NCBI GenBank assembly: GCA_037131105.1
Contig: JBAXRQ010000001.1
Span: 322,039-386,038 of the forward strand
Origin: a bacterium
GTDB taxonomy: Bacteria > Patescibacteriota > UBA1384 > CAILIB01
DNA: 64,000 nt
Direction: 5' to 3'
How positions within the stretch are numbered: position 1 is the stretch's first letter; the number at the start of each line of letters is the position of its first letter. Below, one piece after another: positions 1 through 64,000 of the stretch. A model generated the notes under the pieces. The model was given only the letters and a program-made list of their open reading frames with translations. It was not told where the DNA came from and ran no database searches. A program made the position numbers and the translations under genes.

Positions 1-63
1 CTGATCAACGACCCTGAGTGCGAGGCCTGCCAGTAGGTAAAGGCGCTCCACGGGCCCTAGGAA

Positions 64-90
64 GCACCTGAGAGGGTGTTTTTTAGTGCG
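64..90 (+). terminator. possible short hairpin + T-run (cacc-tgagag-ggtg tttttt) at window edge
   Basis: 4-bp stem followed by T6. The gene it would terminate is outside the window; this is weak. Confidence 0.2.
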
Positions 91-1254
91 CTAGAAAAGG
101 GCGGCGAGCAGCTGCATGGCCGCCTTGGTCTGGGACCAGTCCTGAGGCTCGTAAGTAGTCTCGAGGCTGTTGATATACGAAGTGTGGTCTGTGGACCCGG
201 GCCGCAGCTTGAGCTGGGTAATGAAGCTGGTGACGTCCAGGGGGTCCAGCAAGGTCTGGATGACCGGGGAGCCGGTGACGGCTCTTTCAACTATGGCAAC
301 AAATTCAGGCCGTTGATCGGCGGGGAGAAGGTTAAGTTGCTCCCATAGTTGTTCCTGAGCACTACCATTGGTGATGAGCTGTGGAGTTAGGACAGAAGTT
401 ATCTTCTCAAACTGGCTGAAGTCGATCTTCTCACCAGCATTGCGTACAAAGAAGGCCGCATCGGCCTTGCGTAAGAATTCAACTTCCTTGTCAAAGCGAA
501 GATAGTCCCAGAAAAGGGTGCAGTACAGCTCAGTGTCGTCTGGACCTCCAGTTCCGCCCATGGCTGTCAGAAATTCGAGCACATTCTCTAGTGACTGGAA
601 CAACACGAAGCTTTCCTCGCCGATACGCTGGCCTGCCGCCTGCTCCTTGTATTCGACGGGGAAAAAAGGAATCTGAGACATGAAGTCCATGACCTCCTTC
701 TTCATGGCAGTGGTGGGAACGACTGGGGTGAAGTTGTTTTCAGTGAGCAGGTCGGTAATCTTGTCTAGCAGTTCGGAAGCTTTTTTGAGTAGGTTGGGGA
801 GGGCCTCAGAGTCAAGCGAGGCATGGATGAAGGACTTAAGATATAAGAAATCCCGGTCATAATGAGGGGCTGCAAGCAAGAGAAAGCAACTATGCCAGGC
901 ATCCGTAAGATTCGCTGCCTGTATGGGGTCCAAGGGAGCAAGAGCGGTTGCGGTAAGGGTGGGGTACAGTTTTTGGTAATGGCCGATTACAGAGGTTGAA
1001 TTATACTTGCCAAGGGCGTTAGCAAGGCTGATTAAACCCGAAGGAGGAACTAATTCTGAAAGGTTGGTATCAAATGATGTACGGATAAGCCTGCCGATTC
1101 TTAATAGTATTTCGTGGGGAAGAAGGTTCGTCAAATCAGCAAAGAGGTCCTTATCTTTATCCTGTATGGTGCGGGCATATTCCAATAGGTCCTCGGGTGA
1201 GGCAGTGGGCAGCCAGGAAGCAAGCTCGATAACAAGGGAGGAAGGATCGGTCAC
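91..1254 (-). CDS. hypothetical protein (387 aa), translationally coupled partner of the giant membrane protein upstream
   Basis: Long ORF with a GTG start overlapping the stop of the upstream gene (GTGA overlap at 1251-1254). No recognisable motifs and no TM segments. Confidence 0.55.
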   Translation of the reverse strand: MTDPSSLVIELASWLPTASPEDLLEYARTIQDKDKDLFADLTNLLPHEILLRIGRLIRTSFDTNLSELVPPSGLISLANALGKYNSTSVIGHYQKLYPTLTATALAPLDPIQAANLTDAWHSCFLLLAAPHYDRDFLYLKSFIHASLDSEALPNLLKKASELLDKITDLLTENNFTPVVPTTAMKKEVMDFMSQIPFFPVEYKEQAAGQRIGEESFVLFQSLENVLEFLTAMGGTGGPDDTELYCTLFWDYLRFDKEVEFLRKADAAFFVRNAGEKIDFSQFEKITSVLTPQLITNGSAQEQLWEQLNLLPADQRPEFVAIVERAVTGSPVIQTLLDPLDVTSFITQLKLRPGSTDHTSYINSLETTYEPQDWSQTKAAMQLLAALF

Positions 1255-4200
1255 GCGCGTGCGTTATGGACGAGTGAAGGGGACCCAGACGCCTGTTTGT
1301 CCATGTTGATGTGGTTGACGTCGTAATCTTGTGTGATCTTGTTCCACAGATCTCGCTTCCCTCCCTTTCCCGGCCCTTCGTGACCACTTCCTATTGCTTC
1401 GACCCTAGTGATAAAGGTGTCGACATTCGCGGCTCCTCCTGCTGCCATCTCAATCTTTCTTTTAGCGGCTGCAGCCTCTGGCCGGGTGTCAGTCATAATG
1501 TTTCGCAAGCCGCCTGTAAAGGCCTCAACCTGTTTCTTTTCAAGCTTCCCCTCCTGCAGGCCCTTGGTAAAGGCGTGGAAGCCTACTTCTACATCTGGCT
1601 TTAGGTCGGCTGTGTCGCCTCCTAGCAGCTTCGCAAACTCCGTATGGCTTCCTTTAGGCATGAGGTCCTTTATAAGCTTGCCTTGCTCTAGGCTATCGGC
1701 TCCTTCAGCCTTGATGTAGCCGTTGCTCTTTTTCCCAATACGCTTCTCATACATTTCCAGTTCTTCATCTTTTAGTCCGATGTAGTCTTCTTTGGTCGCC
1801 TGGCGTGTCTCTTCAAGCCGGCCTAAAAGGGCGATGTTGGTGCTACGGTGACCTGCCGCCATGCCGCTTATCTCAGTGTCCATTCCATCATAGATTGTAC
1901 TGTTCTTTGTATCGATAGCCTTTAGCTGCTGGGTATAATGTCTCATCTGTGAGATGTCCTCGGCGGTGTGGTTGTCCTTTGCGAAGAGGTCCTTCAGGGA
2001 TTTTGAGTACTCAAGAACTTTCTGCTGTCTGAGAGCCTGTTCATTCTGGGTCTTTTCCTCGCCCTTTGCACGCATCTCTTCCCCAAGGCCCTGCTGCAAC
2101 ATCTGGTTTTTTAGAGTCTCTGCCTCTTTCTGCGCTTCAGCTATCTCGACCGGGTCGGTAAGGTCTTTGGCGGGGTTCTTGAGGAAGTTGTTCAGCTGCA
2201 TGGTCTTAGCTGTCTCAGCTTGTTCGGCTTTGAACTTTGCAGTAATGCCCTCTTTTCTTAGCGTCAGATACTCCTTTTTAAGGCGGGCGCTTTCATTCTT
2301 TTTGGTGCGCACCCCTTCCATCCAGTTCGCGTCAGACATCGTCTTGATTTCCTTCTCTGACTCAAGGTCAGCCAGCGCCTGCTGATAGTCTCCCTTGATG
2401 AGGTTGTCGCTACTTCGGTTTGCTTCCCAGCGGGTAGAGGCTTTCTCCGCATTCGTTTTATCGAGCTTGCTTTGCTGGAATTCCTTCGCCAAACGCTTGT
2501 TGTTATCCTTTCGAGTCTTGATCTCTTCCTTTAAGGCGTCATTGAGATTTGCCAGGGTCTCCTTCCGTATTTCGATATCTGCGGCCTGCTTTTTAAGGCC
2601 ACGACTCTTGCTAATAGACTCATTCATAAGCTCTTCTTCATCAAGCTTCAGCCGCTCCTGCTTGTTTTTGGTTGCAGCCTCCGAACGGGCAAAGGCACGG
2701 TTTACCAGTTTGCCCGGACCGACCTTTGCTAGGGCTCCCTTGACGACGGGTCCTTCCATAACCATTTTATTTCGTGCGTTCATGTTCTCCACAACTTTGC
2801 CATAGCCTCTTCGTACTGTTCCTGCAGGTGTGTAACGGTTTGCAGCGTTGCGCCCGTATTCATTCCACTTGTCCAGCACTCCCTTCGCTTCACCGGCCAG
2901 ACTGAACGGCGTCTTAATGGCAAAGTAGAGACAGACGATACCGAAGGCATAGCCGAGTATACCGGCGAGCGGTGCGTCGGCGCTGCCCAGCACCCCTGCA
3001 TTTACCGAACTTGCCCAGACTAAGGAAAGCCAGATCCAGAACCCAGCTGCCAGCGGCATGATCAGCCAGCCCTTCATCAGGCCCCACCAGCGCTTCCAGA
3101 CCGCCTCCAATGGACTAAAGAAGGCACCCATGGCAGCAAGCGGCGCCATAGGGACCATGACGTAGAAGATGATGCGCCGGACCAGCATCAGGAACGCTAC
3201 AATCAACAGCATTACTGCGGCGACGACGGTGAAGATGTTGAGAAGAGTAAGCTTGAAGATCTTACTGAGGTCTACATTGCTGTTGGCCTGGCACTTCTCG
3301 GTCATCCAGGCGGCGTTTGCATTGGGTAGACAGCTGACCGACCCACCTACGCCTCCTGCGATAGACTTAATACCTTCTGGGAAGCCGCTGTACTGATTTA
3401 CGAAGGACTCAAAGGAGGGGGCGGTGCCTTGCTGCGTACCTATCCCTATAAGTCCACGGGTAAGCTGCCCCACCACCTCCAAACTGGCGCGTACGCCGAA
3501 GAATGAGAAGTGAGCGACGATGAAGCCGATGATCAGGGCCGGTATCAGCTTGTTGATGGCGTAGGTATTGACTTGAATCTGCAGCAGGTTGGCCAGGGCG
3601 ATAAGGACAAGGCCTAGCACGAGGACGACGTTCAGGAACTGGAGGACCCGGTTATAGGCGTTCTGGACCAGGGCTCCGATGCCGCCGGGGGTATTGTCTA
3701 TCAGCTGCTGCTCGATAGGGGTGGTCATAAAGTTGAGGAAGTCGGGATCAGTCAGATATGCACTAATTGTGTTAGCTGTGCCGGCACCCTGTGGGCGCTG
3801 GATCATGTCTGCGCTATCGGCGAGAAAGAGGGCGGAAGTGTTTATGAAAAGCCCTGCGATGTCGTGGCCGATTACCGCGGCATTGCAGATGGCCCGCAAG
3901 TAGAAGTTGACGCTGAGCGGGGTGCCGTTGCCACCGCAGGGGCCACTGCTGGCATCACCGGTCACTGTTCCGATTTTTGGCTCGCCTGCAGCCACCTTTG
4001 CGGCAGCGTCAGTTAGTGTTTTGGTCAGTGCCTCTGGAGTTGCACCATTAGCTGACTCGGTCTGAGTCTGCAGACTGATAACCATATCTCGGATCGGCTG
4101 GTAGATGGTATAGAAGCTACCGAGGTCGGAGTAGGGGGTGTAAGTCCCGGTGGTTTTGGTCCACTCCACACCAACGCTTCCATCCTTGAGTAGGGTCTGT

Positions 4201-5174
4201 AGGTTGGCTGGGTCAGCATGGAGGTAAGCATAGGAGGACTCAAGATCTGTGATGAGCTTGGTGATCACCATTGCGGTGAAGGTGCTGTCTGAGTTGATGA
4301 TCTGGCTTACATCAGTTCTCCACTTGTCCTTGCCAGTTGCATCCTTAGGACTGTTCAGAAGTGTATAGATTTTGCCTAGCACGAAGCCTTGTTGGTTAAT
4401 CTGGGCAATGTCTTCACAGGTGGAGCCTCCGGTTTTTAGAAGTCCGCACGTCTCGCTGCGGGCCGCACTGTCCTTTAAATGGCCGACGAGATAGTCGTCG
4501 AACAGCTGTTTCCCGGCTCCATTTGCTTTTACGGTTCCCCCCGTACCAGAAGCCGCCGGAGTGTAGTCAAAATAGAAACCATTTACTGCAGTTGTAGTGC
4601 CAGCTTTTACCTTGACGAGGTCGGCAATGAGACCGGTTCCCCCGCCACCCGCGCCAAGACGCTCCAGAAGATTCCTCCAGTGGTTCTGGACGCTTTGCTG
4701 GCGGTACTGGGCAAGGATTACCCAGTCAGCCGCTCCGTTATAAAACTCCTGGGTAGTGTTGTTATTGTTGGGAGGATTCTCTGAGGTAAGTACGGGCTTG
4801 GTAGGTGCTTTGGAGAGTGCACTGAGCTTGGTTGTAATGGCGGTATAGGCAGCTGGTCCGTTGGAGAGGCCTCCGACAAAGAGAAGGGCCAAGGGCCCCA
4901 GAAGGACTTGCTTTGCAGCGAAATCCTTAAAGGCGGTGTTACATGTTACGTTGCAGCTCAGCCAGTTTGTGAACTGCTGCTGGGTTGCCGGCGTGGCAGT
5001 GAAGCCACCAATAGAAAGCCCACCGCTAGGGACCACTCCGCCACCGGGGAGACCAGTTGAAGGGGTGTTGGTATCGGCATGTGCGGTTGAGGGAACAAAC
5101 GCACCTACAAATCCGCCTACTGAGATAAGCAGTATTACCCAGGAAAGAATGATCGTACGCCCCCAATGGATCAT
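1251..5174 (-). CDS. giant (1307 aa) membrane protein. Signal peptide and ~500-aa extracytoplasmic domain, then a ~6-7 TM VirB6/TrbL-like core, then a ~600-aa K/E-rich coiled-coil tail. Possible type IV secretion / conjugation component
   Basis: N-terminal hydrophobic signal (ILLISVGGFVGAFVPSTAHA). Cluster of TM helices (LIVAFLMLVRRIIFYVMVPMAPLAAMGAFF..., LIMPLAAGFWIWLSLVWASSVNAG..., AFGIVCLYFAIKTPF). Very long charged C-terminus rich in KEE/KKE heptad-like repeats. Confidence 0.7.
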   Translation of the reverse strand: MIHWGRTIILSWVILLISVGGFVGAFVPSTAHADTNTPSTGLPGGGVVPSGGLSIGGFTATPATQQQFTNWLSCNVTCNTAFKDFAAKQVLLGPLALLFVGGLSNGPAAYTAITTKLSALSKAPTKPVLTSENPPNNNNTTQEFYNGAADWVILAQYRQQSVQNHWRNLLERLGAGGGGTGLIADLVKVKAGTTTAVNGFYFDYTPAASGTGGTVKANGAGKQLFDDYLVGHLKDSAARSETCGLLKTGGSTCEDIAQINQQGFVLGKIYTLLNSPKDATGKDKWRTDVSQIINSDSTFTAMVITKLITDLESSYAYLHADPANLQTLLKDGSVGVEWTKTTGTYTPYSDLGSFYTIYQPIRDMVISLQTQTESANGATPEALTKTLTDAAAKVAAGEPKIGTVTGDASSGPCGGNGTPLSVNFYLRAICNAAVIGHDIAGLFINTSALFLADSADMIQRPQGAGTANTISAYLTDPDFLNFMTTPIEQQLIDNTPGGIGALVQNAYNRVLQFLNVVLVLGLVLIALANLLQIQVNTYAINKLIPALIIGFIVAHFSFFGVRASLEVVGQLTRGLIGIGTQQGTAPSFESFVNQYSGFPEGIKSIAGGVGGSVSCLPNANAAWMTEKCQANSNVDLSKIFKLTLLNIFTVVAAVMLLIVAFLMLVRRIIFYVMVPMAPLAAMGAFFSPLEAVWKRWWGLMKGWLIMPLAAGFWIWLSLVWASSVNAGVLGSADAPLAGILGYAFGIVCLYFAIKTPFSLAGEAKGVLDKWNEYGRNAANRYTPAGTVRRGYGKVVENMNARNKMVMEGPVVKGALAKVGPGKLVNRAFARSEAATKNKQERLKLDEEELMNESISKSRGLKKQAADIEIRKETLANLNDALKEEIKTRKDNNKRLAKEFQQSKLDKTNAEKASTRWEANRSSDNLIKGDYQQALADLESEKEIKTMSDANWMEGVRTKKNESARLKKEYLTLRKEGITAKFKAEQAETAKTMQLNNFLKNPAKDLTDPVEIAEAQKEAETLKNQMLQQGLGEEMRAKGEEKTQNEQALRQQKVLEYSKSLKDLFAKDNHTAEDISQMRHYTQQLKAIDTKNSTIYDGMDTEISGMAAGHRSTNIALLGRLEETRQATKEDYIGLKDEELEMYEKRIGKKSNGYIKAEGADSLEQGKLIKDLMPKGSHTEFAKLLGGDTADLKPDVEVGFHAFTKGLQEGKLEKKQVEAFTGGLRNIMTDTRPEAAAAKRKIEMAAGGAANVDTFITRVEAIGSGHEGPGKGGKRDLWNKITQDYDVNHINMDKQASGSPSLVHNARA

Positions 5175-5256
5175 CTGTGGAGAAGGAATAGTTATTCCTT
5201 TCCATTGTAATCCCTAGGGCGCACAATACGCAACGTAAGATGTCGCGCAGCCGTAC

Positions 5257-5463
5257 TTAGGCGACCGGCTTCTTGGAGCGGGCGAGACCTCCCCGCCTGC
5301 CGGCTTCCTTAGCCTCCTCGGCCGTCCACTGGTGGGCGGTACCGCGGGCATGGGCGGCTTGGCCTCCGCGCTTGGCGATTTCCTTCTGCTTGGTGGGGTC
5401 CATCGAGGCGAATCCTCTCCTTTTGGCTCCTGATTGGTTGGATTCCATAGGTTTTTTCTTCAT
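5257..5463 (-). CDS. KGG-repeat stress-induced protein (68 aa)
   Basis: C-terminal 68 aa of the 202-aa ORF is MKKKPMESNQSGAKRRGFASMDPTKQKEIAKRGGQAAHARG...EAGRRGGLARSKKPVA with the KGG/RGG 'stress-induced acidophilic repeat' pattern (YciG-like). The internal ATG at 5461-5463 avoids the long Arg/Ser-rich upstream extension. Confidence 0.55.
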   Translation of the reverse strand: MKKKPMESNQSGAKRRGFASMDPTKQKEIAKRGGQAAHARGTAHQWTAEEAKEAGRRGGLARSKKPVA

Positions 5464-5641
5464 GGATAGAATGGTTATCTTGCTAGGGGGTGTTACGGGT
5501 CCCCCGATGCTCGACCGGCATCCTCTTGGCTCATATCCTACGCCTTGGGAAATGTCTGCGCTGTGAGCTTCCCTACCGTTCAATCGTAAGCTCGACCGCC
5601 AAGGCCTTGCGTTCGCTTTTTGTTCGGTATAGTGTGGGGTC

Positions 5642-6307
5642 ATGACACCATTTCGCCACCTACCGCTGGTACGCAGGCCCCGAGAGCGACTCCAGGCCGA
5701 AGGAGTTGAGGCGCTTCCTTTGGAAGATCTTCTGGCTATTCTGCTGCGCACCGGAAGCCGTGGGTCTGATGTGTTAGCACTTAGTGAGCGCATTCGTGAC
5801 TCGCTGCTTTCCGGACAGTCCGACGCCAGCCAGCTTGCTCTTATCCCCGGAGTGGGTCCTAGCAAGGCAGCTATTATAGCTGCTGCCCTGCAGCTCCCTC
5901 AGTCCCTCCGGCAGCGGTCAGGTACCTTCGTGCTTTCAGATCCGGCCACGGTCTATGCCTCGTGCCAGGACCTGCTCCGAGAGCCTCAGGAGCATCTGGT
6001 GGTCTTCTTTCTTACGGTCAGGAACCAGCAGATAGCTCGCGAGACCGTTTCCATAGGTACTGCCAGTGCCAGTCTGTTGCATCCCCGTGAGGTCTTCAGG
6101 CCGGCTATTATCCACAACGCTTCACATGTAGTGGTGGCCCATAACCATCCGTCTGGAGATCCCTTGCCTAGTAGTGCAGATCGTGATGCTACCTTGCAGC
6201 TGGCCAGGGCAGGGCGGCAGGTGGGGATTGAGCTGGTAGACCACGTGGTCTGCGGGAGGGACGGATATGTTTCCCTCAAGGCCAGTTCCCCCGAATTATT
6301 CTTTTAA
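5642..6307 (+). CDS. radC: RadC-like JAB/MPN-domain protein (UPF0758)
   Basis: N-terminal HhH-like region and C-terminal JAMM motif ...VVAHNHPSGDPLPSSADRDATLQL... typical of RadC. Confidence 0.85.
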   Translation: MTPFRHLPLVRRPRERLQAEGVEALPLEDLLAILLRTGSRGSDVLALSERIRDSLLSGQSDASQLALIPGVGPSKAAIIAAALQLPQSLRQRSGTFVLSDPATVYASCQDLLREPQEHLVVFFLTVRNQQIARETVSIGTASASLLHPREVFRPAIIHNASHVVVAHNHPSGDPLPSSADRDATLQLARAGRQVGIELVDHVVCGRDGYVSLKASSPELFF

Positions 6308-6567
6308 CCTGACAGGTCTGGTCGGTGTAATTCTGTGTCAGAAACTCCGTTGCTCTCTTACAGAATGAATGATCTTCGTTGGTGTGAGACTCACACAATG
6401 GAGGCCACTCAGATCCTAGGACCGCCTTCCGGCGGCCCGTCGCTCCTCGCTACGCTGCTCATTTCTTTCTCGAAATCCACTCGATCCAACAAGTCCATTT
6501 CATTAATATGCTAGACAATCTATACCTGTGGCCAGGTAGCTAGCTTTTTGCTTTAATGGAAGCACAT

Positions 6568-7419
6568 ATGCAGACACTTTTCAGCCAACCCGTCGTCGAT
6601 ACTATAAAGAAGCTCGCCAAGGAAAAGGCGGCGGCCCTTATTGATGAGGGCATAGATCCACAGCTGGCGGTCATCCTGGTGGGCAACGACGAGGACAGCC
6701 TCCGTTATATTGCCATCAAGCAGCGCTTCGCCAAGGAAGTCGGCGTCATCATGTCCCTGTACCATATCGAGGCCGAAGAGCCGTACGAAGAGGTGGAGCG
6801 TACCATCAAGTTTTTGTCCGAAGATCCGGAGATGCACGGTATCATCGTTCAGTTGCCGCTTCCTGAGCGGTATACCCAGGAGCAGACCGACATGTTGCTT
6901 TCATTGGTCCCGGCCTCGAAGGATGTCGACGGACTGGGTGGCCACTGGCAGAAGCAGGCAGGTCAGGCCCTGACCCTCAAAGAGCTGCTAGAACCCCAAA
7001 ACGCCCTACTTCCTCCCACGGTCAGTTCAGTCCTGTCACTGTTGGATCAGTATTCCATTTCGCCTCGCGACAAGCGGACGGTTATGGTAGGTCGCGGCCG
7101 CCTAGTCGGCAGGCCTTTGGAAGAGTACTTCAAGCATCTTGGCCTGGAAGTAGCGAGCGTGGACGAGGAGACCCCAGGTATCCTGGCTATCACTCAGACT
7201 GCTGACATCCTTATTAGCGCCACCGGCGAGCCTGATCTTATTACCTACCAATGGGTAAAGCAGGGAGCCGTAGTAGTTGACTGTGCCCGGGACATCCATG
7301 AGGACTCGGTAGGGCAGGTGGCCTCGGCGCTAGCTCCCTCACGGGGTGGGGTAGGACCGCTTACCGTCGCTTGGCTTCTTTACAACACCATAATCGCCGC
7401 AGGAGGCTCCCATGACTAA
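6568..7419 (+). CDS. folD: bifunctional methylenetetrahydrofolate dehydrogenase / methenyl-THF cyclohydrolase
   Basis: ...AVILVGNDEDSLRYIAIKQRFAKEVGV...IIVQLPLP...DVDGLG... are FolD signatures. The ORF opens at 6556 (ATG), but the second in-frame ATG at 6568 has a GGAAG RBS and matches canonical FolD N-termini. Confidence 0.85.
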   Translation: MQTLFSQPVVDTIKKLAKEKAAALIDEGIDPQLAVILVGNDEDSLRYIAIKQRFAKEVGVIMSLYHIEAEEPYEEVERTIKFLSEDPEMHGIIVQLPLPERYTQEQTDMLLSLVPASKDVDGLGGHWQKQAGQALTLKELLEPQNALLPPTVSSVLSLLDQYSISPRDKRTVMVGRGRLVGRPLEEYFKHLGLEVASVDEETPGILAITQTADILISATGEPDLITYQWVKQGAVVVDCARDIHEDSVGQVASALAPSRGGVGPLTVAWLLYNTIIAAGGSHD

Positions 7420-8641
7420 CGCCAGCCAGACCCGCATCCAGCAGCTTATAGAGATGGAGGCTGAGCGCCAGTCCAGCCAGCTTTCTCTTATTGCGTCCGA
7501 AAACTATGTCTCAAAGGCAGTTATGGAGGCTACCGGATCTGTACTAACCAACAAGTATGCCGAAGGCTATCCTGGCCGTCGTTACTATGGTGGCAACCAA
7601 GTCGTCGACCTGGTTGAAGAGGAAGCCATCAAACAGGCCCAGGCCTTGTTCGACACTGATTACCACGTAAATGTGCAGCCGTACTCAGGTTCTCCCGCCA
7701 ACCTGGCTGTCTATACTGCCCTGCTTGAGGTGGGCGATACGGTCATGGGCATGGGTCTGGCCCACGGCGGTCATCTAACCCACGGCCACCCAGTAAACCT
7801 TACCGGAAGGCTCTATAACTTCGTACAGTATGGGGTGAGCAAGGACACCGAGCTCATTGATTATGACGAGGTACGGAAGCTGGCCTTGGAGCATAAGCCC
7901 AAGCTTATTGTCTGCGGCTCTACCGCTTATTCTGCCATTATCGACTTCGCTGCCTTCGCTGCCATCGCCAAGGAAGTAGGGGCGCTGCTCATGGTGGACA
8001 TGGCCCATATCGCCGGCCTGATCGCCGGTGGCGAGCATCCTTCTCCTTTCGGTATCGCCGACGTCATCACTAGCACCACCCACAAGACCCTGCGCGGTCC
8101 CCGCAGCGGCGTCATCTTCTGCAAGGAGGAGCATGCCAAGGCCATCGACAAGGCCATCATCCCCGGCATGCAGGGAGGTCCCCATATGAACACCATCGCC
8201 GCCATGGCGGTAGCCTTTGAGGAAGCCCGTCAACCCTCGTTTCGCCAGTACGCCAAGCAGATTGTCCTGAATGCGCGCCAGCTTGCCTTCACTATGCAGC
8301 AGCACGGCTTTCGCCTGGTGGGAGACGGTACTGAGAACCATCTCTTCCTGCTCGACCTGCGCTCCACCCGTTTCCTCGGCAAGGAGGCCAGCGCCCTTCT
8401 CGAGGAGATCGGCATCATCTGCAATATGAACATGATCCCCTACGATGAGAACAAGCCGATGAACCCTTCTGGACTGCGCATCGGCACCCCAGGGGTCACC
8501 TCTCGCGGTATGAAGGAAAAGGAAATGGAACAGATCGGAACTATAATCGCCACTCTGCTTAACGACCCCAGCCAGAAGTCGGAACTAGCCAAGCAGGTGG
8601 CGACCCTCTCTAAGAAGTTCCGCATCCCTTCCCACTATTAA
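7412..8641 (+). CDS. glyA: serine hydroxymethyltransferase
   Basis: YAEGYPGRRYYGG, HGGHLTHG and the PLP-lysine region TTHKTLRGPRSG. AGGAGG RBS. 8-nt overlap with folD. Confidence 0.95.
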   Translation: MTNASQTRIQQLIEMEAERQSSQLSLIASENYVSKAVMEATGSVLTNKYAEGYPGRRYYGGNQVVDLVEEEAIKQAQALFDTDYHVNVQPYSGSPANLAVYTALLEVGDTVMGMGLAHGGHLTHGHPVNLTGRLYNFVQYGVSKDTELIDYDEVRKLALEHKPKLIVCGSTAYSAIIDFAAFAAIAKEVGALLMVDMAHIAGLIAGGEHPSPFGIADVITSTTHKTLRGPRSGVIFCKEEHAKAIDKAIIPGMQGGPHMNTIAAMAVAFEEARQPSFRQYAKQIVLNARQLAFTMQQHGFRLVGDGTENHLFLLDLRSTRFLGKEASALLEEIGIICNMNMIPYDENKPMNPSGLRIGTPGVTSRGMKEKEMEQIGTIIATLLNDPSQKSELAKQVATLSKKFRIPSHY

Positions 8642-8649
8642 GACTCTCT

Positions 8650-10422
8650 ATGGAAATCGATAATCTCTACCGACTACGTCACTCGCTGGCGCATGTTCTC
8701 GCCATTGCAGTCCTCGAAGAATTTCCCGAAGCCAAGCTGGCTATCGGCCCTCCGGTCGACAACGGTTTTTACTATGATTTTGAGCTTCCCTGCGCCCTCC
8801 AGCCTGAGGACCTGCCTGCATTGCAGGAGCGAATGAAGAAGATCCTGCCCCAGGGACTGGGCTTTGCTGAAAGTACCCATTCCATAAATGAGGCACTGGA
8901 GCGTTTCAAAGACCAGCCCTACAAGGCTGAGCTGATTCGTGACCTGGCCGAAAAGGGGGAGACCGAGGTTACTTTCTACACCTCTGGCGACTTCGTAGAC
9001 CTCTGTAAGGGCGGTCACGTGGAAAGTACTGCCGAGATCCCAGTAGACTGCTTTGCCCTTTCCCACGCTTCCGGTGCTTACTGGCGCGGGGATGAGAAGC
9101 GTCCTATGCTGCAGCGCATCTACGGCCTGGCTTTTGAGACGGCTGATGAGCTGAAGGCTTACCAGACCATGATGGAGGAGGCTAAGAAGCGTGATCACCG
9201 TAAGTTGGGTGCCGAACTGGACCTCTTCACCTTCTCTGATCTGGTGGGCTCAGGCCTTCCCCTCTGGACACCTAAGGGCACCATCCTTAGGAACCTGCTT
9301 GACGACTATGTGGGTGAGCTGCGGGCGAACTATGACTACCAGAAGGTGGAGATCCCCCATATCACCAAGAGGGACCTCTACGAGAAAAGCGGTCACTGGG
9401 AGAAGTTCCAGGAAGAGCTGTTCCGTATCAAGACCCGCGAAGGGCATGAGTTTGTTATGAAACCGATGAACTGCCCCCATCACACCCAGATATTTGACCG
9501 CCGCAAGTGGAGCTACCGTGAGATGCCAGCGCGATACGCTAACACCACTATGTGTTACCGCGACGAGCAGAGCGGCGAGTTGAGCGGACTGTCCCGGACA
9601 CGTGCATTTTCCCAGGACGATGCCCACGTATTCTGCCGCTATGACCAGAGCAAGGAAGAGCAGCTTAAGGTATGGGAGATCATCGAGACCTTCTACAAGA
9701 GCTTCGGTTTCGAGTTGTCCATGCGTCTTTCCTTCCATGATCCCTCTAATATGGGCGCTTACCTGGGAACTGAGGAGGAGTGGCAGCAGGCCGAGAACGA
9801 GCTTAAGGAGCTGATGGTGGAAAAGGGCGTCGAATATGAGATTGGCATCGGCGAAGCCGCCTTTTATGGCCCGAAGATCGACTTCATGGCTAAGGACTCC
9901 ATCGGCCGTAAGTGGCAGGTGGCAACGCTGCAGGTAGATAAGAACCAGCCTTCTCGCTTTGGACTTACGTATACGGCAGAGGATGGCAGCGAGCAGCCGG
10001 TGCTGATGATCCACGCCGCTATCATGGGATCTATCGACCGGTTCCTGTCGGTATTTATCGAACACGTGGCCGGTAACTTCCCCTTCTGGCTATCTCCAGT
10101 CCAGGTGTCAGTGCTTCCGGTTAATGACCAGTGCTTCGAATCGGCTCGCGAGCTGGCCACCTTACTAAAGAAAGAGGGTCTGCGCGTGACCGTAGATGAA
10201 AGCAGTGAGAGCGTCGGTAAGAAGATCCGCAATGCCTCCGTACAGAAAACTCCCGTGAAGCTAGTACTTGGTCTTAAGGAGATCGAGGCCTTCAAGGAGT
10301 CAGGAGTATGGAAGGTGAAGCCCAACTGGCGGACCGATTTAGCAGAGCTGGGGGAGGAAGAGATTGCGCTCGATCAGCTATTGTCTTCAATGAGGGAGTT
10401 AGTTGCGACAAAGAAGTTCTAG
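8650..10422 (+). CDS. thrS: threonine--tRNA ligase (590 aa, begins at the editing domain; no N-terminal TGS domain)
   Basis: RHSLAHVLAIAV...IGPPVDNGFYYDF (editing-domain Zn motif), then a class II catalytic core and a C-terminal anticodon-binding domain. Confidence 0.9.
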   Translation: MEIDNLYRLRHSLAHVLAIAVLEEFPEAKLAIGPPVDNGFYYDFELPCALQPEDLPALQERMKKILPQGLGFAESTHSINEALERFKDQPYKAELIRDLAEKGETEVTFYTSGDFVDLCKGGHVESTAEIPVDCFALSHASGAYWRGDEKRPMLQRIYGLAFETADELKAYQTMMEEAKKRDHRKLGAELDLFTFSDLVGSGLPLWTPKGTILRNLLDDYVGELRANYDYQKVEIPHITKRDLYEKSGHWEKFQEELFRIKTREGHEFVMKPMNCPHHTQIFDRRKWSYREMPARYANTTMCYRDEQSGELSGLSRTRAFSQDDAHVFCRYDQSKEEQLKVWEIIETFYKSFGFELSMRLSFHDPSNMGAYLGTEEEWQQAENELKELMVEKGVEYEIGIGEAAFYGPKIDFMAKDSIGRKWQVATLQVDKNQPSRFGLTYTAEDGSEQPVLMIHAAIMGSIDRFLSVFIEHVAGNFPFWLSPVQVSVLPVNDQCFESARELATLLKKEGLRVTVDESSESVGKKIRNASVQKTPVKLVLGLKEIEAFKESGVWKVKPNWRTDLAELGEEEIALDQLLSSMRELVATKKF

Positions 10423-10461
10423 GCAGCATACTGTGTGCCATGAGTATTTCAAGACTCTAGT

Positions 10462-10926
10462 ATGGCCCCTCAAGAACTAACGAGTATTAACCTCAACGGA
10501 GAGGCGTTTGAAGTGTCGTACGTTGAAACGTCGCAGGTTAAGGTTGGGGTCGAATGTGATGTCTATGCGTTTATCAATGATGACTCCAGAGACCTGGCGA
10601 TTATTCGTATAAAGGCAGGGTGCAGTTCTCCTCACCAAAGAATCAAAAAAGGAACAAAGACTGTGCAGGGTTTCCTTGAGGGTGAAGCTACGCTGTCAAT
10701 CGGTGATGTTGATGGCGGGGTGAGCGTCTCATACTTTAATTCGCGAGATGAGGTGGCTGATAATGAGACCGAAGTACGATTGGGCAAACCATGCTGTGGA
10801 AGGCACTCGGAAGGGATCTGGTCTATTACGAGATATGTGAACCTCCCTTTGAGGATGGCAGGTATGAGAATCTGCCTGAGTAAGAACATGAAAAAGGACC
10901 GGCAGAGGCCGGTCCTTTTTCTTTAG
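10462..10926 (+). CDS. hypothetical protein (154 aa)
   Basis: Good-length ORF after thrS with no recognisable motifs. Its 3' end overlaps a strong terminator hairpin. Confidence 0.4.
   Translation: MAPQELTSINLNGEAFEVSYVETSQVKVGVECDVYAFINDDSRDLAIIRIKAGCSSPHQRIKKGTKTVQGFLEGEATLSIGDVDGGVSVSYFNSRDEVADNETEVRLGKPCCGRHSEGIWSITRYVNLPLRMAGMRICLSKNMKKDRQRPVLFL
10891..10924. terminator. bidirectional rho-independent terminator (aaaaaggaccggcagaggccggtccttttt)
   Basis: Perfect 8-bp GC-rich stem flanked by an A-run and a T-run. Lies between convergent genes 10462..10926 (+) and rplY (-). Confidence 0.7.
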
Positions 10927-10934
10927 TCTTGCGA

Positions 10935-11633
10935 CTATTTTTCCTCTGTAGCTGCAGCCTCTTCGCCTTCGGCAGGAGCCTCGCCGCCGGTCTCAGCTGC
11001 GATGGCAGTGACGTCCGTAGCTTCAACGGCCTCATCAAGAGCGGCCAGTTCCTCTTCGGAACGAGGAGCGGTAACGGAAGCGACCATCTCGTCCTCGTCG
11101 TCCAGGATCTCGATGCCTGCAGGGGCCTTGATGTCCTTGACCCGGATATCGTCTTCAAAGGTGGCGAGTACTGAGATGTCGACTTCGATGCTGTGGACTA
11201 GGTCCTGAGGTAGACACTCGACGTTTACCATTGCCTTGACGGTGGAAAGGCTTCCGCCCTCTACCTCGACGGCAGCGGACTCACCAACGAACTCGAGTGG
11301 GATCTCGGTCTGTAGCTTCTCCTTCATGTTCACCGTGTAGAAATCGGCGTGAACTAGGCGGGAAGTGGTAGGGTCCAGCTGGAGATCGTGGATCAGTACC
11401 TTGTGGGCAGCTTTCCCGTCAACCTTCAGATCAACCAGGGTGCTGGAACCAGCGGACTTCCATACGGCTAGCAGCTCGCGGGCAGGTACGGAAATAGAAA
11501 GGCTCTCCTGGCCGTGTCCGTAGACAACTGCAGGAATCTGGCCCTTGGAACGAAGCTGACGAACCTGCTTGCCGATAACAGTACGCAGGTCGGCGCTCAG
11601 GGTAGGAGTGGTGGTGTCGTGAGTGGAGGTCAT
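10935..11633 (-). CDS. rplY: 50S ribosomal protein L25 / general stress protein Ctc, with acidic Ala/Glu-rich C-terminal tail
   Basis: ...RQLRSKGQIPAVVYGHGQESLSISV... matches L25/Ctc N-terminal β-barrel. Confidence 0.85.
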   Translation of the reverse strand: MTSTHDTTTPTLSADLRTVIGKQVRQLRSKGQIPAVVYGHGQESLSISVPARELLAVWKSAGSSTLVDLKVDGKAAHKVLIHDLQLDPTTSRLVHADFYTVNMKEKLQTEIPLEFVGESAAVEVEGGSLSTVKAMVNVECLPQDLVHSIEVDISVLATFEDDIRVKDIKAPAGIEILDDEDEMVASVTAPRSEEELAALDEAVEATDVTAIAAETGGEAPAEGEEAAATEEK

Positions 11634-11685
11634 ACCAATAGAAAAAGGGCGAGATGCCCCGGAGGCTTAGGGGTGAATAAGAACG

Positions 11686-11913
11686 TTAGCGAGACCCAAA
11701 GGCCTTAATGTAGTCGCCATCAAACTTCTCGAGGGCGTCATGCAGGCTTATGATGTCATTGGCACCGATAGGGGTGCCCTCTTCAGGAAGCTCCTGGCGC
11801 TGGGCCGAGGTGTTAAAATGGACCAGGACTGAGATGCTGACCGGGACCTCCCCATCGGAGTTGACCAGTTGGAAGTGGTGAAACTCCCCCTGAGGCATCA
11901 TTTCCTCATTCAT
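11686..11913 (-). CDS. hypothetical small protein (75 aa)
   Basis: ORF only; no motif. Confidence 0.3.
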   Translation of the reverse strand: MNEEMMPQGEFHHFQLVNSDGEVPVSISVLVHFNTSAQRQELPEEGTPIGANDIISLHDALEKFDGDYIKAFGSR

Positions 11914-11995
11914 CGTGGCTTCGCTTACCTATATGGCAGTATCATAGGTGAAATAGGAGTGGAAGTCAATGTTCCATCTCTTGTGCCGAGTCATT

Positions 11996-12080
11996 GGCTG
12001 CCCTCAAAAACCATTGAGACGTATTCCGAAGGAATACTGTTAGACAGGCTCCCTTGAGTCGAAGGTTTTTGAGGGCAGCC
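11996..12080. repeat. perfect 17-bp inverted repeat (ggctgccctcaaaaacc / ggtttttgagggcagcc) with ~50-nt loop containing an inner 7-bp hairpin, immediately 3' of uvrB
   Basis: Read directly from the sequence. The right arm abuts the uvrB stop codon. Confidence 0.6.
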
Positions 12081-15000
12081 TATGACTCGAGTTCTCGGAT
12101 TTGGTCTCTGAGCTTAGCTGCCCCCTCATAATCCAAGTGTAATGCGGCCTGGGCCATCTTGTCGCGCAGCTCTTCCAGATAGAACTTCTTCTCCATGGGC
12201 TTCAGCCGGTTGTACATGGCCTTCTCCTCGGCAACAGTAAGAGTCTCGTGGCTAGGTAAGGCGATAGTAATTGGCTTGTTCAGCAGCTGAGGCACGATTC
12301 CGTGCTCCACGTTATAAGCCTTCTGAATGGTGCGGCGGCGGTCGGTCTCATCGATAGCTCGACGCATGGAGCCGGTGATGTTGTTGGCGTACATGATGAC
12401 TCGTCCCTGGGGGTGGCGGGCGGCCCGGCCGATGGTCTGAATAAGTGAGGTCTCTGAGCGCAGGAAGCCTTCCTTGTCAGCGTCCAGTATGGCGATAAGG
12501 CTCACTTCGGGTAGATCCAGACCCTCGCGCAGCAGGTTGATACCCACCAGTACGTCATAGGTGCCTAGGCGCAGGTCCTGAAGGATCTGGGAGCGGTCCA
12601 AGGTCTTTACGTCGGAGTGCAGGTACTGGACCTTGATGTTTCGGTCCTGCAGGTACTCGGTGATGTCCTCGGCCATGCGCTTGGTGAGGGTAGTGACCAG
12701 GGTGCGCTCGTGTCGCTCGATGCGTATTGCGATTTCCTTGAGAAGGTCGTCTATCTGCCCGTCGATGGGCCGTATCTCGATCTCCGGGTCGGGGATGCCA
12801 GTAGGACGAATTAATAGCTGGGCTACCAGATCCACCTTCTTATCTTTTTCCAGACGGGTCTCCTGGGTCTCTACTTTTACCTTCTCCAGTTCGTACTTGC
12901 CAGGGGTAGCCGACACATAGACTGCCTGGCCGCGGCGCTCCTCAAACTCAGCAAAGGTCAGGGGGCGGTTGTCTTTGGCACCCTTCAGGCGGAAACCATA
13001 GTCCACCAGGGTATTCTTGCGGGCCTGGTCGCCGTTGTACATGCCGCCGATCTGAGGGATGGTCATATGTGACTCATCCACAAACAGTAGGAAATCGTCC
13101 GGGAAATAGTCCAACAGTACCGACGGGGGAGTGCCGGGCGCGCGCCGGTCAAAGTAGCGCGAATAGTTCTCGATGCCGGAGCAAGATCCGGTCTCGCGAA
13201 TCATTTCCAGGTCGAAGGTGACCCGCTGCTTCAGCCTTTGGGCTTCTAGCAGCTTGCCGTGGGCTTCGAAGTCAGCCACCTCGGCTCGCATGTCCCGTTC
13301 AATCTCGGCTAGGATCTCTGGGCGGGCGGTCTCTTCGGTCAGGAAGTGCTTGGCGGGAAATATCTCCACCTCGTCCACGCTCTCCAGTGACTTCTGGGTG
13401 ATGGGATCTATGAGATCAATACTCTCCACCTCGTCGCCAAACTGTACTATCCTGATCTGGTAATCCTCATAAGCCGGAAAGATGGTGATGGTGTCACCCT
13501 GCACCCGGTAGCGGCCGCGGGAGAGATCAATGTCATTTCGCTCATACTGCACATCGGCCAGCTTTCGGGTGAACTGGCGCTGAGGCAGCTGCTCGCCCTT
13601 CTTTACCGTGATATTGGCAAGGCGATAAACGTCAGGAGAGCCCAGACCGTAGATGCAGGAGACCGATGCAACGATGATGGTGTCCCGACGGGTAAGTATG
13701 GAGTGGGTGGAGGCGTGCCGGAACTTCTCGATCTCCTCGTTAATGGCCGAGTCCTTCTCGATGTAGGTGTCGGTCATCGGGATGTAGGCCTCCGGCTGGT
13801 AGTAGTCGTAGTAGGAGACGAAGTACTGGACGGCATTATCCGGGAAGAATTCCCTGAATTCGGCAAAGAGCTGGGCGGCCAGGGTCTTGTTGTGGGCCAT
13901 GACAAGGGTTGGGCGCTGCAGCCGCTCGATGGCATTAGCCATGATGAAGGTATTGTGAACAAAGAGCCCTCCCCGTCCTGTCATAAAGGTCTCAAGTCCA
14001 GGTACGCTAAAATCATACACATACGGGTGTAAAGGTTTTGTCGGTTCGCAAGATGCTATTGGGGACCAGTGAAGCCTGGTTAGTCCCAAGAGTTCTTCGT
14101 CCTTAACGTCTAGAGAGGCGCATATACGCTCAAAAAGTGTCCGAGAAGGATTTCGAATGCCTACTTCGATAGCTGAGATCATGGTGCGGGTGCATCCTGC
14201 TTTTAGGGCGACATCGCGTTGGAGGAGTCCTGCTTCCTGTCGTAATGTCAGGAGTCGCTTTCCTACTCCATACACCAGGTCAACATTGGTGTTCCCTGAC
14301 TTAATCTGCCTGAGAAGTGCGGCTGATTTTCTCGGGCTAATAAAGCCTATCTTGTATGCGAAAGCTCTAAGGTTGTCCTGCCCGCTAATGGTTATCAGAT
14401 GATACATACCACGAGTTCCATCTGGTTTTAGCTTGCTTACCGGCCTGAACCGTGCCCATATGCCAAACCGTAACAGTGCCTCGGCTATATCACTGGCTAG
14501 TTCCGGGCTAAGGGTTACGGCGGTTACGGCCCCCTTTTCAACTCCACCATCTCCCTCAAAGTAGGCAGAAAGAAGCTTGGCTAGGAACTTATTGGAAAAA
14601 GAGGGCCATAAGCTCGGTAGGCGCTTGTTATGGGCATGGGTGCCCATGTGGCTAGATAGTAGGTCTCTCCAAGAACGAATCCCGATTCTATAGTCACCTG
14701 TTTCTTGGAGCCCGAACGGGATGTTCAGCTCCTTGAGGCATCTCCCTACCTCGGCATGGACATAAGGGTCACGAACAGTAATCTGGGAGCCTCCTATAGA
14801 ACAATGGCCCTCAGCGATATACTGGCCAAAAATAGTGGCAACGGCTGGCGTAAGCGGAAGTGTCACAGGCTCGCTATGGATCTTGCCCTTCAGGCTAATC
14901 TCAAAAGGTTTAACAATGTTGCAGGCCAGAAGCTGCCTGGCAGCGGAGAGGTGTACTCCTTCATTAAAGCGGACAACCCGGTATGCTTTGGCATTAGGAT

Positions 15001-15631
15001 GTTCATAATGCCCTGCCAATATGTGGGCAAGGATAGGCTGAGAACGTACTGCCCCACGGAGCTGCACTCCTACGTTTTCAGAGGTGATCTCGTCAATGAG
15101 GTTCAGTGCGGTTAAGGGTCGCGGGGGTTCTGGCAGTAAAGCTGGTACTGGCAGCGCATCAGTTTCTCTGACTTGGCTTCCTTCAACAAGGCAAAGATGT
15201 CCGTCACGTAGTACCCAGACGCTATGGTCACCAGTTACGGTCACGGTTCTACCGCAGCTGGTTGTCAGCCTAAATAACTGGTCAGGAGAGGCGTGGCGGC
15301 TAAGTACGCTGATTTGCTCCCAACTGGTTTTACCAGTCTTAACATCCCAGGACATAACTTCCCATGTACGAGATGGGGCAACTGCGGCTGATTCGTTTTG
15401 TCGGAAGCCTTTTAGGTGTTGGTCGATAAGAAGTCCGATTGGTCCACGATAGGGACGTCCGTCGATACGCACTGTAACTGGTTCATCCCAGGCTACGCTC
15501 TTTCCCGTTCCTGTGGCTCCTAGCAGTACCTGAGACTGGGCTCCGGCCTCGACATTATTCACTATCTGTTCGATAGCGCTAGGTTGGTCGCCGTCGGGTG
15601 TGAAAGGAGCCTTTAGGTTAAAGCGCTTCAT
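12080..15631 (-). CDS. uvrB: excinuclease ABC subunit B containing a 516-aa intein (1183-aa precursor; mature UvrB ~667 aa)
   Basis: N-extein ...LLGATGTGK is interrupted after the Walker-A lysine. C-extein resumes [56 protein letters not shown]... and continues through the UvrB helicase motifs to a UvrC-binding C-terminus. AGGAGG RBS. Confidence 0.9.
13952..15499 (-). mobile_element. UvrB intein (Ser1 ... His-Asn/Thr+1) carrying a LAGLIDADG homing endonuclease and an embedded XRE-type HTH
   Basis: Begins [14 protein letters not shown]... and ends ...GGLFVHN followed by +1 Thr. LAGLIDADG-like blocks [12 protein letters not shown] and [12 protein letters not shown]. Cro/C1-type HTH ...[36 protein letters not shown]. 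Confidence 0.8.
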
Positions 15632-16004
15632 ATGCCTCCTTAATCTGGTCTAGCTTGTCTATCGGAATAATGGCGGCAGCGTAGCAGTCGATGTCAGTAT
15701 CGCCGGTGGACTCGGAGAAGCATACCGGTATCTTCTGGGCCAGGCAGTAACCCAGCTCGATCTTCACGCTGGTGCCCATGTAGCCTTCGGGAAGGATAAA
15801 GTAGGCTGCGTCAGCCTGTTCGGCCGCCTCATAGTGCTCCATGGCCAGGCGCAGCTTGTGGGCTGCGTCCAGGGCCTGATCGGTATTGCCGACCTCCAGG
15901 TCTAAGTTTGGGAATAGGGGAGTGATGCCCAGCTTCTCAAGAGCCGACATAGTGGCAGCTATCTTGCCTCTAAACTTGACGCTGGCGCAGACCAATACCT
16001 TCAT
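15618..16004 (-). CDS. nucleoside 2-deoxyribosyltransferase-like protein (128 aa)
   Basis: [11 protein letters not shown]...[26 protein letters not shown] resembles the Rossmann-like deoxyribosyltransferase family signature (GT.FELGYA..GKPV). 14-nt overlap with the uvrB start (coupled). Confidence 0.45.
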
Positions 16005-16128
16005 ATGCTGTGTTTTCTGGAAGTGTGAATACCTTATGCATAGGTCAATATACCAGAAAGTGGCAGGGAGAGCAGCACAGGGTGGCGTGGGCGCACTATT
16101 GCTGGTACAACGGGTGAAGGGGGTAACT

Positions 16129-16581
16129 ATGGATGAAAACCTTGTGAGTGTCGATGCTATTATTGCCGCTGCTCAGGCAATGAGCAGCATTCCTGATGGC
16201 GAAGGCATGCCACTGGATAGGGCTGCTTATGCCGCGAGGGCCTATCAACGGGAAAGTGGACTTGATGAGCTACTTGAAAAGGTTGATGGTCAGCTTATTG
16301 AGCCAGATAGGGGGCGAGCCTTAGAGGCGGTTGCCGGGGCGATTCCGGTTAGTGCTTTGTTGGCCAACAGCTACTGGGGGATCAAGCCCTCATATGTCAC
16401 GTTTTTTGTTGGACAGTTGGGTGAGGAGGAGGCTTGCCTTCGGCTCAATGAGATGTGGCGTGCCTATTCTGGTGACGATTTGCCTCTCGTATTGGGAAAG
16501 GAGGAAGGAGGAGAACATTGGGGTGCTTATCCGGAGCAATACAAAGAGATGTATTGTGAAATATATGGCTTCAGCCTGTAA
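16129..16581 (+). CDS. hypothetical protein (150 aa)
   Basis: Internal ATG (MDENLVSV...) preceded by a GAAGGGGG RBS. The longer ORF from 15886 would overlap the opposite-strand gene. Confidence 0.45.
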   Translation: MDENLVSVDAIIAAAQAMSSIPDGEGMPLDRAAYAARAYQRESGLDELLEKVDGQLIEPDRGRALEAVAGAIPVSALLANSYWGIKPSYVTFFVGQLGEEEACLRLNEMWRAYSGDDLPLVLGKEEGGEHWGAYPEQYKEMYCEIYGFSL

Positions 16582-16623
16582 TAGGCGCGAAGCTTTGGGG
16601 GAGTCGGATGTCCGGCTCCTCTT

Positions 16624-17343
16624 TTATATAGATTCCTCGAGTGAGTTTTTGGATAGCTCGGTGGTGCGCTGCTTGGCCTGGGCTTGGCGCCACTTTGCGA
16701 TCTCGGCATGGTGGCCGGAAAGCAGGATATCCGGTACGGTCTGGCCCTTGTATTCAAGCGGTCGGGTGTAATGGGGATACTCCACCAAGGGTTTGCCAGC
16801 TTCATCGAGGATGGAAAAGCTTTCTTCCTCAGGAGACTCCTTGCGGATGACTTCAGGAAGTAGACGGGCAATAGCGTCTACGACCATAAGAGCTGGTAGT
16901 TCACCGCCGGTCAGTACAAAGTCGCCTATGGAGAGCTGGGCATCTACCAAGGAGCGGATCCTTTCATCAAAGCCCTCGTAGTGTCCGCATATGAGGGTAA
17001 TCTGGTCGTACTGCTCGGCAGCGTACCTGACCCGGGGTTGGGTGAGGCGTTTGCCCTGGGGGGTCATCAGGATGCTGCGGCGTCGCTCAGCCGGGATAGC
17101 CGCCACCTCGGGGATTTCCAGTACCTTGTGCAGGGCGGCATCGAGGATGTCCACCTTGAGCACCATGCCAGCACCGCCGCCGTACGGGGTGTCATCGACG
17201 CTCTTATGGGTGTCGGTGGCCACTTCGCGGATATCATGGAGGTGCACCTCAACTAAGCCGGCCGCCTGGGCCCGCTTAAGAATCGAGGCCTCCAAGGGGC
17301 CGCGCAGCATTTCCGGGAACAGAGTGAGGATATCGAATCGCAT
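16624..17343 (-). CDS. trmD: tRNA (guanine37-N1)-methyltransferase
   Basis: [12 protein letters not shown]...[12 protein letters not shown]...[12 protein letters not shown], canonical TrmD SPOUT motifs. Confidence 0.9.
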
Positions 17344-17583
17344 ACAGTGACAGTAGCAGATTTTCAGGTTGACAGCCAGTAGCTTTGCCTATATATTTTC
17401 CTGGAACGAGGTGATCACATGGGTGACGACAGCGGTAAGCTGCTATTTTGGCTTTTCGGTGCCTTGGTACTTGTGCTCTGTGTTGCCGGGTTGGCAACGT
17501 ATGGCAGATAAGGCTTCCTGGGCGGAGAACTGTTTAGCCGGCAGGAGTCGGTGATGACGGACGACTATGAAAGGAATTGAAAA

Positions 17584-17832
17584 ATGGGAAGGTTCATTCG
17601 GGAACATGTGAAGTTCGTGCTGCTTGGGATGGGTATTACGATAGTGCTGATAGCGGCAGTTTCGCTCGTTGGTCCTGGTCCGGATGGAATGAGCGCCATC
17701 TCGACAACCTGGCAGCCTTCATTCGCGACAGAGGATGATGACGCTATCAACCACTATCCCCAAGAAGATCCGGTTCCCGGACAGGAAGTGGAGGTCGACG
17801 TCTCTATAGCATCCAGCGGGAGGGCGGAATAG
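17584..17832 (+). CDS. hypothetical single-TM membrane protein (82 aa)
   Basis: AAAGGAA RBS; TM helix VLLGMGITIVLIAAVSLVG; acidic tail. Confidence 0.35.
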   Translation: MGRFIREHVKFVLLGMGITIVLIAAVSLVGPGPDGMSAISTTWQPSFATEDDDAINHYPQEDPVPGQEVEVDVSIASSGRAE

Positions 17833-17903
17833 AAGGAATTTCTTCTGTGTATCGAAGGACTTCACTAGGGCCCGGATCTTTGCGATCCGGGTTTCCTTAC
17901 GTC

Positions 17904-18308
17904 TTAGGGGAGCTTTGTGACAAACAGGCCCCATTCGGCAGCATGAGCAGCTAGGTCTGCGCCGCTAATCTTGTAGGAGATCTCGAAATTCTTCTTCCGA
18001 TCTCGGTAGTTGATGAACCCAAGGGTGAAATACCTCTGAATATCCTCGACCGGCACGTCAATCTGGACTAGTATGCCCCCTTTGGTTTTGGCGTAGGTGA
18101 GGGCCTTTTCTTTCTTGTCGGTGAAGGTGCGTATAGCTACTGGCTCGATGGAGGCAAGGCGCAGGACTATGGGATTGAGATGCTCGGGGTACTTGAAATC
18201 GCCCCGCTGGCGGATACGGAGCAGCTGACGCCACCCCTTCTGGTGGACCGAGGCGGTGTCAGGGTCCAAGTGCTCAAATTCTTGCTTGAGGCCTAGATAG
18301 AGTTTCAT
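17904..18308 (-). CDS. hypothetical protein (134 aa) in the position normally held by rimM in the rpsP-KH-rimM-trmD cluster
   Basis: The ORF track start is TTG at 18347; the first ATG (MKLYLGLKQEF...) is at 18308. No PRC-barrel/RimM motif recognised and no SD. Confidence 0.45.
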   Translation of the reverse strand: MKLYLGLKQEFEHLDPDTASVHQKGWRQLLRIRQRGDFKYPEHLNPIVLRLASIEPVAIRTFTDKKEKALTYAKTKGGILVQIDVPVEDIQRYFTLGFINYRDRKKNFEISYKISGADLAAHAAEWGLFVTKLP

Positions 18309-18340
18309 AGGAGAATATTGTTCTAGACGATAGCATACTC

Positions 18341-18369
18341 TTGACAATCTGGCAAAACAGAGATATATT
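18341..18369 (+). promoter_or_regulatory. sigma70-like promoter (TTGACA-17 bp-TATATT)
   Basis: Consensus -35 and near-consensus -10 read directly. It points into a 150-nt ORF-poor interval that ends at the terminator at 18486-18530. Confidence 0.4.
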
Positions 18370-18485
18370 CATCCGGACAGTTTCCCGTGATGGACCTATC
18401 CGGGAGTTGTCACAAATCCGTTACTTCACCTAGGAGGTGATGCCTATTGTCGATAGCGCTGGTTTTCCAGCAATCGACATCGTTG

Positions 18486-18530
18486 GAAAAAAGCCCAGAA
18501 GCACGCGCTTCTGGGCTTTTCCTGTTTTTT
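18486..18530. terminator. bidirectional rho-independent terminator (aaaaaagcccagaagcacgcgcttctgggctttt...tttttt)
   Basis: 10-bp perfect stem flanked by A- and T-runs. Follows the KH-domain gene on the minus strand. Confidence 0.7.
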
Positions 18531-18542
18531 GGCAATTGTGAA

Positions 18543-18929
18543 CTAGGCAAGTTCGTCCTGTGGCACGTCCTTCAAAGCGTCATTGATGTCGCTCTGCAGG
18601 GTGGGCACGTCCTCTGAGTCTACTGACTTCTCAGTAGTAACACCTTCTTCACCTTGGTCTGAGTAGGTACGGCCACCTTCTGGCTCAATGATTTTCAGGT
18701 TCACACGGGCGTCATTCTTGGCACCGAAGACGCGGAGAAGGGTGCGCAGTGCTTTGGCGGTGCGGCCTTCTTTACCGATGATGGTGCCCATGTCCTCGGC
18801 GCTGACGTGCAGGGAAATGAGGGTACCCATCTCGTCGATGGTGTGCTCAGTACTGACGTCGTCCGGATGGTCTACGATGCCCTTCACAATGTACTCAACG
18901 AATTCCTGTTCCTGGGCTTGGTCTGGCAT
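18543..18929 (-). CDS. KH-domain RNA-binding protein (YlqC/UPF0109 family)
   Basis: ...ISLHVSAEDMGTIIGKEGRTAKALRTLLRVFGAK... is a type-II KH GxxG motif. Conserved position after rpsP. Confidence 0.8.
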   Translation of the reverse strand: MPDQAQEQEFVEYIVKGIVDHPDDVSTEHTIDEMGTLISLHVSAEDMGTIIGKEGRTAKALRTLLRVFGAKNDARVNLKIIEPEGGRTYSDQGEEGVTTEKSVDSEDVPTLQSDINDALKDVPQDELA

Positions 18930-19033
18930 GACCTCTGTTACGGATAGTCACCATAAGTATACGATCAGCATTCTCAGTAATGCAAGCAAGGGAATCAAAA
19001 AAGACAGCCTTCAAGCTGTCTTTTTTGGTGGCT

Positions 19034-19486
19034 TTAGGCCTCGGCGGGAGCCTCGGTTTCTTCAGCGGCAGGCTCCTCGGCGGGAGCGGCTTCCTCAGTA
19101 ACAGCCTCGGTCTCTGGGGCAGTCTCTTCGGCTGCGACCTCTGCTTCGGCTACGGGAGCCTCTTCAGCAGCAACCTCGGCTACCGGCTCTTCCTTCTTCT
19201 CCTCAGGCTTGGTGGGAGTGAAGAAATGGTGCACCTTCTTGCTCTTGTCCATGATACCGTCCTTGATAAGAAGGTTGGTAACGGTGTCGGAAGGCTGGGC
19301 ACCCAGCTTCAGCCACTTCTCGGCCTTGTCCTTGTCGATGACCAGGAGCTTATCGGCCTGGGCAGGGTGGTAGTGACCGATGATATCAACGGATTTGCCG
19401 TTCAGCTTGGAGCGCTTCTCCTGGACCACGATACGGTAGTGGGGAGCGTTGATCTTGCCGGTGCGGGTGAGTCGGATAGCGAGCAT
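19034..19486 (-). CDS. rpsP: 30S ribosomal protein S16 with ~70-aa Ala/Glu/Pro-rich C-terminal extension
   Basis: MLAIRLTRTGKINAPHYRIVV...IGHYHP S16 core; low-complexity acidic tail. Confidence 0.9.
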   Translation of the reverse strand: MLAIRLTRTGKINAPHYRIVVQEKRSKLNGKSVDIIGHYHPAQADKLLVIDKDKAEKWLKLGAQPSDTVTNLLIKDGIMDKSKKVHHFFTPTKPEEKKEEPVAEVAAEEAPVAEAEVAAEETAPETEAVTEEAAPAEEPAAEETEAPAEA

Positions 19487-19546
19487 GCGAAGAGAAAGAG
19501 AATTAGATAAGTCTGTACGCAGATTACCAGAAAGAAGGAGAGCTGT

Positions 19547-19710
19547 CTAGGACTATTTCATCTTTACTATAAGAATGGAATTTTCAATGGACTGAACGAA
19601 GGCTACAAAGGTCGAGGAAGCATATAGTATATGGTGACGAGAGCTTTGTAGACTGGAGTCAGTACAGTGGGGATTCCACTTACTTTAGTAAGGATGAAAT
19701 AGTCCTATAG
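19547..19710. repeat. imperfect ~18-25-bp inverted repeat (..ctaggactatttcatc.. / ..gatgaaatagtcctatag) enclosing ~110 nt, between fmt and rpsP
   Basis: 15-bp perfect core match gatgaaatagtccta in inverted orientation, read directly. Confidence 0.5.
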
Positions 19711-20514
19711 ATTTGGTGCTTCCAGGCCCAGCGTTGTATAAAACTCCTCTTCCTTGATCCTCTGGCCTGCCAAGAAGTCTGTCAGTTCCATGACCTTGCC
19801 ACCTTCAGGCTGCACCTTCTCGATCTTCAGCTTTCCACCGGAAAGCCGGGCCTTGTCGATGATCAGCCGTTTCTTCTTCCACTCGGTGTAGCTGCGGGGC
19901 CAGCCGGCATAGGCCCGGATTTCCCGCTCTAGCTCATCAGCGGGCTTTGAGAAGTCCAGGCGGCCGTCTTCTTTCTTAATGAAATGGCTGAAGCTGGCCT
20001 CTAGGTGGTTCTGCTCTGTGGGAGTAAGCCGTTCCTCCAGATAATCATCGATATTTTCCAGAAAGAGCTGGACGCCGCGCTTGGTAAGGATCTGATACAG
20101 TTCGTCGGGTAGCTCGTCGCAACGTAGAGGATGACGTTCCTGGGCAAGGACCGGTCCGTGGTCCATCTTAGTGTCGATCTCCATAAGAGAAACGCCGGTC
20201 TCACGCACGCCATCTAACAGAGCCTGGACCACCGGCGCAGGGCCACGGTACTCGGGTAGCATGGAAGGGTGGATGTTGAGAACCTGACCGGCCACGGTAT
20301 CTAATACGTCGCGCTTCAAGATGGCGCCGAAGCCCACTACGAGGAGAAACGTAGGCTCAGCTTGCTCGATCATGACTACTAGCTCCTCAGTGGAGAGCTT
20401 AGGGTTGTCGATGACTAGCCTGGGGGAGTATCCAGCATGCATCAATGCTTCCAAGGCAATGGGGCCGATGGGAGCTGACTGTAGTAATACGTAAGGAAGT
20501 TTAAGAGTGCTCAT
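19705..20514 (-). CDS. fmt: methionyl-tRNA formyltransferase (short form, 269 aa)
   Basis: ...LLVVGFGAILKRDVLDTVAGQVLNIHPSMLPEYRGPAPVVQALLDG... formyltransferase SLPxxRG-like core and C-terminal domain. Confidence 0.9.
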   Translation of the reverse strand: MSTLKLPYVLLQSAPIGPIALEALMHAGYSPRLVIDNPKLSTEELVVMIEQAEPTFLLVVGFGAILKRDVLDTVAGQVLNIHPSMLPEYRGPAPVVQALLDGVRETGVSLMEIDTKMDHGPVLAQERHPLRCDELPDELYQILTKRGVQLFLENIDDYLEERLTPTEQNHLEASFSHFIKKEDGRLDFSKPADELEREIRAYAGWPRSYTEWKKKRLIIDKARLSGGKLKIEKVQPEGGKVMELTDFLAGQRIKEEEFYTTLGLEAPNL

Positions 20515-20515
20515 A

Positions 20516-21019
20516 TTAGTAGCGAGGGTAGTCAGTGAGGGGACGCGTCCGAAGCTGCTTTTTAGTCAGGTATGAGGTAAAAAGAATGCCGTTTAGATGG
20601 TCAATTTCGTGCTGGAGTACTCGGGCCAAGAGACCAGCGCATTCGATCTCGACATGATTACCATCTAAATCAAGAGCTTTGACTCGCACCTTGTCAGGAC
20701 GGTAGACGATACCCTCAACACCAGGGATGGAGAGGCAGCCCTCTTCCATAGGCACTTTTCGCTTTCCTGTCCAGGTGACTCGGGGGTTTATGAGGGCAAG
20801 GTGAGGGATGGAGAAATCAGGGTCTTCATCAACGAGTTCGATCACCGTCAAAGCCACCGACTTCCCAACCTGGGGAGCAGCAAGTCCGACGCCGTGGGCG
20901 TTGTGCATAGTAGTACGCATATCCTCGGCCAACTGGCGGATCTCCGGGGTAATCTCGGTGATCGGCTCAGTTTTCTGACGGAGAATGTCGTGCTTGTCGG
21001 TGTAAATGGGAAGAATCAT
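20516..21019 (-). CDS. def: peptide deformylase
   Basis: GVGLAAPQVG, EGCLSIPG and QHEIDHLNG motifs. Confidence 0.95.
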   Translation of the reverse strand: MILPIYTDKHDILRQKTEPITEITPEIRQLAEDMRTTMHNAHGVGLAAPQVGKSVALTVIELVDEDPDFSIPHLALINPRVTWTGKRKVPMEEGCLSIPGVEGIVYRPDKVRVKALDLDGNHVEIECAGLLARVLQHEIDHLNGILFTSYLTKKQLRTRPLTDYPRY

Positions 21020-21092
21020 GGCTAGACTATATCAGAAAAAATCCCCTAGACCCACCCTGTGGGTCTGCAGTGTGCTGCTTTCTTTGGCAGGG

Positions 21093-22640
21093 TTAGAGCA
21101 AATACCATGGATTGCGCTGTACCTTCCATGGCCGGGGCAGTGCCGCCAGCTCTTTCCTGAGCAATACAGGCAGCCGTGTATTGCGATCCGGTGCATGGAG
21201 CAGGATGTGCACGTGGGGACGTTTGCGCCAAGGCGAAGGGAAGGGATGGCTGAGCTGCCAGGGGGATGCAACTAGCTTAGCGAGCTCGGTATGCGTCTTT
21301 GATGCTGCATCGGCAGCCCCCTCATTATCTGGAAGCGAACAGACTATCTGCTGGCCGAACGGGGGCATAGTGGTGGCCTTCTGGATGGCTATCTCGTCGA
21401 GTAGATACTGTTCGAGGTGCCCGCTTCCCAGTGCCTGCACCAGGGGGTGTCCCGGTTGGTGGGTCTGTACCAGGCAGGGGACATTGTAGCGGGCCAAACG
21501 ACCTAGGTCGCCGATGCCGTTCAGGGTATTGGCGAAGGAAGCGTGTGAAAGCAGGGGATCCAGGGAAAGTACGATGGTTAGGCCGACGTTCTCGAGAGGT
21601 GCGTTAAGGATCTGACGGGTCCCCAGAATGACTCCGTCGGGAAGACTGTCGCTTCCTAGCAAAAAGGCCAATCGTTTCGAAACCGTCTCGATGCCAGGCT
21701 GTACTACTTTCTCGCGCTTACCGTCCCTGGTGATGAGGGCAGTACGGTCATGGGCATTGTAGAGGACTACTACTTTCTTACTCTCGGCCAGGCAGGCCTT
21801 GATGGATCCCACTAAAGGGTCGTTCAAGAGTGCTTCACGGCTGAGGTCGACTATCTCAAACATGTTGAAGGCTGGATCTGACTCGCTCTGCTCGGCTTGC
21901 CAGAGTATAAGAGCTGCTTGTTCAGGTAATCCGCTACGTATTTCCAGATCTGAGCCAGTCGCCTCCGTGAGTTGCTGGGTGGCATCTACCAGGTTTAGGT
22001 AGGGTAGCTGCTCGTGGTAATACGAGATATCTTCGGGATCGACCAGGGTGATCTTTCCGAGGTTTGCCCAGGGAGCGAACAAGGCTTTTTCTCGTCCCAT
22101 GGCCACAGAGGTACTACCTCGCGCAATGGCAAACCAACGCTCCAACTCTTCACTCTCATTGCCGTCAAACAGCTCGGCGAACTTGTCTCCGAGGCGGTGC
22201 TGGAGCTGGAGGGACTGGTGCGGTCTAAGACTGGGGACAATGATGGCATGTTGGCGCTCGGGGTCAGTTGTGACCGATTCCGCTTCATACTCCGCCAGCA
22301 GTCTCCGGGCTGCCCTGCCTAATGAAAGCTCCCGTAAGCCTGTCGGCAGCCAGATATACAGCGCGGTAGAGAGCGAGCAGAGGCCGTAGTCGCTTAGCCA
22401 CTCGATAAGCTGGCGCTGGGGGGCTCGCACCAGAGGTTTGTGGCAGAGAACTTGCGACACTGAAGAACTGGCTTTTTCATCTTTTTCATCTACCGACCAG
22501 ACCACTCCCAGACAGTCGCGGCCTCGAAACGGCACCACCACCAATGACCCGGGCTGGCAGGCCAGGCTTGAGGGTATCCGGTAGGACCACCAGGAGGTGT
22601 CGCGCCGGAGGCGGAGGATGGGGACGACCTGGGCGATCAC
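21093..22640 (-). CDS. primosomal protein N' (PriA)-like, apparently helicase-dead (no Walker A, no Cys4 zinc cluster)
   Basis: N-terminal ...LVVVPFRGRDCLGVVWSV... resembles the PriA 3'-DNA-binding domain. The C-terminus resembles the PriA CTD. Conserved priA-def-fmt synteny. No GxGKT/DExH seen. Confidence 0.55.
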   Translation of the reverse strand: MIAQVVPILRLRRDTSWWSYRIPSSLACQPGSLVVVPFRGRDCLGVVWSVDEKDEKASSSVSQVLCHKPLVRAPQRQLIEWLSDYGLCSLSTALYIWLPTGLRELSLGRAARRLLAEYEAESVTTDPERQHAIIVPSLRPHQSLQLQHRLGDKFAELFDGNESEELERWFAIARGSTSVAMGREKALFAPWANLGKITLVDPEDISYYHEQLPYLNLVDATQQLTEATGSDLEIRSGLPEQAALILWQAEQSESDPAFNMFEIVDLSREALLNDPLVGSIKACLAESKKVVVLYNAHDRTALITRDGKREKVVQPGIETVSKRLAFLLGSDSLPDGVILGTRQILNAPLENVGLTIVLSLDPLLSHASFANTLNGIGDLGRLARYNVPCLVQTHQPGHPLVQALGSGHLEQYLLDEIAIQKATTMPPFGQQIVCSLPDNEGAADAASKTHTELAKLVASPWQLSHPFPSPWRKRPHVHILLHAPDRNTRLPVLLRKELAALPRPWKVQRNPWYLL

Positions 22641-22649
22641 GGGGTCTGG

Positions 22650-24281
22650 TTAGTTAGAAAGGGCGGCTTTCACCAGTCCGGCAAACAAAGGATGGGGCCG
22701 GTGCGGCCGGCTGCGGAACTCGGGATGGGCCTGGGTGGCTATGAAGTAGGGGTGGGTCTCACGGGGAAGCTCGACAAACTCGGCCAGGCTGCCGTCAGGT
22801 GACATGCCTGAGAATACCAGGCCGGTGTTCTCCAGCGCTGTATGGTAGTCGGGATTTACCTCAAAGCGATGCCGATGCCGCTCGTTGATAGTAAGCTTTT
22901 TCAGCTCATCAGGGCGGTAGGTGGCGTAGATCTCCTCGGCCAGGCTGCCTTTTTTCAAAACTGCGGGATATGTACCCAGGCGCATGGTACCTCCCTTCTT
23001 CTTGATGTGCAGCTGGTCGGGCAGGATAGCGATGACCGGCTCCTTGGTATCTGGGTCAAACTCGGTGCTGGTGGCGTCAGGGAGATGTCCCAGGGTGCGG
23101 GCAATCTCGATGACGGCTGTCTGTAGACCTAAGCAGATGCCCAGATAAGGGATCTTGTTCTCGCGGGCCAGTCGTATGGCCTGGATCTTGCCTTCTACCC
23201 CACGGGAGCCGAAGCCGCCGGGGACGATCATGGCATCTACCTTGGCAAGCTCTGCCTCCAGGTCCTCGGCCTCTGAATTCAGGGCTACTACTTCGGTATG
23301 TACCCGGTGATGGATGCCGGCATGTTTGATAGCTTCGATGACCGACAGGTACGAGTCTTCAAGGTCTACATATTTGCCGACCAGGCCGATTCTGACTGTG
23401 TGTTTGCGAGCGGCCATATCTGAATACATTTCCTTCCAGAGGGTTGTACCGTTCTTGGGCATGTCCAGTCCGAAGCTGTCATGCACTGCCTTGGTCAGCC
23501 CTTCCTTTTCCAGGTTCACGGGTATGTCGTAGAGGGAAGTGGCATCGCGGGCGGGGATAATGCGACTGGAAGGCACGCCGGTAAACATGGCCAGCTTCTC
23601 CCGCTCGTCCTTGGTAAGGGCCCGCTTGCATCTCACTATGAGAATGTCGGGCTGCAGGCCGTAGCCTCGAAGCGTGGTTATCGAGTGCTGGATGGGCTTG
23701 GTCTTGCCCTCGTCGGAGGGGTAGAGATAATCCATCTTCACCACATGTACGAAGATGGTAGTACCGAAGTTCTCTAGCTTGAACTGGCGCAGGGCCTCGA
23801 TGAAAGGCAATGCTTCGATGTCACCGACGGTACCGCCCACTTCAGTCAGGAGGAAGTCGGGGGAATTGTCTTTGCCTGCCACGTTGATTCTTCGCTTGAT
23901 CTCGTCAGTGACGTGGGGAATGACCTGGATGGTCTTACCCAGGAAGTCTCCTTCGCGCTCCTGGTCCATCACCGAGCGGTAGACGGCGCCGCCGGTAAAG
24001 TTTGAGCTCTTGGTCAGATTGACGTCCATGAACCGCTCGTAATGTCCTAGGTCCAGATCGGTCTCCGCCCCATCGTCGGTCACGAAGACCTCGCCGTGCT
24101 GGAAGGGGTTCATGGTGCCGGCGTCCTGGTTCAGGTACGGGTCGGCCTTGACTACGTTCACTTTGTATCCCAGGTCAATAAGGAGCCGCCCGAGAGAGGC
24201 GGCAGCGATGCCCTTGCCGATGCCTGAGACAATGCCCCCGGTGATCACGATGGTCCTGCTGGATGGGCTGGGCTGGGGCAT
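22650..24281 (-). CDS. pyrG: CTP synthase
   Basis: ...IVITGGIVSGIGKGIAAASLG... N-terminal synthetase domain plus a C-terminal GATase (GICLGLQ, HPEF). Confidence 0.95.
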   Translation of the reverse strand: MPQPSPSSRTIVITGGIVSGIGKGIAAASLGRLLIDLGYKVNVVKADPYLNQDAGTMNPFQHGEVFVTDDGAETDLDLGHYERFMDVNLTKSSNFTGGAVYRSVMDQEREGDFLGKTIQVIPHVTDEIKRRINVAGKDNSPDFLLTEVGGTVGDIEALPFIEALRQFKLENFGTTIFVHVVKMDYLYPSDEGKTKPIQHSITTLRGYGLQPDILIVRCKRALTKDEREKLAMFTGVPSSRIIPARDATSLYDIPVNLEKEGLTKAVHDSFGLDMPKNGTTLWKEMYSDMAARKHTVRIGLVGKYVDLEDSYLSVIEAIKHAGIHHRVHTEVVALNSEAEDLEAELAKVDAMIVPGGFGSRGVEGKIQAIRLARENKIPYLGICLGLQTAVIEIARTLGHLPDATSTEFDPDTKEPVIAILPDQLHIKKKGGTMRLGTYPAVLKKGSLAEEIYATYRPDELKKLTINERHRHRFEVNPDYHTALENTGLVFSGMSPDGSLAEFVELPRETHPYFIATQAHPEFRSRPHRPHPLFAGLVKAALSN

Positions 24282-24517
24282 GCGACAGGTTAGTTTTCAT
24301 TATAGTAGCAGGATCCTTGAGGTGGTGCTACGGGTTGACCGCAGGAGCATTCTGGTGTATCTTAATCTTAAATTCAAAAGACATCGCCACCAGTTCCCGC
24401 CCGTTTGGGCACATCCCGGCCATCCACTAGTACAGTGGGTGGCCGAATGCATTTTCGCGGTATTATCCTTGACAGCGACATACTTACATGGTACTGTAGA
24501 TCACGATTCTGCTCCTC

Positions 24518-24555
24518 TCTTCCCCCTAGAAGGGGCCCCGGCTTTTTGCCAGGGC
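24518..24555. terminator. strong hairpin gaaggggccc-cggctttttgcca-gggccccttc, 3' of the M16 peptidase gene
   Basis: 10-bp perfect GC stem read directly. Confidence 0.5.
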
Positions 24556-24567
24556 CCCTTCGCCCGT

Positions 24568-25833
24568 TTATGCCCCTCTTCTTTCTGGTAAAAACAGCAC
24601 ACTGCCCCGTTCTGTGGGGTCAAAGTAGTGCCTTAGCAGTGACTTCCTGTACTCCGGATCAGCCATGTTCCGGACTGCTTTTGTGTGCTCAGCCTCCGTA
24701 TAGATGCGCCCATGGTTGATGAGGTCCTGGCTGGCGTCGGTGACTATGCTGCCGGCCGTCTGAAAGCTGTAGACCTGGCTGCCGAGCTGGCGGGTGATCT
24801 CGTCCTCGACCAGTTTTTGGTCGCTGGCTGCCTTTTGAATTCTGTCGTCCAAGCAAGCACGGATCTCTTCTGCCTGGGCCACGGTATTTACCGGAAATGA
24901 CAGGTTGAGGACCAGGTTGTCTTCCCGGAAGTCGCAGTCAGAGTCCAGACCATAGGTCCAGCCTTTTTCCTCTCGGAATTCGCGGTAAAGCGGACCTTGG
25001 GTGGTATTTACCAGTAGATTGAGAAAAAAGTTCAGGGCGCAGTAGTCCTCCCAGGACGGACGGTCATGGATCCAGGTAGTCTCAAGGCGGGGCTGACTGA
25101 CGCTGTCAAAGAAGACCTGGTGGTGCTCGCGGCGGGTCCAACGCACCGGCTCGATGCGGGATTGTAGCGCAAGGGGCTGGGTGGGGAGGGCGGCCAACTG
25201 GTCGCGGAACCTGTCAAACGGCCCGGGACCTACCGCCAGGGCGACTATCTGGTTGCTGTGGGATATGCGCCGGTGCATGGCTTGAAGCTGCTCCGCGTCA
25301 ATGGCCGCCAGATCGGCGTCACTCCCGAACAGTTGCTCCAGGGGATACAGGACGTCGTAGATGAACTCCTTGTAATAGTACTGCCCGGCCCGGGTGTTGG
25401 CGGGATAGAACCGGTTCTGGTCACGTTCATTGGCCACCACTCCCTGCTGGATGGGCAGATCGGCATCCTGGAATATGGGCCTGAACACTCGGTTTACCAG
25501 CAAGTCGATGCCGAAGTCCTGCTCAGCGGCCGGAGTATCTATCCAATAGGTAGTCTTTTTGGCGTAGGTGGTGGCATTGCTGTTGCCGGCTTTCATACCC
25601 AGCGTCCGGTCCAAAGCGTAGGCCTCAGGGAAATCTTGTGACCTGATCAGCTGGCAGTGTTCGAGGAAGTGCGGAGATCCAGGAAGTAGTCCGTTTTCAG
25701 GGATGGCATGCCCACTTCCCACCGGAAACTGGACCTCCATGCAGGAAATGGGGAAGGCATCCTGGTAAGTGTGGAGGCTGATGCCGTTGTCCAGGAGGGT
25801 GGTTTCGAAGTGCTGTCGGTCTCGTTTGACCAT
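24568..25833 (-). CDS. M16-family (pitrilysin/insulinase-like) zinc peptidase
   Basis: Inverted zinc motif HFLEH (GSPHFLEHCQL) near the N-terminus; length 421 aa typical of M16B. Confidence 0.65.
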   Translation of the reverse strand: MVKRDRQHFETTLLDNGISLHTYQDAFPISCMEVQFPVGSGHAIPENGLLPGSPHFLEHCQLIRSQDFPEAYALDRTLGMKAGNSNATTYAKKTTYWIDTPAAEQDFGIDLLVNRVFRPIFQDADLPIQQGVVANERDQNRFYPANTRAGQYYYKEFIYDVLYPLEQLFGSDADLAAIDAEQLQAMHRRISHSNQIVALAVGPGPFDRFRDQLAALPTQPLALQSRIEPVRWTRREHHQVFFDSVSQPRLETTWIHDRPSWEDYCALNFFLNLLVNTTQGPLYREFREEKGWTYGLDSDCDFREDNLVLNLSFPVNTVAQAEEIRACLDDRIQKAASDQKLVEDEITRQLGSQVYSFQTAGSIVTDASQDLINHGRIYTEAEHTKAVRNMADPEYRKSLLRHYFDPTERGSVLFLPERRGA

Positions 25834-25888
25834 AGTACTGGCTTATCTGGTGCTAATCTGGTATGCTGGGGGCAGTTTCTTTACTCAT

Positions 25889-27286
25889 ATGGCCACACAT
25901 ACTCCTACTCTTCCGACAGTCGTCCTAGTTGGACGTCCAAACGTCGGCAAGTCCACTCTTTTCAACCGACTCATAGGTCGCCGTAAGGCGATCGTTGCTG
26001 ACGTGGCCGGAACCACTCGTGACCGGCTGCTTACCACCTTGGACTATGACGGCAAGTTTTTTGAGCTGGCCGACCTGGCCGGTATCGAACGTCCCTCAGG
26101 TCAGGATATCCAACTAGGTGTCGCGGCGCAAGCACAGGTAGACAAGGCGCTTGCGGGTGCCAGCCTAGTGGTCTGGGTAGTGGATGGACGCGAAGGCCTT
26201 ACTACGGCTGACCGTAACGTGGGCGATCGCCTGCGCAAGACGGGCAAGCCGGTCCTGGTAGCGATCAACAAATGCGACCATCCCCGCCACGACCAGGCCG
26301 AGATGGAGTTTGCCAGTTATCGATTTAACGGCGTCCTTACCCTTTCAGCCCTGGGCGGACGCGGAGTGGACGGACTGATGGGAGCCATTGCTGAGCGCCT
26401 GCCGGAGACCGGCCACATCCCCCTGACTGATGAACGCCAGCTTCGTCTGGGTATCGTAGGACGCCCGAACGTGGGCAAGTCCACTCTTCTGAACGCCCTG
26501 GCTAATGAGGAGCGGGTAGTGGTAAGTGATATTCCCGGCACCACCCGTGATGCCATCGACCTGGTGATTCCTTCTGAGAACATCTTCGGCCCAACATTCA
26601 CAAAATGGAAGTCAGTCCGGGTAGTCGATACCGCCGGTATCCGCCGTCGCGGCAAGATCGGTCTTGGCCTTGAGAAGTGGAGTCTTATGCGTACGCTGGA
26701 CGCTGTTAAGGAGTCCGAAGTCGTGCTCTTTCTCATTGATGCCAACGAGGGCATGGTCCACCAGGACATGCAGATCGCCCAGGAGATCGTTTCGGCAGGC
26801 CGTGCCCTTATCCTCGTCGTGAATAAGTGGGACCAGGTACTGGCTAAGAAGAAGGCCTTCCCGGCCACTGAAGAGGATGAGAAGGCTCAGGAAGTATTTT
26901 TGAACCACCTGCGCAATGAAGCGCCCTTCCTCTACTGGGTCCAGGTACTCTTTCTTTCAGCCAAAGACCGTCTTAACCTAGATGTTGTGGGCAAGCTAGT
27001 ACTACGTGCCTATAAGAGCTGGGACCTGCAGATCGACCAGTCGCAGCTCGATGAGCTGGCTGCCCAGCTGCAGCACAATCCTCGTCTCAAGAACCTGCAG
27101 AGGATCGAGCTTGAGCATAGTCGTCCTCCGGTATTTCATCTCAAGGTTGAGGGACGCGACCTGCCTCACTTCTCAACGGTACGTATGGCCGAGAACGCCC
27201 TGCGTGAGGCTTTCGACATCGGTCCGACTCCAATAAAAATGTGGTGTGTGCCGTCCATGAAGAAGCGGGTATACAAGAAAAGATAG
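25889..27286 (+). CDS. der: ribosome-biogenesis GTPase Der (EngA), two tandem GTPase domains + KH-like C-terminus
   Basis: VVLVGRPNVGKSTLFN...DVAGTTRD and a second G domain GIVGRPNVGKSTLLN...DIPGTTRD. Internal ATG at 25889 chosen; the longer ORF from 25769 overlaps the divergent M16 gene. Confidence 0.9.
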   Translation: MATHTPTLPTVVLVGRPNVGKSTLFNRLIGRRKAIVADVAGTTRDRLLTTLDYDGKFFELADLAGIERPSGQDIQLGVAAQAQVDKALAGASLVVWVVDGREGLTTADRNVGDRLRKTGKPVLVAINKCDHPRHDQAEMEFASYRFNGVLTLSALGGRGVDGLMGAIAERLPETGHIPLTDERQLRLGIVGRPNVGKSTLLNALANEERVVVSDIPGTTRDAIDLVIPSENIFGPTFTKWKSVRVVDTAGIRRRGKIGLGLEKWSLMRTLDAVKESEVVLFLIDANEGMVHQDMQIAQEIVSAGRALILVVNKWDQVLAKKKAFPATEEDEKAQEVFLNHLRNEAPFLYWVQVLFLSAKDRLNLDVVGKLVLRAYKSWDLQIDQSQLDELAAQLQHNPRLKNLQRIELEHSRPPVFHLKVEGRDLPHFSTVRMAENALREAFDIGPTPIKMWCVPSMKKRVYKKR

Positions 27287-27421
27287 CCGGGCCGCTTAGC
27301 TTGGCGATTTTCCACGTCAGCCTCTCCGTCTCTTCCTCACCGTACCATTTGTACGCCTCGGTCGAGTGCTCGCTGCTTCCTTGAAACTCATCCAGGCTGA
27401 GTAGCCCGCTTTTTAGTAGCC

Positions 27422-28042
27422 TTAGTATGTTGCGTGAGGAGTGAGTTCGAACCTGTTGATAGGGTAGGCCAATACCAATACGCGGCCTATCATGTCGCTC
27501 TCTGGTAGGTCTCCCCAGTCACGTGAGTCGCTGGAACCTTCGCGGTTGTCACCTAGAACGAAGTAATTGCCGGCTTGCACGGTGAAGTCAGTTTGGTTGG
27601 TGGCGGGATTGGGCAGGGTTTTGTTGCCGTCGGAAACGTAGGGCTCTTTTAAGGTAAAGCCGTTGGGGTGCTCGGCGTTGTAGATGGTGACTATTGAGTC
27701 GGTGATCTTGACTCGTTCACCAGGGAAAGCGATGATGCGTTTTACGTAGTTGAAGCTGATGTCCTTAGGGTATTTGAAGACTACTACATCACCGCGAGTC
27801 GGCTGGTGGAGGTGGTAACTCAGCTTATCGACCAGGAGGTAATCTTTGTCGTGCAGGCCTGGATACATGGAGAGGCCGTCGACAACGAAGGGCTGGAGGA
27901 CATAGACCCGGATGCCGTAGGCAAGCACCGAGACGACAAGCAGGGTCTTGATGAGCTCTGCGCTATAGCGCCAAAAATCACCTCCTTGGACTGGCTTCTG
28001 GTGGGAGGATTCAGGTTCTGTGGCGGTGCGGAGCTCGTCCAT
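27422..28042 (-). CDS. lepB: signal peptidase I
   Basis: N-terminal TM; GLSMYP (catalytic Ser region); ...RGDVVVFKYP...; GDNREGSSDSR box E. Confidence 0.85.
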   Translation of the reverse strand: MDELRTATEPESSHQKPVQGGDFWRYSAELIKTLLVVSVLAYGIRVYVLQPFVVDGLSMYPGLHDKDYLLVDKLSYHLHQPTRGDVVVFKYPKDISFNYVKRIIAFPGERVKITDSIVTIYNAEHPNGFTLKEPYVSDGNKTLPNPATNQTDFTVQAGNYFVLGDNREGSSDSRDWGDLPESDMIGRVLVLAYPINRFELTPHATY

Positions 28043-28053
28043 GGAGTATACTA

Positions 28054-28848
28054 GTGGATGATGACCACATCATCATACTAAAAACAGCAGTCGAAAGATA
28101 TATGCTCAGTGCGCTCTTTTCATGGATACTGCGGCCGCATCCGGTAGTATTTAGTCTAGGAAGTCTTACTCTCTACACGCACGCCCTGTTCTTCGCCTTG
28201 GGGGCTGAAGTGTCTCTTTTAATGGCAACATTTTTGGCTCGTACGACAAAGCTTTCGGATGAAAAGGTGGGGGGATGGATACTTACCATTTTTGTCACCG
28301 GTTTAGTAGCTGCCCGCCTGGGGTACTTTATCTCGTATCCTAGCCAGTTTCAGGACGTCTCCCAGGTACTTGCTATCTGGCAAGGGGGACTGGTCTCGTA
28401 TTTTGGCCTGGCGGGCGGTATTGGTGTTGCCTTCTGGCTGCTCCGTGGGATGTCGGCGGCTGAGCGCTGGCGCTGGCTGGATATCCTCTGCGTGGCCGCC
28501 CTTGCTGGGTGGGCGGTGGGACGTATTGGTAATTATTATGCGGCAGACTCGGTAGGAGTGGCTTCTACATGGTGGAGCGTATTTTACGGGCGGGTGCCCA
28601 TCCAACTATTCGAATCGGTACTGACTTTGATCTTGGCCTTTTCCGGATGGCAGTGGTGGGGCCGTTTCAAGCCAGGGGGACTGGCAGTGCTGCTCTCCGC
28701 TGGATACCTGGCCGGACGGTTCATTATCGACATGTGGCGGGATGAAAGCACGGCTGGACCCCTGCACCTGAGTCAGTGGGTCTGCCTGCTTGCTGTCATC
28801 CTGCTTATTCCCCTAATACTCCGGCGTGTCCGTCCGGCTGCCTCTTAG
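28054..28848 (+). CDS. lgt: prolipoprotein diacylglyceryl transferase
   Basis: ...IWQGGLVSYFGLAGG... and the Lgt signature GRIGNYYAADSVG (GRxGN). Polytopic. Confidence 0.85.
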   Translation: MDDDHIIILKTAVERYMLSALFSWILRPHPVVFSLGSLTLYTHALFFALGAEVSLLMATFLARTTKLSDEKVGGWILTIFVTGLVAARLGYFISYPSQFQDVSQVLAIWQGGLVSYFGLAGGIGVAFWLLRGMSAAERWRWLDILCVAALAGWAVGRIGNYYAADSVGVASTWWSVFYGRVPIQLFESVLTLILAFSGWQWWGRFKPGGLAVLLSAGYLAGRFIIDMWRDESTAGPLHLSQWVCLLAVILLIPLILRRVRPAAS

Positions 28849-29218
28849 TCTCGGTCTTGCTGCCCTGGGAGCTGACCAGGCCGTTTCCTGGTGGGTTCTG
28901 GACTTTCATCAGGAATGGGCTCACAGTCACCCGTTCTTTCCCTGGGGAGTGGCTCCCTATAACATCTTGGCTGCGGTGGCTTGTCTGCTGCTTCTGGCCT
29001 TGCTGACCCGTGCCAGCCATTATTACGCAGTGGGACTGAGCCTGCTGGTGGCCGGTCTTTTCAGTAACGCCCTCAGCTATCTCTTCTACGGTCATTTTGT
29101 TGACTACCTGCCTACCGGCGTCAGTTACACAAATGCAGCCGACCTGGTAATCCTGGTCGGCTGCATTCTGCTGGCGGTCGGTCTGGTCTCTAGCTCTTCT
29201 TCGCGACGACAGACTTGA
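28826..29218 (+). CDS. lspA: lipoprotein signal peptidase II (short, 130 aa)
   Basis: GTG start. ...ADQAVSWWV..., GHFVDYLP and TNAADLV match the LspA catalytic Asp motifs (VVDF / FNxAD). Overlaps the lgt 3' end in another frame. Confidence 0.6.
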   Translation: MSVRLPLSLGLAALGADQAVSWWVLDFHQEWAHSHPFFPWGVAPYNILAAVACLLLLALLTRASHYYAVGLSLLVAGLFSNALSYLFYGHFVDYLPTGVSYTNAADLVILVGCILLAVGLVSSSSSRRQT

Positions 29219-29546
29219 TGAGCGCGTCGAGAGCGGCGGGCTCATTGATGGCCATTTCGGAAAGCATCTTGCGATTCACGCCCATGCCTGACTTGTTGGC
29301 GAGGTCCATGAAGGTGCTGTAGGAAAGGTCATGCTGACGGACAGCGGCGTTGATGGTGACGATCCAGCCGCGGCGCAGCTGACGCTTTTTGGTGCGACGG
29401 TCACGGTAGGCGAACTGGCCGGCCTTAAGCAGGGCCTCATTGGCACGCTTGAACAGCTTGCGGCGCCCTGTGTGGAAACCCTTGGCTCGCTCGAGCAGGG
29501 CTGCGTGACGCTTGTGGGTGGTGGTTCCTCGTTTAACGCGTGGCAT
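29190..29546 (-). CDS. rplT: 50S ribosomal protein L20
   Basis: MPRVKRGTTTHKRHAALLERAKGFHTGRRKLFKRANEAL... Confidence 0.95.
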   Translation of the reverse strand: MPRVKRGTTTHKRHAALLERAKGFHTGRRKLFKRANEALLKAGQFAYRDRRTKKRQLRRGWIVTINAAVRQHDLSYSTFMDLANKSGMGVNRKMLSEMAINEPAALDALIKSVVAKKS

Positions 29547-29567
29547 GTGGATCCTTAGAGAGTGGGT

Positions 29568-29762
29568 TTAAAGGTAAGGGAGCAGACGGGAAAGGCGCTT
29601 GACGCTGACCCGGGAAACCAGCTTGTAGCCCTTGGCAGCTGCCAGGACGCGACCCGACTTGTTGTGACGCAGGTGCTGGGCGGAGTTGGTAGGCTGCACG
29701 AGCTTACCGCTGCCGGTCTTGCGAATACGCTTGGAAGTGGTCTTGTGAGTTCTGAGCTTCAT
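29568..29762 (-). CDS. rpmI: 50S ribosomal protein L35
   Basis: MKLRTHKTTSKRIRKTGSGKLV... Confidence 0.9.
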   Translation of the reverse strand: MKLRTHKTTSKRIRKTGSGKLVQPTNSAQHLRHNKSGRVLAAAKGYKLVSRVSVKRLSRLLPYL

Positions 29763-30217
29763 GACTTCTTTTCCTTAAGTAATACTGACATTTGCTTGCC
29801 CTGGCGCTGGATGGGCTGCTCGTATTCGAGGCCGACCATGTCGCGGAACTTGTCGAGCTGTTCGGCAGCCTTCTCCTTGAAGGCCATCTCGCGACCGACA
29901 AGCTTCAGTCGAAGCTTTAGGCGGTGTCCCTCACTGAGAAAGCGCTTGGCCTGGTTCAACTTGACCTCAAGGTCGCCGGCGCCGGTGTTGTAACTGAGAC
30001 GAATCTCCTTTACCTCCTGGGTCTTCTTGGCCTTGTTCTTGCGAAGCTTGCGCTCCTGCTCGTATTTGAACTTACCGTAATCAAGGATGCGGGCGACCGG
30101 AGGAGTAGCCTGGGGTCCTACCAGCACTAGATCCATCTCTGCCTCTTCGGCCAAAGCCTGGGCGGCAGCGAGGTCTATCTCGCCGTGCGACTCGCCATCC
30201 TGATCAATCAAAAACAC
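29759..30217 (-). CDS. infC: translation initiation factor IF-3 (ORF-track start is GTG; the true start is probably an upstream non-canonical AUA at 30275-30277)
   Basis: ...VFLIDQDGESHGEIDLAAAQALAEEAEMDLVLV...ARILDYGKFKYE... The in-frame upstream continuation AASTNLPINQRIRAAR aligns with IF3 N-termini and begins at an ATA codon just after a TAA stop. Confidence 0.85.
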   Translation of the reverse strand: MFLIDQDGESHGEIDLAAAQALAEEAEMDLVLVGPQATPPVARILDYGKFKYEQERKLRKNKAKKTQEVKEIRLSYNTGAGDLEVKLNQAKRFLSEGHRLKLRLKLVGREMAFKEKAAEQLDKFRDMVGLEYEQPIQRQGKQMSVLLKEKKS

Positions 30218-30435
30218 CCGTGCTGCACGGATACGCTGATTGATGGGGAGGTTGGTGCTTGCGGCTATACGGTGTACTTAGTCCTTTGGTCAAGGGTTAC
30301 AGTACCAGATTTACCTACCTGACGTCAATACTATGCAGCCGGCGATTCCTTGAGACTGCTGTATGCATCGCCCCCTTCTTGAGACTACCCTCTATTTCTG
30401 GTACTATCTCGGTATTCCAGATGGGGAGAGCGAAC

Positions 30436-30645
30436 ATGATTTCAGATAAGGAGCGTCTGGCAGTTGTAAGGGCGCGTGTAAAGGGGGCGGCCATGGCCGC
30501 CGGAGGATTATGGCTTGTGGCATTGTTGCTCATGGTCGCGACACCGACAAAAGAGCCAGGAGCCATGGGTCACGTAATCTTTCTACATCTTGTCAATGGT
30601 GCTGCAGTAGCTGCAATAGTGGTGATGGTTCTTCGACGGTTATGA
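30436..30645 (+). CDS. hypothetical small membrane protein (~70 aa)
   Basis: GGGGAGAG RBS 5 nt before the ATG; two hydrophobic helices (LWLVALLLMVATP, AAVAAIVVMVLRRL). Confidence 0.3.
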   Translation: MISDKERLAVVRARVKGAAMAAGGLWLVALLLMVATPTKEPGAMGHVIFLHLVNGAAVAAIVVMVLRRL

Positions 30646-30693
30646 GGCATCATCGAGATCACCGGTCCTGGGGATGTATTCCCAGGACCATTT

Positions 30694-31446
30694 TTATACT
30701 TGCGCGGTACTTCGGCTAACGATGAGTCTCAGCGGTTTCTCCTGGGTGTCGTAGGTGGCGGGGGTGGTGCAGAACTCGGCTCCGGCCACCATGACGCGGT
30801 GGCTTCCTTCGGTGGTAAGCTCGGCTTTTTCCACCTCAAAACGTGAGTCCATGGGTAGGGAAGACGCCTGCTTAAGCAGTCCTGAAAGCAGACCCTTGCG
30901 CTTAGGCTGGGGATGGGTAATCTCGATGAGTAGGCGGCCTGCCTGCCCCGGTTCCCCGGCAAGAGGGGTTATACTGAGCTCCCCGCCCTGGCCCTTTACG
31001 GTAAAATCCGGTGAAACCAGGGTAAATCCTGCTCCGTCCGGGAGAGAGACGGTGGCGGGAGTAAGAAAGCACATACCTTGGTTCAAAAGGCCTAAGCGTA
31101 CTGGCTGCCAGCGTCTACGCTTCAAAGCATCGGCTGCTTCTTTCCAGGCACTAACTCCGGTCAGGAGCTCGATGTCGGGGTTTTCTTGGAAAGGGATGAT
31201 GCCAAATACGACGTCGTGGGGTTCGAGGCCACGTGCCACCTGGTTTATGAGCTCCACACCGCCGACGGCGATGATGGTAGAGTAGCGTTTACCGATGGCG
31301 AGTTGAATAAGATCTTCGACGCTTCTACCAGGTGTAGGTGCCGTCATCTCACCGGCAATGCCAATAGTAGCGAGGTACTCCTTTATCTGGGCGGTGCGCT
31401 CGTATTCTTTGGCTTCAAGTGGCGGCTCGAAAATATAATAGTACAT
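30694..31446 (-). CDS. diacylglycerol-kinase catalytic-domain (YegS/BmrU)-like protein, degenerate GGDG motif
   Basis: ...STIIAVGGVELINQVARGL...VVFGIIPFQENPDIELL resembles DAGK_cat (VVxGGDGT...GIIPxGTxN), but the Asp-Gly-Thr residues are replaced. Confidence 0.45.
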   Translation of the reverse strand: MYYYIFEPPLEAKEYERTAQIKEYLATIGIAGEMTAPTPGRSVEDLIQLAIGKRYSTIIAVGGVELINQVARGLEPHDVVFGIIPFQENPDIELLTGVSAWKEAADALKRRRWQPVRLGLLNQGMCFLTPATVSLPDGAGFTLVSPDFTVKGQGGELSITPLAGEPGQAGRLLIEITHPQPKRKGLLSGLLKQASSLPMDSRFEVEKAELTTEGSHRVMVAGAEFCTTPATYDTQEKPLRLIVSRSTAQV

Positions 31447-31455
31447 GAGCGCCCC

Positions 31456-31836
31456 TTACTCTACCTCAAGGCGGGGTCGCTTTTTGGGTTCTGTGGGCCC
31501 TTCGCTACCGGGTAGGTTCATCTGGGACTTGCCGATAAAGACGGCTCCTGGCCGGATGGAGAGGCGCTGGGTGGTGAGGTCACCCTTTACCAGGCTCTTT
31601 GGCTGCAGCTCGATCTGCTCTTCAGCGGTAATGGAGCCGTGTACTTGTCCGGCCACTTCGACCTGCTTGGCAGTAATGGGACCGTGGATGATGGCAGTCT
31701 CTCCGATGAGGACGGTAGCCTCGGAGACGATGTCGCCAGTGACCTGGCCGTGGATATGGATAGACCCGGGGTTATGAATGGAGCCTTTCAGCTCTACCTG
31801 GGCACCAACTATGGTATCGACTTGCTCTGCGGCCAT
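31456..31836 (-). CDS. bactofilin (DUF583) cytoskeletal protein
   Basis: Repetitive β-helical pattern ...VELKGSIHNPGSIHIHGQVTGDIVSEATVLIGETAIIHGPITAKQVEVAGQVHGSITAEEQIELQ... Confidence 0.8.
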   Translation of the reverse strand: MAAEQVDTIVGAQVELKGSIHNPGSIHIHGQVTGDIVSEATVLIGETAIIHGPITAKQVEVAGQVHGSITAEEQIELQPKSLVKGDLTTQRLSIRPGAVFIGKSQMNLPGSEGPTEPKKRPRLEVE

Positions 31837-31960
31837 GGGGGGAGTTAGTGGGTGATGTTCTTACTATACCGTCCAAGGGCCCGGCGACTCAAGCCTGAAA
31901 ATGCGAACGGCCCGCCCTCCCTTGTAGGGGAGAGCGGGCCGGTGGCTAATGGTGCTGGCC

Positions 31961-32425
31961 TTAGGTCAGGGGGTCGAGTCTAGGGAACGAGCCCTTTTCC
32001 AAGAGGCGTAGCATGGGATCGAAGTGGTCTTCCTGCAGTCGAATGCGACAGAGTACCTTTGAGGCATAGTAATATCCCTCATGGAGGACCACAGGTTTTG
32101 CACCATGAGCCTTCTCAGCCGTTATTCTGACAATGTAGGTGACCAGCGCCTTGCCGTCATTGGCAATGCAATGCGGCAGCATGGTTACGATCACCTGCCG
32201 TGAGTGGAAGCTTGCCTTGGCATGGAACGACTTGGAGTTGATGTCGCCAAGGCACAACAGTGCCAAAAACAGAATGGCAGCTTCTACTGTTAGGAGTAAG
32301 GCGAGCAGGAAGGCTACTGGCGAAGTGCTCCGGAGGACCATCGCCAATACTAGTCCGGTCAGGCCCATCACGACCAGGATGATACCGATCGCCTTCAACA
32401 TGCCCTGTTTCGTTGCAAAACTCAT
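31961..32425 (-). CDS. hypothetical membrane protein (2 TM + ~90-aa soluble domain; bPH_2/YdbS-like architecture)
   Basis: Internal ATG (MSFATKQG...) chosen. TM1 LKAIGIILVVMGLTGLVLAMVL, TM2 VAFLLALLLTVEAAILFLALLCL. Confidence 0.4.
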   Translation of the reverse strand: MSFATKQGMLKAIGIILVVMGLTGLVLAMVLRSTSPVAFLLALLLTVEAAILFLALLCLGDINSKSFHAKASFHSRQVIVTMLPHCIANDGKALVTYIVRITAEKAHGAKPVVLHEGYYYASKVLCRIRLQEDHFDPMLRLLEKGSFPRLDPLT

Positions 32426-32502
32426 TACATACCTTTCAAACAAGATTTCAGGGTTGGTTATACCTCTTTTCCCTGAAAATGTCAAGGTCCTACGCCCCTC
32501 TG

Positions 32503-32970
32503 TCATGAGCTGAGGCTGGCAAAATCGTTTAGCTTGATTCTCCCGAGGCGCGGGAGAAGCCAGTTCTCGTATACCGCTTGAGGATGACAGTCTTTGGGTA
32601 TCCATATGCTTGTCTGCACATAGACTCCACCTTTTCCCCATGTTATCTCCTCGCAGCTGAGTGTGTACTGTAGATTTCCCGTGCAGTTTGGCTGCGAGCT
32701 CGGTAGTTCAAGGCTGACCAGCATCGTTTGTCCGGTATCCGTTCGGACGAGCTCGGAGTAAGAGCGGTCGTAGCGGTAGTTGAAATCACGGTGGTTACGC
32801 ATCATCCACCGGAGTAGATCGAGGCCGATAAGTCCAATGATCAATGACAGTACCAGGTTGTCATCAAAGCCCGATGCCAGGTATCCTAGTCCAGCAGTAA
32901 TAGATACAACAGCTACTGCATTGGCTAGAAATATCAGGTCAAGCAAACAGCTGAACGTTGTCTTTTGCAT
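32503..32970 (-). CDS. hypothetical membrane protein, same 2-TM + soluble-domain architecture as the downstream neighbour
   Basis: ATG with AGGAAA RBS (MQKTTFSCLLDLIFLANAVAVVSITAGLGYL...LSLIIGLIGLDLL...). Confidence 0.4.
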   Translation of the reverse strand: MQKTTFSCLLDLIFLANAVAVVSITAGLGYLASGFDDNLVLSLIIGLIGLDLLRWMMRNHRDFNYRYDRSYSELVRTDTGQTMLVSLELPSSQPNCTGNLQYTLSCEEITWGKGGVYVQTSIWIPKDCHPQAVYENWLLPRLGRIKLNDFASLSS

Positions 32971-33121
32971 CTCATTTCCTTTCACGGCAGGGTGCCGTAC
33001 AAGGGATTAATAGCCGACTCCGCTTGAAAGAGCAAGAGACTTGCCTAAACCCTGGAAATCTGGTAAGCTATGGCCACTTTGAGTGAACTGCCCTCCCAGA
33101 AGATATAATCTCGATTACCGC

Positions 33122-35986
33122 ATGGACAACATTGTTATCACCGGGGCCCGTGAGCACAACCTGAAGAATGTCTCTTTGAGCATTCCCCGCGACAAGCTGG
33201 TGGTAATCACCGGCCTTTCTGGCTCTGGTAAGTCGTCTCTTGCCTTCGATACTCTCTACGCCGAGGGCCAGCGTCGCTACGTTGAGTCCCTGTCCGCCTA
33301 TGCACGGCAGTTCCTTGGCATGATGGAAAAGCCTGATGTTGATTATATCGAGGGTCTTTCTCCCGCTATCTCCATTGACCAGAAGTCGGCCACCCGTAAC
33401 CCACGCTCTACCGTTGGTACCGTCACGGAGGTCTACGACTATATGCGTCTGCTCTTCGCCCGTGTCGGCACCGTCCACTGTCACATCTGTGGAAAACTGG
33501 TCTCGAAGCTCTCAGCTAGCCAGATGGTGGATAAGGTACTCGAGCAGTTTATGGACCAGAAGATCATGCTGCTTTCGCCCATGGTGCGTGACCGTAAGGG
33601 TGAGCACCGCCAGGTATTCCAGCAGATCCAAAAGGCCGGCTATGCCCGTGTCCGGGTGGACGGCAACCAGATGGACCTCGAGGAGGCCCTGGGAATGGAG
33701 CTGGACAAGCAGAAGAAGCACACCATCGAAGTTATCGTCGACCGTCTACAGCTGACCGGTGCCCGTCTGGGAGCCTCTGAGCGCAATACCCAGATCGAGC
33801 AGGACAGCCAGCGGGTACGCCTACTGGACTCGGTAGAGAAGTCCCTGCGTCTTTCCGAGGGTAAGCTTCTGGTCGCCGAGTACGAGGGTGACCGCGAGGT
33901 GTACTACTCCGAGGACTTCTACTGCTTCACCGACGATATCTCTCTTCCTGAGATCGAACCCCGTGCTTTTTCCTTTAACAGTCCTCACGGCGCCTGTCCT
34001 ACCTGCCAGGGTCTAGGCCGCCTGCAGCAGATCGACCCCGAATTGGTGGTGCCTAATGAGCGCCTGACCATCGCTGAGGGCGCTATCCGCCCCTGGAGCC
34101 GATCTACGAGCTTTGACAGCTGGTACCTGCGCATCATGGAAGAGGTGGCTGAGCAGAACAAAATTGACCTGAATGTAGCCTGGGAAAAGCTTCCCGAGAC
34201 TGATCGCCAGATGGTACTTTACGGTACTGGTGAGAAGCGCTATACGGTCGGCGGCTACGCTACTTCCTATGAAGGCGTCATCCCGAACCTAGGCCGTCGC
34301 TACAAGGAGACTGATTCGGAGTACGTTCGTGGTGAGATCGAGAAATACATGGTTGAGGAGCCCTGCAAGGCTTGTGAGGGCGGTCGCTTGCGTCCTGAAG
34401 TATTGGGTGTAAAGGTGATGGACAAGAATATCGTCGAGGTAAACCAAATGCCTATCGCTGAGGGCCTGGCCTTTTTCAAACGACTGGCTGACGGTGAGTC
34501 CCTGACCGAAAACCAGAAGCTTATCGCCCGACAGATCTTCAAGGAGATCTGCTCCCGTCTGCAGTTCCTGCTCGATGTCGGCCTTTCCTATCTAACTCTC
34601 GACCGTTCTGCCAACACGTTGGCGGGTGGTGAGGCTCAGCGTATCCGTCTGGCTACCCAGATCGGTTCTGGACTTACTGGGGTGCTCTACATCCTGGATG
34701 AGCCTTCTATCGGCCTCCACCAGCGTGACAATACCCGTTTGCTGGAGACTCTAAAGATGCTACGTGACCTGGGTAATACCGTCCTGGTAGTCGAGCACGA
34801 CGAAGAGACTATGATGGAAGCCGATCACCTTATCGACATCGGCCCCGGCGCTGGAAAGCACGGCGGTACGGTCGTGGCCCAGGGTACTCCCCAAGAAGTA
34901 GCAGCCAATCCTGACTCCATTACCGGTCAGTACCTTTCTGGAACTAAGAAGATCGACATTCCTAAGAAGCGCCGTCGAAATGACGGTCGTCACTTGGAAA
35001 TAGTCGGTGCCAAGGAGAATAACCTGCAGAATGTCGACGTGAAGATCCCCCTTGGTCTCTTCGTGGTTATTACCGGCGTCTCTGGCTCAGGTAAGTCTAC
35101 CCTCATCAATGACATCCTGGCCAAATCCCTGAATCAGACCTTCTTCCGAGCTAAAGACAACCCAGGTAAGCATAAGGAGATTCGCGGCGTCGACCACCTG
35201 AACAAGGTCATCGACATTGACCAGAGCCCTATCGGCCGCACTCCTCGCTCAAACCCTGCCACCTATACGGGAATGTTCACGGTTATCCGCGACATGTTCT
35301 CGTCCACACCTGAGGCACGCGCTCGTGGCTACAAGACCGGACGCTTCTCCTTCAATATGAAGGGTGGACGCTGCGAGACCTGTTCTGGTGACGGCGTTAT
35401 TAAGATTGAGATGAATTTTTTGCCCGATGTCTACGTGACCTGTGAGGAGTGTAAGGGTAAGCGCTACAACCGCGAGACCCTTGAGATCCTCTACAAGGGC
35501 AAGAATATCTCAGAAGTACTGGATATGACCGTCGAGGAGGCTAACGAATTCTTTGCAGCCATTCCCGCGATTGCTCAGAAACTGCAGGTACTGACAGATG
35601 TTGGTCTGGGCTACATGCACATCGGCCAGCCCGCTACTACTCTTTCGGGTGGTGAGGCCCAGCGTATCAAGCTGGCTTCCGAGCTGTCCCGCCGTGCTAC
35701 CGGCAAGACCCTGTATATTTTGGACGAGCCTACCACCGGCCTGCACTTCGAGGATGTCAAGAAACTTCTCGTGGTACTCCAGGCACTTGTTGAAAAGGGC
35801 AATTCCATCCTGGTCATCGAGCACAACCTCGACGTGATCAAGAGCGCTGACTGGCTCGTGGATATGGGACCTGAAGGAGGTTCTGGTGGAGGATTAGTGG
35901 TAGCCGAGGGTACGCCTGAGGACGTGGCCAAGGTAAAGGCAAGTCATACCGGAAGGTATCTGATCCCGCTTCTCAAAAAGGGTTAA
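33122..35986 (+). CDS. uvrA: excinuclease ABC subunit A
   Basis: Two ABC ATPase modules ([34 protein letters not shown]; second Walker [14 protein letters not shown]) with zinc-finger CxxC pairs and LSGGEAQR signature motifs. ATG at 33122 ([14 protein letters not shown]); the track start at 33083 is GTG. Confidence 0.95.
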
Positions 35987-35987
35987 T

Positions 35988-36026
35988 ACAAAAAAAGAAG
36001 GCCGCCCCACCGGGCGGTCTTTTTGG
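35988..36026 (+). terminator. rho-independent terminator (gaaggccgccccaccgggcggtctttttgg)
   Basis: GC-rich 8-bp stem + T-run immediately 3' of uvrA. Confidence 0.7.
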
Positions 36027-36038
36027 TATAGTGGGGCC

Positions 36039-36287
36039 ATGAACATAGGCGACTTCAAGCTAGGGATCTGCCGTCACTACAAGGGACCACATTATAAGGT
36101 TCTGACCTTGGCACGCCTGCACGATACGTATGAAGAGGTAGTGATCTATGAAGCTCTCTTCGATATACCCGACTTTGGCGACCATGCCGTCTGGGTGCGG
36201 CCGGTAAGCGGATTTCTCGAGGAGGTCGTGGTAGATGGGGTGTGCGTACCTCGCTTCGAGTGGATAGGGGAGAACGAAGATGCCTAA
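36039..36287 (+). CDS. DUF1653-family small protein
   Basis: ...GICRHYKGPHYKVLTLARLHDTYEEVVIYEALF... matches the DUF1653 pattern (YRHYKGxxYxV...SE..E..V.Y). Confidence 0.55.
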   Translation: MNIGDFKLGICRHYKGPHYKVLTLARLHDTYEEVVIYEALFDIPDFGDHAVWVRPVSGFLEEVVVDGVCVPRFEWIGENEDA

Positions 36288-36888
36288 GCCAGTAGTCGTC
36301 GGTATGGATGAGGTGGGTCGGGGTGCCTTGGCTGGGCCCGTACTGGTGGCCTGTGTCTACTTCAATGCCAAGACCCAGGCCGAGCTGCCCTTGATCCTAG
36401 AGGTGGCTGGTCTAAAGAAGCTGAGGGACTCAAAGCAGCTGACTGCCAAACAGCGTGAACGAGTCTACCAAGCCGCCTTCTGCAACATCCAGTGGAGCAA
36501 CGGCTGGGCCCTTCCCTCTGAGATTGACGAGCTTGGTCTCTCGGCCGCCGTGAAGCTGGCGGCCGACCGGGCCTTGGACATGCTGAAGCGCCTGGGCGGG
36601 GAGCCTGGCCTGGTCCGCGCTGACGCCGGGCTTTTTCATTCATTGGAAGACACTATCCCCACTGAGCGGCACATAAAGGGGGATGAGAGATTTCCTGAGA
36701 TCGGACTTGCCTCGATTTTAGCTAAAGTGACTAGAGACAAGATGATGCGAGAGCTGGACGAGACGTTTCCCGGATATGGATTTGTTAGGAATGTGGGGTA
36801 TGGCACGCCCGAGCATTTGGCGGCGCTGCGGAAGCTGGGATCTAGTCCAGAACACCGGAAATTGTTTCTTAGAAAGCTGGGTATCTGA
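36280..36888 (+). CDS. rnhB: ribonuclease HII
   Basis: ...VVGMDEVGRGALAGPVLVACVYF... catalytic DEVGRG motif; overlaps the previous gene by 8 nt. Confidence 0.9.
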   Translation: MPKPVVVGMDEVGRGALAGPVLVACVYFNAKTQAELPLILEVAGLKKLRDSKQLTAKQRERVYQAAFCNIQWSNGWALPSEIDELGLSAAVKLAADRALDMLKRLGGEPGLVRADAGLFHSLEDTIPTERHIKGDERFPEIGLASILAKVTRDKMMRELDETFPGYGFVRNVGYGTPEHLAALRKLGSSPEHRKLFLRKLGI

Positions 36889-36956
36889 GTAAGGGTGGTA
36901 AATACCGTAGGTTATGGTAGCCTATATCCAGGCCATTGGCTGAAAGGAGGCTGGCT

Positions 36957-37295
36957 ATGCAGTATATGCGGTCACGTCCGAAGGGCATTATTACCCATAC
37001 CCTGTATGAAAGAGCGCGGAGAGATATCGAAGAGTTGTTTCGTGAAGGAGAAGGAACGGGAAAGGTGGGAAGTACTAAAGAGTTTGTCTGCGTCGAACTG
37101 TGCCGGGCTAAAGATAATCGTTGTTTCTATTTTCGTGTTTCGACGGTTGCCGGCGTGAGGCATTTTCTGGACAAGGAGTATGACGGTACCATCACTTGGT
37201 TCTATGGGGAGCCGGGACATCAGGCCGGTGGTGATCGCTATCTACGCATTGGCTTACTGCGATCTCTCACGATGCGTTTGAAGGAGAGAAGCTAG
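36957..37295 (+). CDS. hypothetical protein (112 aa)
   Basis: AAAGGAGG RBS 6 nt upstream of the ATG at 36957. Confidence 0.4.
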   Translation: MQYMRSRPKGIITHTLYERARRDIEELFREGEGTGKVGSTKEFVCVELCRAKDNRCFYFRVSTVAGVRHFLDKEYDGTITWFYGEPGHQAGGDRYLRIGLLRSLTMRLKERS

Positions 37296-37353
37296 TCTTT
37301 CCATAGTTGACTGTTTTTGGTACGGTACTGCCAATACCCCGGAGGAGGAGAAT

Positions 37354-37494
37354 ATGGAACCTCAAAAGCTCGTGTTGTATCTTGTCTTGGCCGTTATCGT
37401 AGGATTTGGTGCGATATGGATTCATACTCCCGGCCCCGCCCTGGCTATGCGTCCTCTGTCGTTCCCGACTACAATTACCGCTTCTGTGCGGTAA
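37354..37494 (+). CDS. hypothetical 46-aa hydrophobic peptide (MEPQKLVLYLVLAVIVGFGAIWIHTPGPALAMRPLSFPTTITASVR)
   Basis: Not in the ORF track (<60 aa). Perfect GGAGGAGGAG Shine-Dalgarno 3-6 nt upstream, single TM helix. It reads in a different frame from the 79-aa track ORF 37317..37556, which has no RBS. Confidence 0.35.
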   Translation: MEPQKLVLYLVLAVIVGFGAIWIHTPGPALAMRPLSFPTTITASVR

Positions 37495-37584
37495 GGTCTC
37501 ATCAGAAACTGTCGCTGTATCTACGGATCGGCGGCATTTTCGTGTCCAGTGAGTGACACTTCCAGGTCAATATGATATGGTGAG

Positions 37585-37952
37585 GGCGCTTCCAACCATC
37601 CAAGGCAGTCGCTTTTCGGGAAACCGACGAGAGGAAAGTCCGGGCAGGCAACAGCGACGGTAGTCGGGAAATCCGACCGGGCGTGAGCCCCGAGACAGTC
37701 GCAACAGAAAGCAAACCGCCAGCGGCCCGAAAGGGTGCGGGCAAGGGTGAAACTGTGTGGTAAGAGCACACACGGCCGCCAGGTGACTGGCGCCGCGGTA
37801 AACCTTACCGGCCTGCAAGGTGGGTTGGGCTGGACGGCATAACTCAGCTGGAGGTGTCGAACGGATCCCACCGCGTAGATAGATGGCTGCCGCGTCGCAT
37901 TACCGAGAGGTGGCGGCGTACAGAACCCGGCTTATTAAGATGATTGGAAGCA
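37585..37952 (+). ncRNA. rnpB: RNase P RNA, bacterial type A
   Basis: Hallmark P4 sequence GAGGAAAGTCCGGGC near the 5' end and ACAGAACCCGGCTTA at the 3' end. P1 pairing between cttccaaccatc (37589-37600) and gatgattggaag (37939-37950). Ends approximate (+/-10 nt). Confidence 0.85.
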
Positions 37953-37986
37953 AAAGAAAGAGACTCCTGGAGGTCTCTTTCTTTTG
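37953..37986 (+). terminator. terminator hairpin aaagaaagagactcc-tgg-aggtctctttcttt after rnpB
   Basis: 15-bp perfect stem read directly. Confidence 0.65.
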
Positions 37987-37997
37987 CTGGAAAGCGT

Positions 37998-38138
37998 CTT
38001 AACACGAAGTATTAAGGTGGTTGGAGGCGAGATAAAAAGAGCAGTTTGTGAGCAGGGCCGTTTACGGTCATGATTGCAAACTGCTCTTTTTAGTGAGCCG
38101 ATGGCCCCTTAACACGAAGTACTAGGATGGTTGGAGGC
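37998..38138 (+). repeat. 31-bp imperfect direct repeat (cttaacacgaagtattaaggtggttggaggc / cttaacacgaagtactaggatggttggaggc) flanking a 15-bp-stem hairpin (aaaaagagcagtttg...caaactgctcttttt)
   Basis: Read directly; 110-nt spacing; lies between rnpB and the AI-2E transporter gene. Confidence 0.6.
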
Positions 38139-38168
38139 AGCCTGGCGTATTTATGCTAGAGTAAAGCC

Positions 38169-39224
38169 ATGACTCAGAGCTCCCGCCAGACAACCGCCTT
38201 CTATGTTCTCTTCGGTCTCACCGCCTTGATGGCGCTGGTATTCCTGTGGAGTTACCTTCCGGCCGTGGTCCTGGCCTGTCTTCTCGCCCTGCTCTTCCAT
38301 CCCATGTATCGCAGGCTTATGGATGTCTGCAAGGGGAGGGACTGGCTGGCTATGCCGCTTACCTTCCTGGGCATCTTCCTTTCTTTCATCCTGCCCTTCG
38401 TCATTGCCGGGAGCCTGGCCGTTAGAGTGGTCATGGACTTCTCCAGGCGGTCAGAAGGCACTACCCTGGCTGACGGCCTCTCCCTGAACTGGCTGGTTGA
38501 AAGGGCCAACCTTGTCTTGGCTCAGATTCCGGGCCTTGATTACCAGGTCACTCCGGAGATGGTGACGGGGCAGCTGCAGGCCGCCGCCCACGCACTTTCC
38601 TCACACGCCCTCGATACTGTCAGGGGTGTCGGGGCGGCTGTGTTTGGGGTTATCCCGGTCATCTTCATCTGCATCTACTTCATTGCCGCCCTGCTCTCGA
38701 ACTACGGCACCATCGTAACCTTTCTGCATCGGCTGAGTCCTCTCGACAATGAGATAGACCGGCTCTACTTCAGGCGGGTGAGGGCGATGGCCCTGTCCAT
38801 GGTTAGGGGTACCTTCATCGTCGCGCTTATCCAGGGAACCCTTACCGGACTTCTATTGGCGGTGGCCGGTGTAAAATACTCTGCTTTCCTAGGTCTGCTT
38901 GCCACCATCGCCTCGATCATCCCGCTGGGTGCCGGCATTATCTCCATCCCCATCGGGCTGCTGCTTATCGCCTCCGGGAACATCTGGCAGGGAGTGCTGC
39001 AGATCGCCGGAAACCTTATCGTGGTATCGAATGTAGACAATGTCCTCCGGCCCCGACTGGTAAGCAAGGAGGCCAGCCTGCATCCGGCCCTGACCATACT
39101 GGGTCTGTTCGCCGGCCTGGCCAGCTTCGGCTTTCTTGGCGTAATCTACGGACCGGTACTGATGATCTTCTTCGCTACCACCATAGAGGTGTATATGACC
39201 CGATTCCGTCCTAAGACTGAGTAA
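38169..39224 (+). CDS. AI-2E family (PerM/TqsA-like, UPF0118) membrane transporter
   Basis: 8-TM profile with the conserved C-terminal region ...IPLGAGIISIPIGLLLIASGNIWQGVLQIAGNLIVVSNVDNVLRPRLVSK... Confidence 0.85.
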   Translation: MTQSSRQTTAFYVLFGLTALMALVFLWSYLPAVVLACLLALLFHPMYRRLMDVCKGRDWLAMPLTFLGIFLSFILPFVIAGSLAVRVVMDFSRRSEGTTLADGLSLNWLVERANLVLAQIPGLDYQVTPEMVTGQLQAAAHALSSHALDTVRGVGAAVFGVIPVIFICIYFIAALLSNYGTIVTFLHRLSPLDNEIDRLYFRRVRAMALSMVRGTFIVALIQGTLTGLLLAVAGVKYSAFLGLLATIASIIPLGAGIISIPIGLLLIASGNIWQGVLQIAGNLIVVSNVDNVLRPRLVSKEASLHPALTILGLFAGLASFGFLGVIYGPVLMIFFATTIEVYMTRFRPKTE

Positions 39225-39328
39225 CCCTCTCAATTTCTTCTCGTCATTCTGGTAGTCAGACCATAGCAGTGCTTGTGGGATAACAAAAAATCACCCGAAG
39301 GTGATCTTTTGCTTCTCTCCAGGGGCTC

Positions 39329-40540
39329 CTACTGGTTTCCCGTATTCCCTGAAGAGTGGGCGATATCGAAGAGGGAAAGCTTGATCCCGCTCTGATTGGT
39401 TGAGCGGACAAAGCTGGTGAACACAGGGCTGTCAGGAGAAGTTATGATGGTGTCGCTGTTCCAATACGACCAGTCGGTGGCCTCGGTGACGCCGCTCTTG
39501 TCCTGGGCAAAGATATTGATGGTTACGCTGTAGCCGTTCTTCTTAAGCTTGTTGGCCTGGGCCAGGATGCCGTTCAGGATGTCGGCGCGCTTGGCTGGGG
39601 GCACCGTAATGGTGTTACTGGCATCCAGGGTGTACTTGCTGTGGAACGAGCCGGTGTTATACCAGATTTCCTTGGTACCCAAGCTGTCAGCGGCCTCAGA
39701 GGCAATGTCGTAGCCAAGATACTGGGCGGCGTCTACGATACCAGGACCGGTCTGCTTGGCATTCGGCAGCCAAGGGAATCCCTGGAGACCGAAGCTGGTC
39801 ACCAGTCCCTTGTCGATGCCCTTTACATACGGCAGTAGGCTGACGTACTCGCCATTTGCCCAGTTGAAGTCGCTGGAGTCATAGGTGGCTGAGTTCAGCA
39901 TTATGCTGGTACGAGTCTTGGGGAACTGGGCCCGTAGGGCGCGCAGGTAGATGTTGACGTCAGTGGCGTAGGTAGCCGGAGTGGCGCTTTGGTTGTTCCA
40001 ATACGGCAGGTTGGCCTCAGGGAACGGTACCCAGGTGCCCATATCAGCGTCGGTGAGGCCCTGGGCCTTTAGCTCGGCGAAGTAGGTCTGGATGAACGGA
40101 GTGTAAAAGCCGCTGCTGAACTCGGTGAAGTCTACCAGGCCCCAGTCGCTGCTTGGCTCGATGATGACCAGGGGATGTACTCCATGCTTCTTGAACTCCT
40201 TCAGCTTCGTAGCCATGATATCGGCTCGGTGCTTGGCGTCGACGGAGTCCTTGGGCATGTCACCAAAGATCATCATCTGGTCGGTTACGAACGAATGACA
40301 TACTTCCTGGTACTCAGCTAGCTTCTGTAGCTCAGGACTGCTGCTGGCACTCAGGCCTACGATAGGCTTCAGGTTACTGCAATCTCCGGTAACCTGTACT
40401 GAAGGCGAGCGGTGGATGAGTGAGGCCAGGGCAGGTGCCTGCAGGCGGATGTCGGTCATTGACTGCACCACGACTCCCACCGCGTAGGCGGAGGCTAGCA
40501 GGAAGAGGAGGCTGAAGATGAATACTTCTCGTGGTTTCAT
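39329..40540 (-). CDS. secreted protein (403 aa), last gene of the GT2 exopolysaccharide operon; possible glycan hydrolase/processing enzyme
   Basis: Internal ATG at 40538-40540 gives a signal peptide MKPREVFIFSLLFLLASAYAVG and forms an ATGA overlap with the GT2 stop. No TM beyond the signal peptide. Confidence 0.55.
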   Translation of the reverse strand: MKPREVFIFSLLFLLASAYAVGVVVQSMTDIRLQAPALASLIHRSPSVQVTGDCSNLKPIVGLSASSSPELQKLAEYQEVCHSFVTDQMMIFGDMPKDSVDAKHRADIMATKLKEFKKHGVHPLVIIEPSSDWGLVDFTEFSSGFYTPFIQTYFAELKAQGLTDADMGTWVPFPEANLPYWNNQSATPATYATDVNIYLRALRAQFPKTRTSIMLNSATYDSSDFNWANGEYVSLLPYVKGIDKGLVTSFGLQGFPWLPNAKQTGPGIVDAAQYLGYDIASEAADSLGTKEIWYNTGSFHSKYTLDASNTITVPPAKRADILNGILAQANKLKKNGYSVTINIFAQDKSGVTEATDWSYWNSDTIITSPDSPVFTSFVRSTNQSGIKLSLFDIAHSSGNTGNQ

Positions 40541-41853
40541 GGGTGGGCAAGTGTGTGGGTGTGAGTGGGGACAGGCTCGGCGTCGGTATCGATACCGGTG
40601 CGGCTCCAGGACTGCCATTCGATCTCGTCGCCTCTGACCGTCATCAGGATGCTCTTGATAAGGGCCAGCCACTCCACCCAGACCAGGAAATAGAACAACG
40701 GCCAGGTGAATGGGAAGAGGAAGAGTATGCCGAGGTTGATCTTCTCATGGTCAAACAGGGCGATCACCAGATAGGTGGCGAAGATAAAGAGTATGCCCAA
40801 AGACAATGAAAGATAGTCGCCAGAGATGATGCTGTAGCTGAGCAGCAGGGTAAGGCCTACCGGCTCAAAGAGCAGCTGGCTTTCGGAAAGCAGGCAGAAT
40901 GGCAGTATGAACCAAGACAGAGCCCGGTTATGGCGTTTATCCAATGAGAAGAACATACGGCGGTAGCGTACGAAGGTGTCGAAGCGGCCCTTCTTCCAAC
41001 GCAGGCGCTGGTTCAGCAGACCCATTACGGTGCTGGCACCCTCGGTGTAGCAGATGACGTCCTCAGCATAGACCGAATGCAGGCCGTTGTACCGGGTCCG
41101 CAATGACATCTCGATGTCCTCGGTTTTGTTGGCCTCGTCAAAGAGTCCGAGCTGCTCGAATACCTTCTTCTTGCGGAAGGCAGCGCAGGCGCCTCCGAAG
41201 ATATACTCGGCGTTCATCACCGAGTGGGCGCGCTTGAAGTAGAAGCCGAAGAGGTACTCGAGGTTCTGGATGAAGCCCATCACAGAATGGTTGCGGCCTA
41301 CCTTGACGTTGCCGACGGCGACGTCGATCTTCTCATCCTCAAAGTAGGGCACCAGCCGGGCGATGGCCTTCCTGTGCAGGACTGAGTCGGCGTCCACGGT
41401 GACGACGATCTCACCCTTGGATGCGACGATACCCCGGTTCAGGGCGGTACCTTTGCCACCGTTTTCCTTATATACGTAATGCAGCTGGGCGGTAGGGTGC
41501 AGGTTGTGCCATTCGGCGCTCTTCATGAAGCGCTCGAACATCTCGTGGGAACGGTCGGTAGAGCCGTCGTTCACCACGATAATCTCAAGGTTTTGGTAGG
41601 TGCTGTTCAGTACTGAACGTACCGTACGCAGTAGGCCCACCTCTTCATTCCAGGCGGGAATAACCACCGAGACCATGGGGCGGTACGGGCGGCGCAGGCC
41701 GTTCTCAAGACGTTTGCCGGCCAGTCGTTCCTGACGAAGCGCCTCCTTCACCGCGTGGAAGGGGGCAAGGAGCAGGAACAGATAATACTTCACCAGCATT
41801 ATGGTGGCGAAGAATATGGTGATGTTCCTAAGAAGAAGGTAGTGTTCAGCCAT
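40537..41853 (-). CDS. processive family-2 glycosyltransferase (PgaC/IcaA/cellulose-synthase-like)
   Basis: VSVVIPAWNEE...IIVVNDGSTD (DGS), VTVDADSV (DxD), TED and the processivity motif QRLRWKKG (QxxRW). N- and C-terminal TM helices. Confidence 0.85.
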   Translation of the reverse strand: MAEHYLLLRNITIFFATIMLVKYYLFLLLAPFHAVKEALRQERLAGKRLENGLRRPYRPMVSVVIPAWNEEVGLLRTVRSVLNSTYQNLEIIVVNDGSTDRSHEMFERFMKSAEWHNLHPTAQLHYVYKENGGKGTALNRGIVASKGEIVVTVDADSVLHRKAIARLVPYFEDEKIDVAVGNVKVGRNHSVMGFIQNLEYLFGFYFKRAHSVMNAEYIFGGACAAFRKKKVFEQLGLFDEANKTEDIEMSLRTRYNGLHSVYAEDVICYTEGASTVMGLLNQRLRWKKGRFDTFVRYRRMFFSLDKRHNRALSWFILPFCLLSESQLLFEPVGLTLLLSYSIISGDYLSLSLGILFIFATYLVIALFDHEKINLGILFLFPFTWPLFYFLVWVEWLALIKSILMTVRGDEIEWQSWSRTGIDTDAEPVPTHTHTLAHP

Positions 41854-41856
41854 AAC

Positions 41857-42507
41857 TTACAGTTGGGTGTTCTGAAGGTTGACGAAGGTTGCAGTCACAT
41901 ACTGGATGCTCTTGTTATCGGAGCTGGTGATAGCCAATAGCAGGTCGGGAGTGGTGGTGTCAGGCAATATAAAGGAAGTGGTGGCCGGCAGCAGCTGGGT
42001 GTTGCTGATACGGAACATGTAGCGCCAGTCCCTGTCGGTATCCAGGAAGACATTGTCACCGACGGTCAGAGTACTGGGGTCGTTAATGGTCCTCCAGCCC
42101 TCACGCAGGTAGACCAGGGTATTGCCGATATTGCCACCCTTGGCGGGACTCAAGTAGGCGAACTGAGCGGTAGACTGCCGGGCCAGGTAGTGGCCGTTCT
42201 GGTAAATGGCGGGCACGACCTGTAAGCGGGTGCTGGTGGGAGTCAGTTTCAGGTAGAGCGGGTGGCCGAAGTTGCCTTCTCCGGAGTTCGGGTCCTTGAC
42301 GATCTGGGGGGAGGTGTTGCGGTCGATGATGTCCCGTACCGGTACGGGGGTAAGGGCTATGGCAAACGGGACCTCCTTGGTGAAGGCCAGCTCATAGCCG
42401 TTGATCATGATGAAGGTGGTGGCTGACAAAGAAAGGGTCATCAGCACGAAGTACTGAGTGGCCAGCCACAGGCTGCGCAGAACGCGCTTGGTCCTAGAAA
42501 TCGCCAT
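41857..42507 (-). CDS. membrane-anchored extracytoplasmic protein (216 aa), sortase-like topology but no catalytic Cys recognised
   Basis: N-terminal signal-anchor LRSLWLATQYFVLMTLSLSATTFIMI, then a ~180-aa soluble domain. 4-nt gap to the GT2 gene. Confidence 0.5.
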   Translation of the reverse strand: MAISRTKRVLRSLWLATQYFVLMTLSLSATTFIMINGYELAFTKEVPFAIALTPVPVRDIIDRNTSPQIVKDPNSGEGNFGHPLYLKLTPTSTRLQVVPAIYQNGHYLARQSTAQFAYLSPAKGGNIGNTLVYLREGWRTINDPSTLTVGDNVFLDTDRDWRYMFRISNTQLLPATTSFILPDTTTPDLLLAITSSDNKSIQYVTATFVNLQNTQL

Positions 42508-42643
42508 GGTTCCTCCGGGTTCGGAAACCGATGTAGAAGGCCATGCCGTGCGCTATGACATTAGCAAGCAGAACGCTTGAAATGAAAGCGCAGTAAAACA
42601 GGATGAGAAGGTAGTAGGGACCGGATGAAATGCCTGTAAGCAT
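42494..42643 (-). CDS. 49-aa hydrophobic peptide (MLTGISSGPYYLLILFYCAFISSVLLANVIAHGMAFYIGFRTRRNHGDF), first gene of the EPS operon
   Basis: Not in the ORF track. Its stop overlaps the start of the next gene (ATGGCGATTTCTAG), which suggests coupling. No SD. Confidence 0.25.
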   Translation of the reverse strand: MLTGISSGPYYLLILFYCAFISSVLLANVIAHGMAFYIGFRTRRNHGDF

Positions 42644-42650
42644 GGGTACT

Positions 42651-42693
42651 TATTGTGATAGATCACAATAGGGTATCTTTACTGATTTGTCAA
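42651..42693 (-). promoter_or_regulatory. promoter (TTGACA-17-TATTGT) overlapped by a 9-2-9 palindromic operator tattgtgat-ag-atcacaata
   Basis: On the minus strand: ..TTGACAaatcagtaaagatacccTATTGTgatctatcacaataagtacccATG. The perfect 9-bp inverted repeat spans the -10 region to +1. Confidence 0.5.
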
Positions 42694-42754
42694 TACAGGA
42701 GCCAATAAAATGCGGCCTGTCCTTGCTAGGGGCAGGCCGCGGGGTGCGTCGGGA

Positions 42755-43435
42755 CTACGTGAGTATCGGTCGGAGAATGCCATCCACCTGGCCGACCACG
42801 TACTCGATACCGTTGGCGCCTGGGATGAAGTGGTAGTCGGGGTGACCTTGCCAGGCCTCCCTGGTCAACATCTCGACCCGCTGCGCCTTTTCCAGATTCT
42901 CGTATCGCTTGTCATTGCCCTGGGCACTGAACAGCTCTGGTTTGGCAGTCGCTAATGACTCGAGATGGACTACCTTGTCGTAGGCTGCATACAGGATGCG
43001 GGTGGTGAGGCCTGAGAACCGAGCGGCAAGTTCATCGTGAAGTCCTGGCATGTAAACCATGGCATCGGCAGTGCCGCGGTCAGAAACAATCGCCCTAATA
43101 CCTCCCTTTAAAACGGCTTCGTCGTAGGCTTCCAGCTCACGCATGATCTGGGTAAGTAGCATGGCCGGCTGGAAGCGGCTGAGCCATCGGTCGATGAGCT
43201 CCTCTTGCGACGGGACGGCGGTCAGGCCTGATGTCAGAAAGAGGGTGGCAGTCTCGTCAAGTTGGGAGACTAGGCCGGGAAACTGCCTTGCCACGTATCC
43301 CATAACAGTACTTTTGCCGCCGTTCGGGCCGCCGACCAATCCTATGCGTAGCGGGCCGCCGGGAGGCTTCGCTGCAAGATACTCATCCAAGAGAGGATGG
43401 GAGAATGCGTCGCTGACCGGATTGTTGTTGTTCAT
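42755..43435 (-). CDS. P-loop NTPase (AAA_28/NadR-kinase-like)
   Basis: Walker A GLVGGPNGGKST. Start at the ATG with an AAGGAG RBS (MNNNNPV...); the alternative ATG at 43468 adds 11 aa; the track start at 43576 would overlap the tRNA. Confidence 0.6.
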   Translation of the reverse strand: MNNNNPVSDAFSHPLLDEYLAAKPPGGPLRIGLVGGPNGGKSTVMGYVARQFPGLVSQLDETATLFLTSGLTAVPSQEELIDRWLSRFQPAMLLTQIMRELEAYDEAVLKGGIRAIVSDRGTADAMVYMPGLHDELAARFSGLTTRILYAAYDKVVHLESLATAKPELFSAQGNDKRYENLEKAQRVEMLTREAWQGHPDYHFIPGANGIEYVVGQVDGILRPILT

Positions 43436-43562
43436 CTGTCTTCGCTCCTTTGCAATCTGGACGTTCATGTCCAGGACCAAGGTATACCTTCCGGAGGAGG
43501 CCGTCCAGTCTGAGATCGACAAAAGGGGGTAATTTTGGTAGATTCGAAGGGCTACCAAACAG

Positions 43563-43637
43563 TGGGGAGTGGCCAAGTGGTAAGGCAGTGCCCTTTGAAG
43601 GCATGTATCGAAGGTTCGAATCCTTCCTCCCCAGCCA
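43563..43637 (+). tRNA. tRNA-Gln (anticodon TTG), CCA encoded
   Basis: TGGGGAGTGGCCAAGTGGTAAGGCAGTGCCCTTTGAAGGCATGTATCGAAGGTTCGAATCCTTCCTCCCCAGCCA. U1:A72 pair, D-loop GCCAAGYGGUAAGGC and T-arm GGTTCGAATCC closely match bacterial tRNA-Gln. Anticodon loop CT-TTG-AA. Confidence 0.85.
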
Positions 43638-43680
43638 GAAAGAAGCGATAGAGCTCGTCCTCTATCGCTTCTTTCTGTTT
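43638..43680 (+). terminator. hairpin gaaagaagcgatagag-ctcgtc-ctctatcgcttctttc + tgttt after tRNA-Gln
   Basis: 16-bp perfect stem read directly. Confidence 0.6.
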
Positions 43681-43955
43681 ATGTAAGTAATGAATCGGAT
43701 TAATAAGGTCTGTTAAATCTAAAAGATTCCTGCTATTGATGACGACGACTTCCGGGTGTATGTGGCATTTCCACCTATCCCTCACGAAACCGTACGAAAG
43801 GGCGGCGGGCATTTTCTGGAAATCTACGATACCGTGGCCGGAGCCGATGACTGTCCGGTGCCCCTCGACGAATTTCAGGAACATCTCTAACTCATGTGCG
43901 AATGGGTTTGTTAGGGTCTGCAGTGTGCTCTATGCATGCTGCAGGCCTCACAAAG

Positions 43956-45710
43956 TTATGCGCTAGCCTTTCCTGTAAGACGGTTCAGGAATCGGTGTAT
44001 GAAGCCTCTCAGTAGGCCGAGATCTACGACTACATACAGTGCAAGTATTCCTACTGCCCACGGCAGGGAGGAGTCCTTTTCGGGTGTCTTGACCGTAACG
44101 GTGGCCGGGGAAGACAAAGCCTTTACCGTGGGCGCCGGCAGTTCGCTCGTGACCACTGCGATGCTGCGCGGGGTCGGACTAGGACTAGGAGCCGGAGTCG
44201 GGCTAGGCGTTGGGCTAGGACTGGGAGTCGGTGCAGCCTTTTTTGGGGTTGGCTTAGGGATGACACTTTGGGGGACCGTTGACGCCACGCCGTTAACCGG
44301 GGGCTTGGTAATGACCAGGGCGGGTGCTGGCGTGGCTTGGTTAGGGTCGGGGGTTGTGCCGAGCTCAGGCAGGTCAGAAGGGGCCTTGATCTGGGCAGGG
44401 ACGGCGGTAGGTGCCGTAGTCGGAGTCGCAGTAGGTGGTGGGGCTGGCGTCGTTGTAGGATTGACTGCGGCTAGGACGTCGATCTCGCCGCCATTTACCG
44501 AATGAGTACTGCCGTTCGTCGAATCGATGTAGGAGGTTATTGGGTCGGTGGAGCCGACGATCTTGCTTTTGACCTGAGCCGGGGAAAGCGATGGATTCTG
44601 AGAGAGTAGGAGGCCCGCCTCGCCAGCCACAAAGGGAGAGGCCATCGAGGTGCCGCTCAGGTAGGCGTACCCTTCTTTCTTATAGGTGCTGGCAATGCTC
44701 TCGCCGGGTGCTACCACGCTTACCCAGCTTCCGTAGTTTGAAAACGAAGAGAGCTGGCCGGTCTGTCCGGCTGAGGCTACCGAAATGACGCCCGGATAGG
44801 CTGCCGGGTAGATGGGTGAAGAAGAACCGCTATTGCCGGCCGCTGCTACCACGACTACATTGTGGCTGATGGCGTACTGGATGGCATCGGACATGATCTG
44901 GGTGCCTGTCGAAGAGCCAAGGCTGAGGTTAATGATCTGGGCGCCGTGATCTGTGGCATACAGGATGCCGGCCGCCACGGTGGAAGTAGTGCCGCTTCCG
45001 GAGGCGTCTAGTACTTTGACCGGCATAATCTTGCACTGCCAGCACACGCCGGCCACCCCAATGGAGTTGTTGCCATCCGCTGCGGCGATCCCGGCCACAT
45101 GGGTGCCATGGCCATTGTCATCGCTAGGATCCGAGGTACCTGCTACAAAGTTGTATCCTGTTGAAAGAAGGTTTGGGGTCAGGTCGGGATGGGTCATATC
45201 GGCGCCGGTATCAACGAAGGCAATGGTCACTGAAGGGCTGCCGGTATTCGTATTCCAGGTAGTATCCGCCTTGATCGCTGTCGGTCCCCATTGGATGGAG
45301 TAATACGGGTCGTTCGGCACGGTCATGGTGCTGACGGTCTGGTCTCGCTCGACGGATACGCCAGTTGCCCGTAGTTTGGTTTCAAAATCGGTGTCGCTTA
45401 TGCCGCTAGACGGCGGGTTTTCTACGATATCGGTATTGATGGAAGCAAGCTCGGTTTTCATTTTGACGCCAAGTTCGGCGTAGGCGTTCTCGAGAGCGGT
45501 TTTGCTTGTAGGCGTGTACTTAACTAGGAAGTGATGGGGTGCTGCCGTGGCTTCTGGGCTGCTTGTGATAGCAGGAGTTTGCTTGGTAACGGTGACAGAC
45601 GGCGAAACAAGGGCCTGATGAACCCCTAGTATTCCGACGATGGATCCTACGATGATCCCGAGGCACGTAATAAGCGCCAGCTTCTTACAATGTAACGCTT
45701 TAAGAGTCAT
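43956..45710 (-). CDS. subtilisin-like (S8) serine protease with Pro/Thr/Ser-rich linker and C-terminal TM anchor
   Basis: Catalytic triad blocks ...AFVDTGAD (Asp), NGHGTHVAGIAAA (His) and GTSMASPFVAGEAGLL (Ser). N-terminal signal anchor. The linker (PTPSPSPTPSPTPAPSPSPTP) is encoded by tandem degenerate repeats at ~44150-44260. Ends with the hydrophobic segment LPWAVGILALYVVVDLGLL. Confidence 0.9.
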   Translation of the reverse strand: MTLKALHCKKLALITCLGIIVGSIVGILGVHQALVSPSVTVTKQTPAITSSPEATAAPHHFLVKYTPTSKTALENAYAELGVKMKTELASINTDIVENPPSSGISDTDFETKLRATGVSVERDQTVSTMTVPNDPYYSIQWGPTAIKADTTWNTNTGSPSVTIAFVDTGADMTHPDLTPNLLSTGYNFVAGTSDPSDDNGHGTHVAGIAAADGNNSIGVAGVCWQCKIMPVKVLDASGSGTTSTVAAGILYATDHGAQIINLSLGSSTGTQIMSDAIQYAISHNVVVVAAAGNSGSSSPIYPAAYPGVISVASAGQTGQLSSFSNYGSWVSVVAPGESIASTYKKEGYAYLSGTSMASPFVAGEAGLLLSQNPSLSPAQVKSKIVGSTDPITSYIDSTNGSTHSVNGGEIDVLAAVNPTTTPAPPPTATPTTAPTAVPAQIKAPSDLPELGTTPDPNQATPAPALVITKPPVNGVASTVPQSVIPKPTPKKAAPTPSPSPTPSPTPAPSPSPTPRSIAVVTSELPAPTVKALSSPATVTVKTPEKDSSLPWAVGILALYVVVDLGLLRGFIHRFLNRLTGKASA

Positions 45711-45760
45711 ATACTAGCAGTGTAATATAAAACCAGTACAAGTACCTACTAATCCAGGTT

Positions 45761-46414
45761 ATGAAATTTCTCCTCACCTCTTCGGGTATCAGTAATCGTG
45801 CTTTGCTTAATTCATTATTGAACCTGGCCGGAAAGCCGGTCAACCAACTTAAGGTGGTCTACATTCCCACAGCTGCTAACGTGGAGCCAGGTGACAAGGG
45901 TTGGCTGATCGATAACCTGCGCGACTTTCAGGAAGCGGGGTTCGAGTCTGTGGATATTATGGATATCGCTGCGGTACCGCTTGAGATCTGGAAACCTCGT
46001 TTAGAGGCTGCAGACATCCTGGTGATGGGAGGTGGCAATACGAGTTATCTCTTAGAACAAATTCATTCCTCTGGCCTTGCCGAAGTACTGCCTGAGCTTC
46101 TGAAGACGCGGGTATATCTGGGAACCAGTGCTGGTAGTATGGTGGTGGGCACGGATATGCCGGCCGAGGCCTTGGAAATGGTCTATCCTGACGAGTCAAC
46201 CAAGGGCGAAAAGGGCCTTAGGCTTGTGGACTTTTATATCCTGCCGCACTTTGGCTCCGAGTACTTTCCCGAGGTGCATGAGAAGAATGCACAAAAGGTG
46301 GCGGATATCTCAAGGCAGACGGTCTACCTCTTGGATGATCAGACGGGAATCGAAGTTAATGGCGATTCTATAACGGTAATCGGTGAAGGTACCTGTATCC
46401 GGTATGAAAGGTAA
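45761..46414 (+). CDS. peptidase E-like (S51 family) protein
   Basis: ...ILVMGGGNTSYLL... and the catalytic-Ser region YLGTSAGSMV, typical of PepE/cyanophycinase-type Ser-His-Glu peptidases. Confidence 0.75.
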   Translation: MKFLLTSSGISNRALLNSLLNLAGKPVNQLKVVYIPTAANVEPGDKGWLIDNLRDFQEAGFESVDIMDIAAVPLEIWKPRLEAADILVMGGGNTSYLLEQIHSSGLAEVLPELLKTRVYLGTSAGSMVVGTDMPAEALEMVYPDESTKGEKGLRLVDFYILPHFGSEYFPEVHEKNAQKVADISRQTVYLLDDQTGIEVNGDSITVIGEGTCIRYER

Positions 46415-46495
46415 CCGTGTAGTTATTGTTTTTTCCAGCCTCCTCTTACCTGGTGTACGGCGGCAAGAAAAGGATCTTTATGATATGCTTATGCC

Positions 46496-46687
46496 ATGAC
46501 CAAAATACAGATTCTTCGTCGACAGAAGGCAGTAGCGGCAGCGGTCGGTTCGGTACGCGCTGAAGGCCTTAAGACAACAATAAAAACCCAGAAGCAGCTA
46601 AAAGAATACGCTGAGGGAAAGATTACTATTGCAAAACTACGCAGAGTTACTATTGATGATATAAAGGCAAAACAAAAAAAGAAGTAA
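46496..46687 (+). CDS. VbhA-like Fic antitoxin (63 aa) with inhibitory (S/T)xxxE(G/N) motif
   Basis: ...AAAVGSVRAEGLKTT... contains S-V-R-A-E-G, matching the alpha-inh motif of class I Fic antitoxins. Directly precedes the Fic gene (10-nt gap). AT-rich. Confidence 0.55.
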   Translation: MTKIQILRRQKAVAAAVGSVRAEGLKTTIKTQKQLKEYAEGKITIAKLRRVTIDDIKAKQKKK

Positions 46688-46697
46688 CCAAGAGCGT

Positions 46698-47330
46698 ATG
46701 CCATACGATGTCGATAATGATCCCTATATCGACAAGACAACAGGCATTCTTCGTAATCTCTTGGGTATAAAGACCCAGATAGTATTGGACGATGCTGAAG
46801 CGCAAATTACTGCAATAGAAATTACTGCCCTCACGAGTGGGGAGGGCTACCCGTATGATGAACCTTCGGTAGACTCATTGAAGGACATTCATAAGCAGCT
46901 TTTCAGGTATATTTACGTATGGGCTGGGTCGGTGAGAACTGTAGAACTAAGTAAGGGCGACACAAGCTTTGCTCGAGCTGTACATATTGAAAAGGCTATG
47001 GATGGTATTTTTACAGAACTAGAAAAAGAGGGCTATCTTGCAGGACTTAGTACTAATCTATTTGTGGAAAGGCTTGCTCACTACTATGGAGAGTTGATTG
47101 CACTTCATCCTTTTCGTGAAGGTAATGGCAGGACTATCCGTACCTTTTTGGCTATCTTAGCTGATAATAATGGGTGGCATATTGCTTGGGATGAAATGAA
47201 TTCGGAAGAAAATATTTCCGCATGTATTGCGGCGTACAAAGGAGATGAGACCCCATTGCGTAATATGTTGGAGAAGATTATCGCCCCCGTTGATGTATTT
47301 TGGGGCCGTGATCCCTATGAATTCATTTAG
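46698..47330 (+). CDS. Fic family protein (AMPylation/NMPylation toxin)
   Basis: Canonical Fic motif HPFREGNGRTIR in ...LIALHPFREGNGRTIRTFLAILA... Confidence 0.85.
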   Translation: MPYDVDNDPYIDKTTGILRNLLGIKTQIVLDDAEAQITAIEITALTSGEGYPYDEPSVDSLKDIHKQLFRYIYVWAGSVRTVELSKGDTSFARAVHIEKAMDGIFTELEKEGYLAGLSTNLFVERLAHYYGELIALHPFREGNGRTIRTFLAILADNNGWHIAWDEMNSEENISACIAAYKGDETPLRNMLEKIIAPVDVFWGRDPYEFI

Positions 47331-47394
47331 CCAATGCGGCTCATTTCCCCCAGCACAGCATTAGTCGGCGTATGTGCTACTCGATCTTTGTATC

Positions 47395-47570
47395 CCGGCA
47401 GGGGGAACATCACAAACAGATTGTGAAGGAAATGGATGAGTATCCCTAGATAGATGTCCCGGCTGAGCCACCTGATAAGGTCGAACACCGGTCCCGCCCG
47501 AAACCCCCCATAGACACTGGTATTCCAGGTTCGTCGCCAGCGGCCTATCAGAGGGTCTACATGTGAGCTT
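47395..47570 (-). pseudogene. remnant of the 3' half of a CPBP (CAAX/Abi) intramembrane-protease gene (decayed copy of the gene at 52432-52947)
   Basis: ~175 bp with ~85-90% identity to 52507-52672 (e.g. atgagtatccctagatagatgtccc[g/c]gctgagccacctgataagg[t/c]cgaacaccggtcccgcccgaaaccc). No intact ORF. Confidence 0.6.
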
Positions 47571-47751
47571 GGAAGTTCTCACACTGGAACAAGAAGAACC
47601 GCACCCAGGAAATGGACATAGCCCGGCGCTACCTGGCCGACACCAAGGATTACCTGTAATGCCAGAACCTGATATATCTAGCTTCTAGAGCATATTTCTG
47701 ATATAGAAAGAACACGGGTATCATATATACCTGTATTTCTAGGAGGTTTGA

Positions 47752-48699
47752 ATGAGGAGATCAGTTGGTAGAGGCGCCCTAATTATGGCGCTCGTACTCT
47801 GTACGGCTGTGGCTCAGGCCCAGACGGTCCCGCCGGAAACGCTGTTTCTGGGAAGGGCGAATGACTTGGGGAATACCACCTATGTGGACAATATCTCCCA
47901 GGGTCGGGATGACAATCCGGCCCGACTGTTTGATCGCGGGCGCCAGGCCGGCATCAAGGGTGGACGTATCGCCGACCGGGTGCTTCCCGACCTGCAGATG
48001 CTCTATGCCCAGGGCACCAGCCCCGTGTCGAAGCGCTGGATGGTTCAGCTGGCGGGTACTCGCCTGACCGGAAGCGGACCCTTCGGTCCCGGCACCCTTT
48101 CCTACCGGGACAAGGATGCCGGACTGCAGGTAGCCTACCGGGCAGGGAACCGACTTGATTTCGGCGTGGGAGTGGCAGATATCGAGACCGTCTCTCAGAT
48201 CAAAGTCGGCGGCATCGGCGGCTTTACCCTTACTAGCCAGCCACGCGGGCTAGGCGGACGGGTGGGAGCGCGCTACCGGCTCTCTCCCCGGATTGAGCTG
48301 GAGGGTACCTATGACCACTACGGCGATGCGGAAAGGACGGTGCCGCTGGGGGCCTTTGCTCCGCTTGGTGAGAGTACGGCGGTCTTCACCACCCAGAAGA
48401 TGGTGGTCGGCGGCAGTTACCGCGCCAAGGGCATCGAGGCAGCCATGTTCTATACCAAGCTGGACATAGATCAGCGGGGAGGCCCCTTCTCGCTGGGAAA
48501 GAACTTCCTTAATGGTGGCGTCAAGGCCACCCATGGACCATTCTACCTGGCGGCCGGGATGTATGACGGCTACGGAAGTGTGGGAGCTGGCATGGCACGG
48601 GGAAAGACCAGTCTTACCGTGGCGGCTAGCAACCGTAACAAGGCCTTCTCGCCCACTGCGAAGACGGCCTATTACGCCGAAGCAGTGAGAGGGTTCTAA
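47752..48699 (+). CDS. outer-membrane β-barrel protein (signal peptide; C-terminal ...YYAEAVRGF)
   Basis: Cleavable signal ALIMALVLCTAVAQAQT. Alternating hydrophobic β-strand pattern. Terminal Phe with an aromatic at -3, the classic OMP C-terminal signature. AGGAGG RBS. Confidence 0.55.
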   Translation: MRRSVGRGALIMALVLCTAVAQAQTVPPETLFLGRANDLGNTTYVDNISQGRDDNPARLFDRGRQAGIKGGRIADRVLPDLQMLYAQGTSPVSKRWMVQLAGTRLTGSGPFGPGTLSYRDKDAGLQVAYRAGNRLDFGVGVADIETVSQIKVGGIGGFTLTSQPRGLGGRVGARYRLSPRIELEGTYDHYGDAERTVPLGAFAPLGESTAVFTTQKMVVGGSYRAKGIEAAMFYTKLDIDQRGGPFSLGKNFLNGGVKATHGPFYLAAGMYDGYGSVGAGMARGKTSLTVAASNRNKAFSPTAKTAYYAEAVRGF

Positions 48700-48726
48700 A
48701 GGAAACCTTGCAATTTGTCTATTTGA

Positions 48727-48760
48727 CAAGGACCGCACTCTCGCGAGAGTGCGGTCCTTG
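48727..48760. terminator. bidirectional terminator: perfect palindrome caaggaccgcactctcgcgagagtgcggtccttg
   Basis: 15-bp stem between the convergent OMP and histidine-kinase genes. Confidence 0.65.
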
Positions 48761-48802
48761 TCGTGATGTCCCTGTCCAACTGGTAGATGGTTCAGAGACT
48801 AG

Positions 48803-50854
48803 TTATGGTTCTTCCAGAATAGGGATTTCGATCACTACTGCCGTTAGGTAGGGGGCGGGCAGTAGGATGGGCACCTTATTCGGGAATGTGCAGTAGGGCG
48901 GCGAGGTGCGGGTTCCATCACGGAACCCGATGATCCCGATGGTGCCGTAGTGCGCGCGGACATTCTTATCGACGAGAGACTGTCCGAGACCGGTGCCTGG
49001 CTTGCCATCGTCGATATCCTCCTGATTTCTCCTGTAGTCCATGCCGAACATTCCGCTGGCAAAGTCCTCCACCATACCGCGGCGCTCTTCAGATCCACCC
49101 CGTGCCCTGCCTTCGTCCATCACCATGATGCTAAACGTTTTCTCATCAGAGGATAACGAGAGAAGGAGGTTTCCGTCACTGTATTTGCCGCCATTTGACA
49201 GGAGGTTCATCAGGACGGCATGGATCCGTATGGCCTCGATTGCCACTGATGCGGTAGGATCTGGGCAGTCAATGAGGATCTGCCTCGGCCAGGGCCTCAG
49301 GCACCCGCTGGTAGAGAAGAGCTTGGCGGTTCCCCGTTGGATCTTGTCTATGAGCAGAGAAATGGGAACGCCGGACCTTTGCACTTGCAGGGGCTTGTCA
49401 GTAGAGCTTTCAGACTCCAGCTTCAATACGGCAAGCTGGTCGCACATATCCTGGGCCACCCCATGGGCATCCTTCAGAAACTCGAGGGCATCCTCGGGCA
49501 ACCCATTCCCGTAAAGATCTATGACCGTTTGAATGTACAGCATGATTACGCCGGCGGGATTAACCAGGTCATGGTTTATCTCCTTCATCAAACGGTCCTT
49601 CATGTCGATAAGCTCATCCCGAACTTTGACCTGAAGTTCGGCTTTCTCACGATCGAGCTCCGCTCGCTGCCGTTTGAGCTGCTCCTCTCGGTGCTTAATG
49701 TTTGAATCGGTGGCCATAGTGAGCTGGAGTCGGAAGATGAGTTCCGTTTCCTTTTCCCGGTTTGACCATCCCTCCATCCCCGCGATAAGCACTCGCCATA
49801 TTCGTGAGTACAGGGCGATCTCCGTGTAGTCGAACCTGCTGACATGGTAGGGGCCATCGAAAATCTGATCCCTCCAAATGATGGGTCGTTCAGCTGGAAA
49901 GTCGGCGGTCACCTTGAGGGCTACCCATCCTTGATTTGACCCATTGACGTCACGAGGTGTGAGGTAAAAGGGCGTCGCGCCGAAAAACTCGCGGGCTTCT
50001 AGCATGACTGGTGCCCGGTGGTGGTATCGCGCCTCAAGTAGACATACCTCGGCTATCTTCTGCCCTTTGCAGACTACGCTGCCGTCATCCAGTACTTCTG
50101 CCTCGTGCCCGTGGTGGGCAAGAAACTCAAGTAGCTGCCATTGGAAGACCAGGTCGGTGACCTTGGCCATATTCCGCTTGTAAAGCTTGGCGATTATGGC
50201 GAAGTGGCCGTTGGTATAGGCAATGGAAAACCAGTCGTCGATGCTGTCGATCCAAGGTAGGTACTTATGGATGAGATAGCATGAGTTCTTATGGCGGCGC
50301 AGGTACCAGCCCTCCTTGGTCCGGTTGAATCCGGGGATAAGGCTGACGCCCAGCTCCATAGCGGCGTTGATCGGCCCCTTTATGAGGGAGGCGGTGAAAA
50401 ACTGGCCGCCCTTTACCCAGCTGACCCAGGAATTCATGGCGCCGAAGCTGGGGGTCTCGGGAGCGGCCGCACCGAGTCGGAAGCAGATCTCATTAATGTC
50501 GACCTTAAGCCTCGCTGCGATGTTACGTGCTACCTGCTTGAAGTCATTCAGGGGCACCCAATGGTCGGGTTCTTCCTCTATCTCATCAAGGGTCACCTCA
50601 AGTCCGTCCACAAGCTGCGGGATATCGCCTTCGGTGTGGGTCTCATTGACGTACCCCCGTAGCAAGTTCAATATATTTCTGCAGCTTACGTTCCAGTCGG
50701 CATCGCTATCCTCCTTGAACTCACTAACGAATTCGTTTATGAGCCGGTTTCGTGCCAGCAGTATCTGGACAGGGTTTGTTACGTCCTGCATGTCGGCTCC
50801 GAAGGCGTCCAGCCTTCGCAGCCATTCTTCGTACAGTTCATGTCTCGTTTTCAA
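48803..50854 (-). CDS. cytoplasmic histidine-kinase-like protein: ~400-aa uncharacterised N-terminal domain + coiled coil + HisKA/HATPase_c
   Basis: H-box ...KEINHDLVNPAGV..., N-box LMNLLSNGGKYSDG, G2 box GTGLGQSLV. No TM segments. No response regulator nearby. Confidence 0.65.
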   Translation of the reverse strand: MKTRHELYEEWLRRLDAFGADMQDVTNPVQILLARNRLINEFVSEFKEDSDADWNVSCRNILNLLRGYVNETHTEGDIPQLVDGLEVTLDEIEEEPDHWVPLNDFKQVARNIAARLKVDINEICFRLGAAAPETPSFGAMNSWVSWVKGGQFFTASLIKGPINAAMELGVSLIPGFNRTKEGWYLRRHKNSCYLIHKYLPWIDSIDDWFSIAYTNGHFAIIAKLYKRNMAKVTDLVFQWQLLEFLAHHGHEAEVLDDGSVVCKGQKIAEVCLLEARYHHRAPVMLEAREFFGATPFYLTPRDVNGSNQGWVALKVTADFPAERPIIWRDQIFDGPYHVSRFDYTEIALYSRIWRVLIAGMEGWSNREKETELIFRLQLTMATDSNIKHREEQLKRQRAELDREKAELQVKVRDELIDMKDRLMKEINHDLVNPAGVIMLYIQTVIDLYGNGLPEDALEFLKDAHGVAQDMCDQLAVLKLESESSTDKPLQVQRSGVPISLLIDKIQRGTAKLFSTSGCLRPWPRQILIDCPDPTASVAIEAIRIHAVLMNLLSNGGKYSDGNLLLSLSSDEKTFSIMVMDEGRARGGSEERRGMVEDFASGMFGMDYRRNQEDIDDGKPGTGLGQSLVDKNVRAHYGTIGIIGFRDGTRTSPPYCTFPNKVPILLPAPYLTAVVIEIPILEEP

Positions 50855-50911
50855 TGTGCCTCCCCCCTTTTCCTCTAGGTTATACCAGATAAGAGAGGAT
50901 CTGGATAGTTC

Positions 50912-52381
50912 CTAGCGCTCCTTTTCGTGGGAGAAGGCAAGAAGGGGGATCTCGTGCCGTTTGGCTATCTTCTTGAGTTCTGGCTTGGGATTTACGGCGT
51001 AGGGGTATTTCACCTTTGTGAGGAGCACGGCGTCACCGAAACTGTCACCGTAGGCGAATGAGTCCTCCAGGGAGGTGTCGTTCAGGTCGAGGTACTCCTG
51101 GGCATAATGGAGCTTTCCCTTGCGATAGGCGATGGGCCCTTCGATGTGGCCGGTGAGCATGCCGTCCTTTTTCTCAGTGCGTGTGCCGTAGGCGGCGTCC
51201 ACGTCGAAGTACTTGGCCCAGGGACCAAGAAATACGTCGAAGATCTCACTTACCAGTACCACCCGGTGGCCATGCTGCTGATGTGACCTGATGATGTCAG
51301 CCGCTTCCTGGTAGATCCGGGGGACGATACGCTCCTCAAACACCGTCTGGGCGATGAGGGCCATCTCGGTGGCATTGCGATCCTTGAGAAGTCCGGCGAT
51401 ACGGGGGATGATCTCGAGGTGGTTCAGGGTCCCTTTCTTTTCCTGGCGGTACCAGGAGAGTACCGAGGGTACCAGGTGGAGTGGGAGTAGTCCCTTGCGG
51501 AAGAGGTGCTTCACGATAACCACCTCGGTGTAGCCGGGAAAGAGGGTCCTGTCGATGTCAAAGAAGGCGGTTATGACTTTGGCTTGCGGCGGCCTGTAGA
51601 CGGTTGCCTCGCTAGTTCTCATTGAAATGGGGAGGTGATGGGCTATCAGATTCTCCAGCTGACGCGTCTTCTGGGTGATAATGTCCACAGTCAGGTCGAT
51701 GCCCTCCTCGGACGGCAAGCGGTAGGGCTTGTAGAGCGTGATAGTGATATGGGCAGGCGTAAATATCTTCTTCTTGCTATCGAACAGCTTGCTGCTGCCT
51801 TCAATGGTGGCCGGTACGATAGGGGCGCCGGTATTCATAGCCAGCCGGATGGCTCCCCAATGGAAGGGAAGGATCTTAGGATGGCGCTCCACGTGTCCCT
51901 CAGGAAAGATGAGGACGTTCTTGCCAGCCCACAACGCCTCGGACAGCAGGGTGTACACCTCTTCCCGCCGGTGGGCCTGCTTGTACATGGCCTGCTCCTC
52001 AAAGCTGCGAGATACGTCAATGCAGCCGCACTTCTTGAGCCAGAAAGAGAACAGTCCTGGGAAATAGGGGAAGGGCGCCGTCAGGGCGACCAGCGGCAGG
52101 GCGTGGATGAAGTTGAAGAATATGCCGTCGAAGAACCCCTGGTGGTTGCAGGCGAAGATGACCGGCTCGTCCGGGATATGCTCGGTGCCTTTTATCGTCA
52201 GTTTTATGCCGAGGAGTACCTGGATCAGGTGGAGGACGAATTTCCCGACCCGGTACCACTGCCCCTCTTTGTTTTTGCTCAGGAAGGCTAGGCACCATCC
52301 GATCGGTAGAAAAGACAACAGCACAATTCCTATGATCAAAAGGGCATAGACGGTGTAGCACAGCTGGATAATTCTCTTCAT
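50912..52381 (-). CDS. fusion protein: 1-acyl-sn-glycerol-3-phosphate acyltransferase (PlsC/LPLAT) domain + HAD-superfamily (subfamily IB-like) phosphatase domain
   Basis: N-terminal TM; acyltransferase motifs NHQGFFD (HxxxxD) and IFPEG. Then the HAD motif I FFDIDRTL, with downstream ...LVSEIFDVFL... and a C-terminal GDSFGD (motif IV). Internal ATG at 52381 (MKRIIQL...). Confidence 0.7.
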   Translation of the reverse strand: MKRIIQLCYTVYALLIIGIVLLSFLPIGWCLAFLSKNKEGQWYRVGKFVLHLIQVLLGIKLTIKGTEHIPDEPVIFACNHQGFFDGIFFNFIHALPLVALTAPFPYFPGLFSFWLKKCGCIDVSRSFEEQAMYKQAHRREEVYTLLSEALWAGKNVLIFPEGHVERHPKILPFHWGAIRLAMNTGAPIVPATIEGSSKLFDSKKKIFTPAHITITLYKPYRLPSEEGIDLTVDIITQKTRQLENLIAHHLPISMRTSEATVYRPPQAKVITAFFDIDRTLFPGYTEVVIVKHLFRKGLLPLHLVPSVLSWYRQEKKGTLNHLEIIPRIAGLLKDRNATEMALIAQTVFEERIVPRIYQEAADIIRSHQQHGHRVVLVSEIFDVFLGPWAKYFDVDAAYGTRTEKKDGMLTGHIEGPIAYRKGKLHYAQEYLDLNDTSLEDSFAYGDSFGDAVLLTKVKYPYAVNPKPELKKIAKRHEIPLLAFSHEKER

Positions 52382-52431
52382 GCACCCATTATATAGTAGT
52401 ATGCCGCAAGAGGAAAAAGAGAAGGGCTGCC

Positions 52432-52947
52432 TTACCTCTCCGACTGCTTTTCGCGTAGCTCGGCATTGGTGGGCGTGTGGGCCATCCGGTCCTTGAAACC
52501 AGGTAGTGGGAACATGACAAAAAGATTGTGTAAGAAGTGAATGAGTATCCCTAGATAGATGTCCCCGCTGAGCCACCTGATAAGGCCGAACACCGGTCCC
52601 GCCCGAAACCCGGCATAGGTACTGGTCTTCCAGGCACGCCTCCAGCCCGCCCACCAGAGGGTCTGCATGTGAGCAAGGCCGAAGATAAGAGATGACCCTA
52701 TCAGGGCGTAGAGCTGGCTGTGCCAGAGGTAGATGATCACTCCGTACAGTAGTCCACGAAAAATGAGCTCCTCACCGAAGGCCGCTTTGAGCGACGAGTT
52801 GTAGAAGATGGTGATGCCGCGAATCCAGGCCAGTGGTAAAAAAAGCAGCCAGATCCCCAGTACCGCTAGCGGGTAATATAAGGAAAAGGGATGGGCGGGA
52901 TTGAGGCCGAGATCGGTGAGAAGGATGGTGACAGTGATGGCAGGGAG
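52432..52947 (-). pseudogene. CPBP-family (CAAX protease / Abi) intramembrane metalloprotease. Motif 1 (EELIFRG) lies upstream of the first ATG/GTG/TTG, and the frame is closed by an in-frame TAA 172 codons before the stop; probably disrupted or started non-canonically
   Basis: In-frame translation upstream of the track ORF gives LPAITVTILLTDLGLNPAHPFSLYYPLAVLGIWLLFLPLAWIRGITIFYNSSLKAAFGEELIFRGLLYGVIIYLW..., followed by FGLAH (motif 2) and HFLHN (motif 3). TAA at 52948-52950. A 25-aa in-frame ORF lies just upstream of the TAA. Confidence 0.55.
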
Positions 52948-53148
52948 TTATTCCTTGTCTTCAGTATAGCGAAATGTGAGCCTGACTGGGTCACCCATAA
53001 TGACAACGTCCGATCCTATTTTCATCTCACGTAAAAAAAGAGTAGTGCATCTCAGATGCAGGAGATAGTCGAGAGGCGTGGTTGAGGCTCTCTAATCAAA
53101 GAAGCCACCGTGCGGAGCAGGGCGGCTTCTGTGGTGCGGTAGGTTGTC

Positions 53149-53430
53149 CTAATAGTGATGCTGGTCTCTGATAGAGGCCATCATGCGGGCGAGGAGGACA
53201 ACATCGATGTTCGTGTCGCCCCGGGTTTTGGCGTACTCGTTGGTCAGGACGGCCCAAAGGTCATCACCTGTATCGGAAGCGTCTTCGCCGGGGAAGATAA
53301 CTTCCATCATGAGATCAAGAGCGGCGGATTCCTCCATACCCTTGATAGGTTCCTGCTCAAGAACTGCCTCGAGCACTCTCTGAACTAGGATATTTCCTGC
53401 GGAAAGCGACTGTACTGTTTTCGGCATCAT
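53149..53430 (-). CDS. hypothetical protein (93 aa)
   Basis: ORF with a downstream hairpin (gaagccacc...gcggcttc). No motif. Confidence 0.35.
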   Translation of the reverse strand: MMPKTVQSLSAGNILVQRVLEAVLEQEPIKGMEESAALDLMMEVIFPGEDASDTGDDLWAVLTNEYAKTRGDTNIDVVLLARMMASIRDQHHY

Positions 53431-53492
53431 ATCTCCTTGTCTGTCGTGGATTGGGCAATACTACTACCCTGACCTGGAAATGTCAATGTGGC

Positions 53493-54206
53493 CTAGACCT
53501 TCATCTTCCTACAAAGAGGATAGACGAAGACGGTAAGTATAACCGCAAAGAAGACGGCGAAGCCGCACATGATGGACGGAATGCCGGCCTGCACCTGGGG
53601 TGAGACCAGGTAGATGGCTCCGGTGGGGATCAGGAATGTGCCGATGCCGGCTAGTAGCCAGTACAATGCGCTTCTGGCATTCTGGGTTTTTTTCTCCCCA
53701 AAGGACCCAACAGAAAATGACAATATTTCAGCTAAGGCTAAGGCCAGGGTGACCGCATAATACAAAGGGAAATAGGTATCGGCTATGACGCCGCGGGTAT
53801 TGATGAGGACATAGTTACCGCCGCAGATCGCGGTGTTGATGGACTGGGTGCTGAAGAGGAAGTAGCCGATGATGACGACTGCAAGAACATACCCCGTATA
53901 GCGGGCCCAGGGCCGCTTGGTGATGATACTAATTAGGTGTAGGTTAAGTGCCGGCAGGAGCGTGATGGCGGCGTAGCCAAGCTTCATCCAGGGAACGGTG
54001 TGGGCGCCGGCGCAAACCTGGTATTCGGCCAGCTGGAAGATGCCCAGACAGATAAGTAGAGAGATGATAAGGGTGGTGGCCGGCCGCAGCTTGGAAGTGA
54101 CCAGGATGTAGGTGGCAAAGCCAAATTCAAGGACCAGGGTCGCCAGCATGACCGGCGGACTGAAGCACATGAAGGTGGAGGAGTCGGACTTTGGAAGGAA
54201 TCGCAT
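53493..54206 (-). CDS. hypothetical polytopic membrane protein (~7 TM)
   Basis: Seven hydrophobic helices throughout; no motif recognised. Confidence 0.55.
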   Translation of the reverse strand: MRFLPKSDSSTFMCFSPPVMLATLVLEFGFATYILVTSKLRPATTLIISLLICLGIFQLAEYQVCAGAHTVPWMKLGYAAITLLPALNLHLISIITKRPWARYTGYVLAVVIIGYFLFSTQSINTAICGGNYVLINTRGVIADTYFPLYYAVTLALALAEILSFSVGSFGEKKTQNARSALYWLLAGIGTFLIPTGAIYLVSPQVQAGIPSIMCGFAVFFAVILTVFVYPLCRKMKV

Positions 54207-54282
54207 GGCTCTAGTATATCGTGAGATATGACGGGATTCCTAGTATCTGTTAGAGTATATGCATAAAAGGCACTAATCCTGT

Positions 54283-54663
54283 GTGGCCATGAAGCAGTCC
54301 ATCAATACCGATGCCGCCCCCAAGGCCCCGGCCTTTCTCTCCCAGGCCATAGTCAGCAATGGGCTTATCTTTGTGTCTGGCCAGATCCACAGTACCCCTG
54401 ACGGGGCTGTGATGACCGGGACAGTAGAAGAGAAGTTGGCCCAGATTATGGGAAATATCAAAGCCATCCTTCGTGCCGCTGATGCCACCTTGGATGATGT
54501 GGTGAAGGCCACGATCTATGTGACAGACATGGCCCAGATGCCTGAGCTTAACAAGGCATATCCTACCTATTTCAGTGAGCCGTATCCTGCCCGCGAGGCA
54601 GTCTGCGTAAAGGAGCTGCCGCTGGGTGCGACCATTGAAATAAGTGTGATCGCCGCAAAATAA
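54283..54663 (+). CDS. ridA: RidA/YjgF-family reactive-intermediate deaminase
   Basis: ...APAFLSQAIVSNGLIFVSGQI... and the C-terminal ...PAREAVCVKELPLGATIEISVIAA, typical of RidA (YjgF/L-PSP). Confidence 0.85.
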   Translation: MAMKQSINTDAAPKAPAFLSQAIVSNGLIFVSGQIHSTPDGAVMTGTVEEKLAQIMGNIKAILRAADATLDDVVKATIYVTDMAQMPELNKAYPTYFSEPYPAREAVCVKELPLGATIEISVIAAK

Positions 54664-54667
54664 TACC

Positions 54668-54994
54668 GTGAGTAAGACCCTGAAATTCAAGCCGCATTTG
54701 GCTGAGCAGATACGCCAGGGAACCAAGGTCTCCACTTGGAGGTTGTTTGATGATAAGGACCTTCAGGACGGCGACGTGGTTGGGCTCATTGAGAATGGCA
54801 TCGAAGCGCCTTTCGCCACGGCGCGAATAACCAAGACTGCGGAAAAGACCCTGGGATCTCTACAGGAAGAGGACTGGGTGGGGCATGAGCGCTTTGCCAG
54901 CGACGAGGAAATGTACGCTACTTTCAGAAAGTACTATGGCCCGGAAGTCGGACCTGAGACGGTAGTGAAGATTATCTGGTTCAGCACTGTGTAG
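54668..54994 (+). CDS. ASCH-domain (PUA-like) protein
   Basis: MSKTLKFKPHLAEQIRQGTKVSTWRLFDDKDLQDGDVVGL matches ASCH-domain N-termini; 4-nt gap after ridA. Confidence 0.65.
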   Translation: MSKTLKFKPHLAEQIRQGTKVSTWRLFDDKDLQDGDVVGLIENGIEAPFATARITKTAEKTLGSLQEEDWVGHERFASDEEMYATFRKYYGPEVGPETVVKIIWFSTV

Positions 54995-55010
54995 GGTCCC
55001 AAGAATGAAG

Positions 55011-55048
55011 AATAGCGCGTTACCCACTAGGGGGAGCGCGCTATTTTC
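55011..55048. terminator. bidirectional terminator aatagcgcg-ttacccactagggggag-cgcgctatttt
   Basis: 9-bp perfect stem between convergent genes. Confidence 0.6.
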
Positions 55049-55076
55049 AGTAATACGACGAGTCTTGGCCGTGGAT

Positions 55077-55688
55077 TTAGCGGTACGTCGCGAGTCGCAG
55101 CTCGTGTTGACAGAGCACTTGCTCAATTTCCTCGAGGCATTTTTTCCTCTGGTGCTTTCTGCTGACGATCTTGTCTCTGGTCAATCTGGCGATTAAGCCG
55201 AGGCAGACGCAGTCCTGATCCAGGAGAAAGTTGTAGGTAGGGGTGCTGAATGGAAGCTCCTGCAGACTGATCCTACCAACGGCAACGGTCATTGGCGCGA
55301 CATCCAGATTCTTCGGTGCGCCGCCATTTTTGCAAGCCTTCCTTCTTGGCGTGGCGTCATAGTAGTGGCGCAGCCTTGCGCAGATAGTGTCGACAGCTTT
55401 TACCAATGTGGCGGGATGTTTCACACCCCAGTTCTTGGCGATCTCCGTGAACTTCTGACGTGGCTGACCAATCCCGTAATACCTTCTCAGCAGTCCTTCT
55501 TCAGTCGGGGTGCAGAGCAGCCTGATCATCGGTGCGAGCAGTTTCTTGCTGAGCTTCTCGTGCATGTGCCAGAAGGCTTCGTCGAGTAATTCGCCGTTTT
55601 CTTCCTTTACCTGCTCACTGATTGCCCCAGCCACATGTGCCCGCAGGGCAATGTTGCTGTAGGGTCCCAGTTCCTGGTTGTGCTTCAT
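55077..55688 (-). CDS. putative DNA-binding regulator combining a sigma-70 region-4-like HTH with an RNA-polymerase alpha-CTD-like (HhH) C-terminal domain
   Basis: ATG with a GAGAGGAG RBS (MKHNQ...). ...RRYYGIGQPRQKFTEIAKNWGVKHPATLVKAVDTICARLR (sigma region-4-like). The C-terminal ISLQELPFSTPTYNFLLDQDCVCLGLIARLTRDKIVSRKHQRKKCLEEIEQVL resembles the alpha-CTD (LELSVRSxNCLK...G.KSLxEI). Confidence 0.45.
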   Translation of the reverse strand: MKHNQELGPYSNIALRAHVAGAISEQVKEENGELLDEAFWHMHEKLSKKLLAPMIRLLCTPTEEGLLRRYYGIGQPRQKFTEIAKNWGVKHPATLVKAVDTICARLRHYYDATPRRKACKNGGAPKNLDVAPMTVAVGRISLQELPFSTPTYNFLLDQDCVCLGLIARLTRDKIVSRKHQRKKCLEEIEQVLCQHELRLATYR

Positions 55689-55851
55689 GGTTTCTCCTCT
55701 CAAACCTCGCGACTTCGCCGCGATGAGTCACATTACCACGTGAAGACCTTTTTGACAAGGCTAATGCCTTACCCTCGAATTCAATACACAATGCTCCAGT
55801 TGCAGCAGACAGTTCTGCATTGGGTATTTGATTCAGGTAGCCTTTGTGAGA

Positions 55852-55880
55852 TTGACACATCCTTCCCAATCTGGTATATT
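55852..55880 (+). promoter_or_regulatory. strong sigma70 promoter TTGACA-17 bp-TATATT upstream of the 55914 gene
   Basis: Consensus hexamers read directly; 34 nt upstream of the ATG with a GAAAGGA RBS. Confidence 0.55.
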
Positions 55881-55913
55881 CACCCATCCAGTTACGATAG
55901 AAAGGACAGCGAA

Positions 55914-56315
55914 ATGGACAGTGAAACGACAGTTGAGGATCTGGTCGAAAAGCTTTTCCCGGAAAAGACCGCGGCAGATCTGATGGGCGCCCGGTTCAGA
56001 CTCACCTTCATCCACCAGTTGGCAGACGTGAGGACTGCAACGACGGATGTGGCTCTCGAGCACATCGATACAAGGGAGCAGGGTGTGGTCTTCGAGGCGG
56101 TCGTCACCGACCTTGAGGTCATCGAGACCCGGACCTACGGGACGCAGGTACCTGTCCCGGTGCTGGTAGTGTGTTATGACCAGGCGGAGTATGCTGGTAT
56201 GCGCACGTTCAATGTCCTCGTGTACCGGACCTATGCAGTGATGCTTCTGGCCGGTCAGGTCGAGGAAGAGTGTACCAAGGCGGAAATCTCGGGAGTGTTT
56301 CAGCTTCTCGACTAA
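55914..56315 (+). CDS. hypothetical protein (133 aa)
   Basis: Internal ATG with RBS downstream of the consensus promoter. No motif. Confidence 0.5.
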   Translation: MDSETTVEDLVEKLFPEKTAADLMGARFRLTFIHQLADVRTATTDVALEHIDTREQGVVFEAVVTDLEVIETRTYGTQVPVPVLVVCYDQAEYAGMRTFNVLVYRTYAVMLLAGQVEEECTKAEISGVFQLLD

Positions 56316-56333
56316 TCGCCGCAAGAAGCAGTC

Positions 56334-56378
56334 TGGAAAAGGATCGGTCGCCATATGGTGCCCGGTCCCTTTTTCTTC
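56334..56378 (+). terminator. intrinsic terminator, member of a repeated two-tier hairpin family (tggaaaaggatcggtcgcc...cccggtccctttttcttc)
   Basis: Shares an 18-nt identical 5' arm and the ccggtcc + T-run with the element at 56846-56894. Confidence 0.5.
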
Positions 56379-56455
56379 ATTAGTCATCCGAGAGGATTGA
56401 CGTGCGTCATGATTTATGGTACCTTCGTACATTCCAGTACAGAGAAAGGATCGGA

Positions 56456-56833
56456 ATGATTACGAGTAATACAGCGTACTTATTTGTGCAGCGCTTCCTT
56501 GAGGGAGAGTCGAGTTTCTCACTCATCGGCCGCGCCGCCCTATTGGTCTTTGAGCCCTTCGGCGAAATAAAAACCTTGACGGGTGATGATGCCAGGACAA
56601 TCTACACCTCGGAGTCGCCGTGGGTGTCGGTAATGATTACCAGTGTGAGGCCGCATGACGGAGTGAAGCCAGGCTTCCTCATCATGGAGTTCGCACAGGT
56701 CAGTTACATGGGGTGCACGATGTCATCTCTGTGGCTCCATCGGGATGGGACCGCGAGGGTGCTACTTTCCCAACCAACCTATGGTATGCAGGGCCAAATC
56801 CTAGCCACGCTTGAGCTCGGTGAGCGCCGTTAG
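56456..56833 (+). CDS. hypothetical protein (125 aa)
   Basis: ATG with an AGAGAAAGGA RBS; no motif. Confidence 0.45.
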   Translation: MITSNTAYLFVQRFLEGESSFSLIGRAALLVFEPFGEIKTLTGDDARTIYTSESPWVSVMITSVRPHDGVKPGFLIMEFAQVSYMGCTMSSLWLHRDGTARVLLSQPTYGMQGQILATLELGERR

Positions 56834-56845
56834 TACATCGCCGTT

Positions 56846-56894
56846 TGGAAAAGGATCGGTCGCCGCAAGGCGTGCCGGTCCTCTTCTTTTTATC
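56846..56894 (+). terminator. intrinsic terminator, second copy of the repeated hairpin family (inner GNRA hairpin cgcc-gcaa-ggcg)
   Basis: tggaaaaggatcggtcgccgcaaggcgtgccggtcctcttcttttt. Confidence 0.5.
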
Positions 56895-56924
56895 TGCTCC
56901 TACATATTCTGCTAGAGTAATGGT

Positions 56925-57512
56925 ATGGACACAGCCGAGACCCACAAGGACCTGCCAGTACTTACCTTTGCCACTGTCGACCAGTGGGAGGAATGGCTGG
57001 CAGCTAGCCACACCCAGACCACGGGCGTCTGGATAAAATTCGCCAAGAAAGCCTCGGGCCACACTACCGTCACCTATATAGAAGCTAGGGACACGGCCCT
57101 GATGTACGGCTGGGTCGACGGGCTGGTGAATGCCTACGACGAGAAGTTCTACGTGACCCGGTTTATGTCGCGCCGGCCCAAGAGCACCTGGTCCAAGATC
57201 AACAAAGGGGTGGCCGAGCAGCTTATAAAGGAAGGGAAGATGCAGCCGGCAGGACTCAAAGAGGTGGAGCGGGCCAAGGCGGACGGACGCTGGGACGCCG
57301 CCTATGATCCGCAGAGCAGCATGGAAGTGTCTGATGAGTTTAGTCAGGCCCTGGACAAGAATCCGGCGGCGGCTGAGCAGTTTGCTGCAATCTCCAAGGC
57401 CAACCGCTATGCCTTCCTGTACCGTCTGCATCACGCCAAGCGGGCAGAGACGAAGGTGTCCCTTATTGAAAGGTTCGTGGAGATGCTAGCGGCCGGGGAG
57501 ACGTTTCACTAG
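56925..57512 (+). CDS. YdeI/OmpD-associated (OmdA) family protein
   Basis: The C-terminal ...ANRYAFLYRLHHAKRAETKVSLIERFVEMLAAGE matches the YdeI_OmdA signature (FLYRIxxAKRPETRxKRIEKxVxML). Confidence 0.65.
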   Translation: MDTAETHKDLPVLTFATVDQWEEWLAASHTQTTGVWIKFAKKASGHTTVTYIEARDTALMYGWVDGLVNAYDEKFYVTRFMSRRPKSTWSKINKGVAEQLIKEGKMQPAGLKEVERAKADGRWDAAYDPQSSMEVSDEFSQALDKNPAAAEQFAAISKANRYAFLYRLHHAKRAETKVSLIERFVEMLAAGETFH

Positions 57513-57522
57513 TCAATAACAC

Positions 57523-57984
57523 ATGTCTATGTTTAAAGAAGGCACGGGTTTCTCAGCTGGAGGAGCAGAAGTCGGACCTGAGGCATTTGAGGAGCATATT
57601 CAGGGACTTGCTGATGATTTTGAGGTGGAAGAGGAGTGGACCTCGCGCTTGAATCCTGATGTTATCCGAAGAGACCTTGAGGACGCTTCGATTATTATTA
57701 GCCAAGGCACAGGCGGCGTCGACCGTACCATGAATATACCCTTAGAAAGCGCTCGTCGAGCAGTCGCCCAAGAAATAATAGAAGTAGGCAGCGGAGCTGG
57801 CGGCTTTGTGCAGGACTATATGAGGCACGCTGCCAACAGTGCAAAAAAGAGCGCCTTGGTAAAAGGCACCATAGTCGACTGGGTGCATTCAGTACTGCCT
57901 GAGGCGGACTATGACGGCGACAACATTAGTGAGGGCGGTGCTGCTTACTGGGCAGGCCGTGGACAGATCCGCAGCGGGGATTGA
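57523..57984 (+). CDS. hypothetical acidic protein (153 aa)
   Basis: ORF directly after ydeI-like gene; no motif. Confidence 0.45.
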   Translation: MSMFKEGTGFSAGGAEVGPEAFEEHIQGLADDFEVEEEWTSRLNPDVIRRDLEDASIIISQGTGGVDRTMNIPLESARRAVAQEIIEVGSGAGGFVQDYMRHAANSAKKSALVKGTIVDWVHSVLPEADYDGDNISEGGAAYWAGRGQIRSGD

Positions 57985-58030
57985 TAGTAGTCATTCACGC
58001 GCGCAGCTGCTTAGATAATCAAATAACCCA

Positions 58031-58345
58031 TTGCATATGACCATTAATGAATTTCAGCAGCATGCAGTCGGCACCGTGGCAATTACCGAAAAAGGAATCC
58101 CGGCTCTTACCCATCGCACCTTGGGCTTGACCGGAGCGGCTGGCATCATCGCCAATGAGACCAAGAAGGTGATCCGCGACAAGGCAGGCGTGGCTGACTC
58201 TGAGGACATGGAGGTGGTGAAAAAGCGGCTAGGAGACGTGCTGTACTACGCGGCAGTTCTGGCCGATTACTACGGCCTCTCGCTCTCCGAGGTCGCCGAG
58301 CAGAACATGGAGCAGTCCACTGCCTTTAAGGCGGATAGGGCCTAA
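58031..58345 (+). CDS. MazG-like nucleotide pyrophosphohydrolase (all-alpha NTP-PPase)
   Basis: ...LGLTGAAGIIANETKK...LGDVLYYAAVLADYYGLSLSEV matches the MazG/NTP-PPase EExxE..K...GDxLxxxxxLA pattern. Confidence 0.65.
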   Translation: MHMTINEFQQHAVGTVAITEKGIPALTHRTLGLTGAAGIIANETKKVIRDKAGVADSEDMEVVKKRLGDVLYYAAVLADYYGLSLSEVAEQNMEQSTAFKADRA

Positions 58346-58408
58346 CAAAGACAAACAGCCCCCGTCGTGAGACGGGAGCTGCTGTTATGCCGGACTGGAT
58401 ACCGGGAC

Positions 58409-59287
58409 TCACTGCGGGAGTGAGTCGAACAAATTCTTGGCGACACGGGCGGCCTCTTCGTTGCGCCGGGCGATGGTCCATGGCAGTGCGAAGAGGGTCT
58501 TCAGCATGCCGTAAATGTCGGACCATCCCATCTCCACTACCACTTCAGTGGCTTCACAGCCGGCGGCGAAGAGTAGTTCGATGGCTTTCCAGAAGGGATG
58601 GTTCTTACCGCCTGTCCGGAAATACCCCCAGTCCTTCTTTGCCTTGATCTGCCAGTGGATGATCTTGACCCACTTGGCTAGCAAGGCGGCTTGCTCCGGT
58701 GTCCAGCCCAGGTCAACTAGGATGTGGTGGGTGTCATACACCAGCCCTATCTGTCGGCCTTCTGCTTCCCATTTCTCGATCTGGGCGATCAGCGCTTCGG
58801 GACTTTCCCCGAGTGCTCCGAGATGAGGACTGACCTCAATGAGTTGGAGTGGACCCGCCGGTACCAGATCGATCTCGTAGGGACAGTGCACGATCTCTCG
58901 GACGTCGTCCTTTCGATTCTGGCTGTACCACTGGTTGGCAGACTCCTCATCGATGAAGGCGACAATCGCCATCTGGATGATACGGACCTCCGCGTTCAGT
59001 GCCTTCGGAAGCCGGTACATGATACCGCCTGCCGTCCGGTCATAGAGCCTGCCCGTATGGAATCTGAAGCCGTTTGGGACACTCCTTACCAGCTGGGCAA
59101 AAGGTTTCTCCATCAGTGCCGGCTTGGCGCTTCTGGGAAACCCGCGCACTGGCATGTCCTGTACTCCGTCCCAGGTGCGATTGAACACATCCTGGAGCTG
59201 AGAGTACCATTCCATCGCCCTAAAGAGCATCGTCCACACCCCCAGATAATTGAGGACTGACGAATATAGCTTAATTTCTCTTTTCAT
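58409..59287 (-). CDS. hypothetical protein (292 aa)
   Basis: Internal ATG (MKREIKLY...); the longer track ORF has a His/Pro-rich leader without an RBS. No secure motif. Confidence 0.45.
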   Translation of the reverse strand: MKREIKLYSSVLNYLGVWTMLFRAMEWYSQLQDVFNRTWDGVQDMPVRGFPRSAKPALMEKPFAQLVRSVPNGFRFHTGRLYDRTAGGIMYRLPKALNAEVRIIQMAIVAFIDEESANQWYSQNRKDDVREIVHCPYEIDLVPAGPLQLIEVSPHLGALGESPEALIAQIEKWEAEGRQIGLVYDTHHILVDLGWTPEQAALLAKWVKIIHWQIKAKKDWGYFRTGGKNHPFWKAIELLFAAGCEATEVVVEMGWSDIYGMLKTLFALPWTIARRNEEAARVAKNLFDSLPQ

Positions 59288-59500
59288 GTTATTCCCTTTC
59301 GACACTGCCTTCTCGGCACTAATGTCCGCCGCAGTGTAGCATAAAACCCCCAACCTGTCAATCAGGTAAGGAAAAAGGCCCGGCGTCGCCGCCAGAATAA
59401 TACAAGAAGAAAGTATGCTAACAACCTTACCCTTGACGACTTTGCTATGATGAATAGAGAGTCCTGCCATTGGCGGGGTATGTACTAATCTGGAGGCACC

Positions 59501-59686
59501 ATGAACAACAAAACCGTGTGGTACGTTGTCGGGGGGTTTGTAGCAGGAGTTCTGGTCGGATCCTGGATAGTAGGCGCCCAGTACCGGGGCATGGGCGGCA
59601 TGTGGGATGATATGATGCATCACACTACCTATTACGGGGCTACCCGGACCTCCAGCGGCGGCACCATGATGATCATCAGGAACTAA
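59501..59686 (+). CDS. small membrane protein (61 aa) coupled to the downstream permease
   Basis: GGAGG RBS; TM VWYVVGGFVAGVLVGSWIVGA; 9-nt gap to the permease gene. Confidence 0.4.
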   Translation: MNNKTVWYVVGGFVAGVLVGSWIVGAQYRGMGGMWDDMMHHTTYYGATRTSSGGTMMIIRN

Positions 59687-59695
59687 GCTTCTCGC

Positions 59696-60829
59696 ATGTC
59701 TGTTCTAAACGAGCTTTTGCACGCCCTTTCCATGGCGTTTGCCATGTTCTGGGAGATCTTCTGGGCCCTGGCCCTGGGATTTCTGCTGTCCGCCGTGGTG
59801 CAGGCGGTGGTCTCCAAGGGTGAGATGGGTCGGCTGCTACCGGACTCCTCACTGAAAAGCCTTTGGCGGGCCTCCTGGCTGGGAGCGGCTTCGTCGTCCT
59901 GTTCATATGCCGCAGTAGCTATCGCCCGGTCCATGGTGGCCAAGGGAGCCGACTTTACCGCCGCCTTCGCCTTTGAGTTTGCCTCCACCAACCTGGTCAT
60001 CGAGCTGGGGATCATCCTCTGGCTGCTGCTGGGCTGGCAGTTTGCGGTGGCTGAGTACGTGAGCGGCTTCCTGATGATCCTCATACTTTCCGGACTGTTC
60101 CGGGTCTTTCTAAAGCCTGGCCTAATGAAGGAGGCAGTAGCCCAAGCGCAGCAGGTAAGCGGCGGCGGGCATGAAGGGCATGGCATGGGTGAGGAGACGA
60201 GGGACGTCTGGTACCGCCGTCTGCTTTCGGGCGAGGGACTGACCTCGGTGAGCCGCTACTTCGTGATGGACGTCTCCATGCTCTGGAAGGAGATTATGGC
60301 AGGGCTGCTGATAACCGGGGCGCTCTCGGCCTGGGTGCCGCAGTCGTTCTGGCAGCATTTCTTCCTGGCCGGTGAGTCGGGGGTGGGGCCGGCAGTCTGG
60401 GGAGCGGTGGTAGGACCCTTGGTGGCCATGCTGTCCTTTGTCTGCTCAATAGGGAACGTGCCTCTGGCGGCGGTGCTGTGGAACGGGGGCATCAGCTTTG
60501 CCGGGGTCATCTCATTTATCTTCGCCGACCTGCTGATCCTGCCCATACTTTCTATATATAGGAAGTACTACGGGATGAAGATGGCGGTGTTCCTGGCGGC
60601 AATGTCATACCTGGCCATGGTGCTGGCCGGGCTGGTGACGGAAGCGGCGTTTCGGCTGCTCGGACTAGTGCCCAGTACGCGGCAGGCCTTGGTGCTGGAG
60701 GCGCACATAGGGTGGAATTATACCAGCGTGCTGAATGCGGTGTTTGTGGTTGGGGTGGCGGTGCTGGTGTGGAGGAATGCACGGGCGGGGAAGGGGGAGG
60801 AGCATTGTGAGCATCACGGGCACCACTGA
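59696..60829 (+). CDS. permease of the DUF318/ArsP-like two-repeat family with His-rich C-terminus (GEEHCEHHGHH)
   Basis: Multiple TM helices; internal duplication typical of 'predicted permease' PF03773; metal-binding-like tail. Confidence 0.7.
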   Translation: MSVLNELLHALSMAFAMFWEIFWALALGFLLSAVVQAVVSKGEMGRLLPDSSLKSLWRASWLGAASSSCSYAAVAIARSMVAKGADFTAAFAFEFASTNLVIELGIILWLLLGWQFAVAEYVSGFLMILILSGLFRVFLKPGLMKEAVAQAQQVSGGGHEGHGMGEETRDVWYRRLLSGEGLTSVSRYFVMDVSMLWKEIMAGLLITGALSAWVPQSFWQHFFLAGESGVGPAVWGAVVGPLVAMLSFVCSIGNVPLAAVLWNGGISFAGVISFIFADLLILPILSIYRKYYGMKMAVFLAAMSYLAMVLAGLVTEAAFRLLGLVPSTRQALVLEAHIGWNYTSVLNAVFVVGVAVLVWRNARAGKGEEHCEHHGHH

Positions 60830-60886
60830 GGTGCGTTATAAGAAGAAACCTGCTAGGATTTGAGTATCTAGCCCTTCCTTCCCCCT

Positions 60887-62332
60887 ATGTTCGAACAGGC
60901 CTTCAAACGCATCGACGACGTGCTCCGTAAGGATGCTGGTGCCTCCAGTGAGCTTGACTATGTTGAGCAGACCTCCTGGATCTTATTCCTCAAATATCTG
61001 GACGACTTGGAGAAGGACAAGTCTACCGAGGCAGCTTTGGCCGGCAAGGACTACAAGGCCATCATCGCCCCCGAATACCGCTGGGAAGTCTGGGCGGCTC
61101 CCAAGACTGCAGACGGCAAGCTTGACCACCATAAGGCGCTTTCCGGTGATGACCTGCGGGACTTCGTCGACCTGCAGCTTTTCCCGTACCTAAAGAAGTT
61201 CAAGAGCGAGGCCGAGGGCCCGGATACCATCGAGTACAAGATCGGGGAGATCTTTAGCGAGATCAAGAACAAGATCCAGAGCGGCTACACCCTGCGGGAG
61301 ATTCTGGACGTGGTGGACGACATGCGGTTCCGCTCCCAGGCCGAGAAGCACGAGCTTTCCAGCCTCTACGAGGGCAAGATCAAGAACATGGGCAACGCCG
61401 GCAGGAACGGCGGTGAGTACTATACGCCCCGGCCTTTGATCAAGACCATTGTTAAAGTGGTGGATCCCAAGATTGGTGACACTATCTATGACGGAGCCGT
61501 CGGCTCGGCTGGCTTCTTGGTGGAGGCCTACGAATACCTCAGGAGCAGCCGCAAGCTCTCTACCGAGGATGTCCAGACCCTGCAGAAGAAGACCTTCTAC
61601 GGCAAGGAGAAGAAGTCGCTGGCCTATATCATTGGGATCATGAACATGATTTTGCACGGCATCGAGGCTCCCAATATCCTGCATACCAATACCCTGGCCG
61701 AGAATCTGGCCGACATCCAGGAGAAGGACCGTTACGATGTAGTGCTGGCCAATCCGCCGTTTGGCGGCAAGGAGCGGACCGAGGTGCAGCAGAACTTCCC
61801 GATCAAGACGGGGGAGACTGCATTTCTTTTCCTGCAGCACTTCATCAAGATCATGAAGGCAGGCGGCAAGGGCGGCATCGTCATCAAGAACACCTTTCTT
61901 TCAAATACTGACAATGCCTCGGTTTCGCTGCGCAAGTATCTATTGGAAGGTTGTAACCTGCATACGGTGCTGGATCTGCCTGGTGGTGCATTCGTGGGGG
62001 CAGGTGTGAAGACGGTCGTACTGTTCTTTGAGAAAGGGGCACCTACCAAGAAGATCTGGTATTACCAGCTGAACCCGGGAAGAAACCTAGGGAAGACGAA
62101 TCCGCTGAATGAGAAGGACTTGACGGAGTTTGTGGAGTTACAGAAGACGAAGGGGGATAGTGAGAATTCGTGGAGTGTGGGAGTGAGGGATCTTAACAGG
62201 GAGACCTGGGATCTGTCAGTGAGGAACCAAGATGCACTCAAGGGAGTCGCCATACGAGACCCAGAGATGATTATAAAAGAGATAAGGATTCTGGATGAAA
62301 AAATCAGGGCTACTCTTGAGAGTATTATATGA
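60887..62332 (+). CDS. hsdM: type I restriction-modification system DNA methyltransferase subunit M
   Basis: N6-adenine MTase motifs: motif I in ...DPKIGDTIYDGAVGSAGFL..., motif IV NPPFG (VLANPPFGGKE). HsdM N-terminal domain. Confidence 0.9.
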   Translation: MFEQAFKRIDDVLRKDAGASSELDYVEQTSWILFLKYLDDLEKDKSTEAALAGKDYKAIIAPEYRWEVWAAPKTADGKLDHHKALSGDDLRDFVDLQLFPYLKKFKSEAEGPDTIEYKIGEIFSEIKNKIQSGYTLREILDVVDDMRFRSQAEKHELSSLYEGKIKNMGNAGRNGGEYYTPRPLIKTIVKVVDPKIGDTIYDGAVGSAGFLVEAYEYLRSSRKLSTEDVQTLQKKTFYGKEKKSLAYIIGIMNMILHGIEAPNILHTNTLAENLADIQEKDRYDVVLANPPFGGKERTEVQQNFPIKTGETAFLFLQHFIKIMKAGGKGGIVIKNTFLSNTDNASVSLRKYLLEGCNLHTVLDLPGGAFVGAGVKTVVLFFEKGAPTKKIWYYQLNPGRNLGKTNPLNEKDLTEFVELQKTKGDSENSWSVGVRDLNRETWDLSVRNQDALKGVAIRDPEMIIKEIRILDEKIRATLESII

Positions 62333-63414
62333 GTAAAGATGAAATAACAACCCAAACTCTTAAGGAGGGGGTGGCAAAGACTTCTACAATTAAACTAGGC
62401 AAAACGCCCGAGACTCGCATTACGTTTGAGGCACTAATCCATGAGAAGGGAGTGTCAGGCAAAATAATAAAGTACAAAAAAGATCGAAAAAGTGATTGGG
62501 ATAACCTCCAGAAAAGTGACTTTAGTAGTCATGCGCTGGATGTAATGGAGAAAGTGGAAATCCCAGTTTCTACCGATGAATTGTTAAAATTAATTACTGA
62601 AATTCAACTTAGATATAGAATCGCTGAAGGAGGAGTTAAGTCGGGTATACATTCATATATACCAGTCGAAAAAGACAGCTTTGTGCTTATTGATAATGAG
62701 AACATCAAGCAAATATTGGAGAGTGTCTTAATAAAAGGCTACTCAGATGATTTTTGGCAGTTGCTTTCCGCCTCTGAGCCAGACTTGGCAAATAGACTAT
62801 CGGCGGGTCAACTGCAACTTCAAAGGGAAAAAATTGTAAAAGATTTAGAGCGGCGTTTACTTTTAAGGTTTTCAGAAACAAACGGTAATGACTCGTGGCA
62901 AAGATGGATTCATGCGAATAACTGGTTATTTGGAATCAATTATCAAAAGCCTATCGAAAAAGAAAAAATAAATATTTCCGGTGTTATGCCAGACTTTCTT
63001 TTTCCAACAGTGGATGGGTTCATCGACATTCTGGAAATTAAACTTCCAGAAGATGAGGTGATTTCCTCAGATGGTAGCCATCAGGGTGCTTGGAAATGGA
63101 CGGCGGCGAGCAATACAGCGATTGGCCAGGTTGTAAACTATCTTTCTGAGATAGATCGTATGAGTTCTGAAATAGAAAACAATATTCGGAGAAAATACGA
63201 GCTGGAAGTTTCTTGCTTGAAGCCCCGAGCACACATTCTAATAGGAAACTCTCAGGATTGGAAAATGGAAAAAAAAGAGGGCTTAAGAAAGCTGAATCAT
63301 TCACTCCACGGAATAGAGGTAATAACATATTTCGATCTTATCCAGCGCGGCAAGAGTTTTTCAAAAAGCCCGGTTGCTGGTGTTCGAACAGATATTGATA
63401 ATTTGCTCTCCTAA
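62329..63414 (+). CDS. DUF4263 (Shedu/SduA-like) PD-(D/E)xK nuclease-family protein inserted between hsdM and hsdS
   Basis: AT-rich gene overlapping the hsdM stop by 4 nt. C-terminal nuclease core ...GVMPDFLFPTVDGFIDILEIKLPEDEV... (D ... D-x(n)-E-I-K), as in Shedu C-terminal domains. Confidence 0.55.
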   Translation: MSKDEITTQTLKEGVAKTSTIKLGKTPETRITFEALIHEKGVSGKIIKYKKDRKSDWDNLQKSDFSSHALDVMEKVEIPVSTDELLKLITEIQLRYRIAEGGVKSGIHSYIPVEKDSFVLIDNENIKQILESVLIKGYSDDFWQLLSASEPDLANRLSAGQLQLQREKIVKDLERRLLLRFSETNGNDSWQRWIHANNWLFGINYQKPIEKEKINISGVMPDFLFPTVDGFIDILEIKLPEDEVISSDGSHQGAWKWTAASNTAIGQVVNYLSEIDRMSSEIENNIRRKYELEVSCLKPRAHILIGNSQDWKMEKKEGLRKLNHSLHGIEVITYFDLIQRGKSFSKSPVAGVRTDIDNLLS

Positions 63415-63416
63415 TT

Positions 63417-64000
63417 ATGGCCTGGACGAAACTAACATTAGGGGAAGTTTGTGAAACGATGTTTCGAGGAGCCTCTCCTATATATTCTGAGAAAGCTGGC
63501 GTTTATGTTTTAAATCAAAAATGTATTCGCAATCATGTAATAGATTACTCATTCGCGAGGATGCATGATGCTGAGGCTAAGCCACCAAAAAGTTGGCAAT
63601 ATATCCGGACAGGAGATGTCTTGGTTAACTCCACAGGTACGGGTACCTTGGGAAGGCTGGCTCAAGTGGATGCTTCTCCACTTGTGGCGGTTGTTGACTC
63701 ACATATTACAGTGATTAGGCCAAAGAAGGGTTCTTTTGATGATGATTTCTTCGGGTGGCTGCTTAGGGGGGCTGAAGAAGAGATAGCATCAAAAGGTGAG
63801 GGTGCAAGTGGGCAGACTGAGTTGTCTCGTAGTGCTTTGAGTAATGTCATAATATCCTTTCCTGAGTCAATAAAGGAGCAGAATAGAGTTGTGAACATAT
63901 TGGGTAACGCTTTCCAGAAGCTGGATAGAGCTAAATCTGATATAGAAATGAATCTCCGGAATACGCGTGAGATATTTGATGTCTGCGTTCAAAATTATTT
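63417..64000 (+). CDS. hsdS: type I restriction-modification system specificity subunit S (5' part; continues beyond window)
   Basis: MAWTKLTLGEVCE...GASPIYSE...VLVNSTGTGTLGRLA... is an HsdS target-recognition-domain signature. Starts 3 nt after the DUF4263 gene stop. Confidence 0.85.
   Translation, partial: MAWTKLTLGEVCETMFRGASPIYSEKAGVYVLNQKCIRNHVIDYSFARMHDAEAKPPKSWQYIRTGDVLVNSTGTGTLGRLAQVDASPLVAVVDSHITVIRPKKGSFDDDFFGWLLRGAEEEIASKGEGASGQTELSRSALSNVIISFPESIKEQNRVVNILGNAFQKLDRAKSDIEMNLRNTREIFDVCVQNY

Follow-up and report, generated by a model that had tools for sequence, protein, structure and literature searches.

A VirB6-like membrane protein with long extensions and its conserved partner gene in Patescibacteria

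VirB6-type proteins and the gene pair

The VirB6/TrbL proteins (A. tumefaciens VirB6, R388 TrwI, and RP4 TrbL; PF04610, TrbL_3, and TrbL_4) are inner-membrane components of type IV secretion systems (T4SSs), measure 300-350 aa, and have a polytopic core in which helix 2 is followed by a large extracytoplasmic loop. In the extended-VirB6 proteins (F TraG, the Rickettsiales/Anaplasma VirB6 paralogues, and MPF_FA TcpH/ConG/Orf15), this core carries large hydrophilic, partly unstructured extensions (PMC12857230, PMC7648143), and the genes sit in or beside T4SS operons. Possession of a T4SS is common among Patescibacteria; in the one species tested, virB6 proved essential (PMC12102498, PMC12857230). 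The canonical VirB6 of this phylum, encoded in virB6-prgI-trsD-virB4 loci, is essential in Ca. Southlakia epibionticum, and among all T4SSs only that of Patescibacteria is known to be indispensable to the bacterium carrying it (PMC12857230).

We analyzed a 64,000-nt stretch (the window) of a contig from an ultra-small bacterium of the Patescibacteria type, which carries two intact minus-strand ORFs, here termed gene A and gene B, at the positions given by an initial annotation made from the DNA alone (Table 1). In common with VirB6/TrbL, gene A has the polytopic core with its large loop behind helix 2, a conserved Pro...Trp motif in the second core half, and a basic segment behind the last hydrophobic helix. 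It is about four times their size, however, has an additional N-domain of ~450 aa and a charged tail of ~510 aa, and does not lie beside VirB3, B4, B5, or B8 but is followed by an unrelated partner gene. The protein fits the extended-VirB6 definition of PMC12857230 (a VirB6 core with large hydrophilic domains), and paralogues of this kind recall the Rickettsiales. Unlike the extended-VirB6 genes, gene A lies neither in nor beside a T4SS operon, its extensions have no detected sequence similarity to theirs, and no conserved partner resembling gene B has been described for them. With the canonical Patescibacteria VirB6 it has in common the broad family, the phylum, and a long charged tail, whereas the long-N proteins to which gene A belongs form a separate cluster, have an added N-domain of ~300-560 aa, and are followed by the partner in place of prgI/virB4, among housekeeping neighbors.

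Table 1. Features of the gene pair and its upstream neighbor
Feature	Position	Strand	Description
Gene A	1251..5174	minus	1307-aa extended VirB6-like membrane protein; MEI6477694.1, WCO52_01790; NCBI annotation 'hypothetical protein'
Signal-peptide-like N-terminus, aa 1-33	5076..5174	minus	basic n-region, hydrophobic 8-26, AHA-D cleavage-type site; from hydropathy and direct reading
N-domain, aa 34-480	3735..5075	minus	hypervariable, T/G/A/N-rich, three Cys pairs
VirB6/TrbL-like core, aa 481-800	2775..3734	minus	conserved; six hydrophobic segments
Strongest-conserved core motif, aa 666-707	3054..3179	minus	R666...P678-L-A...W696..W703-x-x-M706-P
Charged tail, aa 801-1307 and stop	1251..2774	minus	predicted helical, 33% K/R/E/D, no Cys
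Gene A/gene B overlap	1251..1254	minus	4-nt GTGA, gene A TGA stop and gene B GTG start
Gene B	91..1254	minus	387-aa acidic partner; MEI6477693.1, WCO52_01785
KGG-motif ORF, 48 aa	5257..5403	minus	ends 82 nt upstream of gene A

The junction of the two genes reads GCG CGC GTG A, which agrees with the overlap reported earlier, and no obvious Shine-Dalgarno sequence was seen upstream of the gene B start; we infer that the GTGA overlap couples translation of the two genes. Gene B homologues directly after the long-N VirB6-like gene were recovered by phmmer (E values 4e-17, 2e-7, 1e-6, and 1e-4), the partner profile also matched a truncated ORF in locus L005, and altogether a homologue occupied this position in 6/6 informative loci. 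According to longest-ORF gene calls in record coordinates, 1 to 6 nt separate the end of the VirB6-like ORF from the start of the partner ORF in loci L005-L009 (one shared base in L008). The tight junction and the retention of the partner support the view that genes A and B constitute one unit, as was originally proposed. As judged by homology, neither is a chance ORF, since the core of gene A matches 689 cluster representatives and five further loci carry a gene B homologue at the equivalent place. An identical gene A protein is present in a public collection, and its close relatives are always annotated just as hypothetical protein. No tandem repeats were found in the DNA, and promoter and terminator scans remained at background level.

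Homology of the core to VirB6/TrbL

Direct searches of Pfam, NCBIfam, PHROGs, and PDB sequences with gene A or gene B as the query gave no match, and word-indexed homologue searches (with full gene A, aa 1-800, or gene B) returned self matches only. An exhaustive HMMER search placed the gene A core in a family of at least 689 cluster representatives, and a six-sequence close alignment used as the locus query yielded 6 genome loci and 2 metagenome loci; no relative of gene A was found in the viral contig collection.

We compared this family with known proteins at the profile level. In a PDB search with the family profile, TrwI/VirB6 ranked first with an E value of 0.0011, the second match having a value of 0.29. 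Against four bona fide VirB6 proteins, hhalign gave 76% probability (E = 2.3e-5) for the family profile and 73% (E = 3e-5, 146 columns) for the long-N profile alone, the range against the four proteins being E = 2e-5 to 3e-6, with moderate probabilities of 73-88%. The alignment spans the C-terminal half of the core only, placing P678 on TrwI P181 and W696 on TrwI W199, both of which are invariant in TrwI-type VirB6; W696 and P678 are also invariant or nearly so in the present family, and the invariant R, P, and W core motifs are fully kept in gene A. For the first core half (TM1-TM2, with the motif ANILQIQxNTYxxKK), no counterpart was detected in VirB6. Pfam analysis of 32 relatives gave TrbL in 5/32 and TrbL_4 in 1/32. 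Gene A itself bears a precomputed PF19590 TrbL_3 label, whereas our own hmmscan against current Pfam (whole protein and isolated core, E<=10) was blank.

The layout of the core is likewise of the polytopic VirB6 type. Hydropathy analysis located its hydrophobic segments at residues 510-528, 543-561, 647-665, 668-686, 704-722, and 735-753, and the second and third are separated by a variable, Cys-containing loop of 85 aa (562-646). A positive-inside charge bias, in keeping with an N-out/C-in arrangement, was apparent, the mean net charge over 138 cores being +2.2 for loop 1-2, -1.6 for the Cys-containing variable loop, and +5.7 for the stretch behind the final TM segment.

By these profile comparisons, the gene A core is homologous to VirB6/TrbL. 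The polytopic VirB6/TrbL-like core described in the initial annotation is borne out by TrwI as the top PDB match, by the hhalign alignment of the Pro and Trp residues, and by TrbL or TrbL_4 in 6/32 relatives. That annotation had named two findings that would speak against it, namely a lack of T4SS genes nearby and a core matching an unrelated transporter; the first is what we observed (see below) and the second is not, and the VirB6 reading therefore stands. It is highly improbable that the core is instead merely similar in composition and belongs to some other polytopic protein, be it an unrelated transporter or an unknown family. The blank hmmscan and hhalign probabilities below 90% would fit such a protein, but four independent lines agree on VirB6/TrbL (the TrbL_3 label, TrbL in relatives, TrwI, and hhalign), no other family is indicated, and one family member resides in a canonical virB6-prgI-virB4 locus.

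That member belongs to locus L010. Average-linkage clustering of the cores divided them into a long-N cluster (46/48 long-N proteins together with L004-L009, including the window protein) and a short-N cluster (84 short-N proteins and L010), with a mean core identity of 27% between the two. In L010, the sole relative with the canonical arrangement, the VirB6-like gene is followed by PrgI/VirB3 and then by a TraC/VirB4-like gene, a gene order that is listed for Patescibacteria (PMC12102498, Table S3). On this sequence evidence, the broad gene A family includes true T4SS VirB6, and within this large VirB6-like family of Patescibacteria, gene A falls into the long-N cluster, which is distinct.

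Extensions, partner, and membrane topology

The N-terminal segment of gene A is MIHWGRTIILSWVILLISVGGFVGAFVPSTAHA, with putative cleavage before D, and this signal-peptide-like segment would be removed. Behind it, where a secreted domain of ~500 aa had been claimed, we found a hydrophilic stretch of ~450 aa, which has closely spaced Cys pairs at 74/78, 243/253, and 413/430 and is probably located outside the cytoplasm. It had no match in Pfam or PDB; its residues ~254-480 are common to a single relative only (P0003), and among the N-domains of the relatives only those of L006 and L009 are alike.

At the other end, gene A contains 12% K, 10% E, and 33% K+R+E+D from residue 754 on. The tail was initially described as Lys/Glu-rich and ~600 aa long, of which the composition held and the length did not, since it measures ~510-550 aa. 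Long charged tails occur throughout the family, with composition and length conserved and sequence not; comparison of the tails among relatives gave one weak match (P0023) and nothing else significant. In a single-sequence AlphaFold model of aa 480-1307 (pLDDT 49.3), long helices of 34-78 aa are predicted, and the final ~170 aa are predicted to form short helices and loops. Heptad a/d occupancy in the tail was 0.437, compared with 0.394+-0.020 in shuffled sequences, a weak excess (per-helix z <=2) limited to aa ~854-900 and 1047-1122, and a single-alpha-helix-type i/i+4 charge pattern was not found. The giant coiled coil proposed earlier is a putative one, with long helices predicted at low confidence (pLDDT 49) and a heptad signal that is weak and confined to these two stretches.

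The gene B product has a pI of 4.6, is predicted to be all-alpha, and lacks a signal peptide and TM segments. The blank searches of Pfam, NCBIfam, and PHROGs agree with the earlier statement that it has no known motifs. Its single-sequence AlphaFold model had a pLDDT of 37.6, and both AlphaFold models are too poor for fold inference; a Foldseek run against the PDB returned noise only (best E = 0.67). A search of the PDB with the gene B family profile matched only a de novo designed helical protein, and Pfam on the five partners gave nothing beyond sub-threshold noise of a TPR/ARM-like kind. The pI of the partner is 4.6-4.85 in 5/5 loci, and that of the tail is ~9 in 4/5, so that the two would be complementary in charge.

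By analogy with VirB6, which is a pentamer in R388, the gene A core would oligomerize in the membrane. The variable, putatively disulfide-bearing N-domain and the TM2-TM3 loop would face outward, and the charged helical tail of ~510 aa would sit in the cytoplasm, where the VirB6 C-terminus was reportedly placed by experimental mapping. The acidic all-alpha gene B product may bind this tail at a ratio of ~1:1, aided by translational coupling. Counting against such binding, tail sequences are not conserved, not even between loci with homologous partners.

A different arrangement is offered by the R388 structure, in which no more than two VirB6 helices, both N-proximal, are membrane-spanning (PMC12857230). 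With an R388-type topology in gene A, the tail would possibly lie outside the cell and therefore be unable to meet a cytoplasmic partner. The first two core helices would then span the membrane, the other helices and the ~510-aa tail would form a (pentameric) helical fiber reaching across the cell wall in the direction of the host, and gene B would be a cytoplasmic chaperone or unrelated. Besides the R388 structure, the predicted long tail helices and the TM3-TM4 stretch, drawn as one 46-residue helix in the same low-confidence model, fit this arrangement, and the wall-spanning component of monoderm T4SSs is an open question (PMC12857230). Against it speak the strongly positive segment directly after the core (net +5.7), the distribution of Cys, which forms pairs in the loop and N-domain but does not occur in the tail, the weak heptad signal, and a conserved partner without an export signal. 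The C-terminus of Agrobacterium VirB6, moreover, was reportedly mapped to the cytoplasm by Jakubowski et al. in 2004. We regard an external tail as distinctly unlikely; this judgment concerns the location of the tail only, so that it can be combined with either of the main functional readings below and is not to be summed with them.

Genomic setting and possible function

Upstream of the pair lie a divergent RadC gene and, on the same strand, the 48-aa KGG ORF, as the initial annotation stated. The KGG ORF is possibly cotranscribed with gene A, but we treat it as context only because it is not conserved beside the pair in relatives. The pair is flanked by FolD, GlyA, and ThrRS in the window and by a class-I aaRS, PolA, a Mur ligase, and FemAB in relatives, where the synteny is aaRS-TPR-VirB6L-partner-SLOG-YkuD. 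A conserved upstream gene of ~700 aa in relatives, considered as a VirB4 candidate, turned out to encode a class-I aminoacyl-tRNA synthetase. In the window and the 10 kb on either side of it, we found no VirB4, VirB3, TrsD, VirD4, pilin, relaxase, or integrase. The first five of these were also absent from every partner-linked relative locus, and L003-L009 contained neither VirB3 nor VirB4. The pair has a chromosomal location away from VirB3/VirB4.

The initial annotation had allowed that the pair is a remnant or standalone component of a type IV secretion, conjugation, or contact-dependent system, the other parts of which, if any, would be located before position 1 of the window. We consider it extremely improbable that the pair is a remnant of a conjugative/integrative element or a contact-dependent system with its other genes just outside the window. 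The VirB6 homology, the RadC gene, and a PIN/PhdYeFM toxin-antitoxin pair ~5 kb downstream would suit such an origin; however, the 10 kb before the window start held no T4SS gene, nor did the rest of the window or the next 10 kb at its other end, and the span from -10 to +74 kb lacked a relaxase, T4CP, VirB4, integrase, and flanking tRNA. Neither ORF is disrupted, six or more genomes have conserved the pair among housekeeping genes, its GC content is unremarkable, and it has no viral-contig matches. RadC, which had been taken as a pointer to a conjugative element, adjoins the pair in no relative. Because of the housekeeping setting and the lack of a secretion ATPase nearby, we regard the pair as an offshoot in its own right of an established machine component and not as a mobile-element relic.

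After duplication the long-N paralogue may have lost its link to the secretion ATPases and now act alone with gene B, for instance in a host-attachment or envelope-spanning complex in which the variable extracellular N-domain reads the host surface and the tail and partner form a cytoplasmic scaffold. The pair is consistently away from VirB3/VirB4 in housekeeping synteny, the partner occupies the slot of PrgI/VirB4 in the canonical locus, the long-N proteins are a separate sequence cluster, and the N-domain is hypervariable, as expected of a surface-exposed recognition domain. On the other hand, the VirB6 core motifs are fully kept, the invariant R, P, and W among them, and we know of no VirB6-like protein that functions without VirB4. 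Scattered T4SS genes are, furthermore, common in Patescibacteria, where 148/5713 T4CP genes were near virB4 and 176/480 surveyed VirB6 matches were not (PMC12102498). A T4SS-independent machine derived from VirB6 is a possibility that we hold to be somewhat unlikely. Its bolder form, an unrecognized two-component envelope machine of Patescibacteria that arose from a T4SS platform protein and works without T4SS ATPases, the hypervariable extracellular N-domain engaging the host cell and the fast-evolving charged tail and partner relaying contact to the cytoplasm of the epibiont, we regard as unlikely.

The explanation we favor as the most likely, with about an even chance of being right, is that the pair represents a Patescibacteria-specific extended-VirB6 paralogue and a dedicated cytoplasmic partner that are associated with a T4SS. 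Most likely the module would cooperate with T4SS ATPases and pilins whose genes lie in other parts of the genome, forming an alternative or accessory platform within the T4SS-like machine through which the epibiont interacts with its host, and the tail and its partner may provide a cytoplasmic docking or regulatory scaffold.

The long-N proteins define a separate, widespread class of VirB6 paralogues, with an extra, probably surface-exposed domain, a dedicated partner predicted to be cytoplasmic, and a genomic position independent of the ATPases. HMM surveys that count VirB6 as not near virB4 may lump in this distinct module. The long-N module offers a concrete handle on the function of the Patescibacteria T4SS and on the role of the extensions of extended-VirB6 proteins.

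The gene pair and its chromosomal setting

The two ORFs that the initial annotation had assigned near the start of the window were both recovered at its coordinates on the minus strand: gene A, encoding a VirB6-like protein, and gene B, encoding an acidic partner. Since the junction reads ...GCG CGC GTG ACC..., the TGA stop of gene A and the GTG start of gene B share four bases; no obvious Shine-Dalgarno sequence was present in the junction upstream of that GTG. Public collections hold identical proteins, WCO52_01790 (gene A) and WCO52_01785 (gene B), both labelled 'hypothetical protein', and the source assembly is an unclassified MAG.

Coordinates and properties of the features (amino acid positions refer to gene A; net charges are averages over 138 cores)
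Feature	Position	Strand	Properties
Gene A	1251..5174	minus	ORF, 1307 aa, ATG start
Gene B	91..1254	minus	ORF, 387 aa, GTG start
KGG ORF	5257-5403	minus	48 aa, almost all KGG stress-protein repeat motif
UvrB gene	12080-15631	minus	1183 aa, intein-interrupted
Local GC dip	46001-48000		GC 0.48 versus 0.52-0.58 elsewhere
ORFs under the dip	45761-46414, 46698-47330, 47752-48699		no Pfam match for the last
Type I restriction-modification operon with Shedu-type nuclease gene (SduA_C)	60887-63414 into L015 8559-14601	plus	HsdM - SduA - HsdS - HsdR
Pup-ligase (PafA-like) gene; haem-copper oxidase COX2/COX_ARM, COX1	L015 15962-17314 and 19055-21086		~5-10 kb past the window's far end
PIN_3 / PhdYeFM toxin-antitoxin pair	L001 20320-21013		~5 kb beyond the window start
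Signal-peptide-like N-terminus	aa 1-33		hydrophobic 8-26, AHA|D site
N-domain	aa 34-480		hydrophilic, T/G/A/N-rich, three closely spaced Cys pairs
Six hydrophobic segments	aa 510-753
Charged tail	from aa ~754		~1/3 residues K, R, E or D; no Cys
Loop 1-2			net charge +2.2
Large variable loop (2-3)			net charge -1.6
Conserved Arg between segments 3 and 4			net charge +1.0
Loop 4-5			net charge +2.2
Loop 5-6			net charge -0.2
~50 residues after last segment			net charge +5.7

The KGG ORF ends 82 nt upstream of gene A on the same strand and may be co-transcribed with it; no counterpart was present in the relatives' loci. The remaining window is ordinary small-genome chromosome, with FolD, GlyA, ThrRS, ribosomal protein L25, UvrB, UvrA, PriA, CTP synthase, Der, signal peptidase, Lgt, and RNase P RNA, and the GC content across the pair (0.52-0.55) was the same as in the rest. 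The UvrB intein carries LAGLIDADG homing-endonuclease and HTH domains (Pfam Intein_splicing, LAGLIDADG_3, and HTH_3 within aa ~92-560). At 62-64 kb, GC falls to 0.415, which suggests that the restriction-modification operon, running into the sequence past the window's far end (L015), is a small acquired defence island. Respiratory-chain and pupylation genes, as in L015, are unusual in Patescibacteria-like organisms, to which this sub-1-Mb genome bears likeness. The toxin-antitoxin pair in the sequence beyond the window start (L001) lies downstream of the module among small genes without a family match.

The VirB6-like core and its family

Single-sequence AlphaFold modelling of gene A aa 480-1307 gave an all-helical model of low confidence (mean pLDDT 49), in which the tail forms helices of 34-78 residues and then shorter ones; the loop between segments 2 and 3 spans 85 aa and contains Cys. 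The heptad signal of the tail was weak (a/d occupancy of 0.437 versus 0.394+-0.020 in shuffles), centred on aa ~854-900 and 1047-1122, and the charge pattern of a single alpha-helix was not found in it. Therefore, 'charged helical tail' is a justified name for this predicted structure, and the 'giant coiled coil' of the initial annotation is not.

Using hmmscan against Pfam, we found no family on gene A, even at E<=10, with either the full-length protein or its core alone as query, whereas its precomputed collection annotation was PF19590 TrbL_3, unmarked and hence at E<=1e-5; this discrepancy may come from a difference in Pfam version or filter. Tests independent of that label agreed with it. 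Of 32 relatives, five gave a Pfam TrbL match (best E=2.5e-5) and one a TrbL_4 match. When a 25-sequence core profile was compared with the PDB, the sole meaningful match was TrwI, the VirB6 of plasmid R388 (E=0.0011; next 0.29). Using hhalign, the core was aligned with 76% probability (E=2.3e-5) to four bona fide VirB6 proteins, whose genes lie on MPF_T plasmids with VirB5/EexN on one side and VirB8 on the other, and the family-invariant P678 and W696 were paired with P181 and W199, which are invariant in TrwI-type proteins. These results, including the VirB6 profile comparison proposed in the initial annotation, bear out its VirB6/TrbL-like core: homology to VirB6 and placement in its superfamily are well supported, with similarity over the C-terminal half only and at moderate probabilities. 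Set beside both the Pfam blank and these matches, an unrelated transporter as the source of the core is highly improbable.

Word-indexed searches with the two proteins returned self matches alone. An exhaustive HMMER search with gene A aa 1-800, leaving out the tail, retrieved 689 cluster representatives at a cutoff of E<=1e-3, of which 222 also passed E<=1e-10. The region common to gene A and its relatives is aa ~485-800; part of the N-domain is common to one relative only, and in sequence the tail hardly resembles those of the relatives at all. A long tail (median 533 aa, range 143-826), in which about 30% of residues are charged, is nevertheless present in almost every one of the 137 relatives inspected. 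Thus, by these comparisons, the long charged tail is a fast-evolving family trait and no peculiarity of gene A.

Among 138 full-length cores, 48 follow a long N-domain (core start after residue 150; long-N) and 86 a short one (core start by ~residue 60; short-N). Average-linkage clustering of the core alignment, a clustering result rather than a proper phylogeny, separated them almost perfectly: one cluster held 46 long-N proteins and the related loci L004-L009, and the other 84 short-N proteins and L010, a T4SS-linked locus. Gene A, a long-N member, falls by this clustering in a distinct paralogous cluster. Both sub-profiles matched VirB6 in hhalign (long-N, 73%, E=3e-5, 146 columns; short-N, 88%, E=3e-6). 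In L010, a PrgI/VirB3-family gene and then a TraC/VirB4-like gene directly follow the family member, matching the gene order that Table S3 of PMC12102498 gives for T4SS loci in Patescibacteria.

The partner gene and the lack of secretion ATPase genes nearby

We recovered eight related loci, six from the genome collection (labelled as Patescibacteria or Berkelbacteria MAGs) and two on metagenome contigs. Wherever a locus continues beyond its long-N gene, our own gene calls place an abutting or overlapping ORF of 380-408 aa next, and this ORF is a gene B homologue (phmmer, 4e-17 in L006, 2e-7 in L009, 1e-6 in L007, and 1e-4 in L008; a five-member partner profile matched the truncated L005 ORF at 1.9e-5). 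With the window counted, the homologue was present in 6/6 informative loci (partner context n=6, canonical context n=1, L010, among the loci available). The pair is a conserved, tightly linked two-gene module; the initial annotation had proposed a two-gene operon with a coupled partner. Partner proteins are only 16-19% identical to one another and lack signal peptides and TM segments. Each is acidic (pI 4.6-4.85), and their structure is predicted to be all-alpha; in 4/5 loci the tail is mildly basic. No gene B relative was found in Pfam, PHROGs, NCBIfam, or PDB, and no description of the partner in the libraries and literature searched.

In the relatives, the pair has housekeeping neighbours: genes for a class-I aminoacyl-tRNA synthetase (aaRS) and a TPR protein precede it, those for a SLOG-family protein, an L,D-transpeptidase, and a protein resembling thioredoxin reductase follow it, and PolA, Mur ligase, and FemAB are encoded farther out. 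This synteny is strongly conserved in Berkelbacteria-type MAGs (L003-L007, L009): PolA, Mur ligase, and FemAB come first on the opposite strand, followed by the class-I aaRS, a 200-aa TPR protein, the VirB6-like protein, the partner, a SLOG-cluster-4 protein, and a YkuD L,D-transpeptidase; the TPR gene overlaps that of the aaRS and lies immediately 5' of the VirB6-like gene. In the window, neither TPR nor SLOG gene is close to the pair.

In the window and the 10 kb on either side of it, we found no VirB4, VirD4, PrgI, TrsD, relaxase, or integrase, and the partner-context loci also lack all six; the module is thus detached from T4SS ATPase genes. The other T4SS parts expected beyond the window start did not appear in the 10 kb before it, and RadC, from which the initial annotation had argued for mobility, adjoins the pair, like the KGG ORF, in the window genome only. 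No relative was found in the viral contig collection. A remnant of a conjugative element, a further suggestion of the initial annotation, is accordingly very unlikely. A paralogue now functioning without T4SS ATPases is the main rival, possible but the less favoured account. We favour a module serving a T4SS whose other genes would be encoded elsewhere; in support, T4SS genes are often scattered in Patescibacteria (T4CP near virB4 in 148/5713; 176/480 VirB6 hits not near virB4; PMC12102498).

Topology and proposed role

In the low-confidence AlphaFold model, segments 3 and 4 are drawn as one 46-residue helix. If they are so joined, the loop charges fit a predicted topology in which gene A crosses the membrane five times, from an external N-terminus to an internal tail. 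Agrobacterium VirB6 was reportedly mapped by Jakubowski et al. in 2004 with its N-terminus out, its C-terminal side in, and five crossings. Because the R388 structure shows just two N-proximal helices of VirB6 crossing the membrane (PMC12857230), a gene A tail facing outward, not into the cytoplasm, keeps some small likelihood.

Gene A fits into the extended VirB6 class, which is recognised but functionally unexplained (PMC12857230). The canonical VirB6 of Patescibacteria T4SS is a relative of gene A, which differs from it in its added N-domain, separate sequence cluster, housekeeping neighbours, and conserved gene B partner. We propose that the core would oligomerise in the membrane as VirB6 does, with the variable N-domain and loop on the outer side, and that the charged tail and the acidic gene B product would form a cytoplasmic complex, the coupling of the genes providing matched amounts of both. 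Such a module may work for a Patescibacterial T4SS-like host-interaction apparatus, the remaining genes of which would lie elsewhere in the genome.

Follow-up and report, generated by a model that had tools for sequence, protein, structure and literature searches.

A single open frame on the minus strand, where all the features described here lie, encodes the UvrB precursor of the window, by which we mean the whole 64-kb stretch of DNA that was analysed. The frame (positions 12080-15631) runs for 1183 amino acids plus a stop codon and comprises an N-extein, an intein and a C-extein. A Shine-Dalgarno-like AAGGAGG, read from the sequence and presumably functional, is found at 15635-15641, 4 nt 5' of the uvrB ATG (15629-15631), and the gene order KH-trmD-uvrB-L25-thrS is conserved around the gene. 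The precursor is identical to NCBI MEI6477702.1, 'excinuclease ABC subunit UvrB [bacterium]', and is also recorded on two contigs. Its exteins match the Pfam families UvrB_inter, Helicase_C, UvrB and UVR.

In translation, the N-extein (UvrB residues 1-44; 15500-15631) ends with the Walker A sequence GATGTGK (...LLGATGTGK), and the C-extein (residues 45-667 of mature UvrB; 12080-13951) opens with Thr+1 followed by FIMANAIE. The ACC codon of Thr+1 (13949-13951) specifies the Thr of the Walker A GKT. Between the two lies an insert of 516 aa, from Ser1 to His515-Asn516 (SVAWDEP...GGLFVHN; precursor residues 45-560; 13952-15499), which splits the GKT between Lys44 and Thr. The coordinates, length and junctions given for this insert in the original prediction are exact to the base, as the frame and the junction residues in the translation show. 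Removal of the insert in silico leaves a UvrB of 667 aa, the length of its intein-free orthologues. This spliced product scores 994 bits against NF003673 (cut-off 743), covering model positions 1-651 of 653, and 966 bits against TIGR00631 (cut-off 750); precise excision gives a colinear UvrB that fits the equivalog models from end to end.

Domain architecture of the intein

By residue, profile and fold criteria the insert is a class-1 intein, and on those grounds it is predicted to splice. The HINT-N part (aa 1-130; 15110-15499) carries block A at SVAWDEP (15479-15499) and block B at 15212-15241, where Thr89 and His92 stand in a TGDH motif; HINT-C (aa 476-516; 13952-14074) carries Asp496, His515 and Asn516. 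Two profiles match the insert above their cut-offs, Pfam Intein_splicing with 39.0 bits (cut-off 35.8) and TIGR01445 intein_Nterm with 27.6 bits (cut-off 24.5). The canonical junction residues that had been claimed, namely Ser1, a terminal His-Asn and Thr+1, are present and prove to be invariant throughout the family: Ser1, His92, Asp496, His515 and Asn516 are found in 76/76 UvrB inteins of the family alignment, and Thr directly follows HN in all 75 of the loci with both junctions resolved. Thr89 is at least 90% conserved. HINT-N has a beta-rich predicted fold, with PDB sequence matches to PI-PkoII and to the TFIIB, CDC21 and PolII mini-inteins, and HINT-C aligns with the C-termini of the PI-PkoII and TFIIB inteins. 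When the AF2 model of the intein (pLDDT 91.5, pTM 0.90) was searched with Foldseek, many solved inteins were matched, as was the Hedgehog Hint domain 1at0. The assignment of an intein to the P-loop of UvrB, between Lys and Thr of GKT, is therefore supported by sequence, profile and fold.

The two LAGLIDADG blocks that had been noticed inside the intein belong to a homing-endonuclease domain (aa 218-402; 14294-14848) with a Pfam LAGLIDADG_3 score of 52.0 bits (cut-off 22.5). Motif 1 (14804-14833) and motif 2 (14543-14575) end in the catalytic acidic residues Glu230 and Asp317, respectively, and a conserved Lys292 lies within 14615-14632. Glu230 and Lys292 are kept in 76/76 UvrB inteins and Asp317 in 75/76, one member having Asn at the second catalytic position. 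The fold agrees with the motifs, since Foldseek matched this domain to PI-TkoII, the TliVMA intein, PI-PfuI, I-DmoI and I-Tsp061I. Judged by sequence and model, it is a two-motif LAGLIDADG endonuclease with its catalytic residues intact, and it would be expected to cleave DNA. Between HINT-N and the endonuclease, the AF2 model places an alpha/beta sub-domain (aa 131-217; 14849-15109), with pLDDT 77-91 in the whole model and 89.4 when modelled separately. Its sequence varies more across UvrB inteins than that of any other part, and, searched alone against PDB folds, the sub-domain gave no match at E<1.

The endonuclease is followed by a helix-turn-helix domain of the XRE or Cro/C1 type (aa 403-475; 14075-14293), which Pfam coordinates and model agree in placing immediately before HINT-C. 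Its presence in the intein had been predicted, and it is well supported by HTH_3 (40.1 bits, cut-off 23; aa 418-470, 14090-14248) and HTH_31 (35.8 bits, cut-off 27), and by a model that forms a bundle of five helices (413-422, 427-434, 438-445, 453-462 and 468-475) with pLDDT 91-97. Helix 2, the turn and helix 3 are encoded at 14159-14221, and a conserved NTNVD linker (14279-14293) lies N-terminal to the HTH. Sequence and profile matches in the PDB were to C.BclI, DBP48, C.AhdI, SinR, 434 Cro and P22 C2. The original prediction had called such a domain unusual in a homing-endonuclease intein, and here it does not hold. HTH_3 was detected in 71 of the 76 UvrB inteins and the HTH in 64 of 159 cluster representatives related to the uvrB intein; the same module occurs in related inteins of MCM, HerA-like, T2SSE/VirB11-like and actin-like proteins. 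Moreover, HTH-like accessory domains of inteins have already been described from crystal structures.

Comparison with known inteins and LAGLIDADG proteins

The best match of the uvrB intein, both in sequence (profile E 4.6e-51) and in fold (Foldseek E 1e-25, TM 0.70), is PI-TkoII (PI-PkoII, 2cw7), the DNA polymerase intein of Thermococcus kodakarensis; PI-PfuI (1dq3) is also among the best Foldseek matches. PI-TkoII shares the order of modules, with HINT-N followed by an extra domain, a two-motif LAGLIDADG endonuclease, an accessory domain and HINT-C, and its accessory domain has been described as HTH-like (PMC8966425). It differs in being archaeal, in residing in a family-B polymerase at a site other than a P-loop, and in having only 17% overall identity to the uvrB intein. 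The sub-domain at aa 131-217, when searched alone, does not match PI-TkoII.

The TliVMA and PhoVMA inteins (7qss and 7qst; VMA-b site) also interrupt an ATPase P-loop and, like the uvrB intein, combine HINT and LAGLIDADG domains with an accessory domain that follows the endonuclease and precedes HINT-C. The TliVMA intein (7qss) superposes on the uvrB intein model with TM 0.66/0.77, and the query-normalised TM falls from 0.66 against full 7qss to 0.56 against 7qsu, in which the accessory domain is deleted. The accessory domain of the TliVMA intein resembles an HTH, and experiments have established that it modulates both the binding and the cleavage of DNA, including the choice of cleavage site (PMC8966425). 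In contrast to the uvrB intein, with its Ser1, these archaeal V-ATPase inteins use Cys1 chemistry (they were crystallised as C1A), and they are shorter, with an unstructured linker in place of sub-domain 131-217. Their accessory domain is HTH-like from structure only, whereas the XRE/HTH_3 domain of the uvrB intein can be recognised by sequence. The HTH_3 region of the uvrB intein finds no sequence-profile alignment with the solved accessory domain of either PI-TkoII or TliVMA, and so the proposed equivalence is drawn from where the domains lie in the chain and from superposition of the whole structures. By analogy with the accessory domains of PI-TkoII, PI-PfuI and TliVMA at the same position, it is reasonable to assign the HTH a putative role in DNA targeting, as had been proposed. 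The authors of the TliVMA and PhoVMA structures artificially grafted a 434-repressor domain, and a domain of the same family occurs naturally in the uvrB intein. That nature maintains an XRE-type accessory domain fits both their 2022 hypothesis and the engineered graft, and is of modest interest.

Two further comparisons are more distant. The yeast VMA1 intein, PI-SceI, is also a bifunctional LAGLIDADG intein with an extra DNA-binding region beside the endonuclease saddle; however, that region interrupts the HINT domain (PMC8966425) instead of lying between endonuclease and HINT-C, and PI-SceI as a whole superposes poorly on the uvrB intein (TM 0.34-0.39, rmsd about 25 A). WhiA offers a similar pairing, a LAGLIDADG scaffold followed by an HTH that drives DNA binding (PMC3240954), but it is a free-standing transcription factor with no splicing domain, a catalytically dead LAGLIDADG and another type of HTH, while in the uvrB protein the pair sits within an intein and the catalytic residues are intact.

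The insertion site itself is familiar, the P-loop being a known hotspot for intein insertion (PMC4760082). The DnaB-b, MCM-a and RFC-a inteins likewise interrupt the Walker A loop of an ATPase of replication or repair and use the Ser or Thr of the P-loop as +1 nucleophile (Novikova et al. 2016; PMC4760082). The related MCM inteins end in HN followed by SQLL, which is the GK/S site of the P-loop (the slash marks the junction), and carry an HTH module like that of the uvrB intein. UvrB does not figure in the top 15 intein hosts that the same 2016 survey lists (PMC4760082).

Distribution and mobility of the family

A scan of a genome collection with the intein alignment as query recovered the family; a single-sequence query found none of it, its peptide patterns being too specific. 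At least 75 other species-representative genomes, from about ten phyla, carry a homologous intein at the identical GK/S...HN/T site. The occupied site was seen in Armatimonadota, Deinococcota, Chloroflexota, Bacteroidota/Rhodothermales, Gammaproteobacteria, Acidobacteriota, Patescibacteria, Omnitrophota and Planctomycetota, and carriers include the isolate genomes of the cultured species Deinococcus murrayi and D. phoenicis. The other UvrB inteins are 33-53% identical to that of the window, and a search of the 64-kb window for further inteins of this type found only the uvrB copy. This recurrence in independent assemblies rules out a sequencing or assembly error, which had been named as grounds for rejecting the intein. 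The broader suspicion, that the insert is an assembly or sequencing artefact or else a domain that does not splice, draws on the origin of the window in a metagenome assembly. We regard it as vanishingly improbable, given that the frame is unbroken, that canonical splice junctions bound the insert to the residue, that the same protein stands on two contigs and in NCBI, and that homologues from Deinococcus isolates, among others, share the site.

Occupation of the site is patchy with respect to the host protein. Among the matches listed, the closest relatives of the extein (78% down to 66% identity) are all intein-free proteins of 662-692 aa, the nearest named one being a 'Patescibacteria group bacterium' protein at 77%, and the three such relatives examined, 76-78% identical, are syntenic with the uvrB locus of the window. 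Exteins from intein-bearing genomes are only 55-58% identical to the host extein, and the identities of intein and extein to the window copies are weakly coupled (r = 0.42). Intein-bearing UvrB proteins of Deinococcus (1193-1195 aa) share 90%-identity clusters with intein-free UvrB proteins of 671 aa from D. radiodurans and others. The intein-free site reconstituted from the window reads GTACTGCTAGGAGCCACAGGAACGGGAAAG joined directly to ACCTTCATCATGGCTAATGCCATCGAGCGG, and the empty sites of relatives are identical to it at 17-19 of the central 24 nt. This patchy distribution, together with the empty sites, is evidence for mobility of the intein. The intein is also compositionally foreign, with a GC3 of 0.47 against 0.74 in the C-extein of the window. 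We dropped low GC3 as a mark of recent transfer: at 63 of 64 loci the intein has a lower GC3 than its extein (mean difference -0.17), and a property common to the whole family gives no date for the acquisition.

These data also bear on whether the intein is a fixed and decaying element, one that retains splicing, since UvrB function demands it, while its endonuclease has lost activity and its HTH survives as a functionless relic. Such a stage is expected late in the homing cycle (model in PMC8966425), one family member has Asn at the second catalytic position, and sequence cannot tell activity. We nevertheless consider it improbable for the window intein. Both acidic residues and Lys292 are intact, and 75-76 of the 76 members, just 33-53% identical to this copy, keep them. 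The HTH matches the splicing domain in conservation, with a top-residue frequency of 0.52 against 0.51 for HINT-N across the 76 UvrB inteins. Finally, empty target sites remain in close relatives, and therefore opportunities for homing exist.

Proposed function and significance

We consider it highly probable that the element is a class-1 bifunctional intein in uvrB, serving both splicing and homing, between Lys and Thr of Walker A. Translation would yield the 1183-aa precursor, with its ATP-binding loop split by 516 residues, and UvrB would reasonably be expected to stay inactive until spliced. The HINT domain, using Ser1, Thr89/His92, Asp496, His515-Asn516 and Thr+1, would excise itself through ester intermediates and join the exteins, giving normal 667-aa UvrB and a free intein of 516 aa. 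As a monomeric two-motif LAGLIDADG endonuclease, the free intein would then cleave intein-free uvrB at the P-loop-coding sequence, and repair templated by the intein-bearing copy would allow the element to spread by homing. The XRE-type HTH is the candidate accessory DNA-binding domain, which may extend or tune the contacts of the intein with the flanks of the cleavage site.

A function for the host has also to be weighed. Conditional splicing is known for inteins of repair proteins, and a domesticated intein could serve nucleotide excision repair as a post-translational switch if its splicing responded to, for example, DNA or damage; alternatively, the free intein could be a transcription factor by virtue of its HTH. 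HTH_3 is typically a repressor domain, with restriction-modification controller proteins, SinR and phage repressors as the best PDB sequence matches, and the P-loop position would be expected to keep the unspliced precursor from binding ATP. WhiA, in which a LAGLIDADG scaffold and an HTH together make a transcription factor, sets a precedent (PMC3240954). However, the presence of the intein varies within 90%-identity UvrB clusters and, among the matches listed, it is absent from all the closest relatives of the host, which argues against a host function. The catalytic residues of the endonuclease are retained, unlike those of WhiA, the Ser1/Thr+1 chemistry provides no redox handle, and a search upstream of uvrB gave no operator-like inverted repeat. 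A regulatory intein thus appears very improbable, more so than a decaying one.

Returning to the homing intein, Beyer et al. (2022) proposed that accessory domains could relax or redirect the target choice of the endonuclease. One could speculate that the XRE-type HTH did this for LAGLIDADG, and so enabled one intein lineage to move among the P-loop-coding sequences of unrelated ATPases (UvrB, MCM, HerA-like, VirB4/VirB11-like and actin-like). We think this rather unlikely, if less so than either decay or regulation; if true, UvrB inteins would be a natural, testable case in which capture of a transcription-factor domain drives site-hopping. A still bolder variant would have the free intein act as a repressor as well.

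The window intein is real, but as a member of a family that is widespread and has been little described it is fairly ordinary, and what it offers is for the most part a tidy annotation point. Beyond that, UvrB inteins are a natural, conserved case of a repressor-type HTH, recognisable by sequence, at the accessory position of a LAGLIDADG intein. Because members occur in cultivable Deinococcus, with intein-free species in the same 90% clusters, the role of accessory domains in homing specificity and site switching is experimentally approachable, and these inteins could yield new meganuclease scaffolds. We found no description in the literature of a UvrB intein, or of an intein combining XRE/HTH_3 with LAGLIDADG; the supplementary tables of the 2016 survey may list one. 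Public names for the proteins of 1180-1200 aa are 'excinuclease ABC subunit UvrB', 'hypothetical protein' and 'helix-turn-helix domain-containing protein'; among the database names returned, a single JGI record ('intein/homing endonuclease') names the intein.

The UvrB intein and its junctions

The uvrB gene at window positions 12080-15631 (minus strand) is a single unbroken ORF of 1183 codons, with AAGGAGG 4 nt 5' of its ATG. The N-terminal part of UvrB, residues 1-44, terminates in the Walker-A sequence LLGATGTGK and is followed by an insert of 516 residues (13952-15499, minus strand) that begins with SVAWDEP and ends with GGLFVHN, after which the frame resumes with Thr and the usual UvrB sequence. 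Read from the ORF translation, the coordinates, insert length and junction residues of the original prediction were exact. Pfam matches to the modules of the insert were all over curated cut-offs: Intein_splicing, split over both insert ends (39.0 bits), LAGLIDADG_3 at intein residues 305-385 (52.0 bits) and HTH_3 at residues 418-470 (40.1 bits). The flanking regions matched UvrB_inter, Helicase_C, UvrB and UVR. When residue 44 was joined directly to Thr+1 in silico, the product was a 667-aa protein, the same length as the nearest intein-free orthologues, and it matched the UvrB equivalog models of NCBIfam from end to end (NF003673, 994 bits against a cut-off of 743, model positions 1-651 of 653; TIGR00631, 966 bits).

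The precursor is recorded on two contigs, and NCBI lists it, from a contig of 949 kb, as MEI6477702.1 ("MAG: excinuclease ABC subunit UvrB [bacterium]"). When a single genome per species was scanned, 388 loci proved to encode a relative of the intein. The best 80 of these are all uvrB, interrupted at the same position as in the window, and 75 of the 80 have both junctions in one frame, G-x-T-G-x-G-K/S ... H-N/T, with inserts of 514-564 residues. Because same-site inserts recur in this way across genomes, an assembly or sequencing artefact, a possibility raised with the original prediction, is excluded and the insert is genuine.

When 76 UvrB inteins, 33-53% identical to that of the window, were aligned, Ser1, His92, Glu230, Lys292, Asp496, His515 and Asn516 were invariant and Asp317 was kept in 75; the window's copy has every catalytic residue. 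This near-invariance suggests that splicing and endonuclease activities are both under selection family-wide, and conservation of the endonuclease residues argues against a decaying intein whose endonuclease is dead. Together, the junctions, Pfam modules, restored UvrB and catalytic residues bear out the identification of the element as an intein.

Fold and domain organization

With 13 sequences as input, AlphaFold2 gave an intein model that is confident along the whole chain (mean pLDDT 91.5, pTM 0.90). The beta-rich N-terminal part of the HINT domain (residues 1-130) holds block A Ser1 and block B T89-G-D-H92, and the C-terminal HINT strands at the chain end hold block F Asp496 and block G His515-Asn516. 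Between them lie a small alpha/beta sub-domain (residues 131-217; window 14849-15109), a two-motif LAGLIDADG domain (residues 218-402, with Glu230, Asp317 and Lys292), a conserved NTNVD linker and a bundle of five helices (residues 413-475) that corresponds to the HTH_3 match and contains helix 2-turn-helix 3. In the 76-member alignment, conservation of the HTH region equals that of the N-terminal splicing domain (mean top-residue frequency 0.52 versus 0.51), and Pfam finds HTH_3 in 71 and HTH_31 in 70 of the 76 inteins. Conservation is lowest in the alpha/beta sub-domain (0.40), which, modelled alone (pLDDT 89.4), had no PDB fold match at E<1.

In Foldseek searches of the PDB, solved endonuclease-containing inteins ranked first, led by PI-TkoII (2cw7; E 1e-25, TM 0.70), the TliVMA intein (7qss; TM 0.66 by query, 0.77 by target), PI-PfuI (1dq3) and the PhoVMA intein (7qst). 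Next came mini-inteins and free-standing LAGLIDADG enzymes, among them I-DmoI; PI-SceI superposed poorly. Viral proteins sharing the overall intein architecture are common, including giant-virus RNA polymerases and phage helicases and terminases, with TM up to 0.69.

Distribution and probable mobility

UvrB inteins are scattered across Armatimonadota, Deinococcota, Chloroflexota, Rhodothermales/Bacteroidota, Acidobacteriota, Omnitrophota, several Patescibacteria lineages, one planctomycete and Gammaproteobacteria (many Steroidobacteraceae). The Deinococcota hosts include isolates of Deinococcus murrayi (DSM 11303), D. phoenicis and D. arenicola, and Deinococcus spp. NW-56, RL and SM5_A1 (scan loci L006, L008, L009 and L011; cluster members P0280-P0302). 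In the records, the name of their protein is either "excinuclease ABC subunit UvrB" or "hypothetical protein", and the intein goes unmentioned. Intein-bearing Deinococcus UvrB proteins of 1193-1195 aa share 90%-identity clusters with the intein-free 671-aa UvrB of species such as D. radiodurans, D. wulumuqiensis and D. apachensis, and D. planocerae, whose UvrB also falls in these clusters, has no intein either; the intein is thus a presence/absence polymorphism between close relatives.

The window's intein is nearest to the Armatimonadota/Deinococcota group (46-53% identity), whereas its exteins are just 55-58% identical to theirs. Among the matches listed, the closest extein relatives (66-78% identity, 662-692 aa; the closest named one a "Patescibacteria group bacterium") are all intein-free. 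Three of them, at 76-78% identity, were examined and have the gene order KH protein-trmD-uvrB-small ORF-L25-thrS in common; over 60 nt, their empty sites agree with the window's reconstituted site at 41-42 positions, and within the central 24 nt at 17-19.

GC3 is 0.47 in the intein, versus 0.74 in the C-extein and 0.67 +/- 0.09 in the long ORFs of the window. It is lower in the intein than in the C-extein in 63 of 64 uvrB loci (among L002-L081; mean difference -0.17, sd 0.09) at any host GC, and marks the UvrB intein as compositionally foreign in all hosts. Shared by those 63 loci, the low GC3 does not point to a recent arrival in the window's host.

In the window, about 1 kb (15632-16623) lies between uvrB and trmD (16624-17343, minus strand); in L082, L083 and L084, which are syntenic and intein-free, the two genes overlap at the uvrB start. 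The extra DNA of the window holds a 150-aa ORF on the opposite strand (16129-16581) with no Pfam match, and a 128-aa ORF (15618-16004, minus strand) that shares 14 nt with the start of uvrB and has a sub-threshold Nuc_deoxyrib_tr match (20.3 bits against a cut-off of 28.8).

The HTH accessory domain and proposed mechanism

P-loops are a known intein hotspot (Novikova et al. 2016, PMC4760082). Crystal structures of inteins show accessory domains that lie after the endonuclease and before the C-terminal HINT segment. The TliVMA and PI-TkoII domains are HTH-like, and when that of TliVMA is deleted or swapped, both the binding of DNA and the choice of cleavage site change (Beyer et al. 2022, PMC8966425). 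The same authors propose transcription factors as the source from which inteins capture such domains, and they made an artificial graft of a 434-repressor domain. The window element is a P-loop LAGLIDADG intein of this known type, with a predicted accessory DNA-binding domain. Its distinguishing point is that the domain is recognizably XRE-family by sequence: the HTH segment alone matches the restriction-modification controllers C.BclI and C.AhdI, SinR, 434 Cro and P22 C2, whereas the solved TliVMA and PI-TkoII domains have no profile-level alignment with it. An indirect measure of equivalence is the query TM of 0.56 for 7qsu, with the accessory domain deleted, versus 0.66 for full 7qss. A literature search that covered the main text of the 2016 survey found no description of a UvrB intein or of XRE/HTH_3 in an intein; the window's intein is apparently unpublished, and its family is already in public genomes but unremarked. 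The interest of the element is modest, and lies in the natural XRE-type accessory domain and in cultivable Deinococcus hosts, which allow testing of what accessory domains do.

The best-supported reading is a standard bifunctional intein. The precursor, with its Walker-A loop split, would be unable to bind ATP. Given the intact, conserved motifs, the HINT domain probably splices by ester intermediates (Ser1, Thr+1 and Asn516 cyclization), which would yield mature UvrB and free intein. We suggest that the latter cleaves uvrB alleles without an intein, in their conserved P-loop-coding sequence, and homes by recombinational repair, because the catalytic residues are intact, the distribution is patchy and empty sites exist. 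The location and conservation of the HTH, together with the TliVMA experiments, suggest that it is a tethered DNA-binding module that may extend or tune target recognition. A domesticated regulator or conditional splicing switch is argued against by the presence/absence polymorphism among relatives, by the intact nuclease and by the region 5' of uvrB, where an operator-like repeat was sought and none found.

An HTH within a homing-endonuclease intein had been considered unusual, but this did not hold, either within the UvrB family or in other intein hosts. When 1.84 billion cluster representatives were searched exhaustively, 2381 intein relatives came up at E <= 1e-3, and an HMM of the HTH region matches 64 of the best 159. 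By Pfam, HTH_3 or HTH_31 also follows LAGLIDADG in inteins of HerA-like ATPases, an actin-like protein, a T2SSE/VirB11-like ATPase and a haloarchaeal MCM, the last with two copies; many MCM inteins end HN/SQLL, the P-loop GK/S site. In the inteins of P0047 and P0088 (haloarchaeal MCM) and P0061 (HerA-like), the HTH that follows the LAGLIDADG domain is doubled or accompanied by HTH_23 ahead of the C-terminal splice junction, and some such regions exceed 200 residues. VirB4/TraC-like ATPases, mostly from Patescibacteria (P0013, P0031, P0049, P0055 and P0060), carry related LAGLIDADG inteins at the GK/S site, in which the NTNVD linker is followed, up to the C-terminal splice junction, by a helical region of 200-300 residues in place of the compact HTH; P0013 has no HTH among its precomputed Pfam matches. 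P0131, a protein of 1002 aa with at least 10 tandem XRE-type HTH repeats, was matched via the HTH segment alone and is unrelated to inteins.

Follow-up and report, generated by a model that had tools for sequence, protein, structure and literature searches.

A probable class I Fic toxin–antitoxin cassette of foreign composition, carried chromosomally by an uncultured Patescibacteria-like bacterium

Within the 64,000-nucleotide stretch of DNA analyzed here, which we refer to as the window, two adjacent genes very probably form a bicistronic class I Fic toxin–antitoxin cassette of the FicTA/VbhTA type, carried on the chromosome of a Patescibacteria-like bacterium that has not been cultured. The cassette is defined by features that can be observed directly, namely the architecture of the gene pair, the family membership of both products and their motifs, the fold of the toxin, the conserved pairing of the two genes among relatives, and a base composition foreign to the surrounding DNA. 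In GenBank the products are already annotated, the first as 'antitoxin VbhA family protein' (MEI6477737.1) and the second as 'Fic family protein' (MEI6477738.1). The features discussed below are located in Table 1.

Table 1. Positions of the cassette, its motifs, and neighboring features in the window
Feature	Position	Strand	Remarks
AT-rich, compositionally foreign tract containing the cassette	46348..47329	.	maximal-scoring segment 27.9
vbhA/ficA-type antitoxin gene	46496..46687	+	63 aa, pI 10.7; Pfam VbhA PF18495 above cutoff
Inhibitory motif S19-V-R-A-E23-G24 (SVRAEG) in antitoxin ORF	46550..46567	+	read from translation
Spacer, antitoxin stop to toxin start	46688..46697	+	10 nt; AAGAG 5 nt before ATG
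Class I Fic (FicT-type) toxin gene	46698..47330	+	210 aa, pI 4.65; Pfam Fic above cutoff
N-terminal DPY of Fic protein	residues 8-10, 46719..46727	+	
Active-site loop HPFREGNGRTIR of Fic protein	residues 137-148, 47106..47141	+	
C-terminal tail PVDVFWGRDPYEFI of Fic protein, specific to its clade	residues 197-210, 47286..47327	+	
CPBP (Rce1-like) gene remnant, 5'-truncated	47327..47578	-	83-codon open frame, convergent with fic
Open CPBP frame, source or paralogue of the remnant	52432..52923	-	163 codons; EExxxR, FxxxH, HxxxN motifs

The original prediction had proposed that a 63-aa ORF bearing SVRAEG immediately precedes a Fic gene with an intact active site, in the arrangement typical of class I Fic pairs, and each part of that proposal is borne out by the analysis that follows. 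Both ORFs are present at the predicted positions, and the short spacer between them suggests a bicistronic operon from which the two genes would be co-transcribed. Around the cassette, neither a sigma-70-like promoter nor an intrinsic terminator scored above shuffle expectation, using a scan model that may not fit this phylum. The upstream product matches the Pfam VbhA family with 37.6 bits against a cutoff of 25.9 (E = 2.2e-9), and its residues 19–24 provide the [S/T]xxxE[G/N] helix in trans, from a small protein encoded upstream of the toxin. A motif of this inhibitory type arises in 1.5% of shuffles of the 63-aa ORF. In weak alignments to the solved antitoxin BiaA (5eu0_B, 5nh2_B), SVRAEG falls on T-H-A-(I/L)-E-G, and in three related loci (L005, L008, and L010) the ORFs upstream of fic are 68%–69% identical to the window antitoxin and retain 'QKAVAAA(V/I)GSVRAEGL'.

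The downstream product belongs to the Fic family by a wide margin (Pfam PF02661, 61.4 bits vs a cutoff of 24), with the N-terminal half of VbhT (161 bits) and Escherichia coli Fic (152 bits) as its best NCBIfam models. Both of these are equivalog models whose cutoffs the protein misses: 161.3 vs 800 bits for VbhT (NF045983, of which model positions 3–191 of 419 are covered) and 152.3 vs 181 bits for E. coli Fic (NF007672/PRK10347). It is therefore a member of the family and an orthologue of neither protein. Its nearest homologues are metagenomic and share 65% identity or less. The best sequence matches in the PDB are VbhT (E = 5.8e-40), EcFicT (1.2e-33), and Fic-1 (8WT0, 1.4e-28), all of them class I toxins crystallized together with their antitoxins. 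The AlphaFold model of the protein, built on 64 relatives (pLDDT 91.5, pTM 0.88), shows the seven-helix Fic fold in agreement with the Pfam score, and Foldseek superposes it on VbhT structures 3SHG and 3ZC7 over roughly 191 residues with TM scores of 0.87–0.93 and rmsd of 1.1–1.2 Å (3SHG_A, 0.87/0.93 at 1.2 Å).

The active-site loop of this protein, HPFREGNGRTIR, is canonical and matches the AMPylation-competent signature HxFx(D/E)GNGRxxR. We aligned the protein with 22 (A1) and with 64 (A3) relatives; H137, R140, G142, N143, G144, R145, and R148 do not vary in either alignment, and P138, F139, and E141 are conserved in at least 90% of the 64. D8, Y10, and R140 are likewise invariant in both alignments, and the protein has the N-terminal DPY together with the arginine R0 that constitutes the 'N-terminal lock' seen in Fic proteins belonging to class I (PMC5033356). 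A regular-expression search of the 210-aa protein found no internal inhibitory motif of the form [ST]xxxE[GN], and by the definitions in PMC5033356 the protein can therefore belong to neither class II nor class III; taken together with the superposition on VbhT at 1.2 Å, this places the protein in class I. The class I reading of the pair as a whole thus draws on Pfam matches above threshold for both products, on class I structural relatives, and on an antitoxin gene that lies upstream of fic at all seven loci of the closest clade.

Comparison with characterized systems places the cassette within a well-described family. The best match in both sequence and fold is VbhT/VbhA of Bartonella schoenbuchensis (3SHG, 3ZC7, 3ZCB), at 39% identity; the active-site loops of the two toxins start with the same nine residues, HPFREGNGR, both toxins have the N-terminal DPY, and VbhA is likewise a small antitoxin (about 62 aa) that is encoded upstream and carries S-x-x-x-E-G. 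VbhT itself, however, is plasmid-borne and is a substrate for export by a type IV secretion system (T4SS), with a BID secretion domain at its C terminus (PMC5675462), whereas the window protein is a bare, chromosomally encoded Fic domain without BID. The same bare two-gene architecture and size are found in Fic-1/AntF of Pseudomonas bijieensis 2P24 (8WT0; TM 0.81/0.93, approximately 32% identity) and in the stand-alone FicTA modules YeFicTA, PaFicTA, and BtrFicTA. Relative to these, the window pair differs in residing in a host of candidate phyla radiation (CPR) type rather than in a proteobacterium, and in having a 14-aa clade-specific C-terminal tail. EcFicT/EcFicA of E. coli (YhfG-Fic; 5JFF, 5JFZ) likewise belongs to class I and shares the fold, the DPY lock, and R0. 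EcFicT-like proteins, however, have a hydrophobic residue in place of R1, have no known activity, and are vertically inherited (PMC5033356), in contrast to the window protein, which keeps R1 and the canonical AMPylation motif and appears to have been horizontally acquired; EcFicT, despite its close structural relationship to the window protein, has a degenerate motif and is not known to AMPylate (PMC5033356).

A similar gene pairing recurs on plasmids and phages, where the original prediction had suggested looking, although at a considerable distance from the window pair. A search of plasmids returned 2005 records, several of them annotated as Fic plus VbhA, of which the best reach 42%–44% identity. 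Full-length matches at that level, and no higher, occur on broad-host-range proteobacterial plasmids (Acidovorax NZ_AP025674, pAKD4, Variovorax, Achromobacter, and Burkholderia), where the pairs are annotated 'Fic/DOC family protein' and 'antitoxin VbhA family protein'. Related pairs are also present on a few phage or prophage records, at 37% identity at most, and on IMG/VR contigs, where identity reaches at most 43%.

Among the closest relatives, the unit that is conserved is precisely the gene pair. The Fic gene is immediately preceded by a Pfam-VbhA gene at seven of seven clade loci (the window, L005, L008, L010, L185, the P0017 locus, and L187), while all other neighbors differ from locus to locus; an ORF with the inhibitory motif is likewise found upstream at 40 of the 64 loci of a broader set, comprising 61 more distant IMG/VR Fic loci together with L005, L008, and L010. 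This combination of a conserved VbhA–Fic pairing with ever-changing neighbors indicates that the pair behaves as a mobile two-gene unit. When the window is compared with five related loci, nucleotide homology is confined to 46495–47330, beginning with the vbhA ATG and ending with the fic stop. The window locus itself recurs, at 99.98%–100% identity, in four further assemblies obtained from different samples.

Base composition marks out the same segment. The cassette had been described as conspicuously AT-rich relative to its neighbors and possibly acquired horizontally, and we find evidence for both statements. The cassette has a GC content of 0.425 and the window as a whole one of 0.544; among 835-bp segments the cassette lies at z = -3.4, and 1.8% of the segments are as low. 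The AT-rich segment containing the cassette scores 27.9, against a best score of 13.1 in 200 shuffles. The contrast is concentrated at third codon positions: GC3 is 0.36 for vbhA and 0.39 for fic, compared with 0.56–0.76 for 12 other genes in the window and 0.62–0.76 for the ten that are clearly host-like. Both cassette genes have GC1 and GC2 values within the host range, and it is GC3 that is lower, by 0.25–0.35; the bias is therefore synonymous rather than driven by amino acid content. In relatives the cassettes have a GC content of 0.42–0.45 and reside in genomes of 0.38–0.49. Because GC3 contrasts so clearly and homology stops precisely where the two ORFs do (the vbhA start and the fic stop), the data support a relatively recent acquisition, from a lineage of lower GC, of vbhA and fic and nothing else. 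Both genes would have arrived together, and their composition would not yet have drifted to that of the host.

No empty site was found in related genomes, and the collections searched contain no close relative of the host: the neighbors encoding 683-aa and 315-aa proteins have no relatives in them, relatives of the S8 peptidase are at most 42% identical, and those of the S51 peptidase are at most 55% identical and do not share synteny. There are also no direct or inverted repeats flanking the cassette. We considered whether the S51 peptidase gene upstream had been transferred together with the pair, as an S51 gene is also found directly upstream in L005, a locus whose Fic and VbhA proteins are 64%–69% identical to those of the window. 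Identity between the two peptidases is no more than 29% across 116 aa, however, and we regard their position as a coincidence; the GC3 of the window gene is 0.56, and it lies outside the homologous segment, which begins at the vbhA ATG. A genomic island anchored at the nearby tRNA-Gln gene (43563..43637) was likewise rejected, given that there is no repeat of the tRNA end, that flanking repeats are lacking, and that the intervening S8 peptidase gene has host-like GC.

On the right-hand side, the junction can be placed exactly. The TAA stop of a convergent CPBP frame (47327–47329) overlaps the stop of fic, so the boundary between foreign and host-like DNA, and with it the right-hand end of the module, lies at that point. 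The decayed CPBP fragment that had been noticed directly downstream is real, and it is a partial duplicate of the window's own CPBP gene. It scores 15.9 bits against the Pfam Rce1-like cutoff of 22.4 (E = 0.016), covering model positions 60–93, in its final third. Only the portion between the FxxxH histidine and an aligned TAA stop is present; the half with EExxxR is missing, and the fragment hence falls short of a complete domain. In an exhaustive phmmer search its matches are P0125 (81%, E = 6.4e-32), P0126, and P0127 (58%, 1.9e-16). Identities to P0125 and P0127, which do pass the Pfam threshold, span 58%–85%, and P0127 is a 166-aa protein with an Rce1-like score of 53.1 bits. At the nucleotide level, 226 nt of the fragment are 82% identical to 52449..52674, the 3' end of the CPBP gene located 5 kb away. 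The open frame there scores 50.9 bits for Rce1-like (E = 1.9e-13), although its first canonical start would give only 102 aa; in tblastn, P0127 matches it at 57.7% over 163 aa and P0125 at 99%. P0125 is in fact encoded in the window, at 52432..52740, and the contig from which it comes (L097) is 100% identical to window positions 50851..60740. A sub-threshold fragment with homology to this intact-looking copy is best described as a truncated remnant. The remnant is the scar of a local rearrangement of host DNA, outside the toxin–antitoxin module. We rejected the notion that it is a partner or cargo of the module because related Fic loci have no CPBP neighbor, its GC content of 0.54 is host-like, and its nearest match is the CPBP gene of the host itself.

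The surrounding DNA is chromosomal, encoding UvrA, an intein-bearing UvrB, threonyl-tRNA synthetase (ThrRS), CTP synthase, SHMT, and RNase P RNA. The ThrRS is 69%–74% identical to metagenomic proteins, and its best named relatives (approximately 58%–62%) come from Yanofskybacteria, Campbellbacteria, Taylorbacteria, Paceibacterota, and the 'Parcubacteria group'; the best GTDB match of the CTP synthase is to a Berkelbacteria MAG, at 55%. The cassette proteins are encoded on a 949-kb GenBank contig of a MAG, and we take the host to be a Patescibacteria/CPR-type organism, with ThrRS homologues pointing toward Parcubacteria/Paceibacterota-like CPR at about 60%–62%. We note in passing that the window contains a second AT-rich, defence-like block, which consists of an N6-methyltransferase and Shedu SduA (60887..63414).

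From characterized relatives, we infer how the pair would be expressed and would act, including toxicity, neutralization, and a possible deAMPylase activity. Free Fic protein would be an AMP-transferase that places AMP on a hydroxyl group of its target, with His137 predicted to serve as general base and with Glu141 (through Mg2+), Asn143, Arg145, and Arg148 predicted to position ATP. The basic 63-aa antitoxin would wrap around the Fic protein, with the end of its first helix reaching into the active site, where Ser19 and Glu23 would bind Arg148 (R2), force ATP into an unproductive pose, and thereby keep the enzyme off; contact of the antitoxin serine and glutamate with R2 is the mechanism described for class I inhibition (PMC5033356). 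The complex may in addition remove AMP from modified targets, by analogy with the Fic-1–AntF complex, whose deAMPylase activity depends on the antitoxin glutamate (PMC13327609). For VbhT, BtrFicT, YeFicT, PaFicT, and Fic-1, the AMPylated targets are GyrB and ParE, and cells stop growing when the antitoxin is absent (PMC5675462, PMC13327609). On homology to VbhT and Fic-1, at 32%–39% identity, GyrB and ParE would be the most likely targets of the window protein as well, an assignment that we consider about as apt to prove wrong as right; with 39% identity to VbhT and both equivalog cutoffs missed, target specificity does not transfer with confidence.

The biological role that such a pair plays may nevertheless differ from that of a conventional toxin–antitoxin module, even where the biochemistry is the same. 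It is conceivable, although on balance unlikely, that the main role of the cassette is anti-phage defence by abortive infection, in which infection would release or activate the Fic toxin and the cell would stop. The Fic protein matches the PADLOC candidate family PDC-S04 (PDLC04838) over its full length (E = 1.2e-67, 225.8 bits) and, weakly, SoFic, which is reported to defend by AMPylation (PMC12249575). Such a role would also fit with a horizontally acquired cassette, with the methyltransferase and Shedu genes elsewhere in the window, and with the setting of the relative L185 among helicase, T5orf172, and S24-peptidase genes. PDC-S04, however, is an unvalidated family with candidate status only; PADLOC returns no match for the antitoxin; 13.5 kb separate the cassette from the Shedu block, and its flanking genes are of housekeeping type; and the neighborhoods of its relatives are mostly not defence-related. 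We therefore retain the toxin–antitoxin cassette as the preferred reading of the locus, against which two further alternatives can be weighed.

One of these centers on export. A T4SS transports VbhT and a number of other FicT toxins (PMC5675462), and by extension the window Fic protein could be a secreted interbacterial effector, with the small protein as its immunity factor and the tail as an export signal. The tail, P(V/I)D(I/V)FWGRDPYEFI, contains a second DPY and is common to the window protein and its closest relatives, roughly 12 in number; it is missing in more distant relatives and lies outside the aligned part of the characterized class I Fic toxins (VbhT residues 4–190). It is predicted to be disordered in the AlphaFold model (pLDDT 46), and a docked position of the tail on the enzyme, which we also considered, is unsupported, with pLDDT below 50 for residues 204–210. 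It is quite improbable, in our estimation, that the tail is a functional addition of either of the kinds envisaged, namely a second, C-terminal pseudo-substrate or 'lock' in competition with the N-terminal DPY, or an export signal; if the latter were true, it would imply delivery of toxin to other cells by small-genome episymbiotic bacteria. Bearing on the export signal is the observation that in one relative (L008/L009, with a Fic protein 63% identical to that of the window) the pair comes directly after a T4SS-like gene cluster. An effector might be expected from that adjacency and from a disordered FWGRDPYEFI tail shared throughout the closest clade, but the adjacency occurs in only one of seven clade contexts, the window genes that we scanned, or for which precomputed Pfam matches existed, included none noted as T4SS genes, and the window protein has neither BID nor any other extra domain, its 210 aa being the size of a bare Fic domain. 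We accordingly give the effector reading very little credence. Equally remote is the view of the pair as an inert, decaying relic whose low GC reflects the amino acid composition of the family instead of foreign origin. The remnant of a CPBP gene next door, the lack of any promoter or terminator consensus, and the fact that in relatives the GC of the cassette hardly changes with the host (0.42–0.45, in genomes of 0.38–0.49) could all be read in that way. Decay is difficult to reconcile, however, with two intact, full-length ORFs that keep all residues invariant in the family, or with recurrence of the identical locus in assemblies from different samples, and a GC3 deficit alongside host-range GC1 and GC2 points to synonymous bias as opposed to amino acid composition. 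The evidence as a whole thus continues to favor a class I Fic toxin–antitoxin cassette that was brought in from elsewhere.

In terms of annotation, the analysis confirms an automated GenBank label, and beyond that the cassette has little significance; the points that set it apart are mildly unusual ones, limited to the CPR host and the clade-specific FWGRDPYEFI tail. Within those bounds, it adds to the FicTA family an uncharacterized clade that shares 39% identity with VbhT and at most 65% with anything else, and it documents what appears to be a recent horizontal transfer of a toxin–antitoxin pair into a reduced, Patescibacteria-like genome. The pair also offers a clean and compact construct for the study of CPR Fic toxins, or of the clade-specific C-terminal tail.

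The window Fic toxin ends in a tail, P(V/I)D(I/V)FWGRDPYEFI, that it has in common with its roughly 12 closest relatives and that is absent from more distant ones; the tail contains a second DPY motif and is predicted to be disordered (pLDDT 46). The aligned fragment of VbhT, the class I toxin of Bartonella schoenbuchensis and the best solved relative, covers residues 4-190 and ends short of the window Fic tail.

We considered the genes that flank this and related VbhA-Fic pairs. At L008, a locus in a Saccharibacteria-like genome (GC 38 %), a pair 63 % identical to that of the window directly follows a type IV secretion system (T4SS)-like cluster (pilin, TrbL, PrgI-like, TraC-like, VirB4-like ATPase, and CHAP hydrolase), with cluster and pair placed together between dnaA and rnpA-yidC. 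The layout is the same at L009, and 20 places similar to it are on record. Roughly 350 nt upstream of the pair of P0011, another Fic relative, lies a second and different Fic gene (303 aa, HTH_3 plus Fic). In both the window and L005, the locus of the closest relative, a Peptidase_S51/type 1 glutamine amidotransferase-like gene is found directly upstream of the pair; as judged from sequence, this adjacency looks coincidental, because the two S51 genes are just 29 % identical.

Positions of features in the window and at related loci
Feature	Locus	Positions
Intein-split UvrB gene	window	12080..15631(-)
1307-aa ORF	window	1251..5174(-)
Stem-loop	window	43636..43677
Peptidase_S51-like gene	window	45761..46414
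Peptidase_S51-like gene	L005	5115..5735
Fic C-terminal tail (residues 197-210)	window	47286..47327
CPBP repeat, truncated copy	window	47344..47568(-)
315-aa ORF	window	47752..48699(+)
Palindrome	window	48725..48762
CPBP frame	window	52432..52923(-)
CPBP repeat, 3' part of gene	window	52449..52674(-)
HsdM-type N6 DNA methyltransferase gene	window	60887..62332
AT-rich segment	window	62267..64000
Shedu SduA-like gene	window	62329..63414
T4SS-like cluster and VbhA-Fic pair	L008	766..6633
Second Fic gene and P0011 pair	L187	4543..6633
Second Fic gene and P0011 pair	L188	1199..3289

On the downstream side, the 3' portion of a CPBP gene and its truncated copy form a direct repeat of 226 nt (82 % identity). 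Since these repeats bracket a 4.9-kb segment (genes for a 315-aa protein and a 683-aa protein with HATPase_c, and the acyltransferase/HAD genes), they suggest that an old duplication took place locally or that recombination was anchored in the CPBP gene. The CPBP frame has 163 open codons that include the catalytic EExxxR (Pfam Rce1-like, 50.9 bits) but lacks an ATG, GTG, or TTG start upstream of EExxxR; the gene-caller product, P0125 (102 aa), omits that motif. Either a non-canonical start is in use, or the gene is newly disabled. The 315-aa protein, encoded next to the cassette, has no Pfam match, and forms a singleton cluster in a 90 %-identity protein collection; a scan of JGI metagenomes turned up no relatives of it.

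The 315-aa and 683-aa genes are convergent, and a palindrome of 38 nt lies between them, perfect and without a loop (19 + 19). A second structure, a perfect stem of 18 bp closed by a 6-nt loop, overlaps the end of tRNA-Gln. Each of the two probably serves as a transcription terminator. Elsewhere, the UvrB gene (1183 aa in total) is split by an intein carrying LAGLIDADG homing-endonuclease and HTH_3 domains, and the 1307-aa ORF has no Pfam match.

The top AT-rich segment of the window (GC 0.40, score 70) lies at its end and holds the Shedu SduA-like gene (SduA_C, E = 6.7e-18), directly preceded by the HsdM-type methyltransferase gene. The stretch from 60887 to 64000 probably represents a defence block gained by horizontal transfer, and it extends past the window end.

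Follow-up and report, generated by a model that had tools for sequence, protein, structure and literature searches.

A probable relic of a long-diverged CPBP protease gene beside a VbhA/Fic cassette in a patescibacterial genome

Genes at the locus

The window analysed here is the whole 64-kb stretch (64,000 nt) of a contig from a bacterium of the Patescibacteriota, and a search of it for further fragments found only two CPBP-like stretches, which lie in direct orientation, both on the minus strand. They bracket a 4.9-kb block of three genes. An earlier note, made from the sequence alone, had described these genes as coding for an outer-membrane beta-barrel, a histidine-kinase-like protein and a PlsC-HAD fusion, and domain searches and a structure model confirmed all three identifications. 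The first gene (47752..48699, plus strand) encodes a 315-aa protein predicted to be a secreted 14-strand beta-barrel of FadL/TodX/OmpG-like fold. An AlphaFold model from the single sequence was unusable (pLDDT 31.8), and the model used instead, built on a 12-sequence alignment, reached a pLDDT of 88.9 and a pTM of 0.81 with 14-15 strands; compared with the PDB using Foldseek, it matched FadL with an E-value of 1.9e-9, and FadL, TodX and OmpG with a probability of 1.00 and TM-scores of 0.55-0.64. The predicted protein combines the features expected of an outer-membrane beta-barrel: a closed barrel, a signal peptide (the signal-like N-terminus MRRSVGRGALIMALVLCTAVAQAQ) and a C-terminal aromatic residue (...VRGF). 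This family is rare. The protein has no sequence match in Pfam or NCBIfam, a word-indexed search returned only the protein itself, and an exhaustive search of 1.84e9 representatives found 13 homologues.

The two other genes of the block are on the minus strand. The kinase-like gene (48803..50854; 683 aa, Pfam HATPase_c) is convergent with the beta-barrel gene, and a perfect 38-nt palindrome between them (48725..48762) is likely a bidirectional terminator. Residues 360-640 of the kinase-like protein match NCBIfam kinase models, and its gene has no adjacent response regulator. The third gene (50912..52381) encodes a 489-aa fusion of a PlsC acyltransferase and a HAD-IB hydrolase (Pfam PF01553 and PF12710, NCBIfam TIGR01490), identical to NCBI MEI6477741.1.

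Outside the bracket, on the plus strand at 46496..47330, lie a VbhA antitoxin gene (46496-46687; Pfam PF18495, 37.6 bits) and a Fic toxin gene (46698-47330; PF02661, 61.4 bits). The VbhA gene is directly upstream of the Fic-domain gene with 10 nt between them, which is the arrangement of FicTA modules of the VbhA-VbhT type. The NCBIfam VbhT (E 4e-47) and Fic models match the Fic protein below their curated cut-offs, in the case of VbhT because the protein consists of the Fic domain only. The pair shares 42% aa identity with plasmid FicTA modules, and its GC3 is 0.36-0.39 versus 0.6-0.78 for the genome, so that on composition it is a predicted toxin-antitoxin cassette of foreign origin.

The two CPBP copies

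Each CPBP-like stretch is the 3' end of a gene for a short CPBP/Rce1-like intramembrane protease of ~165 aa. The two same-orientation copies of ~175 bp claimed in the earlier note are present: a MAFFT alignment of the two intervals gave a mean column identity of 90%, and with blastn the match was slightly longer, 226 nt between 47344-47568 and 52449-52674 (minus strand), with 185 identities (82%), one 1-nt gap and an E-value of 2e-60. At the protein level the match continues to stop codons in corresponding positions of the two copies (TAA 47327-47329 and TAA 52432-52434). The longest perfect-match blocks, of 25, 25 and 19 nt, sit inside the repeat at the conserved GFRAGPVF and GDIYLGIL motifs, and its edges are the least similar part. 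Such an E-value is incompatible with short chance similarity. In addition, both junctions were 99.98-100% identical in independent assemblies from four other samples, which rules out an assembly artefact; the arrangement is the same in five assemblies from three pipelines, all of one strain. Chance or artefact is therefore of negligible probability as an explanation of the pair.

The right copy (52432..52938, minus strand; frame 52435-52938 plus TAA) is the near-full gene that the earlier note had seen there. Its 168-codon frame matches the Pfam Rce1-like family PF02517 with 49.8 bits (cut-off 22.4; E 4.4e-13), extends over the whole length of the 160-172 aa proteins of its family and has the catalytic motifs EExxxR, FxxxH and HxxxN as GEELIFRG, FGLAHM and HFLHN, in columns invariant across 14 family members. 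These motifs and the length of ~165 aa are shared with short Mrt-type enzymes, but the frame scores far under the cut-offs of the NCBIfam models MrtJ, MrtS and Mrt_core (25 versus 75-130 bits) and, unlike in Mrt-type systems, no partner carrying a C-terminal sorting signal was found for it, and it lacks the canonical start codon. The sequence has ATC (52936-52938) where its closest homologue, at locus L017, has ATG, and a Shine-Dalgarno-like sequence precedes the start position in both, by 10 nt in L017 and by about 12 nt in the window. No ATG, GTG or TTG occurs from the upstream stop to V67, and translation from the first canonical start, GTG at 52740, would yield a protein of 102 aa without the EExxxR motif; gene callers omit the right copy or predict this 102-aa fragment. 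The change from ATG to ATC suggests that selection on the CPBP function may be relaxing in this organism.

The left copy (47327..47568, minus strand) corresponds to the last ~75 codons of the gene, and with the right copy as query tblastn aligned it at 85% aa identity over 65 residues (E 1.7e-33). The earlier note's description of a remnant without an ORF, right after the Fic module, holds: there is no intact ORF, and the stop codons of the remnant and the adjoining Fic gene overlap. Three in-frame stops (TAG 47557-47559, TGA 47548-47550, TAG 47545-47547) and a frameshift, a 1-nt deletion near 47542-47544, all fall within its first 12 codons, in the family-invariant WWAGW region. Furthermore, family-invariant residues are altered (G to R in SGDIYLG, G to D in FGL and E to V in ELR), the EExxxR motif is missing, and with it a complete three-motif domain in a single frame. 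The 5' break directly follows the codons for AHM in the FxxxH motif, and a non-homologous spacer extends from there to the start of the beta-barrel gene (47569..47751); the missing 5' half was searched for in the 64-kb window and not found.

Downstream of the lesions 66 codons remain open to the native TAA, and the differences there are mostly synonymous, as would be expected if the stump were still functional, its open stretch of 53-66 codons yielding a small membrane peptide or serving as a silent recombination cassette for the right copy. The changes at invariant residues weigh against such a function, as do the absence of a match in a Pfam search and of a gene call in any assembly, and the NCBI locus tags, which leave no slot for it; the relic appears to be unannotated in the NCBI record. 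A silent cassette is also at odds with the geometry, as recombination in direct orientation would remove the PlsC-HAD gene, and we regard a functional stump as very improbable.

Divergence of the copies and origin of the bracketed block

The left and right copies are each other's closest relatives (81% nt, 84% aa), the next homologue being L017 (72% and 67% nt). Their differences are distributed 13/10/29 over the three codon positions, mostly at the third, and Nei-Gojobori estimates over 63-69 codons gave a dS of 0.84-0.86, a dN of 0.09-0.16 and a dN/dS of 0.11-0.19, the last ratio resting on about 65 codons only. The third-position excess, the dS of 0.85 and the low dN/dS indicate that most of the divergence arose while both copies were functional genes. 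The same values stand against the single event proposed in the earlier note, in which the CPBP gene was duplicated or split as the three intervening genes were delivered. They also make it extremely improbable that the repeats are young and arose when the event itself duplicated some 200 nt of CPBP sequence. Copies with the same orientation and reading frame are what such a recent duplication would leave, but these two differ at 18% of nucleotides, and a copy dead from birth would have diverged evenly over the three codon positions.

The composition of the block is that of its host, with GC3 values of 0.61 for the left relic, 0.70 for the beta-barrel gene, 0.67 for the kinase, 0.76 for PlsC-HAD and 0.70 for the right copy. 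A foreign origin of the beta-barrel gene was considered and rejected, as its raised GC is due to GC2 (0.52) at a normal GC3. Among called genes and Pfam matches within 10 kb there was no integrase or transposase, and no phage or conjugation gene was found in or beside the bracket. The repeat edges carry no identical att-like core, the longest identical blocks being internal. A tRNA-linked island was likewise rejected, since tRNA-Gln (43563-43637) is 3.7 kb away and without an integrase.

Searches for relatives covered several collections. The other contigs that carry these genes belong to the same strain (99.98-100% identity), a search of genome contigs with PlsC-HAD gave no match, and a genome-contig search with the CPBP alignment retrieved only a Saccharimonadales MAG with 40% identity. 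In JGI metagenomes 36 loci were found, none of them syntenic, and neither these metagenomes nor the GTDB representatives contained a sister genome. The neighbourhoods of seven CPBP homologues are all unrelated to the window locus; in nine other contexts, again with unrelated neighbourhoods, the CPBP gene is single copy, and no other sampled family member has two copies. The only known relative of PlsC-HAD, at locus L015 (57% aa identity), shares at most the PlsC-HAD/kinase pair with the window: the gene downstream of PlsC-HAD there aligns with the kinase N-terminus at 29% over 56 aa (E 2e-5), a weak match from a single pairwise comparison. The PlsC-HAD/kinase adjacency is probably common to both loci and would predate their split. 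The gene that precedes PlsC-HAD in L015 codes for a response regulator instead of a CPBP protein.

These observations bear on an insertion with replacement of the 3' end. A segment carrying a CPBP 3' end, PlsC-HAD, the kinase and the beta-barrel gene would have entered a resident CPBP gene from a related donor, through an integrase or homology-facilitated illegitimate recombination, and fused in frame to the resident 5' part, while the displaced resident 3' end became the left relic. The geometry fits exactly: one end of the block has a full gene, the opposite end has a C-terminal fragment in the same orientation, and the homology runs out close to the stop codon at one of its ends and breaks off sharply inside the gene at its other end. 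A dS of 0.85 is also expected for two alleles of different species, there is a precedent in icd/icdC/e14 (PMC13626634), and the response regulator in L015 indicates that the CPBP/PlsC-HAD junction is not ancient. Against it stand the missing integrase, transposase, phage and conjugation genes, the repeat edges without an identical core, the host-like GC3 of the bracketed genes, a PlsC-HAD/kinase pairing probably older than the split from L015, and a right copy without any chimeric sign, its N- and C-terminal parts having the same nearest homologues, for which reason a chimera was rejected. Taken as a whole, insertion is an unlikely account. The host-like GC3 (0.67-0.76), the lack of integrase and transposase in the bracket and its surroundings, and the probable shared adjacency with L015 equally oppose the earlier view of the three genes as delivered cargo. 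The compositionally foreign Fic cassette lies outside the bracket, convergent with the relic and abutting its intact 3' end; in that position it did not cause the truncation.

Most probably the repeat is the footprint of neither a recent duplication nor a mobile element, and the left interval is the pseudogene relic of a second, long-diverged CPBP gene, produced by ordinary gene decay. What the locus demonstrates is that the copies are homologous, that the left one carries disabling lesions, how the differences fall over codon positions, what the composition is and that mobile-element genes are lacking; the succession of events and the way in which the deletion came about are what we infer. 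The two copies would be sister genes, either old paralogues or alleles (xenologues) from two related lineages, which diverged for long while both encoded working proteins. A deletion or rearrangement, whose other end now lies upstream of the beta-barrel gene, would later have removed the 5' 55% of the left gene, and the stump may then have gained the three stops, the frameshift and the changes at invariant residues. The foreign VbhA/Fic cassette would have arrived separately beside the intact 3' end, and the 4.9-kb block would be ordinary resident DNA, not cargo.

Comparable systems and significance

Deletion of the segment mediated by the repeats is possible in principle. Given the requirements of RecA, a longest perfect match of 25 nt at 82% overall identity means that homologous recombination between the copies should be rare, and in the available contigs, all from one strain, neither a recombined junction nor an excision product was found. 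One intragenic homologous anchor and one illegitimate end would leave a displaced fragment like the left relic, as in homology-facilitated illegitimate recombination, which was reportedly described by de Vries and Wackernagel in 2002 during the uptake of foreign DNA. The comparison is with a mechanism rather than with a family; the window locus shows no sign of DNA uptake, and any donor would need to be a relative whose composition is indistinguishable.

In E. coli K-12, the C-terminal pseudogene icdC and icd flank the cryptic prophage e14 (PMC13626634, citing Hill et al. 1989). As in that system, a complete gene lies at one end of the window block and a same-orientation C-terminal fragment at the other, and recombination between the copies would delete the block and yield a chimeric gene. 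However, the prophage e14 has a site-specific recombination system of its own and excises upon SOS induction, whereas the window block has no integrase or phage gene, is compositionally native and is flanked by copies that are 18% diverged, without an identical edge core or an observed excision product. In the Lenski long-term lines, deletion has merged the paralogue pair cpsG/manB into chimeras (PMC13626634). Like that pair, the window copies are related coding sequences that lie several kb from each other in direct orientation and form a potential deletion substrate. Unlike in cpsG/manB, one window partner is already a dead fragment, and a deletion would also cost a PlsC-type acyltransferase.

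In annotation, the left interval merits an entry as a CPBP pseudogene fragment and the right copy a flag for its missing canonical start codon; beyond this the finding has little importance. The locus places a putatively foreign FicTA cassette next to DNA in decay, and the bacterium itself is poorly sampled and has been seen in metagenomes only. It is conceivable, although we think it quite improbable, that the CPBP 3' end is a recombination target for swapping chromosomal blocks among related uncultured bacteria without a dedicated integrase; if so, an incoming block would bring its replacement 3' end, and the left relic would be the scar of an allele-plus-cargo replacement. With sister genomes, the locus could reveal whether gene blocks are exchanged in these bacteria by homology-anchored recombination.

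The two CPBP copies

Repeat finding and blastn bore out the same-orientation repeat of CPBP protease sequence described in the earlier note, and extended it somewhat beyond the ~175 bp given there: 47344-47568 and 52449-52674, both on the minus strand, align over 226 nt with 185 identities (82%) and one single-base gap (E 2e-60), the longest perfect blocks being 25, 25 and 19 nt. Pairwise alignment, which had been proposed as a check, gave 90% column identity over the two intervals first described. Chance similarity or an assembly artefact is very unlikely to lie behind the repeat, and misassembly was ruled out because contigs from four other samples, 99.98-100% identical and thus of the same strain as the window, contain both junctions.

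The right copy is, as had been held, part of a CPBP gene (Rce1-like intramembrane protease), and makes up the last 45%, at the 3' end, of an open frame of 168 codons (52435-52938, minus strand). This frame scores 49.8 bits against Pfam PF02517 and has the EExxxR, FxxxH and HxxxN motifs. Since the 13 relatives found by database search are mostly 160-172 aa, the frame is full length for the short-CPBP family. The frame's first 66 codons include no ATG, GTG or TTG; it opens with ATC (52936-52938), which in the alignment falls on the ATG of L017, the locus with the closest CPBP homologue. Both have a Shine-Dalgarno-like sequence 5' of the start position, at 10 nt in L017 and at about 12 nt in the window. 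Gene callers skipped the frame or called a 102-aa GTG-start fragment lacking EExxxR. Either both CPBP copies of this genome would be compromised, or the right copy would use a rare start codon.

The left copy (47327-47568, minus strand) is indeed an ORF-less remnant beside the Fic module. It comprises only the last ~75 codons, beginning immediately past the AHM of the FxxxH motif, and its first 12 codons contain TAG, TGA, TAG and a 1-nt deletion, all in the family-invariant WWAGW stretch. The 66 open codons that follow end in a TAA (47327-47329) overlapping the TAG with which the convergent Fic gene ends; several family-invariant residues are altered, and a functional mini-ORF is very unlikely. 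A search of the 64-kb window found neither the 5' half of this copy nor any further CPBP-like stretch. At L017 (650-904) and L053 (397-762), which hold the two nearest CPBP homologues with 72-73% identity, the CPBP 3' end is abutted or overlapped by a convergent gene of the GIY-YIG nuclease family, a placement paralleling that of the Fic gene beside the left copy.

Divergence of the copies

The two copies are mutually nearest (81% nt, 84% aa), the next homologue, L017, standing at 72% and 67% nt. Their differences fall 13/10/29 on codon positions 1/2/3, with dS about 0.85, dN 0.09-0.16 and dN/dS 0.11-0.19 over 63-69 in-frame codons. This codon-position bias and low dN/dS argue that most of the divergence arose while both copies coded for constrained proteins, which contradicts a young duplication by the event that made the arrangement. 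A recent duplication is thus very unlikely, and the single event that the earlier note had duplicating or splitting the CPBP gene does not agree with these values. Being mutually closest yet long diverged, the copies are either old paralogues of this lineage or alleles that come from two related ones. The stump has few lesions of its own, which suggests that it was inactivated long after the split. Sampling of the lineage is sparse, and GTDB representatives offered nothing useful for comparison; in nine other contexts CPBP homologues occur singly, among unrelated neighbouring genes.

The bracketed genes and the FicTA cassette

Pfam and NCBIfam upheld the labels of the histidine-kinase-like protein (48803-50854, minus strand), the PlsC-HAD fusion (50912-52381, minus strand) and the VbhA antitoxin with its Fic toxin (46496-47330, plus strand). 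The 315-aa OMP-like protein (47752-48699, plus strand) matched no Pfam or NCBIfam family; its structure model (12-homologue alignment, pLDDT 88.9) is a predicted 14-15-strand barrel that matches FadL, TodX and OmpG in Foldseek, which bears out the beta-barrel label first proposed. The protein's family is very rare: of 1.84 billion representatives, only 13 were homologous at E<1e-3, and the nearest of these shares 43% identity. The OMP-like and kinase genes converge on a 38-nt perfect palindrome, GACAAGGACCGCACTCTCGCGAGAGTGCGGTCCTTGTC (48725-48762), inside which one Logan contig stops.

GC3 is 0.70 for the OMP-like, 0.67 for the kinase-like and 0.76 for the PlsC-HAD gene, and 0.61 and 0.70 for the left and right copies. 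Set against 0.61-0.78 across window genes, the 0.36-0.39 of VbhA/Fic marks this toxin-antitoxin cassette as the foreign piece; its closest plasmid relatives are FicTA modules (42% identical). Because it lies outside the bracket and adjoins the relic at its undamaged 3' end, the cassette cannot have caused the 5' truncation.

Elsewhere in the window, a Shedu-type defence gene (SduA_N, SduA_C) directly follows the type I restriction gene HsdM, overlapping its last 4 nt (60887-63414, plus strand); its GC3 of 0.37 is clearly foreign. The UvrB gene (1183 aa; 12080-15631, minus strand) is interrupted by an intein with LAGLIDADG homing-endonuclease and HTH_3 domains (Pfam).

In the one PlsC-HAD relative, L015 (57%), the gene downstream of PlsC-HAD encodes an N-terminus with weak similarity to the kinase-like protein (29% over 56 aa, pairwise E 2e-5), a hint that PlsC-HAD and the kinase form an old, inherited pair rather than recent cargo. 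Together with the host-like GC3 and the lack of integrase, transposase or phage genes among the called genes within 10 kb, this speaks against the suggested delivery of the three bracketed genes. In L015 (5642-7819) a stand-alone response regulator lies just 5' of PlsC-HAD, where the window has the CPBP gene; near the window's kinase-like gene there is no such regulator.

Origin of the arrangement

We consider it probable that the left copy is what remains, now dead, of a second CPBP gene that had long diverged from the right one: deletion or rearrangement would have removed its 5' part, the stump would then have decayed, the block between the copies would be resident DNA, and FicTA would have arrived separately. 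The geometry of the two copies also fits an insertion that supplied a new 3' end for the gene it entered, in the manner of prophage e14 at icd/icdC of E. coli K-12 (PMC13626634), or illegitimate recombination with DNA of a related donor, anchored by homology. However, in contrast to e14, the bracket has no recombinase called within 10 kb and no edge core: no integrase lies near the window's sole tRNA gene, tRNA-Gln (43563-43637), and the identical blocks sit on the conserved GFRAGPVF and GDIYLGIL motifs, away from the repeat edges, and thus leave no att-core signature there. Furthermore, composition is host-like and the right copy shows no sign of chimerism, so that an origin of this kind appears unlikely. 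Besides tRNA-Gln(TTG), on the plus strand, class A bacterial RNase P RNA (37593-37950, plus strand) was the only RNA gene found in the window.

Deletion between the repeats, which would also take out PlsC-HAD, is conceivable; with 82% identity and perfect blocks of 25 nt, however, it would be expected only rarely, and the available contigs, which represent one strain, showed no recombined junction. The feature is real but ordinary, a putative pseudogene fragment adjoining a horizontally acquired toxin-antitoxin cassette, with a sister gene that lacks a canonical start, and the locus adds a new example of genome decay of a well-known type.
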